From NCBI RefSeq assembly GCF_040938485.1, contig NW_027271646.1:434001-498000 (forward strand): a stretch of 64,000 nucleotides of DNA, given 5' to 3'. This document shows positions 1 through 64,000 of this stretch, piece after piece (the first letter of the stretch is position 1; each line of letters begins with the position of its first letter). Both the position numbers and the translations under genes were made by a program. Source of the stretch: Diadema antillarum (taxonomy: Eukaryota). The notes below the pieces were generated by a model, which saw nothing but the letters and a program-made list of their open reading frames with translations, was not told the DNA's origin and made no database searches.

Positions 1-13051: not shown

Positions 13052-14383
13052 ATGAACAAGTCGGAAGACATACCATTTGAGTTCACGTGGCGGAATGCCG
13101 CTTTCACGATGCTGGCGTTTGCCTTATGTCTCACCACAACCCTAGCCAACATTATACTCATCGTACTTGTGTGTGTTGATAAAGCACTTCGCCGCTACAA
13201 CAACTACTATGTGGTTAGCCTGGCAATGGCTGACCTGGCTGTGGGTGTGTTCGTTGCACCCATGTTCAGTCTGTACACCATACTGGGCGAGTGGCCGTTG
13301 GGAGAGATTGTCTGTGAGCTGTGGATCTTTGTTGACTTCACGTGCGTGTCGGCGTCCATGTTAGGACTCTGCCTGATTTCTCTCGACCGCTACTGGGCCA
13401 TCACACAGCCTCTGCGACACCTTCGTCGGCAGGGCAGAAGGAGGGCGCTCGCATCAATTGCGGTCGTTTGGGTCATCTCTGCACTTTGCTGGATACCGGC
13501 TATGGCAACATGGAAGGCTGTAGAAGGAAGTTTTGCCAAGGATTCTGAATGCCTATACCTTCCAAGCTTTACTTATGTGATGATTTCGACTGTCGTCGTG
13601 TACGGCGTTCCAATGGTATCCCTTGTCGTGCTGTATGGCCGAATTTACTACACCGTCAGGAACAAAATGCTCCAAGCCGGTCATACAATGAATGTGTCTA
13701 CTCCAGGGCTTGAGGAGAACCCTACAGATAATACAAAGTTGAGGTGTTGTTGTTGTATTGACAAGGGCGTCGACGGTGAGGATGCAACAATAGATAAATC
13801 CGAATCGTCTATAACTACGATATCACAAGGAATTGATTTATCAATGACCACTGCTATCGGTAGTATTGGAGTCGCCGTGACAACTCTGGGAGCCCACTCC
13901 AGTACAAGTGATCTCACACAAACGAAGAACCCTCTCGCAAGGAGAAGCAACCCAACCGACTTTGCGCAAGTCAATAACTGTCTTTCAGTGGATCTCGATA
14001 CTGATCAAAAGCAATCTCTCCCGCCGAAAGCGTCCGTAGCGGATTTGACACCGCGGACTTCGACCTACGCAGCAGGGCTGCAGACGTCACGGCAACTTCG
14101 GGAGCGACTTTCCAGACTCCGTCTGCAGCAGAGGACGTCGAAGACACTAGGAATCATCATTGTCGTGTTCCTCATCTGCTGGATACCGTTCATCGTGCTC
14201 TTTCCCTTGAATTCTTACTGCAGCTGTGTTCCCATCGAAGTGTACGACATGTCCTACTGGCTGGCCTACATCAACTCCGCGATGAACCCTTTCCTGTACG
14301 GATTCAACAGTGACTTCCGGAGAGCCTTTCGCAGAACAATGTGCATAAATTCGCTCGCTACTCGAGTACTGCGAAAGGCGTAA
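13052..14383 (+). CDS. Class A (rhodopsin-like) aminergic GPCR, histamine H1/muscarinic-like, intronless CDS, 443 aa
   Basis: Seven hydrophobic segments; TM2 SLAMADL, C3.25 and D3.32 (CELWIFVD), DRY, TM6 CWIPF, TM7 WLAYINSAMNPFLY, long third intracellular loop, N-terminal NKS glycosylation sequon. Confidence 0.93.
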   Translation: MNKSEDIPFEFTWRNAAFTMLAFALCLTTTLANIILIVLVCVDKALRRYNNYYVVSLAMADLAVGVFVAPMFSLYTILGEWPLGEIVCELWIFVDFTCVSASMLGLCLISLDRYWAITQPLRHLRRQGRRRALASIAVVWVISALCWIPAMATWKAVEGSFAKDSECLYLPSFTYVMISTVVVYGVPMVSLVVLYGRIYYTVRNKMLQAGHTMNVSTPGLEENPTDNTKLRCCCCIDKGVDGEDATIDKSESSITTISQGIDLSMTTAIGSIGVAVTTLGAHSSTSDLTQTKNPLARRSNPTDFAQVNNCLSVDLDTDQKQSLPPKASVADLTPRTSTYAAGLQTSRQLRERLSRLRLQQRTSKTLGIIIVVFLICWIPFIVLFPLNSYCSCVPIEVYDMSYWLAYINSAMNPFLYGFNSDFRRAFRRTMCINSLATRVLRKA

Positions 14384-15377
14384 CTTACATGTCTGAATGA
14401 TCGCCTTCAGGGACTTTGGACAATGAGTATAGTGATGAGGATTTTTCTGTGCTAATCGACACTCATGAATGTAATTATAGCTGGACAATCGGGTAGGCCC
14501 AGTGAAACTGTCTAGATTGTCTATCAATGTAGTTGATAACACAAACGAACACTTTCGAACACGAACACACGAACAGGAGATCACAGACACAGCAAAGGAA
14601 TATCATGTTTTTCTTCAGTTATTGTTTAGATCTTAAAACTATAAATGAGATGAGAACAGTAAATCCCTTCGCACTATACGAGTGCAATATATTATTTTAT
14701 AAAATGGGTTCAAGAATGTAGCCAATTGGAAGCGCTGGAATGAGTCACGTGTGCTTTGGTTATTCTAGTCCCATCGCACTGCGTGTTAAATCCACTGTGG
14801 TTAAATCCTATTGCCGATCGTCTGTGCGCGCGGCGGCTCCTTTGAATTGCATGCATACATAGAGTACGCGCTGTCAATCCTGTAAACAACTTCTAGTTCG
14901 GGCTGCCGGCCGGCCGGCCTTTCTTCCCTAGGCCCTTGCGCATAACATGACTTGTGTGTGGCGTACGTATACTCTTATATACGTACACGTACACTTTGTA
15001 CAGTACAGTAGACCAAGCGTTGTGGGACCGAATGCGTACATGGAGTCACTTTGAAGGGCAAATCCAACGATTTAGCAGGTTAATTCTCACGCCGTTTTCA
15101 GAGTATGTTGTCTAGTAGGCCTATATGAGGAGTCTATATCAAGTCTTTAAGGTAAAGGGTGCATATTCTATGTAAAATAAGTAAGTTTTCATGCGGGAAC
15201 TTAAGTGTCCGGAAACCCAACCCCCCATCATACTTATACTGTATGTGCGGGATTTCCTAGTGCGACGTGCGTAAATGTTTGGGACGGACATCTTCTGACG
15301 TCTTGATCCACAAAGTTACGTGAAAAACGCTGAAAAATGCTGTTAGTTTTCGAATTTTCGACCCATTTTATAAAATA

Positions 15378-15546
15378 AATGATGCACAGGATTATTTCGT
15401 GGCGTTAGTGGAGGCGTAGCTCACTCTCGGGTATTTACAATGTAGTGCAACATGCACTCGGCTTCGCCTCGTGCATGTTTCACAATTGTAAATACCCTCG
15501 AGTACACTATACGCCTCCTCTAACGCACTCTATTCTGTGCATCATT
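15378..15546. repeat. About 170-bp imperfect palindrome (foldback MITE-like)
   Basis: AATGATGCACAG...GGTATTTACAAT...CATGCAC, centre TCGGCTTCGCCTC, then GTGCATG...ATTGTAAATACC...CTGTGCATCATT. Confidence 0.7.
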
Positions 15547-15974
15547 GGTATACTAGCTGCTTGGCTATAATTATATCATTATAGTCATTGTTTTGGTGTA
15601 CAAGTACACCCATGATAGCTTAGTGTCCACAGTTCAGAAAATACACTCTTAGCACCTTCGTATGGATATCACAAATCATTAATCAAGATACAGCTGAATT
15701 GATTATCCAACATAAAAGTTCAGAATGCGTTAATTTGTGTCAATTGATAGTTTTCGTGTTTTTCGTTGTTACGTCAATTTTTCGTTATCACTTTTGTCCA
15801 TCATGCGTCAATCTTCGTAAGTCGCCCTCTATAGAAAGCTTCTTTTTAAAATCTATGATCACGATAATACATTTTCCTATCTACAGCGCATGTATGGGAC
15901 GCATTTTTGCTTTCTCATCTCGTTTGTCACAGAAACGAAATTTTCTTTAAACAAATGAAAAAAAAAAATCCCAG

Positions 15975-16140
15975 GGCCCTGTTGCATAAAACCCTTACCG
16001 CTGGACTTACCGCTCCTTTCTAGCGGCAAGTCTTCAAATTAGCGGTAAATGTTATAATCCTTGATGCTGATTGGTTGTGACGCCTAATTTTGATGGTAGT
16101 TACCATTGAAATTCAACGGTAAGTTTTATGTAACGGGCCC
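15975..16140. mobile_element. PIF/Harbinger-like MITE (166 bp)
   Basis: TIR GGCCCTGTTGCATAAAAC / GTTTTATGTAACGGGCCC, 3-bp TSD CAG/CAG. Shares the core AATCCTTG...CTGATTGG with 46035-46169. Confidence 0.7.
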
Positions 16141-18279
16141 CAGAACTCGTTTGTGCGTAAGTGTGTGCGCGCGCGAGTGTGCGTGCGTGTGGCATGACGT
16201 GTGTGAGTGTGCGTGTGCTCGCTTAGGTGCGCCATAAAAATGTAAGTGTATGTGGGGCCTACTACTCACGATACAGCAATGTATTCATCAATAAATGAAA
16301 ACAAAATGTTGATGAGAGCGACGTTCAGATAGATGAACACGACAACAGCTTCACGTGAAAATAATGACAAAATGCCCCACCCTTGCATGCATAAAAAATA
16401 TCATGATCATGTGAAAACCACTCACACCTGCGTCGTGCGGGAGTAGGTTCCATTCTTATCATGAAATCGAGATAATTTATCATGACAAAAGAAAAATAGC
16501 ATGATCCATGGTTAGTTAGACCAATTCTCTTAAAACGAACAAATAAGAAAAAAAAAAAACATTCTATAATCTGTAGCGCATAGTGTATTCGCAGAGATCA
16601 TAATGGCAAATTATTGGCAGTCGACAACGAAGTGGTCTCTATCCCATCCAGGACACAAAATACCATGGCCAACAATTAATCCGTTCTGTGCCAAGGAGTC
16701 AATTGTGTACAAATTTCACATACTTGCCTCTGGACAGGAGATAAATGCGGCACTCCGAGGGTTAAAGTAACCCTTTAGTAGTTGATCAACAGAAAAACAA
16801 AAGATTTCTCAGAAGGAGTTATCCTAGGTGGATCAATAACAGATGTAAGTTCTATGATATCAAAAATGATTCACCAGACAAAACTTGTTTGGCTGCTACT
16901 TTGATATTTGTTACTTTTTTTTCCACGCGGAGATTTCTTCGACACACTTCCAAATTATCCTTCATTGCTTCTGGCTATGCATTGAGTACGCGCCGCTTTG
17001 GGAAGAATTTCTATCAAATATCTTCAATAGTTTACCAAAAGCAACCCAGAGAATATATGGCAACAAATTGTATCAATAATTCCAACGAGGACTTATGTTA
17101 CACGAGAACAATCATATTTGTCCTTATCTTGTGAAATCCTTCACAACTATATAGGCATGTATAGTGTATTGGAACGACGATGACGCATGGGAAAAGAATC
17201 TATTCCAACTGATTACATGTGAGTAATGTTTTTTTCTAGAATGCTTCTCTCATGCAAAGCTATCTGTCCGTTGGTATATCATTTATTTAGGTTACCATGT
17301 TTGCATCGTGTACTTTATAAAAATAATCCTTCATGTTCCTTGATAAACTGCGAAATAAAAATAAAGGTAAACTTGCCAAGAATGAATGGTGTTTTCGCTG
17401 TTCATTTGGCTTAGCTTGAGTTGGGTCGAAACTTACAAAAATCATTCATATCCAAATACTTTTGGGTTTTCATCATTTCATACTCTCTACGTTTTCCGTT
17501 CATTCGATGCAACGAGATCATGACGAAAACTATACATTTCGAAAAACAATCTGGTTGAATTCACAGCATAATCACTATACGCTGTCCGGAGGTGGTAAGC
17601 TTTACTCTCACAATAATTGTTAATGGTTCTGTTTATCTTTGGGAGCAGAGATTTAAAAAATGTTTAAGTTATCACATTTGATGCATATGTGTAGGTCAGT
17701 TTTATCGCAAAACATCCTACCATATGCAATTTTCGCAACAAAGCCTAAAATATAAGGAGATATCTTTGTTTTCTCAATAAACCATAACTGTAGACGGTTT
17801 AGTATGGAAACATTTTATGACTATTGTTCACATTTTGTGTATTTAACAATATTTAATATCGATTATACTTATTCGAATTTTTACGTTGGTTGTTTCTATC
17901 CCTAACTCACATTTTAGAACTATTTTAAAGCTTAGTGCTGGGTTTTTGTTTCATCTGCTAATGGTAAATTATGCCTTTAAATTCTCACTCAGTGGTTGCT
18001 GTGCAGTTTGTTTGTTTCTTCCCCGACAACTCTGATGCTAGATTTTATTTCACTTTAGCGTGTTTTCAAGCACCAGTAATCAAAAACATGCTCTTTCAGC
18101 CGCTCATGTTCTCGCATATATAACACGTATAAACAGATCAACACGGAATGCCTATCATTAAACATGATAATAATCAGAAAAAAACTAAACATAAAAAATG
18201 TTTATTATTTGGATTTGTGAATCAAAGCGTGAATCAATTACGCAGTAGGTTGAATAAAAAAGTAAGATATACTTACTTG

Positions 18280-18316
<37 letters not shown>

Positions 18317-18526
18317 ATATGAAGAGTTTGTTCGCAAAAACGGATATAAGTCCATATTTGCCAAATGGAGATATTTGCGATTAAAGGACAAGAAAAATAA
18401 AGAGAATAATAAGACCATAACTTAAAAAATGTACCTTTATATGTAGTGACCAATATATCATTTAATAGGTATTATTTTGTACTTCATGACAGAGACCGTA
18501 CTTCCAAATCTTCAAAAATGGACTTT

Positions 18527-18668
18527 NNNNNNNNNNNNNNNNNNNNNNNNNNNNNNNNNNNNNNNNNNNNNNNNNNNNNNNNNNNNNNNNNNNNNNNNNN
18601 NNNNNNNNNNNNNNNNNNNNNNNNNNNNNNNNNNNNNNNNNNNNNNNNNNNNNNNNNNNNNNNNNNNN
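18527..18668. other. Assembly gap (142 N) hiding the left junction of the retrotransposon composite
   Basis: N run. Sequence resumes 20 nt into the LTR consensus defined by LTR-C. Confidence 0.98.
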
Positions 18669-21600
18669 CAGTCAGTGTTGACCTACAATAACTCGGACTC
18701 AATTAGACAAAATCAATCACCTGGTTCTATTTAATAAGGACTGGGAAAAGAAGGAATGCTCAAAGATATTTTTCTATGTTTCCGTTACAAAAAAAAGGGT
18801 GTCTTTATTACTCCACTTTGTTGCAGTGTCTCGAAATAAACAAAATCCAAACAACTCCGGAATTATAACATTAGACTGAATACAAAGCAAACGAGTTTAA
18901 ACCAACGGTGAGCAACTTATAACAAATTCAAAACAACTAATAACAAAACGTAAACAAACTTAAAGCAACAAAATAAACCCAAAACTACGCGAACGCAACT
19001 ACAAAAGAAAGCAACACCGAAAACAACGTAGTAACAAAAGTTAAAAGCAAGCTTAAACAACAAACTTAAAACAACCTTAACAACGACTCTTAAAAGCAAA
19101 CGCAACACTTAAAGCAACTTTGACAACGAATCTAAAGCAAACGGTTAAAAGTGACTATAACAAAGCAACATTTAAAAATAGCAAGATGCAACGCAACAAG
19201 CAACGAATAACAACGCAACACTGTCCGACGCAGAATACAGCAAATCCGTGTCCCTTTCCCACAGAAGGTCTGACATTACAGCATGCGCAGTGCGCTGGGG
19301 TCCATCCACTTGACAGAAGTCTTGGTGTCTTCTTTGTACAAAGGATGAGGGACGGGACTATGCTACAGCCACAGGAGCAGGTTGATTAAAGTGACGTCCC
19401 TAACAAAAAAGTCCTGTGGTACTCCCTGTGGTACTTGTCGGTACCACACAATGTACCACACACTTGTAATGTTACCACAGGAACTGTGTGGTACTGTACC
19501 ACAGGCTTGTAGGGTACTCCCTGTAGTACTTGTCAGTACCACACAATGTACCACATAAATAAATGTTACCACAGGAACTGTGTGGTACTGTTTTACAGGC
19601 TCATGTGGTACTCCCTGTGGTACTGGTTGGTACCACACAATGTACCACACAAATATATGTTAACACAGGAACTGTGTGGTACTGTGTCACAGGATCGTGT
19701 GGTACTCTGGGATGTACCACAGGGCAGTACCACAGGACATTACCACAGGAAAGTACCACAGAACAGTACCACAAGACAGTATACACACAAATTGTCGTGT
19801 GGTATTTTGGGATGTATACCACACAACAGTACCACAGGACAGTACCACATGAATTGTCCTGTGGTATTTTGGGACGTACCACAGGAGAGTACAACAGGAA
19901 AGTACCACAGGATAGTACCACAGGACAGTACCACACGACTTGTTCTGTGGTATTTTAGGACGTACCACAGGACAGTACCACAGGGCAGTTCCACAGGAAA
20001 GTACCACAGGATAGTACCACAGGACAGTACCACAGGACAGTACCACAGGAATTGTCCTGTGGTATTTTGGGACGTACCACAGGACAGTACCACAGGATAG
20101 TACCACAGGACAGTACCACAGGAAAGTACAACAGGATAGTACCACAGGACAGTACCACACGACTTGTCCTGTGGTATTTTAGGACGTACCACAGGACAGT
20201 ACCACAGGGCAGTACCACAGGACAGTACCACAGGATAGTACCACAGGATAGTACCACAGGACAGTACCACACGACTTGTCCTGTGGTATTTTGGGACGTA
20301 CCACAGGGCAGTACCACAGGACAGTACCACAGGAAAGTACCACAGGATAGTACCACAGGACAGTACCACACGACTCGTCCTGTGGTATTTTAGGACGTAC
20401 CACAGGACAGTACCACAGGGCAGTACCACAGGAAAGTACCACAGGGCAGTACCACAGGAAAGTACCACAGGACAGTACCACACGACTTGTCCTGTGGTAT
20501 TTTGGGACATACCACAGGACAGTACCACAGGAATTGTCCTGTGGTATTTTGGGACATACCACAGGACAGTACCTCACGACTTGTCCTGTGGTATTTTGGG
20601 ACGTACCACAGGACAGTACCACAGGGCAGTACCACAGGACAATACCACAGGGCAGTACCACAGGAAAGTACCACAGGATAGTACCACAGGACAGTACCAC
20701 ACGACTTGTCCTGTGGTATTTTGGGACGTACCACAGGGCAGTACCACAGGACAGTACCACAGGATAGTACCACACGACTTGTCCTGTGGTATTTTGGGAC
20801 GTACCACAGGACAGTACCACAGGATAGTACCACAGGACAGTACCACACGACTTGTCCTGTGGTATTTTGGGACGTACCACAGGACAATACCACAGGAAAG
20901 TACCACAGGATAGTACCACAGGACAGTACCACACGACTTGTCCTGTGGTATTTTGGGACGTACCACAGGACAATACCACAGGAAAGTACCACAGGATAGT
21001 ACCACAGGACAGTACCACATGACTTGTCCTGTGGTATTTTGGGACGTACCACAGGACAGTACCACACGAATTGTCCTGTGGAATTTTGGGACGTACCACA
21101 GGACAGTACGACAGGAATTCCTGTGGTAATTTTCGATGTATACCACAGGAGAGTACCACAGGAACTGTCCAAAATCCCACAGGAAAATCATAATATGGTG
21201 CTATTCCACACAGAAGTACCACACAGCAAATTAAATTCGTAAGTACCACAGAAAAATGCTACAGGATATTCTTTTTTTTCTTAACATTTTATACCAGAGG
21301 ACTATCACATCAGGAGAATATCAAACAGCAGTACCACACAGGAGTACCACACAGGAAAATTGTAAGGCAGAATCAACTGAAATTTATAACAAAAATACAA
21401 ACAAAAAAGCACATATTAATATTCCTCAATCAATTGATAGATGAGTTATGCTGTGAATTATAACAATTGATTTGCCATTACTTATCCTGTCCTATACTCC
21501 TACAGTATTACCTATTTAGTGAAAGTGCTGATGTAAAGCATGAGAAATTTCATAAGGACTTCTGTGGTACTCCTGTGGTACTCCTGTGGTACTCCTGTGG

Positions 21601-22895
21601 TACAAATTTTTACATAGCTCATGAATATTCATAAAAAGCACTCTAGATTTTAGAAAATACATATATGACTTAAAAAGTCAAAGTATTAATGATGGAACTT
21701 ACTTTGAACTTTATGAAAGATTGTCTAATTATGTTATGTTATTCCCAATATCATAGATATTGTTATGAAAGTGTAATTTCATATCTTGATAATAAAGTAT
21801 AATCGAGTTAGTAACCATGCCTTAATGCTTTATGGATAGACGGCCATATATATATGTACTGAGAGGGTCGATGGCTACCTAGGAATAGAATATGACTATA
21901 TAGATCTATATAGGACTAGATTGGCACTTGGCCATTAGACTCTCGTTTGAGGTTATATGTTAGGAGTAGGACAGGTTATTAAGTAGGGCCATGTTTGTCC
22001 TAAAATCCATCACTCACCTATCAGAAATATTCCTTGAAATGTGGCTAAAAGTCTCCAAGATTTTTTTTTTTCGATCTATCCTGTGTGGTACTCTCCTGTG
22101 GTACCATGGAAATGCTGTGTGGTACTGCCCTGTGGTAATGCTGTGTGGTAATGATCGACCTGTGGTACTGTTCTGTGGTACTGTCCCAAAATACCACAGG
22201 ACAGTTCCTGTGGTACTGTTCTGTGGTACTAGTCCTGTGGTACTGCCCTATGGTACGTCCCAAAATACCACAGGAATTCCTGTGGTACTGCCCTGTGGTA
22301 CGTCCCAAAATACCACAGGAATTCCTGTGGTACTGTCCTGTGGTACTGTTCTGTGGTACCGGTCCTGTGGTAATTTCCTGTGGTACTGCCCTGTGGTACG
22401 TCCCAAAATACCACAGGAATTCCTGTGGTACTGTCCTGTGGTATGTCCCAAAATACCACAGGGCAATTCCTGTGGTACTGTCCTGTGGTACTTTCCTGTG
22501 GTACTGTCCTGTGGTACCGTCCTGTGGTAATTACCACAGGAGTACCACAGGACTTTTTCGTAAGGGGTTGCCTGCTTGGACGCCTTCTCAAGAATGATCA
22601 AAGGAGGTGCCCCTTCTGAATAACTTTAGGACACGCTTTCTACCCCTCACAGGGAGATTCCACTTATGGGGGGGGGGTGTTTCCCATGATTATGTAAATT
22701 ACCTCCTGACCTTACACCACCGTGTATGTACCTCTACTATACAACTAGAGTACTGTGATATATCATGCACCTACATGTGTGGATAGAGAATCAAATAGAT
22801 AAACATACATATAAATACTACATAATATATTGAGCGAGTGTAATCATCACAGGAAAGGGGGGGGGGTGAGTGCTGATATTACTGTGACCCTCACA
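18669..22895 (-). repeat. LTR-A (3' LTR of the composite), interrupted at 19398-22566; first 20 nt hidden in the gap
   Basis: Collinear with LTR-C (6 substitutions plus homopolymer length differences by eye); ends ...GACCCTCACA next to the PPT. Confidence 0.92.
19398..22566. mobile_element. 3169-bp non-autonomous CMC/EnSpm-type foldback element with GTACCACAG arrays
   Basis: TIRs CCCTAACAAAAAAGTCCTGTGGTACTC / GAGTACCACAGGACTTTTTCGTAAGGG; 2-bp TSD GT (19396-97, 22567-68). Removing it restores GACGTTGCC as in LTR-B and LTR-C. Arrays of the 9-mer lie in opposite orientation in the two arms. Confidence 0.88.
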
Positions 22896-24698
22896 TTCGC
22901 CACCGTTTAAAACCATTGTTGTCCTCAACAATGTAGATAAGAAAACAACAACATTTAAATTGAGTTTAGTCGAGGTCGTATTTGTTGCACCCTGAGGGAA
23001 GAGGTTGGGCCTCCATATCTTTGGGGAGATCGAACTTGGGTCCACACGAGCAATACTGCCATCCTCTTCACTCGTTACATCTGTACTGTCTTCATCAGCA
23101 TCATCTTCACTTTCACTGCTACCCGGCAAAAATGTGCACGCAGTCAGCATATTCCTGTGAAGAGTCCGCTCTTTGCCTGTGCTGTCCTCTCTGACAGTGT
23201 ATACATCCTGGTCAAGGAGCTTGCGTATCACAGTGTAAGGAGACTCACCCCATTTGTCAGCCAGCTTTTGACGACCTATCAGTGCCTTATGTGCTACGAG
23301 TACCTTATCTTCATGTTCAAAGGGAGCATCCCTGGCTTTCCTGTCATACGTGCCTTTCTGCTTGGCGCGAGCACTTTCGGCATTTTCGTGGGCATTTCGA
23401 TAAGCTTCTTGGAGAGTAAGGCGAAGCTCGTCGACATAGTTGGAGATGGATTTGTCGTCATCTTCCGGGGGTGTGCCGATGAGGTCAAGGGGGATACGTG
23501 GCTCTCTTCCAAACATAAAAAAGAATGGGGAAAACCCTGTTGATGCGTGTTTGGTGCAGTTATATGCGTGGGTGAGAGATTCCACGTGCTCCTTCCAGTT
23601 TGGCTTCTGCGATGGCTCCAGTGTCCCTAACATGTTGAGGAGTGTGCCGATAAACCTCTCCGTCATTCCATTCCCCTGTGGATGATACGGCGTTGTCCTG
23701 CTCTTTTGTATGTGAAGTAGTTCACATAACTCGCGTACTAGAGCTGCCTCAAAACACCTGCCTTGATCACTATGGATGCGTTCAGGTATGCCATAGTGAA
23801 CTATGTACCTGCTCCACAAAGTCCTAGCCACTGTTTGAGCAGACTGGTCTCTAGTAGGAAAAGCTTGGGCGTGGCGAGTAAAGTGATCCGTGACCACCAG
23901 GACATTCTCTATACCTCCCCGTGACGTCTCTAAGCTAAGGAAATCGATACATACCAGTTCAAGTGGTCTGCTTGACTTGATGGGTTGAAGTGGGGCCTTG
24001 GACTTTGCTTCTGTCGTCTTCCGGACAGTGCATCTTCGACACCTCTGGATGTACTGCTGGACTATCGTCTTCATGCCAGGTAAATAGAATCTGTCTTGCA
24101 TGAGAGCCAAAGTCTTCTCAAGCCCAAGATGACCCATTTCAACGTGTGCCCTACGGAGGGCCAGCTTCCTCAGACCTTTAGGCAGAACGAGTAGTCTACG
24201 ATCTCCTCTACTATACCACAGTACGCCATTCTCGCACACGTGCAGTCTATCCCACTGTCGAAGCAGCAAGCGAGCAACGATTGCTTCCTTTCGCAACTGA
24301 CGTGAGGCTGGTCTCTGTCCGGCTTGAAGGAGCTCGACGACTCGGCTGATAATGACGTCCTCTCTCTGCAGCTGTGCAAGCTCTTCCACATTTACGCCTG
24401 CCAACAAAGTAGATGAGCCATCATCGTGTTGCTCTGCAGGTGTAACATTAATGTTGTGGCTGGCTGCCGCCTGATGCAAGGGTGAGTCATCCTTCGTTTG
24501 CTCTGCTGCTGTATTGACTGGCACGTCTAATGCTTGTTTCACATCTGAAGAAGGGGTCCGAGACACCTCAGGCTCCTCCTCACCAGTGTTATTCCCCGTT
24601 GTCACCTGCGTCTGGTAGCTTGTTCCAGTTGTGCCAGGGCTACATTGGTTGAATGTACCCACAGACTGCCCCTCGTCTGCAGGTCGAACTAGTTTAAA
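22818..24698 (-). CDS. pol: Internally deleted pol: protease-leader stub fused in frame to an intact-looking integrase; C-terminus frameshifted into LTR-A
   Basis: HHCC (AHVEMGH...CRRC) and DDE (CIDF, HSDQG, TERF) are present. No DTG, YLDD or TDAS motif. The junction GEE-EPEVSRTP aligns to GEE and EDSLSRIP of the full pol. Confidence 0.88.
   Translation of the reverse strand, partial: FKLVRPADEGQSVGTFNQCSPGTTGTSYQTQVTTGNNTGEEEPEVSRTPSSDVKQALDVPVNTAAEQTKDDSPLHQAAASHNINVTPAEQHDDGSSTLLAGVNVEELAQLQREDVIISRVVELLQAGQRPASRQLRKEAIVARLLLRQWDRLHVCENGVLWYSRGDRRLLVLPKGLRKLALRRAHVEMGHLGLEKTLALMQDRFYLPGMKTIVQQYIQRCRRCTVRKTTEAKSKAPLQPIKSSRPLELVCIDFLSLETSRGGIENVLVVTDHFTRHAQAFPTRDQSAQTVARTLWSRYIVHYGIPERIHSDQGRCFEAALVRELCELLHIQKSRTTPYHPQGNGMTERFIGTLLNMLGTLEPSQKPNWKEHVESLTHAYNCTKHASTGFSPFFFMFGREPRIPLDLIGTPPEDDDKSISNYVDELRLTLQEAYRNAHENAESARAKQKGTYDRKARDAPFEHEDKVLVAHKALIGRQKLADKWGESPYTVIRKLLDQDVYTVREDSTGKERTLHRNMLTACTFLPGSSESEDDADEDSTDVTSEEDGSIARVDPSSISPKIWRPNLFPQGATNTTSTKLNLNVVVFLSTLLRTTMVLNGGECEGHSNISTHPPPFPVMITLAQYIM
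22896..22908 (-). other. Polypurine tract of the deleted unit
   Basis: Minus strand AAACGGTGGCGAA directly abutting the LTR start TGTGAGGG; identical at 26990-27002. Confidence 0.7.
24636..24698 (-). other. -1 ribosomal frameshift signal (UUUAAAC plus predicted pseudoknot), deleted unit
   Basis: T TTA AAC in gag frame immediately before TAG; the -1 frame reads FKLVRP. Stem ACCTGCAGAC/GTCTGTGGGT; loop GGGGC can pair with downstream GCCCT. Confidence 0.8.
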
Positions 24699-25789
24699 GG
24701 ATGCTGAGGTCCACGGAAGCCTTGCGAGTTTTGTCGATCGGGACAAGTCCGTGAATAGTGGCCAGGCTGTCCACAGGTATAGCAAGCGTTGCTATGTTGT
24801 GGTTGCCTACCACCTCTTCCTCTCCCTCTCCGACTGCCACCTTGGGAGGTCCATGGTTGCTGCAACCTACTCTCAAATTCCGCGAGCCTCCTCTGCTGGT
24901 CTTCCATCACCCTATGGAAGAGTGCCATATGCTGTTGCTGTGTGGAGGCCAGCTCTTGGATACTCCAGGTGAGTTGCTCTATCGTCTGTGCATCCTTCGA
25001 GGCCTCCTTCACATCTTGCCGGTATACCTGAGCCGTGGTCAGACGATCCTCTGATGCAATTACGTGCAGTTCCCATCTAAGTTCTCGGAATGTCATCTCC
25101 CTCGGCCTCATAGGAGCTAGACGAGCCTTGACCTTCTGGTCCCTTAAGCCGAACATGAATTGCGTAGTAAGCATAGCGTCCCGCACAGGCTTTTCAACCA
25201 TGGCCGCTTGGTCACCCTTATCTCGTGCGACCCTCAACCTTGCCTCCAGTGCGACGGCGTACTCGGATGGAGTTTCGCTGGCCTGCTGAGTTCGGGCGTA
25301 GAAGCTTGCCATGGGTGACGTCGTCCAGTCGCGGTCCCCATACTCGTCGAGAAGCTCTCTGAAAGCCAGCGCAGGCGTCATCTCCTCGTCACCACGGAGC
25401 TCCAAGTTCAGGATGAGGTCCCGCGCTCTTCCCCCTGTGTGCCTAACAATTTCATTGAACTGCATTTGTGGTGGCATTGAGCCCTTAGATTCTATGAAAT
25501 ACTTCATATCACGCACCCAATCCTCTACTTTTACTCCCCCCTTACCTGTGAAGACATTGACACCCTTGACTTGATGTGACACCACGAGCCTCGGCGTAAT
25601 GAACTGGTCTTGTCTCTGTGTCGGCTCAGGAACGGGGTCAAATCCTGCCATCTGAAGCGGGGTCACAGCTGGCCTTGGGTACTGCCACGTAGCTGAAGTC
25701 ATCGGGTCCGGCGTCGACGTCGCTCTCGGCATGCTGCGGGGATCGTCCGCTGGAGTTCTCACATCACTCGGTGGAATGGGAGAGGCCAT
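24689..25789 (-). CDS. gag: Gypsy Gag (366 aa) with capsid-like region and CCHC zinc knuckle, deleted unit
   Basis: Open ORF, CYTCGQPGHYSRTC knuckle, lies between PBS and pol; paralogue of 31092-32192. Confidence 0.92.
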   Translation of the reverse strand: MASPIPPSDVRTPADDPRSMPRATSTPDPMTSATWQYPRPAVTPLQMAGFDPVPEPTQRQDQFITPRLVVSHQVKGVNVFTGKGGVKVEDWVRDMKYFIESKGSMPPQMQFNEIVRHTGGRARDLILNLELRGDEEMTPALAFRELLDEYGDRDWTTSPMASFYARTQQASETPSEYAVALEARLRVARDKGDQAAMVEKPVRDAMLTTQFMFGLRDQKVKARLAPMRPREMTFRELRWELHVIASEDRLTTAQVYRQDVKEASKDAQTIEQLTWSIQELASTQQQHMALFHRVMEDQQRRLAEFESRLQQPWTSQGGSRRGRGRGGRQPQHSNACYTCGQPGHYSRTCPDRQNSQGFRGPQHPLN

Positions 25790-25894
25790 CTTGACGACTA
25801 ATTAGACAGTGTTGCGTTGCTATTTCTTTAAACCTTATCAACTTATTAATCAATTTAGAGTTTAAGTCTATGCGAGCTTCCTTCTTTTCAGTAA

Positions 25895-25912
25895 TTCCGG
25901 GTTTCGGCACCA
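25895..25912 (-). other. Primer-binding site, tRNA-Phe (17/18 match)
   Basis: Plus strand TTCCGGGTTTCGGCACCA versus the tRNA-Phe 3' end TCCCGGGTTTCGGCACCA (recalled); 6 nt from the LTR-B end. Confidence 0.85.
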
Positions 25913-25918
25913 AAATTA

Positions 25919-26989
25919 TGTGACCGGCTGGACACGTCCAGTCAGTGTTGACCTACAATAGCTCAGACTCAATTAGACAAAATCAATCACCTGGTTCTAT
26001 TTAATAAGGACTGGGAAAAGAAGGAATGCTCAAAATTATGTGACCGGCTGGACACGTCCAGTCAGTGTTGACCTACAATAGCTCAGACTCAATTAGACAA
26101 AATCAATCACCTGGTTCTGTTTAATAAGGACTGGGAAAAGAAGGAATGCTCAAAGATATTTTTTCTGTATTTCCGTTACAAAAAAAAAGGTGTCTTTATT
26201 ACTTCACTTTGTTGCAGTATTTCAAACTAAGCCAAAACTCAAATAACTCCAAAATTGTAACATTAGACTGAACACAAAGCAAACGAATTTAAAACAACGA
26301 AAAGCAACTTATAGCAAATTAAAAACAACTAATAACAAAACAACACTAAAAGCAAATTTAAAACAACGTAAAGGCAGCACTGAAATAAACTACCAAAAAG
26401 GCAACGCAAAAGCAACGAATAACAAAAGTTAAAAGCAAACTGAAACAACGGAAATCAACGGTTAAAGAATAACAAGAGGCAACGCAACACTGTCCGACGC
26501 AGAATACAGCAAGTCCGTGTCCCTTTCCCACAGAAGCTCTGACATTACAGCATGTGCAGTGCGCTGGGGTCCATCCACTTGACAGAAGTCTTGGTGTCTT
26601 CTTTGTACAAAGGATGAGGGACGGGACTATGCTACAGCCACAGGAGCAGGTTGATTAAAGTGACGTTGCCTGCTTGGACGCCTTCTCAAGAATGATCAAA
26701 GGAGGTGCCCCTTCTGAATAACTTTAGGACACGCTTTACCCCTCACAGGGAGATTCCACTTATGGGGGGGGTGTTTCCCATGATTATGTAAATTACCTCC
26801 TGACCTTACACCACCGTGTATGTACCTCTACTATACAACTAGAGTACTGTGATATATCATGCACCTACATGTGTGGATAGAGAATCAAATAGATAAACAT
26901 ACATATAAATACTACATAATATAATGAGTGAGTGTAATCATCACAGGAAAGGGGGGGGGGTGAGTGCTGATATTACTGTGACCCTCACA
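25919..26989 (-). repeat. LTR-B (shared middle LTR, mosaic, with 120-bp duplication)
   Basis: TGTGACC...CTCACA termini. The right part is nearly identical to LTR-A/C; the left part is divergent and shorter. Confidence 0.92.
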
Positions 26990-27002
26990 TTCGCCACCGT
27001 TT
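26990..27002 (-). other. Polypurine tract of the full-length unit
   Basis: Minus strand AAACGGTGGCGAA abutting LTR-B. Confidence 0.7.
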
Positions 27003-27048
27003 AAAACCATTGTTGTCCTCAACAATGTAGATAAGAAAACAACAACAT

Positions 27049-30000
27049 TTAAATTGAATTTAGTCGAGGTCGTATTTGTTGCACCCTGAGGGAAGAGGTT
27101 GGGCCTCCATATCTTTGGGGAGATCGTCGTGTTCTCGATGAGCGCCGCTGACGATTTGCATCGACTTCACTGCGCTTCTTCCCTGGAGGATGACTCGAAC
27201 TTGGGTCCACATGAGCAATACTGACATCCTCTTCACTCGATACATCTGTACTGTCTTCATCAGCATCGTCTTCACTTTCACTGCTACCCGGCAAAAATGT
27301 GCACGCAGTCAGCATATTCCTGTGAAGAGTCCGCTCTCTGCCTGTACTGTCCTCTCTGACAGTGTAGACATCCTGGTCTGGCAGCCTGCGTATCACGGTG
27401 TACGGGGACTCACCCCATTTGTCAGCCAGCTTTTGACGACCTATCAGTGCCTTATGTGCTACGAGTACCTTATCTCCATGTTCAAAGGGAGCATCCTGGG
27501 CTTTCTTGTCATATGTGCCTTTCTGCTTGGCTCGAGCACTTTCGGCATTTTCCTGGGCGTTTTGATAAGCCTCTTGGAGAGTGTGGCGAAGCTCGTCGAC
27601 ATAGTTCAGAATGGGTTTGTCGTCATCTTCCGGAGGTGTGCCGATGAGGTCAAGGGGGATACGTGGCTCTCTTCCAAACATCAAAAAGAATGGGGAAAAC
27701 CCTGTTGATGCGTGTTTGGTGCAATTATATGCGTGGGTGAGAGACTCAACGTGCTCCTTCCAGTTCGGCTTCTGCGATGGCTCCAGTGTTCCTAGCATAT
27801 TAAGGAGTGTACCATTGAAACGTTCGGTCATTCCATTCCCCTGTGGGTGATACGGCGTTGTCCTGCTCTTTTGTATGTGAAGTAGTTCACATAACTCGCG
27901 TACTAGAGCTGCCTCAAAACACCTGCCTTGATCACTATGGATGCGTTCAGGTATGCCATAGTGAACTATGTACCTGCTCCACAAAGTCCTAGCCACTGTT
28001 TGAGCAGACTGGTCTCTAGTAGGAAAAGCTTGGGCGTGGCGAGTAAAGTGATCCGTGACCACCAGAACATTCTCTATGCCTCCCCGTGATGTCTCCAAAC
28101 TAAGGAAATCGATACATACCAGTTCAAGTGGCCTGCTTGACTTAATGGGTTGAAGTGGAGCCTTGGACTTTGCTTCTGTCGTCTTCCGGACAGTGCATCT
28201 TCGACACCTCTGGATGTACTGCTGGACGATCGTCTTCATGCCAGGTAAGTAGAATCTGTCTTGCATGAGTGCCAAAGTCTTGTCAAGTCCAAGATGACCC
28301 ATTTCAACATGTGCCCTACGGAGAGCCAGCTTCCTCAGACCTTTAGGCAGAACGAGTAGTCTACGATCTCCTCTACTATACCACAGTACGCCATCCTCGC
28401 ACACATGCAGTCTATCCCACTGTCGAAGCAGCAAGCGAGCAACGATTGCTTCCTTTCGCAACTGACGTGAGGCTGGTCTCTGTCCGGCTTGAAGGAGCTC
28501 GACGACTCGGCTGATAATGACGTCCTCTCTCTGCAGCTGTGCAAGCTCTTCCACATCTACGCCTGCTAACAATGTAGATGAGCCATCATCTTGTTGCTCT
28601 GCAGGTGTGACATTAACGTTGTGACTGGCTGCCGCCTGATGCAAGGGTGAGTCATCCTTCGTTTGCTCTTTTGTGGTACCCAGGGACATGTCTAGAGTGT
28701 GCTGTACTTCTGAGGAGGGGATTCGAGACAAGCTATCCTCGTTCTCGTTGGATTTCCCAGACCTGTATTCAATGTGCAAATCACATTGCGCCAAGTCACT
28801 CACCCATCGCTGCCCATGTGCATCGAGTTTCGCCTTCCCCAGAATGTAAGTTAACGGATTGTTGTCCGTTACCGCTGTGACTTTCCTGCCATAGACATAG
28901 TCGCGAAATTTCACTGTTGCTGCCCAGTGGAGGGCCTTGAACTCGAGCTTATGTGCTGGATATCTAACCTCCCCTGGTGAAAGACTTCGACTGGCGTAGG
29001 CCACTACCCTCTCCTTACCATCTTGTATTTGAGCAAGCACGGCTCCCAGTCCATCGAGAGAGGCGTCTGTCTGTAGGATGAAGGGGGACTCGAAATCGGG
29101 GTAAGCGAGAACGGGGGCAGAAATCATCAGTCTCTTCAAGGACTCGAATGCAGCCTGGCAGTCGCTGGTCCAGACATCTGTAACTGGAGCTCGCTTCCCA
29201 GTTCCATTTTTGCCTCCAACCAGGGAGAACAGCGGTCTGGCGATCTTCGCATAGTCCTTGATAAACCTGCGATAGTACCCTGTAAAGCCAAGAAAACTTC
29301 GTACCTCCCTCTTGTTCTTGGGTACCGGCCAGTCTCGGACAGACTCAATTTTCTCAGGGTCGGTTGCCACTCCATGCTCAGACACCACGTGACCAAGATA
29401 CTTCACTTCTTTCCTGAGGATGTGGCACTTACTGGGTTTGAGCTTTAACCCATGCTCTCTCAGGCGTGAGAAGACACGTTCCAGCCTGCTTAGATGTTCT
29501 TGTAACGTCGAACTGAATATGATGACGTCATCTAGATAGATAAGTACCTCACTCAGATTCATGTCTCCGAACACCGTGCTCATCAGGCGCTGAAAAGTGG
29601 CCGGTGCATTCATCAGGCCGAACGGCATCCTCGTGTACTCAAACAAGCCCATCGGTGTGGTAAACGCCGTCTTCCGCTGGTCCTGTTCGGCCACCTGCAC
29701 CTGTAAGTAACCCGCCATCAAGTCAAGACTGGTGAAGAACTTGGCCTTGCTGAGAGCATCTAGTGATTCATCAATTCTTGGAAGAGGGAAAGCGTCACGG
29801 ATGGTGCGAGTATTAAGCTTTCTGTAATCGACACATAGACGAATCTTCCCATCCTTCTTCCGCACAATGACAATAGGGGACGCAAATGGGCTCTTACTTG
29901 GCTTGATGATGCCAGCAGACTGGAGCTCGCTCAGGTGGTCCTTTACCTCTTTGAAGTCCGATGGTGCAATTCGTCTGTATGGCATTCGGAATGGTGTCGG

Positions 30001-31101
30001 GTCTATGAGGGGGATGTCGTGTACGATAGTGTTGGTACAGCCGAAGTCTTCTGGCCCCTGGGAGAAGACATCTGCGTTCTTTCGTAGCAGTCCTTGTAGT
30101 GCATCCAATTCAGAAGGAGTTAACTCTCCCGTGGGTAAGTCCAGCTCCGGGGGCAGCGAACTAACATCTTGATGCAAAACATTTGTAGCAGTGTGCGGGG
30201 AAGTTAACTCCTTGCTTTTGTTATTGGAAGCCTCTGTCGTCCACGGTGAGTCTTGCACTAGACTGCCAACTTCCAACCTCGCAATTGGCTGGTTCCTACG
30301 CAGGGTCACTGGTTGTGTCGACCTGTTAGTGACAACCAATTTTAGGTCACCATCTGCAACAGGAGTGAAGGCTGATTCAACGCTTATTCTCCCTAACTTG
30401 TTGCATTCACCAACCATGGCCATAAACAAGCGATTATGGGTGTGCCTCGGAGCTCTTGCAGAGACTTGGACGTATTCACCGGGGTTGACGAGAAATGGCT
30501 TCCTGCTCTTGAGTCTTGCGACTCCGACATCTCCCGACCGGTCAGCGAGATCCAAACCATCGCAGTTTAGTGCCTGGAATGCATTAAAGCAAGCGGACGA
30601 CACAGGCTTTACTTTTTCCATGAAGTTACGTCCGTACTTTGAGTGTAGGCGATCCCGAGAAGCACGCAAAGCATTAGTCCCAAGCAGACACGATATGTGG
30701 CCTCCCTTTCCGATCGCAGGGACTACCAAAGCTGGGACCGACTTCACCTCTATCCCCATAATTTCAATATCCAGCGAAATAAAACCTCTATGAGGGACTT
30801 CCTGCCCGTTCGCGCCCTCTATCCTAATCTCAGTCGGCTTAATGTCCTGCTTGCTGAGGTAGGGATGTCGAGCCACATAATCGGAGGTGATGGTCGTAAC
30901 TTGTGACCCCGTATCCAAAATCGCCTCGCACTCCTGGCCATGAACGATAATCGTCGTGTGGTTGACTGGGCCCACGAGCTCCTCACCAGTTTCATTTCCT
31001 CTTTTCACCTGTGTCTCGTAGTTGGTTCTCTTCCTACCAGGGCTGCACTGGTTAAATGAACCCACAGATTGCCCCTCATCTGCAGGTTGGGCTAGTTTAA
31101 A
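27049..31101 (-). CDS. pol: Gypsy Pol polyprotein (PR, RT, RNase H, integrase), uninterrupted, expressed by -1 frameshift from gag
   Basis: ILDTGS (PR), LCVDYRKLN and YLDD (RT), TDAS (RNase H), HHCC and DDE (IN) in one open frame. Confidence 0.96.
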   Translation of the reverse strand, partial: FKLAQPADEGQSVGSFNQCSPGRKRTNYETQVKRGNETGEELVGPVNHTTIIVHGQECEAILDTGSQVTTITSDYVARHPYLSKQDIKPTEIRIEGANGQEVPHRGFISLDIEIMGIEVKSVPALVVPAIGKGGHISCLLGTNALRASRDRLHSKYGRNFMEKVKPVSSACFNAFQALNCDGLDLADRSGDVGVARLKSRKPFLVNPGEYVQVSARAPRHTHNRLFMAMVGECNKLGRISVESAFTPVADGDLKLVVTNRSTQPVTLRRNQPIARLEVGSLVQDSPWTTEASNNKSKELTSPHTATNVLHQDVSSLPPELDLPTGELTPSELDALQGLLRKNADVFSQGPEDFGCTNTIVHDIPLIDPTPFRMPYRRIAPSDFKEVKDHLSELQSAGIIKPSKSPFASPIVIVRKKDGKIRLCVDYRKLNTRTIRDAFPLPRIDESLDALSKAKFFTSLDLMAGYLQVQVAEQDQRKTAFTTPMGLFEYTRMPFGLMNAPATFQRLMSTVFGDMNLSEVLIYLDDVIIFSSTLQEHLSRLERVFSRLREHGLKLKPSKCHILRKEVKYLGHVVSEHGVATDPEKIESVRDWPVPKNKREVRSFLGFTGYYRRFIKDYAKIARPLFSLVGGKNGTGKRAPVTDVWTSDCQAAFESLKRLMISAPVLAYPDFESPFILQTDASLDGLGAVLAQIQDGKERVVAYASRSLSPGEVRYPAHKLEFKALHWAATVKFRDYVYGRKVTAVTDNNPLTYILGKAKLDAHGQRWVSDLAQCDLHIEYRSGKSNENEDSLSRIPSSEVQHTLDMSLGTTKEQTKDDSPLHQAAASHNVNVTPAEQQDDGSSTLLAGVDVEELAQLQREDVIISRVVELLQAGQRPASRQLRKEAIVARLLLRQWDRLHVCEDGVLWYSRGDRRLLVLPKGLRKLALRRAHVEMGHLGLDKTLALMQDRFYLPGMKTIVQQYIQRCRRCTVRKTTEAKSKAPLQPIKSSRPLELVCIDFLSLETSRGGIENVLVVTDHFTRHAQAFPTRDQSAQTVARTLWSRYIVHYGIPERIHSDQGRCFEAALVRELCELLHIQKSRTTPYHPQGNGMTERFNGTLLNMLGTLEPSQKPNWKEHVESLTHAYNCTKHASTGFSPFFLMFGREPRIPLDLIGTPPEDDDKPILNYVDELRHTLQEAYQNAQENAESARAKQKGTYDKKAQDAPFEHGDKVLVAHKALIGRQKLADKWGESPYTVIRRLPDQDVYTVREDSTGRERTLHRNMLTACTFLPGSSESEDDADEDSTDVSSEEDVSIAHVDPSSSHPPGKKRSEVDANRQRRSSRTRRSPQRYGGPTSSLRVQQIRPRLNSI
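31039..31101 (-). other. -1 ribosomal frameshift signal (UUUAAAC plus predicted pseudoknot), full-length unit
   Basis: T TTA AAC TAG, 6-nt spacer, 11-bp stem AACCTGCAGAT/ATCTGTGGGTT, loop GAGGGGCA complementary to downstream GCCCT. Confidence 0.82.
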
Positions 31102-32192
31102 GGCTGCTGCTGCTGCGGTCCACGGGAACCCTGCGAGTTCTGTCGATTTGGACATGACCGTGCAAAGTGTCCCGGCTGTCCACATGTGTAGCACGCATCG
31201 CTCCGCCGTGGTTGCCTGCCACCTCTTCCTTCCCAACTGCCGCCTTGAGGGGTCCATGGTTGCTGCATCCGGCTCTCAAATTCAGCCAGCCTCCTCCGCT
31301 GGTCCTCCATAGCCTTATGGAACAGGTCCATCTGCTGTTGCTGAGTAGAGGCCAGTTCCTGCATACTCCTCGTCAGCTGCTCTATTATCTGCGTCTCCCT
31401 CGACGCCTCCTTCACATCCTGCCTATACACTTGGGCAGATGCTAGACGCTCCTCAGACTCTATTACATGCAGTTCCCGTCGCAGCTCTCGAAATGTCATC
31501 TCTCTCGGCCTCATCGGGGCTAGACGAGCCTTGACCTTCTGGTCCCTCAAGCCGAACATGAATTGGGTCGTAAGCATGGCGTCCCGCACAGGCTTTTCAA
31601 TCATGGCCGCTTGATCACCCTTATCTCGTGCGATCCTCAGCTTTGCCTCCAGTGCGACGGCGTACTCGGATGGAGTTTCGCTGGCCTGCTGAGTTCGGGC
31701 ATAGAAGCTTGCCATGGGTGACGTCGTCCACTCGCGGTCCCCATACTCGTCGAGAAGCTCTCGAAAAGCCAGCGCAGGCGTCATCTCCTCGTCACCACGG
31801 AGCTCCAAATTCAGGATGAGGTCCCTCGCTCTTCCCCCTGTATGCCTAACAATTTCATTGAACTGCATTTGTGGTGGCATTGGGCCCTTAGATTCTATGA
31901 AATACTTCATATCACGCACCCAATCTTCTACTTTTACTCCCCCCTTACCTGTAAAGACATTGACACCCTTGACTTGATATGACACCACGAGCCTCGGCGT
32001 AATGAACTGGTCCTGTCTCTGTGTCGGCTCAGGAACGGGGTCAAATCCTGCCATCTGGAGCGGGGTTACAGCTGGCCTTGGATACTGCCACGTAGCTGAA
32101 GTCATCTGGTCCGGCGTCGACGTCGCTCTCGGCATGCTGCGGGGATCGTCCGCTGGAGTTCTCACATCACTCGGTGGAATGGGAGAGGCCAT
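31092..32192 (-). CDS. gag: Gypsy Gag (366 aa) with CCHC zinc knuckle, full-length unit
   Basis: CYTCGQPGHFARSC knuckle; overlaps pol in the -1 frame. Confidence 0.93.
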   Translation of the reverse strand: MASPIPPSDVRTPADDPRSMPRATSTPDQMTSATWQYPRPAVTPLQMAGFDPVPEPTQRQDQFITPRLVVSYQVKGVNVFTGKGGVKVEDWVRDMKYFIESKGPMPPQMQFNEIVRHTGGRARDLILNLELRGDEEMTPALAFRELLDEYGDREWTTSPMASFYARTQQASETPSEYAVALEAKLRIARDKGDQAAMIEKPVRDAMLTTQFMFGLRDQKVKARLAPMRPREMTFRELRRELHVIESEERLASAQVYRQDVKEASRETQIIEQLTRSMQELASTQQQQMDLFHKAMEDQRRRLAEFESRMQQPWTPQGGSWEGRGGRQPRRSDACYTCGQPGHFARSCPNRQNSQGSRGPQQQQPLN

Positions 32193-32297
32193 CTTGACGA
32201 CTAATTAGACAGTGTTGCGTTGCTATTTCTTTAAACCTTATCAATTTATTAATTAATTTAGAGTTTAAGTCTATGCGAGCTTCCTTCTTTTCAGTAA

Positions 32298-32315
32298 TCC
32301 CGGGTTTCGGCACCA
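32298..32315 (-). other. Primer-binding site, tRNA-Phe (18/18 match)
   Basis: Plus strand TCCCGGGTTTCGGCACCA equals the recalled tRNA-Phe 3' end including CCA. Confidence 0.88.
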
Positions 32316-32321
32316 AAATTA

Positions 32322-33401
32322 TGTGACCGGCTGGACACGTCCAGTCAGTGTTGACCTACAATAACTCGGACTCAATTAGACAAAATCAATCACCTGGTTC
32401 TATTTAATAAGGACTGGGAAAAGAAGGAATGCTCAAAGATATTTTTTCTATGTTTCCGTTACAAAAAAAAGGGTGTCTTTATTACTCCACTTTGTTGCAG
32501 TGTCTCGAAATAAACACAATCCAAACAACTCCGGAATTATAACATTAGACTGAACACAAAGCAAACGAGTTTAAACCAACGGTGAGCAACTTATAACAAA
32601 TTCAAAACAACTAATAACAAAACGTAAACAAACTTAAAGCAACAAAATAAACCCAAAACTACGCGAACGCAACTACAAAAGAAAGCAACACCGAAAACAA
32701 CGTAGTAACAAAAGTTAAAAGCAAGCTTAAACAACAAACTTAAAACAACCTTAACAACGACTCTCAAAAGCAAACGCAACACTTAAAGCAACTTTGACAA
32801 CGAATCTAAAGCAAACGGTTAAAAGTGACTATAACAAAGCAACATTTAAAAATAGCAAGATGCAACGCAACAAGCAACGAATAACAACGCAACACTGTCC
32901 GACGCAGAATACAGCAAATCCGTGTCCCTTTCCCACAGAAGCTCTGACATTACAGCATGTGCAGTGCGCTGGGGTCCATCCACTTGACAGAAGTCTTGGT
33001 GTCTTCTTTGTACAAAGGATGAGGGACGGGACTATGCTACAGCCACAGGAGCAGGTTGATTAAAGTGACGTTGCCTGCTTGGACGCCTTCTCAAGAATGA
33101 TCAAAGGAGGTGCCCCTTCTGAATAACTTTAGGACACGCTTTCTACCCCTCACAGGGAGATTCCACTTATGGGGGGGGGGGTGTTTCCCATGATTATGTA
33201 AATTACCTCCTGACCTTACACCACCGTGTATGTACCTCTACTATACAACTAGAGTACTGTGATATATCATGCACCTACATGTGTGGATAGAGAATCAAAT
33301 AGATAAACATACATATAAATACTACATAATATATTGAGAGAGTGTAATCATCACAGGAAAGGGGGGGGGGGGTGAGTGCTGATATTACTGTGACCCTCAC
33401 A
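32322..33401 (-). repeat. LTR-C (5' LTR of the composite, 1080 bp)
   Basis: TGTGA...TCACA inverted termini, adjacent to the PBS, flanked on the right by (TA)n. Confidence 0.95.
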
Positions 33402-33471
33402 TATATATATATATATATATATATATACTATAGTAATATAGTAATATAGTAATATAGTAATATAGTAATAT
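33402..33471. repeat. (TA)n followed by (TAGTAATA)n, flanking LTR-C
   Basis: Direct reading of the sequence. Confidence 0.9.
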
Positions 33472-33859
33472 TATTGGACATTTCCCCAAAATACTATCAT
33501 TCAGAGCGACTTCCTTGGGTTTCTAATAAATGCTAATGCAATAAGTAATAAAAATGGAGAAAAAAATACACAAACACAGCAAACTAAATATGATAAAATT
33601 TCTAAAGCTCCATTTTCCATTCTGATTAAATGCTTCAGGCACGACCAAACAATCATCTTTAACATTGATTAAAGTTAATAATCTTTAATATAGGGCCTAC
33701 GTCATCAATCAACATCTTCAACAAGCATGGTGAGGAGGAAACTCAAGGTGGTATAGTTTCTGTCATTTTTCCGCCTCTTGAAAACACGAAACAACAAACC
33801 AAAATGAAATCCGTAAACTTTATTGTTCTATACCTCCAACACATATTTTATATAGGCGC

Positions 33860-34246
33860 TTAAGGGATGGCATAGTATTGGTGGAGATGTGAGCTTTTCA
33901 CTTTTTGCGAGATACTAAGAAACCACTTTTGAAATGTTAGAGTATACAATTCCAGAGGAATTCAAAGTTCATTTAATGAAAATCTGTTTGGAAATGGCTG
34001 AGATATCCAAAAGCAAAGTAAAACAAAGTGATCTTAATAAAAGGTAGGTCCCATCTTTTATTCAGAGCGCTTTGTTTGGATATCTTGGCCATTTCAAAAC
34101 CAATTTTCATCAAATAAACGTTGGTTTCCTCTTGAAATTACATGATCTTTCATATTTCATTAGAGGTATCTCCTTATCTCATTAAAAAAAAAAGCAGACA
34201 CCTGAAGCAATGATCAGTCTTAAACAAAACTATATTATCCCTGTAA
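33860..34246. mobile_element. Degenerate Kolobok-like MITE
   Basis: TTAAGGGATGGCATAGTATTG versus CAAAACTATATTATCCCTGTAA, plus an internal palindrome GAAATGGCTGAGATATCCAAA...TTTGGATATCTTGGCCATTTC. Confidence 0.5.
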
Positions 34247-35025
34247 GGCCCCTTAATATGAGAAAATAATTATGACATCAAGGAAATACACGAATACGTC
34301 ATGCATTCTTCAGTGTTACAGCGAGCGCTGTTTCCGACATGGATATGATGCTTCGATATACTCATGCGGATTACATGTAGGTGTAACGGCTGCTGATATT
34401 TTTTGACGTCATACTGGAACGGGACAATGATAATTGTTGTGGTCGAGCGACCACGCATTCATACCGCGAGGGCCTGCTTGGCTAAACTAGGTCAAAGATC
34501 TATTATCTGTATTCACTGGAGAGGAAACTTTTGTAAGTTGGGTTGGCTTGCGGAGCACTCTTAGTTTTCCACACGTTATACGCGTATCACTGCCATAAGT
34601 GGTATAAGGGAAGGATGTAGTGATCCAGAACACAGGGATTTATGAGACACAAGATTTACTAGAGTGACGCACGGGAAGAAGGCTGCCCAGACCTGTCTGT
34701 TATATCTCATCACAGTTATTTCTTTGAAGTTTTGCTTCTCCTTCGCATTTGATCACGTTAGATCACTGGTTGGCAAAGTCGCTTTTCGCTACGTAGGCTG
34801 CATGTATACATGTAGACATGCGGCTTCTTCTTTATAGACTCAAAGAGTGTTTGGTGATAAAGCACATGCTTGTACGATATTTGTGTGATTGCGACCGTTC
34901 TTCTGTCTGAAGATCTTGGAGCATAATAGTTTGAGGTAGCTTTCTCTCTGCAAACCTGCAAGTTGACTGAAACTGGCCATTCAAATAAAGCAACCCAAGG
35001 ACTTGCTTGAGAGAAGAAAAAAAAA

Positions 35026-35121
35026 ATGTCTTCGAGGAAAGGATCATGCCAATGTTCTCGACCCAAATGTTCCGATTTCGGTCTCGGGGGCGTGCCAGCG
35101 TCCGTCTTCGTGAAGGCCCAG
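35026..35121 (+). CDS. rost-like: Rolling stone-like protein A, coding exon 1 of 3; join(35026-35121,38404-38641,39488-40014), 286 aa
   Basis: ATG...DFGLGGVPASVFVKAQ then CAG|GTAAGC donor (phase 0); matches the FGL...F..Q first-exon motif also seen in paralogue B. Confidence 0.8.
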
Positions 35122-36440
35122 GTAAGCTAGTGATTCCGTACGTATAAACCCCTGAAGTCCTTAATCATCTGAAACCAGTGCTTTTAACGTATACCATTAA
35201 CCTCTCATCATAGCATTAACAGAGGTTCTTCTTAACGCACACTAACGATTAGTGAACGCAACCAAAAGGTCAGATATGGCAGCTGACGTGGACAACAAAA
35301 ACATAGTGCATGAGAAAGCAATGGCGGTAGGCCACAGCAGCTTTCTTGAAAGTAGTAGGTTTCTAGCTTTTTACGAACATTATGTGATCTGTTGCCATTC
35401 ATGACCGACTTGCAGCAAAATCAACATGCTTTGACGTGTATTTTCAAAACATTTCACTCTGTACACACTATATTATAGCTGCAAACAAGTATAGGTTACA
35501 TTATACACGGTGTATAGCAAACCGGAAGTAGGCCCCCTCTATATCACGCCCACATCTTGTAGTTACTCATCTTGACAACGGATAGAGTTTCATGGATACA
35601 CTCGCTTGAAATTTGTCTCAGCTTTATACAGGTAGCACAATCAAAATTCACCAACCACTACAATAGAATGATAGACCTTGACCCCAATCAACACTGACGA
35701 ATAAAAACGACATAGGCCTACACATTATTACTTGCGTTGAGAAGGCCTATATTACGTATGTATTTTATCTATTCATTTTTTACCTTTTGGTACGGTGGAG
35801 GGTACTTTAACCAGCCTACTTTATAAGAAATTCCTTTAAAAGAAAAGAAGTACTAAATGGATTAGATTTTCTTGCTGTATTGAAATTTGAAACTATCACA
35901 GACAAATCATTTAATGTGTTCTCGTAATAAACTATGTTAGCTTCTATTTGACACAAGAGCCTGAGCTAACATCTGTATTAAGCAATTACATGTTAATACC
36001 GTTTGCTCGTTAACGTTTACAATAGTGCTGCGGTGAGAAGAATTAGAGAAGCTTCACCAACCATATTGAATTCATGGGTCTTCGTTTACGCCTGAGGAAA
36101 ATCCAGTAGGCTTTCTAACAATGTTTTCAGTTCCCTCTGCAACGCATAGGCTGCAGTTCAGTTCCGTGTGCCATACGTAGCTACATGGTTATGCGTGTTT
36201 AGTCATAATTTTTCCCCCTGCATATTTCCCTTTCAATTCCAGTTATGGATCGTATAGAAACTCTGTCAGTCGTGACTCATACAATACCTTCCTCCCGGCG
36301 AGTTTGTTTTGGAGGGTGGGTTGAAAACCAGGCCGACAGCACAGTGTAGTTGGTTGTAGGCGTTGGGTATATAGGAGTGCTGAAATGTGCCCTTCCGATC
36401 CGGTATACAGTCTGCTACACGCCATGTGGTCCGCAGCTTA

Positions 36441-37532
36441 AGGCCGTGTCACACCTTTCCGGGCAAGCTACGTGGGCTTTGTTGCGAGGAGAGAATTTCC
36501 AGCACGCAGGAGAATTTTCCGCGGGCGGAGAAGAATATTTGCGAGTTTCGCACTTGTTTCTTACCTACTAGACGCGTGCTACTTACCTTCTACTTGCGTG
36601 CATTCCGTTTGACCTTCGTGAGAGCTTTGAAACCGATCCGTTTTCTGTTACGAGCGACTTACGGGTACTGAGAAGTACCTGCGCTGGAGTTGCCAGCGAG
36701 GTGCTGGCGGTAAGTGTCTCCTGCTGGTGTTCTGTGTGTACCTCTGCGAGCGAACCCCCACGACTCACTCGGAACAAATTTTGAACATGCCAAAGGCCTT
36801 GTCATACCGTATCTGGAGAAGTTTTGCGGCTTGACTTGCGGGTAAACAAATTTGCTACCCGGAGCTCTCCGTAGTTGGTCCGCACCTGACAGTACCTACC
36901 CCGTATCTCGCCTGTAGTTGCCCGGAGGAGCGCACGCAAGTCCGATTTAACCGCAGCCAAGTTTTGAGCGTGACCAAAATTTTTTCCGGGTGAGTCGCGG
37001 GGATGCCCGGAGAGGTCCACGCAGAACGCCAGTAGGAGGCCCTTAGCGGCAGCATCTCGCAGGTAACTCCCACGCAGGTACTTCGCACTCCCCGTATGCA
37101 GCCAAGATAATGGCATTCTATGGGACTCCTGTCATTCCTTCAGAGGAATAATTGCTTCACTGAGTTGTCAGCCCCCACGCGCCTGGCACACAGATCACAA
37201 AGTATACCCGCAAGTAGAATTTAAGTAGAACGCGTCCAGCATAGTAACACACATGCACTGACTCGCCCAGATTCTTGTCCGCCCTCAGAAATTGTCCGGT
37301 ATGCTGGAAAATCCCTACACGCAACAAGCCCCCGTTGCTTGGCCGGAAAGGTGTGACTGGGCCTAAACATGGTTGCGGATAAAAAGATTTGCGAGCGCAC
37401 CTCCGGGCGACTACGGGTGAGATACGTGCTAGGTACTGCCATGTGCGGGTCATCTACGGGGACCTCCGAGTAGTAAAAATTGTTCTTCGCAAGTCGCACG
37501 CAAGGCTTGCCCGGAAAGGTGTGACACGGCCT
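36441..37532. mobile_element. PIF/Harbinger non-autonomous element (1092 bp) in intron 1 of rost-like A
   Basis: 28-bp perfect TIR AGGCCGTGTCACACCTTTCCGGGCAAGC / GCTTGCCCGGAAAGGTGTGACACGGCCT; TSD TTA (36438-40, 37533-35). Confidence 0.85.
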
Positions 37533-38403
37533 TTAGTACAGAAAACTCGTAGCACGCACATTTTTACAGCATAATATGTCTTTCATGGATGGAGATACAC
37601 CAACCTGTATACATACATGTAGCAAAGGCATACAGAATAGGCTGTATCTCTGTCAAATTGAACTTTTGATTAGCGAGGAAAAGAACAACAACAGACTTAA
37701 ATCGAATTTTATATCCTCCATCTAGGTGACTGCTTGGCCTTATGGGTTTAGGTTTAAGAACACTGTCGGTACCCTTTGGTTATACAGCAAATTTCGTCTC
37801 CCCTCCCTGGTTAGACAGTCTACCGGGGAGGACTGGCGAGACGAAACAAGGGGTACCTCCTTGTCTACTGGTAATTGTCACTATCAATGAGTTCGTATAA
37901 CTTCTTCGCAGCAATGTCTCAATTAACATTATACATTTACAGCTGTATATCATTTGCTTATACTATACACGGTTTGTTTGTCCGCATGATTATTAAGTAG
38001 TTAGTTATGTATACTTGATAATGGATCATAATATTAATAATGATAATGATAATAATAATAATATATTTTAATTGTCAGATATATAAACATATTCATATAT
38101 ATATGTATATATATATATATATATACATATATATATCAATATTGACTTATATTCATATCATTATACACCCGACGTGTGACACATCTGCAGTCTCTCAATT
38201 TTTAACTTATTCTAGTAATATTTGTAAATTTAACTGAGCCTATACAGTTCCGAATAAAATAATCATTTCTTTGAAGAGTAATCAAAAGGGTAGTCATTAT
38301 TACTATTATTATTATTATTATTATTATTATTATCATTATTATTATTATACTTCGTTATTCTGTCCTCAAAATTAAAGATTCTCTTTTGATATTATCTCTG
38401 CAG

Positions 38404-38641
38404 TGTCCCATGCCCTCTGCCGTATTCCTGGTCTACCGACTGGTGGTGACGTTGTACCTGTTCGGCTATTTCCTCTATAACTTCATTCTGTCGGTGCGAC
38501 CCGGAGGGCCGTTTGGTGGCTACTACTTTATCTACCTGACCAACTGGGGGTACATCATTATGCTTGCATACCTTTTCTGCGCCCTTTGGAATCTCATCGT
38601 TTTTATGATGTGCCAGAGAAACGACAGAAATATTGATGAAG
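38404..38641 (+). CDS. rost-like: Rolling stone-like protein A, exon 2
   Basis: CTGCAG acceptor, PSAVFLVYR and FIYLTNWG motifs, G|GTGAGG donor (phase 1). Confidence 0.88.
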
Positions 38642-39487
38642 GTGAGGCTATACTGCAGTTTAATGCCTGCAGTTTGTACGCGGTTGCTTCGTATACGTTA
38701 ATCGCTTTTATTGTAGTTACTTTTCTTTTCTAGAATGGATTATCATTGTACTGTACGATTCTAGCGAGGACAATTAATGCCATATCCTCCGAAAAATGTT
38801 CACATTATATAATTTTGAATTGAAAAATCAGACATCTATACAGAACAAACTTGTAAATATTGACAGTCAATGTAATCACATCTTAAATTGAATTTCAAAG
38901 GGGGGGGGGGGGGGAGAGAGAAAATAGACTATACTCATACCCGCGTTTCCTGCCTGCCCTGTTTCGTGCAGCAAGCATAGCATGCGTTCTGTGCAACGGA
39001 CGAGACAAAGTACTAGAATTCCATTTTATTGCCCACTAAGTTACACGCAAAATCCCACCGACTTTCGTCAGCAGGCAATGAAACATTTTCTGCCCGCAAT
39101 TTTGTTTGCTTGCCAAAGTGCGGCAAAAAGAATGAATGTAAGAAAAAAACAAAACAAAATGGTAATACTAAGCTCAGCTGTCTGATATGGTTAATGATGC
39201 AAAACGAATAAACTGTAGTCATCACGATTATAGTCGATTAGAGTAACAACTCAGAAGTAAACATTGCTGGTATATCGCAAATTAATGTAAAATACTCGAA
39301 TACGAGAAATTTAAAGGATTTTTTTTTTTTAAATCATGTTTCACTGAAGGAAACTTGGTAAATATTGTGTGCAGGCTTATGGGAGACCCTAAAGGCAATG
39401 GCGATTGCCAACTCAAGCAACTCTTACAAAATTGTTTCTAACGTGATGCACAAAAGAAATGAACATCATGTTTGTAACTTCTCGCAG

Positions 39488-40014
39488 ATATCCCATGGTA
39501 TTTCTTCCAACGTGGACAATGGTTTCTCTTCAACATTTACGCTACGTCAAGCATCCTTATTTCTGTCTTGTACTGGGGCGCCATCCACGTTCCCGGGGCT
39601 GTCGGTCTGTACTACGACATCAACTTCCACCTCTTGAACGGACTTGTGGCGTTGGTCGAAATCTTTTTGACGGCAACGGTGGTGCGTGTGCTGCATTTCA
39701 TCTACCCATTCTGTCTCGGCGTCGCCTTCGTCGCATTCTCGGGTATCTACTGGGCGGCGATGGGCACGGATGAAGAGGGCAATCGATACATCTACCCGAT
39801 ACTCGATTACTCGGACAGGGCAGCACTGGCCTCAGGAGCAGCTGTCGGAGCCTGCTTCGCGGTAATTTTGATTCACGTATTGGTGGTCTGGGGATTCCAC
39901 AAGCTCAAGCTACTTTTGGTCTCTAAACTGTGTTCATCGTGCTCGCCAAATGTTAGGGCAGATTCAGACGTCGGACAAGAGATGGCTGCTAGCAACTCCT
40001 CCAACAATGCTTAA
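39488..40014 (+). CDS. rost-like: Rolling stone-like protein A, exon 3
   Basis: CTCGCAG acceptor. The frame continues DIPWYFFQRGQWFLFN...YWG...NFHLLN...YIYPILDY to TAA. Confidence 0.9.
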
Positions 40015-40761
40015 GAGATGCTCTCCATTTGATTAGTACATCAATCTTGCAGGAGCCGAGCTATCACCATCGTGATCAAGATGACTATGACAATAAGTAT
40101 ACCTCATTAGGAAGAAGTATAAGCCTATAAGAACAACTGTATGTCACGTAGATGGTGAATAGCACTTCAGTATGTGTTCCATTTACGATGGCCTGGTATA
40201 CACATGAATTTTTCGGCTCTGCCGCCAATATGAATAATCGACTGATATCGATGGTAGCACTTTTAGTTTCCTTGGTTGAATCCTGCTCTCACGAGCTGCG
40301 AAATTTTGGAGGAAAAGGATTAGCTAATGCAGACAAAATAGCTGTGACTGCTCGCGGGAACAGCACCAGGAATACGCTAAGACAAAATAAAACTACAGCA
40401 ACAACAAAAACAGAGCATTTTATGTGTTAGTTTACTGCAAGTCACGAAAGTACGTCCTGACAAGGGTTGATTGTCGAAAATGTTAAAAGAAAATATGTAT
40501 ATCTCATTGGATAGTCAATTCATCCATAAATATATTCTATCATGTATTTTTACAAGCTTTACATACACTTAACTGACAATAACTGATAATGGACATACAA
40601 TGTTATAAAATGAATGTATACGCATGTGTATGCGTGTGCGTCTATATAAGTATGTTCAGCATAGCCTATCTAATTCTACATTTGTTTCTTTGCTTTCAAT
40701 TTGTTCTTTGTCCAATCACTTGTAGTTGTAAACTCATGTACAAGTTTGATGTGAAAGTAAT

Positions 40762-40937
40762 CAGTGGCGGATCCAGGGGGGGGGGGGGGGCGCAACCGGC
40801 GTACGCCCCCCTTTATTTTTCGATAAAAACAACAGAAATAAAAAGAAAAAAATGAAATGAAACCCGGAAGGGGCATCAGAAATATTAGTTGCGCCCCCCC
40901 CCCCCCTTTTTACAGAATTCCTGCTGATCCGCCCCTG
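40762..40937 (+). mobile_element. G/C-tract MITE with 5-bp TSD (hAT5-like)
   Basis: CAGTGGCGGATCCAGG...TGATCCGCCCCTG; TSD GTAAT at 40757-61 and 40938-42. Confidence 0.75.
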
Positions 40938-41560
40938 GTAATTATGCGTTATTGATTGAGATGATACACGAATGCAGCCTGTGCAAACAATATGGCAAGA
41001 TTTCAAAACTATGCTGCATTGCTAATATTGTCACTCCTGTTAATTGAAATAAACGTGGAAAAAATGGAGATCTTTGTATGTGCGCTCGTGTGTGTGTGTT
41101 TGTCTCGTTGTTGGAGTTTGTATATTACAACGAGTGAGGACAGAATGTGACGAAAGAATATACGTCACAACAGGACCCCATTTCATAAAAAGTTGATATG
41201 ATAGCAACTCTTGCTGGAATGGCGATTGTCATGATAAGAATCCAGCTTCTTGTTGCTGTGGGAAGTTGCCATTCCAGCAAGAGTTGCTATCCTTAACATC
41301 TTTTATGAAATAGGGCCCTACATGGCCGATGTCGAGTCAAAAATATCTAGTAACGCCACCGTTGAGAATTTGTTCCATCGTAGATCCCGCACCATCATGA
41401 AAATGAAAGACATACAAGTCAGAAGCTTAACATAGCTCAAAGCTGTAAGAAATTGTTCCGTGCATTGTATAATACATGTAAGTACCCTGAAAATGGAATA
41501 AAAACCCGAGGAGAAAATTTTCCTCCCAAATGGCCATAATTGTTTTGATTAAAGGTGTTG

Positions 41561-41703
41561 NNNNNNNNNNNNNNNNNNNNNNNNNNNNNNNNNNNNNNNN
41601 NNNNNNNNNNNNNNNNNNNNNNNNNNNNNNNNNNNNNNNNNNNNNNNNNNNNNNNNNNNNNNNNNNNNNNNNNNNNNNNNNNNNNNNNNNNNNNNNNNNN
41701 NNN
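41561..41703. other. Assembly gap (143 N)
   Basis: N run. Confidence 0.98.
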
Positions 41704-43535
41704 AGGGAGGAAAAAGAAAACGGCAACAAACTTGATATGGGTACTGTGTTAATATCAAACACCATAAGGAAACGTTGAACTATATAGTCACATGGTTCTG
41801 TGACTACAACGTTTCCTGTGTAATTTTCCTGGATACCTTTGTTCACGACGAGCAAAACGGACAAACAAAACCTGAATTCCTGAATATGTGTGGGGAAATT
41901 GAGTTCATCTCTCTTCCATGAGGTGAGAGAACTGTTTTGCTCTAGATGAGGTCATCAGTCGAATCACAAGGAAATGAGTTCTTCGGAGAATATTTGTAAC
42001 CACTGCATGGCAATTCGCTTAAGGAAAATGCCAGCTAGGGACTGACAGGAACGCGAGAGAGGTCGAGTCAGAGTCACGTGACCAGAATTGGGGTCATTTA
42101 AAGGGATGTGTATACTTGCCCCAAAATATAAGAATGGATTTACTCAATGCAGATTTCTTTTTTTTTCCTCTCTTTTTTTTTTCTTATTGCTTTACGTGTC
42201 ATTAAGATTGAATAAGTCTGCAACATTTTCAGGAAACAGAATTTCTACGTGCCTTTAAGTTGTTGACATTATTGACACAGCACTCATGTGAGGGCAGTTT
42301 AATACTCCGCTACCTTCTTAAGGAGATATAATGTCAAGGATTCTTTCGCCATGTCAGAAAAAATGTATTTAAACTTTTAAGATTCTCTTTGTTTCTATCA
42401 ATGAGTAAATAATATTGATAAATGCTGATGACGATAACAACCAAAATAATAAGAATGATAATGATAACGGCGATATTGATGATAATCGTAATTGATAATG
42501 ATCATCATCATTATCACCACCAATATATCTCCTTAGAAGGAAGAAATGTACAAAGTGATTATCAAACAAGGACTACAGGAGAGTATACAACCATCAACAT
42601 TATGTCCGCATGAAAACAATGTTTGTGAAGGTATTATACTCTAGTTGTTTAGAACATAGCTAAAATGAGTTATTCAAAGAGAAAATAAAGAAACAAAGAA
42701 TAAGAATACGAATCTCCTTGCATTCCTGCCGCTTAACCATGCGATATAGTTAGTAGCCTTCAAAGTCCCCTAACATTCAGTTCCGTCACTAACTTGTCGA
42801 GTTGCACTGATGGGAATAGACGTACCAGTTATAAACACTGTATTTTTCTATCAAAATGATAAATCACGGAATTTTAATCATTCACATAACATATCTTAAC
42901 ATTTAACATATCTTTTTCCTGCATCCATGGAACATAAAGATTATCTTGCCTTTCATGATGTCATGGAAAAATAAGTTCAGTCAGAATAAGCACCACAATG
43001 CCCGAGCTCAAACGCACAAGCTCACAATAGTAAGCTATTAAGATGGTCGAGTGATAAGATAGATTTTTTTTTCTATAGGACTGAGAGAACGGTATATTAC
43101 AAAAGCTGGCTTGCTATTATGAGCTGGTGCACCTGGTTATTGCCAGGTATTATCAACTATATAATAAGGCATTGATATGCTTATTTTGTTTGCTTGACTT
43201 TACCATATCATGGTAGCGTCATCATAAAGGACAAGGCATATTTCTGATGGGTGGAGCTTTACGGTGGGTCAGAATAATTATAGGGGGGATCAATGATTAG
43301 GCTACAAAACATCCAATGCATAATATTCTACAATCACACAACCCCTGAACTTGACATGCGGAGACACATCGTTCACATCAGCAGAAGCCATCAAGGACCG
43401 GAAATGCTCGACAGGGGGTCTTTAACCCTCTCTGTGCAAATGATTAAAATGTACACATATTTCACTCACAAACCTACGAACAGGAAATTAATGTGGCAAG
43501 CAGAGACTGCCATGTGAGTGGCTCCGTGGAAGTGT

Positions 43536-43546
43536 GGGGAATCCCC
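43536..43546. promoter_or_regulatory. Candidate NF-kappaB site upstream of the death-domain gene
   Basis: GGGGAATCCCC (reverse complement GGGGATTCCCC) fits GGGRNWYYCC; about 465 bp before the ATG. An ETS core ACTTCCG lies at 43865-43871. Motif evidence only. Confidence 0.45.
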
Positions 43547-44009
43547 GCAATTCTACCAGCAGCAGTTCATGTATGGTACGCTTAACTGGTATTCGGAATA
43601 GTTGCTCCTATTATCACATGAACCTCACCAAATTCCATTTTCATGATCCTCAGTCTATATAAACTTAGCAGTTTGTAATCATAAAAGTGTTCAAATAATA
43701 CTCTCAAAAACTTCTGATAGTTGTCAAGACTTCTGCAAGGTGTATGGGATGGAAGTAGATGCTCTGCTCTCATGTTGTCATGTTTGCATTATGTGCATGG
43801 ATGGCTTGCCATAGATTTTGAATCCGCGCTCCTTCCGCTTGCGAGTTGCGAGTTTCACACACTCACTTCCGCGTATTAAATATGCAGCTACTGGTTAAAT
43901 AGGACGTTATTACTGCAGTAGAGCGTTAACTGTCGCCAGTTCATTACACTTCAATAGGCTAGAGTGAGTGTCGTTACAATTCAGCTGATTTGCATTATAC
44001 TCACTAAGA

Positions 44010-44277
44010 ATGAGCATACCATCTTTAACAGAGGAAGAACTGTATAATATCGCAGAGGACATTGAAATCGATAGCATACGACGTGTCGGTTTTCGTTTGG
44101 GCTACAATGATGCAGCGATACGAAGATTTGAACACGCAAACATGACCAGACCAAGCGGTTTCCAAGGGACCGCGGATATGCTCACCAAATGGTTCTCAAA
44201 GGGCGGTACGAGAGAACAGCTGTGCGGTCATCTGCGGGATAGCAAGCTTGTGAGACTTGCCAAACGAGTTGAAGATG
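44010..44277 (+). CDS. Tandem death-domain protein, exon 1 (DD1); proposed join(44010-44277,44769-44835,45716-46020,46942-46946), 214 aa
   Basis: LYNIAEDI..RRVGFRLG...IRRF...N...GTADML.KW death-domain pattern; G|GTGAGT donor. Confidence 0.82.
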
Positions 44278-44521
44278 GTGAGTGTATGCATGAAGTTTTG
44301 CAGACGTTAGCGAGGGTAACAACGTTTGCCATAAATATTGCTTGCCGCTGAACTTTCCATTTGTTAATTATTCTGGATAGGGTTGATTATAAGATATGAT
44401 TTATAAGCATAGAAGAAATTAATGTTCCAATAAAGATTTGCTGATTGTCAGAACATGTCGGATTTATGAACTATAATACAGCTGTATTGTGCTAATAATT
44501 ATGTGTGTATCTGTGTGTGTG

Positions 44522-44561
<40 letters not shown>

Positions 44562-44768
44562 CCTGTGTGATCATTCATACGAGCGTATAAATACAGTTGT
44601 ATTGATAATTTGGTTGAATAAGTGTGTGTGTGTGTGTGTGTGTGTGTGCACGTGTTCTACAAAAATAAATTTCTTTTGATATAATTTGTTCAGTGTATCA
44701 CAGTGCCTTTGAAGTATAAAGTGAGTTATAATTGTCAATGATTTTGCTTTACTTTTCTTCCGGTCTAG

Positions 44769-44835
44769 GAAAGTACGTCATACAAACAGCCAGAGAAGAT
44801 GAAGCAGTTTTACCTCAATCAGAGAGTAATGATGC
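44769..44835 (+). CDS. Tandem death-domain protein, exon 2 (linker)
   Basis: Pyrimidine tract plus CTAG acceptor and GC|GTGAGT donor; phases 1 and 2 join exons 1 and 3 without stops. Confidence 0.68.
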
Positions 44836-45254
44836 GTGAGTGGAAAGAGTATACATCACTTACGAAATGTTTGAATAGACCTTATTTCTGTCTTTGTGAT
44901 AATGGTTGAGAAAAAAACAAAAGAGTCTAAAGGTGATATTACGTCAAATTTTCCTACCTTTAATGCGTGGATAACAAAGGCAAATTTTACATCATAGACC
45001 TGTATGTTATCATTGGCTTTATGGTAATAGCAGTTGTTTGTTTGTTTCTCTATTTTTCACAGAATGTAAAAATCGCACTACATAGGAGCAAATGGGTATA
45101 GACACATTCAGAAGATATTATTTTCTCGGCCTATGCTCCAAATATATTTACTATAATCAGACGCAGTGATGCTTTCACGATGAAGATAAATGGTACGGAT
45201 ATCACAGGTAACTCAATGTTTGATTTGCTGATAGAATTATTAATTTTGATAATG

Positions 45255-45466
45255 ATAATAATGAGGTCTTCTTTACCCAGGGTAGTCACTTCAGTGTTGC
45301 CACTGCTCTACCAGAGGGCCCTAGTGTTGCCAGGTATACCCATTTATACACCTGGGTCGAGAGGGACATGGTGGCTAAAAACATTTTGTCCAAGGACGTA
45401 AGCACTGAGCGGAATCGAACTCGGATCCTCCGATTGGAAGTCAGGAGTCTTATCCACTCTCTATAC
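45255..45466 (-). mobile_element. tRNA-derived SINE with CORE-like body, in an intron of the DD gene
   Basis: Minus strand tRNA-like head with B-box GAGTTCGATTCC, then GTCCTTGGACAA...CCCAGGTGTATAAATGGGTA, and an ATT-rich tail. Confidence 0.65.
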
Positions 45467-45715
45467 ATTTGAATGTTTTGAAAATAATGAGCTGTCACTT
45501 CAATCTAAGTTTGCTGTGGAGAAAATAAAGTTCATTAAAGTCATTATAATTAGCTAAACTTTTTCTACACTGCATGGTGTAGGGCGTTTCTGATTTGTTT
45601 TTATGAGTCAAAATCAATGCAACAAAACAAAAATATGGCATGAACGTTTTTTGCTTTAGTGATTTCTGTTTCGTTTATTATTATTATTATTATTTTTTAC
45701 TGGTTGCTTCGTCAG

Positions 45716-46020
45716 TACTGCAACACAGAGAGGACGTGTTTCATCTCAAGTTAACCTAGAGGGCGTCCTTCCAAGCATTGCCAACGAAATTCCCTTGCAA
45801 GAAGTGGAGCGCCTTGGCCTAGCCTTAGGGTTCACCAATGCGGAAACCAATAGGTACGCAGAGAGCAACCTACAGGGAGCTCGAGTAACGATCAAGGGCA
45901 CCAAAGACATGTTGTTCAGTTGGAGGGCAAATGTTAAGCCGGAAGAGCAGAAGGACAGGTTACGAGCAGTTCTCATATCGGTCGGCCAGCTGGTGATAGC
46001 CAACAAATATCTTCCCCTTG
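45716..46020 (+). CDS. Tandem death-domain protein, exon 3 (DD2)
   Basis: GTCAG acceptor; LPSIANEI..ERLGLALG...NRY..SN...GTKDML.SW pattern; G|GTAAGT donor. Confidence 0.82.
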
Positions 46021-46034
46021 GTAAGTATGGGCAG

Positions 46035-46169
46035 GGCCCTATTTCATAAAACTTGTTATCAGTGACAATTGTTTTTACAAGCTACTGAAATCCTTGCATC
46101 TGATTGGCTGAAAGCAAATTTGTCATAGAAATGTAGCAGTTGTCACTGATAACAATATGAAACGGGGCC
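46035..46169. mobile_element. PIF/Harbinger-like MITE (135 bp)
   Basis: GGCCCTATTTCATA / TATGAAACGGGGCC ends, CAG/CTG flanks; core shared with 15975-16140. Confidence 0.65.
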
Positions 46170-46941
46170 CTGGGCGTGCGTGTGCGCACGTTGTTGATTT
46201 ATCATCGTTTAAATAAAAATCAATCTCAGTCCCAAGCTCAGTCGCAACTGCGTTGTGATATAGTCGACTCTGTTTACAACGAAATCTTTGTTACCGGCAG
46301 TTTTTTTTTTCGTTATATCGCGAGCAAAGTAGGCCCTATGTAACATAATATTGTTAGAAAAATAGAACAGTTTTTGTACAGTCGACATAAATATGCTGTT
46401 GATGTCGTCACCTCACAATGATTAATGATCTATGATGATTCAATGTGAATGTTTTTGAAAGTGGTTTGCTGATGGATTTTTGTACCATGCAAAAACAATA
46501 AATGAAATAAGATAATTTTCCATTGATCACACGAAAAAATCAAAAGAGAAATTATTGTTTCTGTCGTTAAAGTGTAATACAATGATGTTATTGTAACTAA
46601 TTGACAAATTGCCCTACGTCGACGTAACAAATGATGTTATTCCTTGTTGAATAACTTTAGAATGATAATTAGTTTATAGATATATACAGTGTAAGGATTT
46701 TAGCCCTGGGCGCAATTGCATGTGAATGAAAAAATAAACATTTTAACATTTTATGTATTCATATGGCAAGTTGTGAGGGGATGATATCATCTCTTTACTA
46801 TTTGCGTATTCATATTGACTGTTCAAGAACTATTTCCTGAAAAATTAGCTAAACTTCAAAATGACAAAACTACTAGTACCCTTTTTTCACATTCAATTCA
46901 ATTGTCATTGTTGTGCTAAAGATTTGTGTTCTCCATTGCAG

Positions 46942-46946
46942 GATAA
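46942..46946 (+). CDS. Tandem death-domain protein, putative terminal coding bases (G-stop)
   Basis: TTCTCCATTGCAG acceptor gives G|GA TAA. The alternative acceptor at 47059 gives G|AA TAA, so either choice stops after one residue. Confidence 0.45.
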
Positions 46947-49900
46947 TTTAGAGCTGCACTAGGATACCCCTTTTATCGTAAGCTGACAATTGGAGAGAAT
47001 AAGATGCCGTGCATTTTATGCAAAATTTATAGTTCATTTTAATTTCTATGTTCCAACAGAATAATGACAGATATGGCAGAACCTTGAAGTGAGATTCTCA
47101 GATTAATGATGATCCCATCAGCATGCGGTAAAGATGGATTCGTTCTCTAGGTACTTATTATACGATGATAACGCCGCCTGTCTGTCATCTTTGAACGAGA
47201 CTATTCTCTGAGTGAGGAGTAAGCCTGAGAGTGCGTGGCCAACAATCATGGGATCATGACATAGTAGACCTGTTTCTGCTCGCATTAAACTTTGCTTCAG
47301 ACTAACAAACAAAGGATCTCCGTGTCACATGCCTATGGGATAAACACCAAGTTCATGAGGCCTTGTAAAACAAGATACTCCTTAAGAAAAGTATTTCACG
47401 TGAAAAATCGCATATGATCTCTGCAAAGGGAAATACAACCAAAACTTTTACTGATTTCCCATGAGTGGCGGGAGTACTGCCTTCTATAGAGCTGGAACTC
47501 TTGAACTTAGTGTTTGAGGACAATCGAGTCAGTGATAAACAGTGTTTTCAGCACATCCTTTAACCCATCAACTTATGAGGGTAATATTTGCTGCAGAAAT
47601 AATCATCTTATTCTCATGAAACTGTCGCTGACTGGAGAAAGAGTATAGATGTAAAGTTTGTGGCGTACGAATACAGTACTAGGAACCCTTATGATGGCCG
47701 ACTGCCGTAAAGGTGACAACTCAAATGATGATTCCTTGCAAACGGTCTGTGATCCCCAAGTTGCTATCGCAAGGTTGAAGGTTCAGTATCATTGGACTTG
47801 TATCATTTTTGTTTTCTGCAACAAATCGTCGGCATCTCTTTAGAAAGAATCTGGTCAAATTCATAGAACTTAGCATCACATAAAAGAAATCCTGCGCTCC
47901 TTTGCGGTCAAGTCCAAATCCTACTTCACCGACATCACTGCCGTCTTTCTAGAACAAGGCATCATTCTGTACCCAACAGTACATAAAACTTATCAAATTG
48001 AATTCGTCAAATAGGGCCTATGCAAACACTGAAAAATGTCGAAATGTCATTTTCACAGGGAAATATGAACTCTGGTTTTCTAAAACTATGCTGGGATATA
48101 AGAGTCAAGTATGATAACAAATAGTTGACACAAAAGAGAACCTTGTACTCTGCCTTTAAACAAGACAAACAATGGATAGTAAAGTAAATTGAAATGCATA
48201 GCACCAACCCACAAAAATGTGTTCTGTGTGACTGGAAGGGTTAAAGAGGTAATTATGTACTGTTTGAAAGAGGTCAAGTATAAAGGTCATAAAAGGTATA
48301 GGCTCATTGTGGACAGTCTTATTATTTGTTTAATGTGCCATCATGATTTAAAAAGTGAACGATATCAATCTAAAAGAAGAACAGGTTGCTATCTGAAACT
48401 AAAAACACTGATGATTACGAGCAATATAAAAGAAATAGTAACAGACTTATGTGGTACGAAATGAAATACGACAAAAGTAAGCTAGGTGGAACCTAGGAGC
48501 GTAGTTACATACAAAACTTGCATCAATGTTTAGATTAAGAGATAGGAAGAGGTGTGGCAGGCTGAAAATTGTTGCACACCGGAAAAAAAAAATATGCCGT
48601 AGAAGTTAAAACTCGTCCTCTAGAGATACAATATTTTGAAAAAAAAAAATGTCAAGGTAAATGGTGTGAACGCGGCCATCATTAGCTTGTCATTCTTATT
48701 CCTGCCCAGTTCATCACCTCGCCTTTAAACCACTGCTACCTGACTGAAACTGCATTTTTAATGGATACAGGCTGATGAATTCTTATTTCAGTTGAAGATT
48801 TTAGTTGTACAGTCGATAACTTTCGAAAAAGGAAATCCTAGTGAAGTTTTGGTAAATAAGTCGATTTGTGTAATGTCGGAGAGTAAAAGTGAGCCGCCGT
48901 CAATTTACTATTGTCAGTTATACGTACAACATGCTGCAAAAGTTCGTGTTTTTTTAACGCAATTGATATGATCATAACGAAATAATTTCTGAGCCATCTT
49001 TTTCAAATGCAGTTCTGATTTCAGTGATGTCTCGATTTATAGTGCACATTCCCATAATATGACCAGAGAAAATTGAAATCATTCAAAGGTTGTTTTAACT
49101 AGTAAAGACGAATTTCTGTTTTTTATTATTTGTCTTGATTTGAGGTTTCCACAACTCGGTTTTGTATACTGAATGGTTATTCTGTGCGGAAAGGTGTCTT
49201 TCAAATTTGTGTTTTTATTTTTTGTCCATGATATCAGTAATTTAAACACTTGATTTGTAAATTTGCTCGTAAGGAGTACTTGTATGTTTATTCACTAGAT
49301 ATATTTCCACTGAACACATTATTATTGCCTTTGAGAAAAAAATAATAAATCACGTCATTTATGCATTATATGAACACCATTTTCCTTATTGCACACAAAT
49401 TATGCGTATATGTGCTACACTGCTAAAAATGGCGCCAGTTATGTTGCTGTATACACTGTTGTTTAATTTTCGAACTTCTTCGTATACGAACGCGAGCAAG
49501 TGTATGTGAAATGTGTGTGTGTGAGGCCTGCATGGCGTTATGGTGCACTGGCGCATAATATTTTTGTTAACGTTTCATTACTGTAACTTTACGTCCAGAA
49601 GATACCAATTTGCTAAACCATAATAAACCTCGTCAAAAACGAAATGCATTATGTGTACATCTAGTCTAAATGTAAATACATACATATGCATTTTGCGTAT
49701 GATTGTCTTTCTCCAAAAATAGACACCAACTTCGAAAATTGTCGACATTCTTGCGCTTTATTTCAGGTCAATAATATAAACATTTGTCGAAAATCATGCA
49801 GTATTATCATCTCTAGGTTTTTAATTGTTTTCCTTTTTGGATAACGGGTACTCGATATTTGAGTCTTCTGCATCATTTCGGCACTGAATCCATTATGCCA

Positions 49901-50477
49901 TAATTTTGGCGTATCTTATACTTCAAAAAGTAAGCATATGCAATTCTGCAATCGACACATTTTAGGAAAAAGTGTTGAAGGCTTAACTCGAAAAAGTTGA
50001 TAAACTTTTAGGGTTGATAGATTAACTCGTCAGTCTTCTTAACAACTACGTAGAAACTGCAATCGACCTATTAAAATAATGAGCACGTTGCAATGGTCCA
50101 CATTTCTGGAAAGAAGTTGTTCATCCTTGTCGACTTTTCATCAGCTTTCTCTCTCTTTTTTTAAATATTTTTCTTCATTTTTTTCCTATTTCCCCGTTTT
50201 TGTATATACAGTGCAATCCTTTAAAAAAGTTTTCATAGTCTAATGCAAGAGTTAAAACGAGTTGATTACCTTTCTGCAAATTGGCAAGTTGATTAATCAA
50301 TGCCTTCTTTTTTGACTCATTCCGCGTAAGCATTTAAAATGTACATTAGAAAGGCGCAATGCAGCACAGCTGACATGCAAGAGACCATAAGCAACGGCGG
50401 GCTACACATTTTCTCACAATGCTACATTGTAACTTACGTGGTAACAAGAAAAGAGGCTGCGACTTGATGAACAAACA

Positions 50478-50511
<34 letters not shown>

Positions 50512-51036
50512 TTTGCTTTTTCAGTAATGCCACATTGCCTGTCGCATGACCTGCGAAACACGTCTCGTATATAAACCACCGATGTCTTTCCTCAGGCAGT
50601 TTTGTTCTCAGAATGACCCGTCACAATCAATGTGCAGCGATTTCATCCAGTCTCTCTGATATTTCAGTGACATTTAGAGCGGTGTCCGCTGTAGAAGAAA
50701 CTACGTGACCCATACGTTACTTCCGTGACTGCAATGAGAATCTCTTTCCTGTATAAACGTGATCTGAACGAACAACCAAAGTGACAACTTATGACAACAC
50801 CACTGATATTCTGTAGATATAAAGCCATGGTAATACTGCACTTGGCTGTCGATTGTGTTGTTCACTCGTTTGCGTTCCCAAAATGGATGCTTGTTTGACG
50901 TATAACCATATCCTCGCGTCACTGCCCGGTGGACATCGAAGATGTGACGTAAAAATCATGTAAGAAGGTGTACTTCGTATCTGTCACACACGCGCATAGG
51001 TATCACGTTTCATCCGTTGGACCATAGCGTGCTATA

Positions 51037-51551
51037 TCAACATGGTGAATCAGCCATCAGTCCCTGTACCATGCCTTCCTTCTCGTCGCCTCCCGTCTTC
51101 AGGTCGGGATGCATCCCGCATTTGCCTGCGAGCCAGATCCTCAGTTTGTAGAACCCGTACATCATGGCTTGCAGCACCAGGAGCGAGAGGATCATCCCAA
51201 GGGATACTCCTCCGGCTGTACCCGGTTCGTTGCCGTAGTCTAAGAAGGGCCAGATATACGGCTTGCCCTCGGAATTGGTCCCGCCGCACGCCCAGTATAT
51301 GACGGCAAAGAAGTCGAAGATGAGATCGAAGGCGATCGGGTAGATGAAGTGCCAGAAGCGCACGGGCGTTGCGGTGATGAAGAGCTCGACGAAGCTGAGG
51401 ATCATGGTGAGGATGTGGACATTGAGCTCGGAGAGGTCCGTACTCTGGGGAGAGGTGTAGAGCGTGGTCCAGTAGATGATGGTGACCAGGATCGACATGG
51501 GTACCGTGGTGTTGAAGAGGAACCACTGGATCTTGTAACTCAACGGGGTCT
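51037..51551 (-). CDS. rost-like: Rolling stone-like protein B, exon 3; complement join(60620-60721,52150-52474,51037-51551), 313 aa
   Basis: CACGACAG acceptor; KIQWFLFN, IYW, NVHILT, YIWPFLDY motifs parallel paralogue A. Confidence 0.9.
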
Positions 51552-52149
51552 CTGTCGTGGAATAAACAGACATGTTAAGAATCAAACTGAAGGAAATTCA
51601 CTCTCAGTTTGTACGGTAAACGTGTGCTGTTATAAATTGGACCCCTGGTTGGGTATTTTACAATTTCATTAATTTGACCAATCTTACACGATATCTTGGT
51701 TCTTTGATTCCACATGACGCCATCCGGTAACTTTAGGTCTTTGCGAAAATAGAACGCGCACATATTCAAAACAAAAACCAGCCGCAAATAACTAACAAAG
51801 GATCATTTACGTTACATTTTCATAAATAACTTCATACATCTTCTTCATGGCTCTGATCAGGATACGATTCCTGCAGACAATGCTTCACGTTCCGTTTAAA
51901 TTGCCAAAATTTTGAAAACACGAACATAGCTTCCCTTCACTGAAGGATAGTTGAAAATTTTCTCCATATACCTTTCACTTGAATTTTGTGAGCACTATGC
52001 TCTTAGTTACGAGTAGTATCCTCCAGATTTGTTCATCACACATAGAGACACACCACCGGTGGCACCCACACACATTATACGTACACCCACATGTGCACAC
52101 ATTATACACAGGCATACACACACTCAAAGACAGCCATACAAAAACATAC

Positions 52150-52474
52150 CGTCTTCGTCCTCCTGCTTGACTGCCGGTTCCTCCTTCGGCTGCTTCTTGA
52201 ACTTCTTGAGGAACTTGCGAAGCCCGCCCTGCCGCTGTCGCTCCCTCTCCTGCTTCAACCGCTCGAGGTGGTCCTTGCGAAGACTCACGATGAGGTTGGC
52301 GGTGGCCACGGCAAAGTAGCAATCAAAGGCGAAGTTTTCCCACGTCGACAAGTAGATGAAGTGGCGACTGCCATCCTTGGCGACCCCGCGCACGAGGGCG
52401 TAGATGAAGGAGGCAAAGACGCAACAAGTGGAGAGGACACGGTATGTGACGAAGAGCCAGACTGGTAGACGCCA
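52150..52474 (-). CDS. rost-like: Rolling stone-like protein B, exon 2
   Basis: CCTTCTAG acceptor; WRLPVWLFVTYR and FIYLSTW motifs; G|GTATGT donor (phase 1). Confidence 0.87.
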
Positions 52475-52551
52475 CTAGAAGGAAAGTGGTAGTAGAGGAG
52501 CATCGAAGTAATAAACATGCAATGTTTTATGTATAATCTCTCTCTCTCTAT

Positions 52552-52606
<55 letters not shown>

Positions 52607-55504
52607 TTGTGGTTTTTTTGTTTTCTGTAAAGATGCTATTGTTACATTTGACTTTATTTCCCTTATTTCGAACTCAAACTTAAAAAGCAGATCTTAAGAC
52701 ACCGTTTTTAGTGCGTGTGTGTGTATCTGTGTGCGTGGCACCTGACAGTGGTGTAGTTGAGACTGGACATGAGGTTAATGTGCCGGTGGCTTCCTGTAAT
52801 GTTAATGAAACAAGAAAAAAAAGCCCTTCAAGTGACATTTCTGAGGGCTTTACGCCAACTTTAGCACTTCATTTCACGAAGGTATGATGCAAATCTGACT
52901 TTCGACGGCATTCGTTTGTAAAGTTAATCACTCTTTCACCGTCTTTAGATTATCAGAGACACTTATTGACAACCTAAGAATGTAAAGAACACAGATTTTG
53001 CAAGCATATTTCAAGAGCGTTTTTAACAGAAAATATTGTACGAAGAAGAGGCAGAAGAAAAAGAAAAAAAAAGAATTGATCAAAACAGGGCAATGTTTTT
53101 ATTTTTTCCACAACGTCATTTCACGGACACGGATCCGACAAAGTACACGCGTTAGGCCTGCCATCAGAGTATACCCAATTGAATTAGCCTTGACAGCGTT
53201 ATCATTGCTTCTTTGATGGGTCTTGACGAGAAATTTCCTCTCCCTCTTCCTGAAAGAGAGATTATCGCCGGGGATGTATATGGTCCCTTCTTCTCGAGCT
53301 TCAATCTCTCGGCCACTTTCTCGACGCGGCTCACCATCACTCAACGTTTTATTGCCGCTATTGACTCTCGAGAAAAGCCAGACTTCCTTCCATCTCGTTA
53401 GCACTCTGTACTTAGTCATCCGTGCGAAGCATGAAACTCCTCGATGACAACTTCTGAATTCAAGCTCATTGCAGTTACTTCGCCAAAACAGGAGTGATAT
53501 GTATAATATTGAAGTACAATATAAGGTGATAACGGTCTTCACATCTCTTTGTACAGATAGATATACAATGGATGTCAATACGATTGTTCGTCTTAAAGAA
53601 ATTATCAGTCCTCATGAATTTTTAAAAATGAAGTATCTGAAAGGGCAAGTATGTTTATGTATATGTATGATAATATTATGATAAATGATAGAGAAAGGAA
53701 GATATAAATAATCGCGCACGCACGCCAATAAATTCCAGAGACACCAACAGATATAAGATTACATCTATTTCACACATTTCCCAAAGTATAGGCATTAGTT
53801 TCACAGCTTGTTCCAGGTAATTAAGTAGATAGCTCAAGATTTCCCACTCCTAAATCTCGAACTGTAAATTCCTCTAATGCTTGCGTGTCGATAGCTTACA
53901 TTGTTTACAAGTCGTTAAGAGGTGTGATCCAGTCAGGGAGGTGGATCTCTTCCACCTTCCTGATCCAATCAAGCTGCAAACGAGAAAAGTTTCTTCTCAC
54001 CTGCGCCTCGTGAAGACGCTGCTTTCCTTCCGTACCTAACACTCTCACAACCACCTGTCTGCTTTTCCTCACTATCACTGATAATTAAGTAGGAAGGGGC
54101 GTATCTATATATCACAAAATGAAAACATTAACCTTGCACGCTGCTTTCTTTCACAATGACGTTACAAGATTAAGCATGAACATCTTTCATTAGTTAAACT
54201 AAAAAGGAAAAATTCCTGAGACAACGAGCTCTTCTTTTCTTCATGTTGCATATTGTGTAACATTAAAACAATATCTTTCGATGATATATGACCATGAAGA
54301 TCACAATAACTAAAGGTAGCAGCAATGTGACAGTAGAGACAGAAGAAGGTTGAGAAGCTTCAGATTTGTACAATGGGCAGTCTTACCCACTTATGTCTTG
54401 CTACTTTTTTTTTCATTATTTCTTGGGATGCACAATATTTTTAAACGCCTCTGCTGATTCTGACTCATAATCCAACAAAGAAGAATTTCGGGATCGCTCT
54501 ATAGAAATGTGCCGATCATGTACACAGATAATATGTGCGTCTTAAGGGCCAAATTTCATTAATGTTATCAAGAAAAACCATGTTGATGTAGTCTCACTGC
54601 ATGTCACGCCCACCCTAGCTGTTATACTCCGAGGGACCAAGATCAGCATTGGATTGACAGTTCGCTCTATCTTTAGCACACGGATGTTGGCAAGGTTTTT
54701 GGAAGCATTGGAAATTCGATTTCTGGCGAGGAAAGATCGAGAGGGAAAGCTGAAAGTGGAGAGAGATGAAGATGATATACCTAGCTTACTTTTTCCAAGG
54801 ACACACATTAAACGGTAACGATCCTTCGTTGTGTATCATAAAGAGGGACAGTTTTGCGATGTGTTGAACATCGAGATGGTAATATAGCAAAAATATCAGA
54901 CTCAGTTTGCACGAGTTAAAACCCGTCGAGGTTCGACGATACAGATCTGCATCATGTTTAATTCAGTGTCCAGCAGTTTATGTAACCAATACGTATGTTG
55001 TGACAACAACATACGAGAGGACAATTATCACATTTCATTCAAACTGCCTTTGGAAGTAATTCTTCGTTACAACTTTTGTTTGTTCTGGTCTGTACTATAC
55101 TTGATATCAGCCATGAACACGCACACAAAGCGAAAGTATACTTAACAAAAGCCACCATGGGAATTCGTCCAGGTGCCGAAGTCACCTGCAATCAAAATTA
55201 ATGCTCCTGCTTCTCGTTTTCATGGAAACCAAATAATGTCGAAGTCTCAAAATGGTCCTTAAAGGCACAGAAATCTGACTGGGAGTCACTAGTTTTTAAA
55301 CCTCGAACGATAAGGGTACCCAAGCAACAACGATGTTATCACCAAACAAAGAGAACTACGTGCACACTGCGCCCTGCCGTTCAAGAACGTGACACACAAC
55401 TTTTTTTTTTTTGGGAAGTTGATAACCCTGAAATAGATTTTTATGAATAAACTATAAAGAAAACAAACTTAGAGGAAGAGTTTGCCACTTGGAGTCAGGA
55501 GGAA

Positions 55505-55532
55505 GTGTATGTGTGTGTGTGTGTGTGTGTGC

Positions 55533-55563
<31 letters not shown>

Positions 55564-55572
55564 TGTGTGTGT
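55505..55572. repeat. Compound (GT)n(GC)8(GT)n alternating purine-pyrimidine microsatellite
   Basis: 68 bp of uninterrupted alternation. Confidence 0.95.
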
Positions 55573-58500
55573 CTGCACGTACGTTTGCAAAGCAATACAT
55601 GGCTGCAAATATTTCCAATGTTTCATCTTGGATGGCTGCCATGCTACAATATGTCAGAGGTTATTTCATCACTCTAAATGAAGATGGCTCTTCTGGCAAC
55701 AATATATCTGCCAAAGATGAATATTCTGCTAGTGCGATAGAAACGGAAAATGTGTATGCGGAATCCCGATATTCATCTGATTTGCTATTTTCGCGTTGAA
55801 ATATACAGCAACATGTCACAACTTAGTGAAACCGAAGTCGTCAGTTTACCAAACGTGGGAAGATAACATCGAAGTAACGCCATGGTATCATAATAACACT
55901 GTCTTTTTCCTTCCTATATCGACACGAGGGAGAATATCCACGAATCTGCCAGGGGACACACTATGGATACCCACTTGTACTTTCATGCTGTAATACAACA
56001 TACGGTATGCAGATATACTGGAAAAGAGGGGAGTATCGGAGTAAACAGGAGACGAATGTAGAATAAAGAGAAAGAGAAGTTTGTTATACGAGTCCAAACT
56101 TGGCAGGCTTCTGCAGTTCATGATGAGTATCACGACCTGAGAAAAGTAGGATGATTTGCCCATTCCCCGGGCAGTTTTCTACAGGATCTAGGACAAAGAT
56201 TCCTCGTTTTCCCGTCTCGTTTGCAGTTCAAGGCTACTTGGCACCACACTGGTGTCAGGACTTTAACGACAATGGCCTATAATATACATTGTATATGTCA
56301 TTCTACGTAGAGAGATATACCATTCGGAAGGAGTGTACTTGTGCTTTTTTTATGTGTTTTGTGTGCTTTGTGCGTTTGCGTGTGCGTTACATTATTGAGG
56401 CTTGCATAGGTCACTTCCTTTAGCGTTTGAAGCCCAAGATGTTTGCCTTTTTATTTGAAACCAGCGAGATACGTTTTCAATCAAAATGGACATCTAGACA
56501 CAAACAAAATCTAAAAACTGCAATAGTCACACGGTCATGCTCTCAATGATAATACATTTATATGTATGAGTTTTGTTTTCATTTCCGATACATTTATGTG
56601 GTATTTTATCCACGACGGACCTGCGGAAGAACAGTATCCGGGCTGAAGTACGTTGCATGTGCCATGCTTGAATAAAGGAATGAAATGAAATGAAATGAAA
56701 TGAAATGAAAACCAAATTAAATATGATAATATCCTAGAATATTAGTGCGTGTGTGTGTGATGATTTTTTTTTAAATAACTGTATAGGTAGGCCTATATGC
56801 AAACAATACAGAACTTCTCTGCTGAGAATAATGTACGACGAGTGCCCACATATCAAAACGTGTTCTTACAAGAGAAATGTAGCTCAACCACACAGATGTG
56901 TGCAAAAAAAGAGACAATTTTTAAATGGTGTTTGTTCTTTTGACATTTACAAAATGTAAACAAGCACAAAAAGTTTGAATGCACTCATATAGTTTCTTTA
57001 AGTATTAATCAATTTCAAACATATAACATACGTTATTGAATTATTTATGATTAGAATCTTTAGTCGTGAATGATTGCAATATTCGCATTAAACTCCCAGT
57101 GAAGAAGTTGCAAGTTTACTTGTTTATTTTTCCATTTTTCAGATGATTATGGAATCATGGTTACTGTGAAATAATATAATAATTTTGGTCATGTGGTATT
57201 TGTTTACATTCCCTAAAACGTATTTTCCGCGAAATGATTATAGCATATTGTTTTTTCTATTTCTCCTCCAAAGCATCAAAAGAAAATTATACATAGATAG
57301 TATCCACTTGTCATTCATCACTCGTATTTTGCGGCAAATGATAAAAATAAAAAACAAAAGCAGTTCTAAATATTACAATATATAACAAATTAACCAGCAT
57401 TAACCAGATATTGAATTGGTGACTTAAGCTCTCAAGAATTATGCTGGAGACAACATATGGTTTCAAGAGACAAAGGTATATCTCTTCAACAAAGAAGCAA
57501 CGCACGCATGGGACATAAGGAGGGCAAGCCTTCTTTAAAGGACGTTTCGACTTTGACGTCATTGAAAAGAAAGAGATTCTAAAGGCAGATTAAAATCCAC
57601 CACGTGCTTTAAGTAAAAGGGCATGGGCCTGATTGATTGGGTTATTTTTTGCCGTAATTGGCATTTCTTGAATAAACTTATGATTTCGTAACGAGGTCGC
57701 AAGGTTAAGATTGTGGACTCATTACATCTATCTTTAGCTGCTGAGAGCTTTTCACGAAACCTTATCGATGATTGTCCAAAAAGTCGGTCATCGTGACGAT
57801 GGGGGATTTTCTGATGAACAATATCTCAGTGTTCTTTCTCTCGTATAATAACTTTTCTTTCACCTAGGTATAACCTGCAATACAATATAAATCACAAATG
57901 TCGACTACCATGATCAAATAAACATTAACAATTTCACGGTTCACGAAAATCAATAAGAGTCATACCAGGTAGAGTATGTTAAACATTTTCACATGCACAC
58001 ACTGGCTTAGCGACGTATTAATCAGTGAGTGAGACCCTGTTAACAGACCTTTTTTTAAAAGCTGATATTTAAAAGCAAAATGGGATCCAAATTGTCAGGT
58101 ACGTTCAACTCTCTCTTTCTGTATAAATTGGTGATTCCCCTACTATATAGGGGTAACTTTCCCCTTTCTATTCGGTGGCATGACTTCTTGTGACACTGTA
58201 GGGCCTACTTAATTCCTTGAAGTCTGAATACGACCAGCCATGCCGTAGGCAGGTAGCTGTATTAACTGCTCTTTGGAATCCGCACGTCCAACTTCTTTCC
58301 CACTGAGAGTAAAGGTTAAGAAAAGGTTAAGATAGAAATATTCTTAGATTCCCCCTTCCCATGAAGTGACGGATTTTTCTTTTATTATTCTATAATATCT
58401 GATACATTTACAAAAGGAAACATTCATTCTCGACAGACAAAGCATGCAGAGATATTATCTTGAGTATTTGGATGACCGTGTGCAGGGTACCGACACGTCT

Positions 58501-60619
58501 TAAAAGAGTCAATGTTTTTGTCCCAAATTGGCAAATTTGTGATTTTCTTTTTCGTGCATGATTATCTGCATGTTTACATTTCTTACTCCTTTAAAGAACC
58601 ACGGTCGAAATTCAAAGTTGCCATTTTGATCAAAATTACCTAAAGATTTGATTGCAAAGAGAAAAAAGAGAGAAAAAGCCGGCACCTGTTGGTTTCTAAC
58701 CACTAGACACTCGGCCTTGTTAAAGGTTGATACGTTCCCTCTCATCTTTACCATCTTGTAGCAAAAAGTCAGATTTCACAATAGAAGAACCTTTGGTTTC
58801 TTCTGACTAACCGACCCGTGAGTGTGTATGACTAAGCCAGCCTCGGTTGTGAAGGTGGGCTGATTTTTGAAAAAAAAAAATCCACACGATGCAGAATTAC
58901 CTGTATGTTGTACTGCTACCTTAAAATTGATATGATACTAAATGTTTTGAATATTGTTTCAAAAATAATTTAGATATAGATGGATTGATTGAATTCCTCA
59001 TATCTTTACTAAAAGTGAGAATCATAAATGAGAAAGGTTTCTATAAAACGTGGCAAACTTTCGAAATCAGGAGAGCTTAGACAAGAAGGCGATAAACCTG
59101 ATAGTATTATCAGTAAATGTTAGAACTTGAGGTATAAACCTAATAAATCATAGGCTTGACGCTTTGTAACTGTCTTACCTTCACGATAAGGAAATAATGA
59201 CAGGATTCCATTTCTTCTCACTATCTCAGTAAGCTGACATTAAAGCCCTTATGGACTTCATAAATTATAATGAGCTGTTTCATTTTTTTCTAAGGGCATT
59301 CATTTCAAAGAACATTGTTAATCATGCGAGGTTTGACCTTTGTGGTTTACACGAGATACAAGAGAAGACTGTCATATAATCTAGGATCAGATGATGATAC
59401 ATAAGAAATGACGAATTCTGGTCATCACCTATCATGCTTATTTCCACATGTCGTATGTCAAAATACCGTATACGGTATTTTGACGTATACGTATACCAAC
59501 AGTTCAATGATGTGAAAGAGCTTTGAATTTTTATTCGAAAGAGTAAAGATTCGAGAGTTACAATCACACTGATGAGGTAACGGTTTGTCTTGAGTACTTC
59601 AGAGAGTGACGGACGATGTTTTTCTTTTATGTTCTTTCCATGCACCTTTCCAACCACAACTTGACCACAGTCTTCTTACGCAAGCTTGAAACGGCTGTCA
59701 CACGCTTGACATTAAAGGGTATTTAGGTAGTTTTGCTCTCTGCCCACCAATCTAAGCCCTGTCTTTAAAAATGCTCCTACATGATGTCTTACTGGTGGAG
59801 AATCCAGAGCAGATTGATCCGGTTTCACATGTAAAGTGCGACGATTGATTTCGAGCAAATGATAACGAAAGGAAAACAAATATATTTCGTTTTTTAACTA
59901 TCAAAACAATTAGATAAATCTCTCGCTCATCTTCATCAGTTACCAATTTGGTTGAAGACCACGTTAATCAAATGATATATGCTGTCATTAGAAACTTGAA
60001 GATGAACGAAATGTGTGCATAATCGTCTCGAGTGTTAAAACTGCTTTCCAGAAGGTGCGGTGATTATTTTACGAAGTCATTTCCAGGAACCCATCAAAAC
60101 GCATGGGTTAAGGATAACATCGTCGTAAATCGTGGGCAAAACATCTAGCCCAGAAATGAACGCACATAGGTAGGACTGGAACTCTGACCTTCTGTTTAAA
60201 AATCAAGAGTCTTATCCACTACACCACATTACTCCTACCTGATAATAACGTCAGTGGAGTAAAACATTTAAAACACTATCTGCAATCATGTACCTGTGGA
60301 AATTCCCGTGTGTACCACATAACATAGAGATAAGATACTTTACAATGTACGTCAGGCACAATGGCATAATGGATGTACAACAGTGAGAAAGGAGTAACGA
60401 TTTACAGAACAATACTTGTCATCTTTCTAACAACTATCAGCTGAGTGGACAATTTTTCTGCTTTGGATGGTTAAAATGCAATTTAATTTGGAAAAAAATG
60501 TTAAAGAGTAAAAGAATATTTGTGATAACAAATTTACAAACACCACGCTATAGAAAAATGTGCAATGAATTTGAAAAGAAATCAGATATGTACACACAGA
60601 TGACGGTTGCCATGGTTAC

Positions 60620-60721
60620 CTGAGGAGTGTAGAAGACCTTCGGAAACTCGTGCTTAAGGCCGAACCACGATTTCTTGACGGGGAACTTCTTGGCAGCAAA
60701 AACCTTGAAGAGTGATTCCAT
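60620..60721 (-). CDS. rost-like: Rolling stone-like protein B, coding exon 1
   Basis: MESLFKVFAAKKFPVKKSWFGLKHEFPKVFYTPQ then CAG|GTAACC donor (phase 0), continuing into W of exon 2. Confidence 0.82.
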
Positions 60722-62914
60722 AATCGCAAATAAATTTTGATTGTAGACGACTTGTTGGAGATATCCTTGTCGATGGGCAATAAGTAAAAGTCTTTATATC
60801 TCTTTTTAAGTTTTCGTTGATCACAAGAACACAAACTAGTGGTCGTGTTCTTTCCACACTTTTAACACAAAGAGGTCTGTGGATTTTCCGTCTATAGAAA
60901 AAAAAAAGAACTCTGGGAAATCTGAAACAACTGATTACACCTTTCAGACCAAGATGATTTGCAGAGAAATTCGGTCGTTCAGATCAGGCAGCAACGCATT
61001 CAACTTGTGGCTCTCAATACATGTATCAATCGTTAAAGATGCGGAGTGTAATGTCGCATGCTTAAGAGTCAGTGTTCTCGGGCCTTTCAAGGTGATAGCG
61101 AAGATGATCATAGCATTGCAACACAGCAAATGACGAAGACACGATCTCTTGTGGGGAGCAGTCCACTTATAACCCTACACCTGCTCTCGGTTCAAAATCG
61201 TCGACCTACAGGGGCATGACACATTGCGCGTTCTGGTGCGTTCGCCAAATGGACCCCCTCCTCCCCGACACCGTTTGAACGGTATGAGCCTTCCGCTAAC
61301 AGCAGAGCTCTTATGTAGGATTAATCACTTATCGTGGACGGACGGGTGGAGCAGAGATGGCTAGCAGGGGAAAGTGACTTGGGCCTCAACCTTCGCCGAG
61401 AGTCAGACAAAAATGGAGGGCTCCTGTTGCAAATGAGTGCAAAGAAGTCACCTAGGAGATGTTGCGGTTTAAGGTGCGATCAACAGACCTTAATATAAAA
61501 GGTTCAGAATTGAAATTTTGGTTCGAAAATACCTGACAGATTCAAGATTTCCACTTCACAAAAATGTCAGTCTCTGAACACATTTCTTTCTCGTTTCCCT
61601 GAAGGACAGAAAGATTATTAACGTTTCACAATCTCCGTGTCAACGAACTGTTTATTTAATCTCCATGACGAAATTATTTTTGGAAATAAAGTGCACATTA
61701 AAAGATAGCAATGTGCACGTTAATGAATGAGTGCGTTTTTGTGTTATATGTATATGTGTGTGACATATCGAGAGAAGAAAAGATTGAATATTTATGCAAC
61801 TCTAAGGAAAGATTCAAGACAAAAAAAGAGTCATCAGTAAACGCGATTTTGATTAAGTATGTCATTTATAGCAATCGTCATTTTTTCCTCGTTTTTTGAT
61901 CATGGCATTCTATTTTCATTTTCAAAGATGGATTCCTTATATGAGCTGGGGAAACTTGAGTAAAATTTGGAGATTCTTTGTGAAAGGGTATGATATTATG
62001 CACCAGGGTTCTTCCTGCATGCTTTCCAGGGCTGCCCCAGGAGACTTGAACATACATCCTCTTGCTTCAGCTCCGACGAGCCGTATCCAATGCCTGGATT
62101 CCGGGACAACACGGTGCTGTATTAATAGATTATCCGGATACTGACTCACTCGCCTATTCGTGACCGTAGCTCGCCGAGACCCGTTCTCCTATTCATGGAA
62201 GGCTGCAGGAACCACGGACGGACGGGAGACGGATTTCGAATCTTATATACATTCCAAAATTTGAGGTTGGCACAAGTTGCCAAGAACTGGGGGAAGGGAT
62301 GGAAGGGGATTCGAAGGGTGAGAAGTTTAAGAAGGGACCAGAGAAGGGAGAGCACATTTCATGATTTGAATTGAGAAATGTTTCAGTGATGAAGTTGACG
62401 CTTGCATCCACTTTCAGCAGAGCTCATAAGATTCAGTTGATATCATACCGTTAAATCATTACTTCTAACAGCAGCAATAAACAACAATATGATTAAGCTT
62501 CCCACATTCGTCCTCATTTAATGTGCTGGTGCAAACTACACTGCTAAATAGCAAGTACTATTAGATGACATACTACATGATATACTACACATAAATTCAC
62601 TTGCGTGCGTGCAATGTATGTATGTATGCGATGTTTGTAAGTGATTGTGTTTCACTTTTTTTTCCTGCAAATACCCCCACAAGCATCTCCTTTTCTGTAG
62701 GTTCCCCCGCACAATTAATAGTCTTAATCATCCAATAAGAATGTTACGTACTGTAGACGAATATAAATCCATATTGTATCCTGAAATATTACTTAAAGTT
62801 TGTACACAGATAATTGTTACTCTTCATTGATCTCTAAATGTACAATATGTTACAAATGTGTGGAAACTTCATTAATTAAATGGGGAAAAATCAAGTGAAT
62901 TATAATATATGATA

Positions 62915-62955
<41 letters not shown>

Positions 62956-63203
62956 TTATATATATAGGCCTATATATATTTTGTAATATATATAATGTAT
63001 ATATACATATCATATATCATATATTTACATTTGTCTGTAGCTGGCGGTTGACAGCAGGCATAAAATGCTGCAATGAGTATCAACTATGCCATGAATAGAT
63101 GGATGTAATGTTCTGTTTTAAGGTTTCCGTTGCACATTGACCGTGACTGAGACAAGTTCTATACAAAAGTATACTGACTCTGCTCTCTCATTCTGAGTTT
63201 GTA

Positions 63204-63737
63204 CACTGCAAAAAGTCCGGTGTTAAATATGAAACGCCGAGCTGGTGTTAAATTTCCGATGCTCATTCATGGTGTTAGATTAACACCTCCGGGTGTCATT
63301 TCAAAATTTAAAATTGTTTTTTGAATAGTTTCTAAGTTACTGCACTTCTTGTTAGTTTTGAACTTCAACAAGACGATAAAGAATTTTCCGATGAAGTACT
63401 TGATTTTTGAAAAAAGTCTGTAAATACATTTACACCACAGTAACACCAGTTGGTGTGGTCCCCTATTAAAGCTGGACGGGTGTTATACCATTGAAATTAA
63501 CACCACCAATATCAAATCAACACCATGCGGTGTCATTATTGAATTAACTCTATAGCGCAGTGTCAAAAATATCACCAGCCACAGTGTCAAATTAACACCA
63601 CGAAGTGCCAGGCGAACATTTTTTAACACCGTCACAATACATTTTCTACACCTGTGGGTGTGGTCTTCTATTGAAGTTTGATCGGTGTTAGATTTAACAC
63701 CCATGGTGTTTAATCTAACACCGATGTTTTTACAGTG
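63204..63737 (-). mobile_element. CMC/EnSpm-type MITE copy 3
   Basis: CACTGCAAAAA...TTTTTACAGTG termini, 2-bp TSD TA/TA; collinear with 10344-10876. Confidence 0.85.
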
Positions 63738-64000
63738 TAGCTGCAAATGAAAAATGTTTTCATTCGGTGGTAAGGCAAGCTAGCGGTGCAAAGGACATCG
63801 GAGCAAGGATTCAAGTGAGCCACTCAAACGAGACTTGGAGCAAAATTTTCGCTTTACCCGTGAAGTACTGACAAGATTAGCAAGATGAAAAGCAACGAAG
63901 TTAGATACAAATTATAAAATCAAATTCGAGAAACAGCTTTCATTGTACAGTCATAATGACGGCTATTTTTCCCCGTTTTTAATCAAAATTAGAGTCGGGA

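What the first reader, a model, noticed from the sequence alone, without database searches (positions are those of the whole stretch)
18669..33401. Three-LTR composite with near-identical outer LTRs and a mosaic middle LTR
Seen: LTR-A and LTR-C differ by about 6 substitutions in about 1060 bp. LTR-B matches them in its right roughly 450 bp (U3 side) but is clearly divergent and shorter in the left part next to its PBS. Established: reverse transcription makes the two terminal LTRs of one cDNA identical, and template switching between co-packaged RNAs can create complex multi-LTR insertions. Inference: helper and defective partner were joined and integrated recently as one unit. Simple unequal crossing-over between two copies of one element would not give this LTR pattern.
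Basis: partly seen in the sequence, partly recalled or inferred. Interest (0 to 1): 0.7.

Follow-up and report, generated by a model that had tools for sequence, protein, structure and literature searches.

The report
Two-in-one retrotransposon: helper plus partner
A complete jumping gene and a crippled relative sit joined head to tail at one chromosomal site, sharing a middle terminal repeat, likely because the copying enzyme jumped between their two RNAs in one round; such composites are known from plants, but here the repeats also carry the marks of two lost introns, which show which parts came from RNA.

Summary
Observation confirmed. A 14.7-kb Ty3/Gypsy composite on the minus strand: LTR-C, a full unit (gag, pol), LTR-B, a unit lacking protease-RT-RNase H, and LTR-A with a later 3.2-kb DNA transposon. 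A and C differ at 6 of 1056 sites. They share two U3 variants and a left segment found in no other copy fetched from this genome. B's left part is the partner's own (3 of 301 differences to C76). The other haplotype (C157) has no LTR here, so nothing suggests two neighbouring insertions fused by a deletion. A second three-LTR tandem (C1501) shows the plain-duplication pattern instead. Best reading (0.5): a double template switch between co-packaged RNAs, as Sabot and Schulman proposed for plants. Rivals: circle recombination near the PPT (0.22) and read-through of an unseen tandem (0.15). B is not shown to be a mosaic of A/C, and the left target-site duplication lies under N. New here: the family has long LTRs with two GT-AG introns, and A, B and C lack both exactly. 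No earlier scan note held all search words. No long reads or RNA could be laid.

The parts
18669..22895 (-). LTR-A, 3' LTR of the composite (left ~20 bp and left flank under N); spliced form; interrupted by a DNA transposon
19398..22566 (.).
   Evidence: (802 candidates, 40 scored, 4 other places at 100%)
22896..25918 (-). Unit 2 internal region, non-autonomous partner (PBS to PPT)
24689..25801 (-). Unit 2 gag, 370 codons open, CCHC knuckle; 89% identical to unit 1 Gag
22818..24791 (-). Unit 2 pol remnant, 657 codons open: protease, RT and RNase H deleted in frame (junction near 24565-24576), integrase kept; a 71-bp deletion at 23029/23030, seen in no other fetched copy, changes the C-terminus
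25895..25912 (-). PBS of unit 2 (TGG start, 6 nt from the LTR); one substitution not seen in unit 1 or the 12 other internal regions
25919..26989 (-). LTR-B, shared middle LTR; family-common U3, partner-type (C76-like) left part, spliced form
25911..26154 (.). 120-bp tandem duplication of B's U5 end plus spacer, with a 4-bp microhomology
26990..32321 (-). Unit 1 internal region, full-length element
27049..31275 (-). Unit 1 pol, 1408 codons open, PR-RT-RH-IN order; no env; overlaps gag in another frame
31092..32204 (-). Unit 1 gag, 370 codons open, CCHC knuckle
32298..32315 (-). PBS of unit 1
32322..33401 (-). LTR-C, 5' LTR of the composite; TGTGA...TCACA ends; AATAAA on the element strand at 32478-32483; private variants shared with A at 33143-33144 and 33334
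32943..33007 (-). 65-nt exon-like block between two exact intron-loss junctions (33008/33007 and 32943/32942); same junctions in A and B
33402..33427 (.). (TA)13 tract flanking LTR-C, the family's usual target

Best explanation
The composite is one insertion of a full Ty3/Gypsy unit and a Gag-plus-integrase partner that were likely joined in a single round of reverse transcription by two template switches between co-packaged RNAs. Inferred steps: priming on the full element's RNA; transfer of the strong-stop DNA to the partner RNA's 3' end; copying of the whole partner RNA through its PBS to its 5' end; a second jump to the full element's 3' end; completion and integration into a TA microsatellite. 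This makes both outer LTRs U3(partner)+R/U5(helper) and the middle LTR U3(helper)+R/U5(partner). Shown: anatomy, one site, common source of A and C, partner origin of B's left part, later DNA-transposon insertion. The lost introns show that everything left of 33008 in these LTRs passed through the 5' part of an RNA at some point in their ancestry.
For: One site: the other-haplotype contig C157 aligns to both flanks (17676-18526 and 33399-34689), with 79 bases between the two alignments and no LTR match. A and C share a 2-bp insertion seen in 2 of 40 rows and a T at 33334 seen in 2 of 33 rows; rows include a few repeats from overlapping loci. Their left segment has no other full-length match among 37 of 37 candidates scored. 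B's left 300 nt are nearest the 5' LTR of C76 (3 of 301), whose internal region is also nearest unit 2 (5 of 1200 over 24396-25595; other lineages 72-171). B and C are identical over 32919-33142, which straddles the first intron junction and so lies where R may begin. Single crossovers inside an LTR fail: one predicts B sharing C's U3 variants, the other predicts A sharing B's U5 (deduced). Patchwork internal regions across 14 copies show frequent recombination between helper and partner. The model and its signature are in PMC1950507 (both parts of the text read).
Against: No variant ties B's U3 to unit 1 or the A/C U3 to unit 2; an apparent link was an alignment artefact. Unit 1's tail (27125-27290) is 0 differences from autonomous C682 but only 1-2 from partner copies C48/C76, so it does not discriminate. 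Neither exact parent is among the copies found in this assembly. The left target-site duplication cannot be read. PMC1950507 itself found this class rarer than recombinant complexes (2 versus 20) and showed no mechanism directly. In fission yeast, cDNA recombination makes hybrid tandems with one shared LTR (PMC11042837, passages).
Confidence: 0.5

Rival explanations
1. A full element (C, unit 1, A) was already integrated, and a one-LTR circle or cDNA of the partner (B plus unit 2) later recombined into it, crossing over near the PPT or in the integrase region. B is then an ordinary partner LTR, not a mosaic.
For: It explains all private A/C variants with one parent. B lacks both private U3 variants and looks like ordinary family LTRs. 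The units share exact tracts of 65-218 nt in the 3' part. Hybrid tandems by integrase-independent recombination, with PBS/PPT homology, are shown for Tf1/Tf2 (PMC11042837, passages).
Against: The crossover cannot lie in the LTR beyond its first 67 nt, nor upstream of the deletion. Unit 2 keeps a partner-like tail at 23220-23500 (4 of 281 to C1501, 12-22 to autonomous copies), which weakly confines it to the last few hundred bases before the LTR, a small part of the shared homology.
Confidence: 0.22
2. The tandem formed earlier at another locus, was transcribed through LTR-B, and was copied by ordinary reverse transcription, which renewed the outer LTRs and left B untouched.
For: It predicts the same letters. 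This route is proposed for multi-LTR Cassandra copies (PMC4079214, passages). The family forms tandems (C1501).
Against: No donor or second copy among the candidates scored (40 of 48; 18: 37 of 37; 19: 26 of 26). B keeps its AATAAA, so read-through would be a minority (inference).
Confidence: 0.15
3. Assembly artefact: two loci were mis-joined through shared LTR sequence.
For: No long reads could be laid. None of the four public runs laid spans the composite or shows the 120-bp duplication.
Against: The assembly keeps haplotypes apart (C157, C600/C1501, C48/C76). B and unit 2 have no identical copy elsewhere that could be the source. The C-type segment exists in two other samples (0-1 differences over 103-239 nt).
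Confidence: 0.05
4. Two independent neighbouring insertions recombined (Devos type), or one element was duplicated by unequal crossing-over.
For: The family targets TA tracts, so two hits in one tract are possible. Plain duplication occurs in this family (C1501).
Against: Independent elements would not share private variants in A and C. The empty allele shows no sizeable host deletion. In C1501 all three LTRs differ equally (0.55-0.63%) and the two units by 0.32%, unlike here.
Confidence: 0.03

Closest known systems
Template-switching complex LTR retrotransposon insertions (Sabot and Schulman 2007, PMC1950507; both parts of the text read)
   Same: Three LTRs, two internal regions each with PBS and PPT, outer LTRs most alike, one site.
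   Different: Animal host; one unit is a non-autonomous deletion type rather than a complete core; target is a TA microsatellite and the duplication is unread; lost introns mark the RNA-derived part of the LTR.
Complex three-LTR elements of rice (bioRxiv 10.1101/452573; part 1 of 2 read)
   Same: Falls in its class with the smallest distance between LTR1 and LTR3 (six elements there).
   Different: Its own model (recombination of two cDNAs before integration) predicts one outer LTR equidistant from the others, which is not seen here.
Hybrid Tf1-Tf2 tandems by integrase-independent, Rad52-dependent insertion (PMC11042837; passages read)
   Same: Two related elements sharing one LTR at one site.
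   Different: In the clones described the central LTR reverts to the resident's sequence; here B's U5 is the partner's.
Multi-LTR Cassandra TRIMs (PMC4079214; passages read)
   Same: Internal LTR flanked by PBS and PPT.
   Different: Cassandra is non-coding and its multi-LTR forms are amplified; this composite is coding and single.
Ty3/Gypsy (Metaviridae) LTR retrotransposons
   Same: PR-RT-RH-IN order, TG...CA LTRs, best solved-structure match Ty3 RT (302 bits versus at most 126 for retroviral RTs), no env frame.
   Different: Clade not determined. LTRs with two spliceosomal-type introns were not found in my searches.

Membership tests
Template-switching complex (Sabot and Schulman 2007) | Internal third LTR with PBS and PPT | tested here: met
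Template-switching complex (Sabot and Schulman 2007) | Outer LTRs most similar | tested here: met
   6 of 1056, with shared private variants
Template-switching complex (Sabot and Schulman 2007) | Two complete core sequences | tested here: not met
   Unit 2 runs from PBS to PPT but lacks PR-RT-RH
Template-switching complex (Sabot and Schulman 2007) | Flanking target-site duplication | not testable with these tools
   Left flank under N; right flank (TA)13; the empty allele supports one site
Template-switching complex (Sabot and Schulman 2007) | Chimeric LTRs with the switch in R | tested here: inconclusive
   Compatible identity block 32919-33142; parents not found
Recombinant complex of two adjacent insertions (Devos type, as described in PMC1950507) | Outer LTRs from independent insertions; intervening host DNA lost | tested here: not met
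Ty3/Gypsy LTR retrotransposon | Domain order PR-RT-RH-IN and RT nearest Ty3 | tested here: met
Ty3/Gypsy LTR retrotransposon | PBS complementary to a host tRNA | tested here: inconclusive
   TGG-start 18-mer conserved in all internal regions that keep it; resemblance to tRNA-Phe is recalled; a genome pattern search gave 0 matches
Env-bearing retroelement or endogenous retrovirus | env frame between pol and the 3' LTR | tested here: not met
   pol ends 59 nt before LTR-B
CMC/EnSpm-like DNA transposon (insert in LTR-A) | Terminal inverted repeats, 2-bp duplication, subterminal repeats | tested here: met
   superfamily name recalled, no transposase tested

The most novel reading that the evidence does not exclude
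An animal Gypsy family whose LTRs carry two real introns in the transcribed R/U5 part and circulate in unspliced and spliced forms, and in which a helper and a Gag-plus-integrase partner were caught fused by a double template switch. The natural intron marker would map the switch to the start of R and make this locus direct genomic evidence of helper-partner co-packaging.
Probability: 0.35. Interest if true: 0.62.

Novelty: new variant of a known kind. Interest (0 to 1): 0.45.

Why it matters
If the joining happened in reverse transcription, the locus records a helper RNA and its dependent partner inside one particle, a step that PMC1950507 says awaited direct demonstration, and extends the class to an animal. 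The intron-bearing LTR is a natural version of the engineered intron reporter. It fixes which part of the LTR is copied from the RNA's 5' end and can be confirmed with ordinary RNA data. Practically, such composites mislead LTR-based dating and annotation. It is one decayable insertion on one haplotype, with no sign of a host function.

Tried and rejected
1. A link between the A/C U3 and the partner lineage C1501/C600, suggested by the site table, was rejected: direct context counts show C1501/C600 have a different one-base indel and the TC insertion is private to A and C. 2. A search for the priming tRNA gene gave 0 matches; PBS identity stays recalled. 3. No RNA holder was listed among 22 runs; this says nothing on expression. 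4. Four runs, all contigs, were laid. None shows the 120-bp duplication or the 71-bp deletion, and all listed contigs over 33142 and 33334 carry the common state; contigs drop rare variants, so this was not used as absence. 5. The unit 2 deletion as a splice: no GT follows the matching point in unit 1, and the parent of that segment is not held, so it was dropped. 6. Start of the rearranged C76 copy at 33197 as a transcription start: the copy is inverted and truncated, not used. 7. Paper searches without a useful hit: (0 papers); searches listed nothing on spliced versus unspliced LTR forms (listings only, plus passages of PMC12786077, which name internal introns of Ogre and EVADE). One search was seen as a listing only. 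8. No protein homolog search was run, so the Gypsy clade is open.

Full report
Anatomy. Self-comparison and ORF scans show a minus-strand composite. In element order: LTR-C (33401-32322), unit 1, LTR-B (26989-25919), unit 2, LTR-A (22895 to at least 18669; an N run hides its last ~20 bp and the flank). Unit 1 has open gag (370 codons) and pol (1408 codons) frames with protease, RT, RNase H and integrase in Ty3/Gypsy order. Its RT is nearest Ty3 among solved structures, and there is no env frame. Unit 2 has an open gag and a 657-codon pol remnant in which about 2.25 kb (protease, RT, RNase H) is missing in frame and integrase remains. A 3169-bp DNA transposon with a 2-bp GT duplication splits LTR-A; identical copies occur elsewhere, so it arrived later.

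Observation. A and C differ at 6 of 1056 sites plus homopolymer gaps. B matches C at 474 of 476 sites on the right and differs by 10.9% on the left.

The family. The assembly keeps both haplotypes. Searches of the own genome and 38 fetched stretches gave five other full-length copies (C1511, C1230, C9, C100, C682) and seven internal regions with the same deletion junction (36-41 of 41 nt, versus 12 for full copies) at four independent sites (C76/C48, C1501/C600, C289, C1554). The partner is therefore a transposing subfamily. Between units dN/dS is 0.08-0.09 in gag and 0.08 in the integrase core. Among partner copies pN/pS is about 0.3 in the partner-specific part of gag and 0.57-0.78 across the deletion linker, and several partner copies have broken frames, so selection on the partner's own proteins is modest. 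Copies sit mostly in TA tracts. Internal regions are patchworks of one another.

One site. C157 matches both flanks of the composite, with 79 bases between the two alignments, TA tracts there and no LTR sequence. The composite is thus on one haplotype only and no sizeable host segment is missing. Its LTR divergence (0.57%; interval 0.21-1.24%) lies within the family's range of 0-0.91%, with 5 of 7 pairs closer, and below allelic flank divergence of 1.09%. It is young but not the youngest.

Where the LTRs come from. A and C share a left segment with no other full match in this genome, a TC insertion (2 of 40 rows) and T33334 (2 of 33 rows). Pieces of the C-type segment occur in two other samples, so it is a real LTR lineage. 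B's left 300 nt are nearest the 5' LTR of C76 (3 of 301), the copy nearest unit 2 (5 of 1200). B's U3 is the family's common type. So B's left part belongs to the partner, and the outer LTRs have one source. That B is a mosaic is compatible with the data but not shown.

Control. C1501 is a second three-LTR tandem whose allele C600 is single (same flanks). Its three LTRs differ equally (0.55-0.63%) and its units by 0.32%. C1501 itself could also be an assembly effect; this was not tested.

Introns in the LTR. The family has long (about 2.5-2.6 kb) and short (about 1.0-1.1 kb) LTRs. The long form has two extra segments around a 65-nt block. Of 41 rows (38 distinct LTRs), 15 lack both segments exactly, including A, B and C. 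The first segment reads AG|GTAAG...TTTTAG in 22 of 23 rows where it was measured, and the second G|GTGAAT...TAG in 19 of 20; the exception both times is the diverged C541 copy. These are canonical splice sites on the element's sense strand, so the short LTR is most simply the spliced form fixed by reverse transcription (inference; no RNA seen). Transcription must then start within the first 394 nt of the LTR, and the hypervariable part lies in R/U5. The only AATAAA on the element strand of LTR-C is at 32483. My searches listed no report of this, which is a limited check.

Mechanism. A double template switch (PMC1950507) predicts outer LTRs U3(partner)+R/U5(helper) and a middle LTR U3(helper)+R/U5(partner). 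All B-versus-C differences fall either side of an identical block at 32919-33142, as that model requires. Crossovers inside an LTR are excluded by the private variants. Two rivals give the same letters: a partner circle recombining into a resident element close to the PPT (compare PMC11042837), and read-through of a tandem that is not in this assembly (compare PMC4079214). A private substitution in unit 2's PBS would fit an unprimed partner RNA, but may be a later mutation. I put 0.5, 0.22 and 0.15 on these three, 0.05 on misassembly and 0.03 on fusion or duplication in place.

Verdict. A real three-LTR composite of a known plant-described kind, varied by its helper-plus-partner make-up, animal host and intron-marked LTRs. 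The mechanism is likely but not decided. Supplements of the papers were not consulted.

Noticed in passing
LTR-C 33008/33007 and 32943/32942; long form in L003, L004, L008-L010, L013-L018, L020, L022-L027: The family's long LTRs hold two GT-AG introns (about 1.1 and 0.5 kb) that short LTRs lack exactly; both forms occur as near-identical LTR pairs, so both have transposed.
   Followed up: yes
L008/L009 (G000:C1501:552900-566700) and L010 (C600): A second three-LTR tandem of two partner units; the allelic site holds one unit.
   Followed up: yes
L013/L014 (C76) and L015 (C48): An inverted, truncated partner copy with a spliced 5' LTR and an unspliced 3' LTR lies inside a long LTR of opposite orientation, with a further 1.5-kb insert.
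   Followed up: partly
L040 (G000:C157:727676-734488): The other haplotype carries a 6.8-kb insertion at window position ~17680 that the window lacks.
   Followed up: no
L007 (C682): Full-length copy whose two 811-bp LTRs share a large internal deletion yet differ at 1 site, so the deleted LTR was copied by reverse transcription.
   Followed up: no
L032/L033 (C419, C361): A diverged relative (77-83%) with several internal deletions.
   Followed up: no
window 13019-14383 (+): Single-frame rhodopsin-family GPCR gene (7tm_1), about 4 kb from the composite.
   Followed up: no
window 8650-10876 and 63196-63748: Nested inverted-repeat (MITE-like) elements with a related copy at the window's far end.
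   Followed up: no

What the first reader, a model, noticed from the sequence alone, without database searches (positions are those of the whole stretch)
22818..25789. Candidate satellite retrotransposon: Gag plus frameshift plus integrase only, apparently an old lineage maintained beside its helper
Seen: relative to the neighbouring full pol, about 2.24 kb (PR, RT, RNase H; about 28740-30980) is missing in frame, while gag, the frameshift signal, the HHCC zinc finger and all three DDE residues remain open. Divergence from the helper is concentrated around the junction (Gag C-terminal third, pol leader, first 25 or so residues after the junction: EPEVSRTPSSDVKQALDVPVNTAA versus EDSLSRIPSSEVQHTLDMSLGTTK), while the Gag N-terminus and integrase core are nearly identical. 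Inference: this is not a fresh deletion. It looks like a long-lived non-autonomous lineage under selection to make Gag and a Gag-IN fusion, borrowing PR and RT in trans and homogenised by recombination away from the junction. It could be a parasite, a defective-interfering element or a cooperative partner. I do not recall this configuration being described in animals, but cannot check that.
Basis: partly seen in the sequence, partly recalled or inferred. Interest (0 to 1): 0.8.

Follow-up and report, generated by a model that had tools for sequence, protein, structure and literature searches.

The report
Deleted retrotransposon joined to intact partner
A Ty3/gypsy retrotransposon copy that has lost protease, reverse transcriptase and RNase H sits in a head-to-tail pair with an intact copy, sharing one LTR; this is a known kind of defective element in a known kind of arrangement, and no evidence could be obtained here that it forms an old, selected lineage.

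Summary
On the minus strand a short unit (A: gag 25789..24689, pol 24698..22818) lacks 2,238 bp, exactly 746 codons, that the neighbouring full unit (B) has at 30978..28741. Gag, a conserved -1 frameshift site, the HHCC finger and the DDE residues remain.

Three points change the picture.
- A and B are not separate insertions. They form LTR-B-LTR-A-LTR with one shared middle LTR. The outer LTRs are 99.6% alike, and the middle LTR is a chimera. This is the pattern left by homology-driven joining, as in Ty5 and Tf1/Tf2 tandems.
- A differs from B as a sharp mosaic (57-100% identity, dS from 0 to about 1), so it is not a fresh deletion of its neighbour. It comes from a different recombinant source.
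- A's integrase looks relaxed. It departs at 3 of 37 family-invariant positions, including the Asn three residues after the catalytic Glu. A 71-nt deletion also frameshifts away a conserved C-terminal tail. B departs at none.

Whether other copies carry this junction could not be tested, because the closest relative in any searchable collection is only 68% identical.

Verdict: a non-autonomous deletion derivative in a heterotypic tandem; a new member of known kinds.

The parts
32322..33401 (-). LTR3, the 5' LTR of full unit B (TG...CA, 1,080 bp)
   Evidence: Ends read. It differs from LTR1 at only 4 of about 1,060 aligned sites.
32298..32315 (-). Primer-binding site of B, 18 nt, 6 nt after the LTR
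   Evidence: Read. From memory it is the complement of the 3' end of tRNA-Phe; this was not checked with a tool.
31092..32192 (-). gag of B (366 aa, CCHC knuckle)
27049..31101 (-). pol of B (PR-RT-RNase H-IN), entered by -1 frameshift at 31101..31095
   Evidence: Pfam domains. B conforms at all 87 invariant PR-RT-RH columns and all 37 invariant IN columns.
25919..26989 (-). LTR2, the single LTR shared by B (as its 3' LTR) and A (as its 5' LTR); a chimera
   Evidence: The first 486 alignment columns match LTR3 and LTR1. From column 487 onward there are 80 sites where LTR2 alone differs, plus indels of 48 and 71 nt.
25915..26154 (-). 120-bp tandem duplication of the 3' end of LTR2; the first copy includes the first 2 nt of the PBS
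25895..25912 (-). Primer-binding site of A (one mismatch to B's, at position 17)
24689..25789 (-). gag of A (366 aa, open, CCHC present)
   Evidence: Against B, dN/dS is 0.13.
24657..24698 (-). -1 frameshift module of A: heptamer 24698..24692, TAG 24691..24689, hairpin 24684..24657
22818..24698 (-). Truncated pol of A: 41-codon leader, deletion junction, integrase, and an out-of-frame tail that runs into LTR1
24575..24576 (-). Deletion junction (B 30978..28741 is missing; GAG microhomology). The 3' side falls inside the conserved C-terminal motif of RNase H. The junction can be placed only to within about 12 nt.
24505..24575 (-). Stretch of about 70 nt after the junction, 57% identical to B, then an abrupt switch to 95%
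23649..23651 (-). Ile codon where all 120 relatives and B have Asn, three residues after the catalytic Glu
23033..23034 (-). Site of the 71-nt deletion (B 27197..27127, CGA microhomology) that frameshifts the integrase C-terminal tail
22567..22895 (-). LTR1, first part (3' LTR of A)
18669..19397 (-). LTR1, second part; it runs into the N stretch at 18527-18668, so its end and any target-site duplication cannot be read
19398..22566 (.). 3.17-kb foldback-like insertion that splits LTR1 (not part of the retrotransposon)
   Evidence: 28-nt terminal inverted repeats, a 2-bp GT duplication, and arrays of a 13-nt unit in opposite orientation

Best explanation
The locus is a heterotypic tandem of two Ty3/gypsy units on the minus strand, LTR3-B-LTR2-A-LTR1. 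B is a young, apparently intact, autonomous provirus. A is an internally deleted, non-autonomous relative. It lost PR, RT and RNase H in one 2,238-bp in-frame deletion with 3-nt microhomology, the kind of deletion template switching by reverse transcriptase produces. A descends from a recombinant source different from B, with segments of a lineage that is far removed at synonymous sites spliced into B-like sequence. A most likely reached this position through homologous recombination between an A-type LTR and the 3' LTR of the resident B, not through integrase-mediated insertion next to B. The incoming A could have been a cDNA, an LTR circle or an ectopic copy. One exchange between LTR alignment columns 463 and 487 explains both the chimeric middle LTR and the near-identity of the outer pair. 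A keeps every cis signal needed to be copied in trans: LTR ends, PBS, the region before the 3' LTR, and a 5' UTR 97-98% identical to B's. It can encode Gag and, by -1 frameshifting, a Gag-leader-integrase fusion. Its integrase part shows relaxed constraint, so catalytic integrase is probably not what keeps the ORF open. Shown: the anatomy, the mosaic, the LTR pattern, the replacements at invariant positions. Inferred: template-switch origin of the deletion, the recombination route, copying in trans.
For: Shared LTR and three LTR copies. Three-way LTR comparison: LTR3 and LTR1 differ at 4 sites; LTR2 alone differs at 80 sites, 79 of them from column 487 onward; two of the three sites where LTR1 alone differs lie at columns 445 and 463, just before that point. 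Mosaic: with dS by window. Purifying selection along the A-B path: gag dN/dS 0.13, IN 0.18. Microhomology at both deletions. Relaxed integrase: 3 of 37 invariant columns replaced in A, 0 in B; conserved basic tail lost. With an outer-LTR divergence of 0.4%, only about 3 substitutions are expected in A's integrase since arrival, so most of this damage predates the locus. B intact at 87 + 37 invariant columns. Precedents: Tf1 lacking integrase inserts at resident Tf2 by Rad52 annealing and gives tandems separated by one LTR, and natural Tf1-Tf2 hybrid tandems exist (PMC11042837). Shared-LTR tandems are known in Drosophila and plants (PMC5932611, PMC11899658). A 68%-identical relative also lies in a head-to-tail array with a period of about 6.06 kb.
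Against: The end of LTR1 lies in an N stretch, so a target-site duplication flanking the whole array could not be checked. The same LTR pattern would arise if an assembler had threaded an A-type element from another locus through the identical U3 sequence. The two LTR1-specific sites near the proposed crossover could be later mutations. Nothing shows that A was ever transcribed, packaged or reverse-transcribed. The excess of A-lineage replacements is not significant in number (14 versus 8, p = 0.29); the argument rests on where the integrase replacements fall.
Confidence: 0.6

Rival explanations
1. A represents an old, multi-copy Gag-plus-integrase satellite lineage that is packaged with its helper. 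Recombination with the helper homogenises sequence far from the deletion, while sequence linked to the junction stays divergent. Selection keeps gag and the Gag-IN fusion open.
For: The junction lies inside the most divergent coding block, 79% then 57% identity, with dS 0.6-1 on both sides. Both ORFs are open. The frameshift module is intact and conserved. All cis signals match B. Damage to the integrase that predates this locus means the source was already defective yet still gave rise to this copy.
Against: No second copy of the junction could be found or even looked for in the right genome. Three invariant integrase residues and the conserved tail are lost, which argues against selection on the integrase part. 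Divergent blocks also occur away from the junction, in the LTR middle and in IN codons 301-330 after the junction, so the block around the junction may be one patch among several. About a third of the unit is divergent, so the junction could fall in such a patch by chance. Low dN/dS between A and B is equally expected if the divergence arose in full-length ancestors.
Confidence: 0.17
2. The tandem is an assembly artefact. A is a real deleted element located elsewhere, and the assembler joined it into B's 3' LTR through the roughly 490 nt of near-identical U3 sequence and back out again.
For: The window contains N stretches, one of them directly at the end of LTR1. A false loop through a repeat gives the same reciprocal LTR pattern as a real crossover.
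Against: If the sites at columns 445 and 463 mark A-type sequence, the return join would have to fall within 23 nt. A foldback-like insertion lies inside LTR1 with clean ends. A related element in another assembly is also tandem. Such tandems are common in nature (PMC5932611, PMC11899658, PMC11042837).
Confidence: 0.13
3. Origin in place: unequal exchange duplicated B, and one copy later suffered the deletion and diverged at this locus.
For: Unequal exchange between the LTRs of one element is the textbook route to shared-LTR tandems (PMC5932611).
Against: The internal regions differ by up to 43% in places and dS reaches about 1, yet dN/dS is 0.1-0.2 and there are no stops in gag. Meanwhile the outer LTRs differ by 0.4%. 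Neutral decay in place cannot produce this.
Confidence: 0.03

Closest known systems
Mouse IAP 1-delta-1 elements (PMC6466679)
   Same: An LTR retroelement with an in-frame internal deletion of about 2 kb that fuses gag-side and pol-side coding sequence. It is non-autonomous, depends on full-length relatives, and keeps an open fusion ORF.
   Different: The IAP deletion removes part of gag and part of pol, and the form is a proven multi-copy, currently mobile subtype whose fusion protein acts in cis. Here gag is whole, PR-RT-RNase H are gone, integrase remains, and only one copy is known.
Tf1/Tf2 hybrid tandems and Ty5 cDNA recombination (PMC11042837, which cites Ke and Voytas 1997)
   Same: Two related but different Ty3/gypsy-type units separated by a single LTR, with sequence switching within the LTR. 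The arrangement arises through homology, not integrase.
   Different: Those cases were shown by experiment in yeasts. Here the route is inferred from LTR site patterns in an animal genome, and the incoming unit appears to lie downstream of the resident rather than upstream.
Plant autonomous/non-autonomous pairs that keep gag (RLG_Cereba/RLG_Quinta, Sabrina, WHAM; PMC11302176, PMC9744471)
   Same: The non-autonomous partner keeps matching LTR ends and PBS and an intact gag, and exchanges sequence with the autonomous partner by template switching.
   Different: Those partners lack integrase as well and are established families with many copies, dated over millions of years.
Shared-LTR tandem LTR retrotransposons in Drosophila and plants (PMC5932611, PMC11899658)
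   Same: Alternating LTR and internal regions, seen especially for gypsy elements.
   Different: Most described tandems repeat the same unit. Here the two units differ by a large deletion and by a mosaic of divergence.

Membership tests
Ty3/gypsy (Metaviridae) LTR retrotransposon | Direct LTRs that begin with TG and end with CA, followed by a tRNA primer-binding site | tested here: met
   The assignment of the PBS to tRNA-Phe is from memory.
Ty3/gypsy (Metaviridae) LTR retrotransposon | pol domain order PR-RT-RNase H-IN | tested here: met
   Met for B. A keeps only IN, in the position expected after loss of the first three domains.
Ty3/gypsy (Metaviridae) LTR retrotransposon | Target-site duplication flanking the insertion | not testable with these tools
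   The end of LTR1 lies in the N stretch 18527-18668.
Established non-autonomous LTR-retrotransposon lineage (as IAP 1-delta-1, Quinta, ETn) | Lacks enzymes needed for its own replication | tested here: met
   No PR, RT or RNase H in A.
Established non-autonomous LTR-retrotransposon lineage (as IAP 1-delta-1, Quinta, ETn) | LTR termini, PBS and the region before the 3' LTR match an autonomous partner | tested here: met
   The PBS matches at 17 of 18 positions.
Established non-autonomous LTR-retrotransposon lineage (as IAP 1-delta-1, Quinta, ETn) | Several independent copies that share the same deletion, each with its own LTR pair and target-site duplication | not testable with these tools
   No other copy in the window. 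No collection holds this species' elements; the best relative is 68% identical.
Established non-autonomous LTR-retrotransposon lineage (as IAP 1-delta-1, Quinta, ETn) | Purifying selection on the retained ORFs after the deletion | tested here: inconclusive
   Pairwise dN/dS is 0.13-0.18 but cannot be dated relative to the deletion. The integrase shows replacements at invariant positions. For gag, A-lineage versus B-lineage replacements are 9 versus 3, not significant.
Shared-LTR tandem made by homologous recombination | Two internal regions separated by exactly one LTR, with no host sequence between them | tested here: met
Shared-LTR tandem made by homologous recombination | Site patterns in the LTRs consistent with an exchange | tested here: met
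   The outer LTRs match and the middle LTR is chimeric, with its breakpoint at columns 463-487.
Shared-LTR tandem made by homologous recombination | The structure is confirmed on single molecules | not testable with these tools
   No reads are available.
Programmed -1 ribosomal frameshift between gag and pol | X_XXY_YYZ heptamer in the gag frame at the overlap, and pol in the -1 frame | tested here: met
   U_UUA_AAC is followed by TAG. The frame offset was computed from the ORF coordinates.
Programmed -1 ribosomal frameshift between gag and pol | Downstream structure supported by covariation | tested here: met
   A 10-bp hairpin lies after a 7-nt spacer. 4 of 10 pairs change on both sides across six elements. 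The energy of the whole 111-nt stretch is not unusual.
Catalytically competent retroviral-type integrase | HHCC finger and D,D,35E | tested here: met
Catalytically competent retroviral-type integrase | Conformity at positions invariant across the family, and presence of the conserved C-terminal tail | tested here: not met
   A departs at 3 of 37 invariant columns and loses the tail through a frameshift.

The most novel reading that the evidence does not exclude
A is one member of a long-lived Gag-plus-integrase satellite lineage of an invertebrate Ty3/gypsy element. The lineage would be co-packaged with its helper, and its sequence would be overwritten by the helper everywhere except in a block held in linkage with the deletion junction. 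It could also spread by homology-driven entry at the helper's own LTRs, so it would not need a working integrase.
Probability: 0.15. Interest if true: 0.6.

Novelty: new member of a known kind. Interest (0 to 1): 0.3.

Why it matters
If the structure is real, it is a clean natural example in an animal genome of two things so far shown mainly in yeast and plants. One is entry of a defective LTR element at a relative's LTR by homology. The other is sequence exchange between an autonomous element and a defective partner. It also gives a concrete junction sequence with which the question 'single accident or parasitic lineage' can be settled in an afternoon once the genome is at hand. As it stands, it is a well-preserved but ordinary defective copy.

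Tried and rejected
Searches for the junction or close copies:
- Word search of A's pol restricted to residues 30-150: nothing.
- A 200-residue piece across the junction: nothing.
- Exact look-up of all four ORF products: absent.
- Metagenome contigs: one hit at 34% identity.
- Prokaryote genome contigs: nothing.
- The 26-nt junction string in viral contigs: nothing.

These blanks say little. The best full-length relative anywhere is only 68% identical, so this species' elements are simply not in the collections.

The exhaustive protein search with A's pol gave no protein aligned across the leader and the junction. The integrase-only hits I followed were not Gag-IN elements:
- P0020 is a frameshifted full element.
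- P0121, P0124, P0128 and P0143 begin inside RNase H.
- P0165 is a full pol that the gene caller split at a scaffold gap.
- P0123 lies on a 1.9-kb fragment.

Other tests:
- CpG-decay asymmetry between A and B: none, 18 versus 16.
- Relative-rate counts of replacements: not significant.
- The bacterial promoter and terminator scan of the LTR is irrelevant to a eukaryotic element.
- A first large alignment timed out and was redone on trimmed sequences.
- Origin in place and a fresh deletion of B were rejected on the dS mosaic.
- No literature hit for a natural Gag-integrase element under four phrasings.


Full report
ANATOMY. Two gag-pol units lie head to tail on the minus strand.
- Unit B has gag at 32192..31092 and a 1402-aa pol ORF at 31257..27049. 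Pfam finds protease, reverse transcriptase, RNase H, integrase zinc finger and integrase core in it.
- Unit A has a gag of the same length at 25789..24689. Its pol-frame ORF at 24785..22818 gives only the integrase zinc finger and core.
- In both units the gag frame ends in the heptamer U_UUA_AAC followed directly by TAG, and pol is in the -1 frame.
- Seven nucleotides downstream sits a 10-bp hairpin. It is kept in A, B and four relatives from other assemblies, and four of its ten pairs change on both sides.
- Each internal region starts with an 18-nt primer-binding site a few bases after an LTR that ends in CA. From memory this site is the complement of the 3' end of tRNA-Phe.
The family is Ty3/gypsy. 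The host is an animal: the window also holds an intronless aminergic receptor gene and rolling-stone family exons. The CpG ratio of about 0.85 in the flanks looks invertebrate-like.

THE DELETION. Global alignment of the two units shows one gap of 2,238 nt in A, between A 24576 and 24575, opposite B 30978..28741. This is 746 codons, so the reading frame is kept. Both donor sides end in GAG. On the 5' side the break lies seven codons before the protease. On the 3' side it falls inside the conserved motif that closes RNase H. Because the next 12 nt align poorly, the junction can be placed only to within about four codons. A second deletion of 71 nt, again with 3-nt microhomology, lies near the 3' end of A's pol (B 27197..27127). 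It shifts the frame, so A's ORF loses the basic tail that B shares with its three closest relatives and instead runs 77 nt into the LTR.

THE TWO UNITS SHARE AN LTR. Self-comparison finds three LTR copies, not four.
- LTR3 is at 33401..32322.
- LTR2 is at 26989..25919.
- LTR1 is split into 22895..22567 and 19397..18669 by a 3.17-kb foldback-like insertion, and it runs into an N stretch.
LTR2 is at once the 3' LTR of B and the 5' LTR of A. In a three-way alignment LTR3 and LTR1 differ at 4 of about 1,060 sites. LTR2 alone differs at 80 sites, and all but one of them lie from column 487 onward. Two of the three sites where LTR1 alone differs lie at columns 445 and 463, just before that point.

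One exchange between columns 463 and 487 reproduces the whole pattern. The partners would be the 3' LTR of a resident B provirus and the LTR of an incoming A-type molecule. This is the outcome described for Ty5 cDNA, and for Tf1 when integration is blocked, where tandems are separated by a single LTR and natural Tf1-Tf2 hybrids occur (PMC11042837). Shared-LTR tandems are also common in Drosophila and plants (PMC5932611, PMC11899658). A 68%-identical relative from another assembly also sits in a head-to-tail array with a period of about 6.06 kb. So the position of A 'beside its helper' is explained by homology and does not need selection.

I cannot exclude that an assembler produced the same path through the near-identical U3 sequence. 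Single-molecule reads would settle this.

A IS A MOSAIC RELATIVE TO B. Identity along the unit falls into eight blocks (0 of 200 permutations reach the contrast):
- 99.4% for the first half of the LTR;
- 75, 40 and 84% for the LTR middle;
- 96.3% for the LTR end, the 5' UTR and gag up to about codon 233;
- 79.0% for the rest of gag and the pol leader;
- 57.4% for the roughly 70 nt after the junction;
- 95.3% for the integrase and the 3' end.
The contrast holds at synonymous sites. dS is 0.03-0.16 in gag codons 1-200 against 0.6 to saturation in codons 201-366. It is 0.68 in the leader and 0.76 in the first 30 codons after the junction. Within the integrase it ranges from 0 to 1.07. dN/dS is 0.13 for gag and 0.18 for the integrase.

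The outer LTRs differ by only 0.4%, so this divergence cannot have arisen at this locus. The low dN/dS does not show selection after the deletion, because it would look the same if the divergence had accumulated in full-length ancestors.

IS THE INTEGRASE STILL UNDER CONSTRAINT? I aligned A and B with 120 relatives. Among 37 columns that are at least 99% invariant, A departs at three and B at none.
- One is the Asn three residues after the catalytic Glu, which is Ile in A. By position this is the counterpart of Asn155 of HIV-1 integrase; that equivalence is my inference.
- The other two are a Leu and a Gly.
With 0.4% LTR divergence, about three substitutions are expected in A's integrase since it arrived, so three hits on invariant columns most likely predate the locus. 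Together with the lost tail, this argues against selection for a working integrase. It is compatible either with a defective source copy or with a lineage that no longer needs its own integrase.

In gag, replacements polarised with three outgroup gags are 9 on A's side and 3 on B's (p = 0.15). These include two changes from a basic residue to Trp at conserved basic positions. B conforms at all 87 invariant columns of PR-RT-RNase H as well and is a credible helper.

COPY NUMBER, THE DECISIVE POINT, COULD NOT BE ADDRESSED. The window holds no further copy. None of the ORF products is in the protein collection. Searches across the junction found nothing. Contig collections gave only one match at 34% identity. 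The closest full-length relative is 68% identical, so this species' own elements are absent from everything I could search. The exhaustive search found no protein that aligns from the leader through the junction. The integrase-only hits I followed were fragments, frameshifted full elements or a pol split at a scaffold gap. I did not fill or look up any N stretch.

COMPARISON WITH WHAT IS KNOWN. In-frame, internally deleted, helper-dependent LTR elements that encode a fusion protein are established in animals: mouse IAP 1-delta-1 (PMC6466679). Non-autonomous partners that keep gag and exchange sequence with the autonomous partner are established in plants (PMC11302176). I found no described natural element that keeps gag and integrase but lacks PR-RT-RNase H. 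The particular set of retained domains may therefore be unreported, but with one copy and a decaying integrase this is weak ground for a new category.

VERDICT. The best reading is a non-autonomous deletion derivative of a recombinant sub-lineage, joined to an intact relative by LTR homology.

Noticed in passing
window 19398-22566: A 3.17-kb non-coding insertion splits LTR1. It has 28-nt terminal inverted repeats that begin CCCTAAC (2 mismatches) and a 2-bp GT duplication of the target. Long arrays built on a 13-nt unit (GTACCACAGGAxA) run in opposite orientation at the two ends. It looks like a foldback-type DNA element; its superfamily was not determined.
   Followed up: partly
window 25915-26154: A 120-bp tandem duplication of the last part of the shared LTR. 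The first copy carries the first two bases of the primer-binding site, which suggests an error of reverse transcription in an ancestor of unit A.
   Followed up: partly
L003 (ENA ERZ26222911, contig ctg936814_7x_c) 1-16002: The closest relative (68% identical in the integrase region) also lies in a head-to-tail array of gag-pol units, with a period of about 6.06 kb (one spacing is 7.25 kb). The contig name ends in _c, which may mean the assembler called it circular.
   Followed up: partly
window 24657-24698 and 31060-31101; L002-L005: The frameshift hairpin is conserved across six elements, with compensatory changes. Three relatives have GUCAAAC instead of the canonical UUUAAAC heptamer, which would allow slippage of one tRNA only.
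   Followed up: partly
window 13052-14383 (+): Intronless 443-aa rhodopsin-family receptor. Its best matches among solved structures are 5-HT1 and muscarinic receptors. It is probably a host aminergic receptor gene.
   Followed up: partly
window 39568-40014 (+) and 51037-51585 (-): Two ORFs match the C-terminal half of the 'rolling stone' (Rost) family, on opposite strands. They are probably exons of two host paralogues.
   Followed up: no
window 18527-18668 and 41561-41703: There are two N stretches of almost equal length (142 and 143). The first removes the end of LTR1 and with it the flanking target-site duplication. They were left as they are.
   Followed up: no
window 33402-33475: An (AT)n run and a (TATTAC)n microsatellite abut the outer end of LTR3. 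Similar microsatellites occur at about 1910, 18280, 38100, 52570 and 62930.
   Followed up: no
window 26188-26488 versus 32471-32893: The divergent middle of the LTR is a T/G-rich, degenerate short-repeat region. LTR2 lacks 48 + 71 nt there, so part of the low identity may come from slippage rather than age.
   Followed up: no
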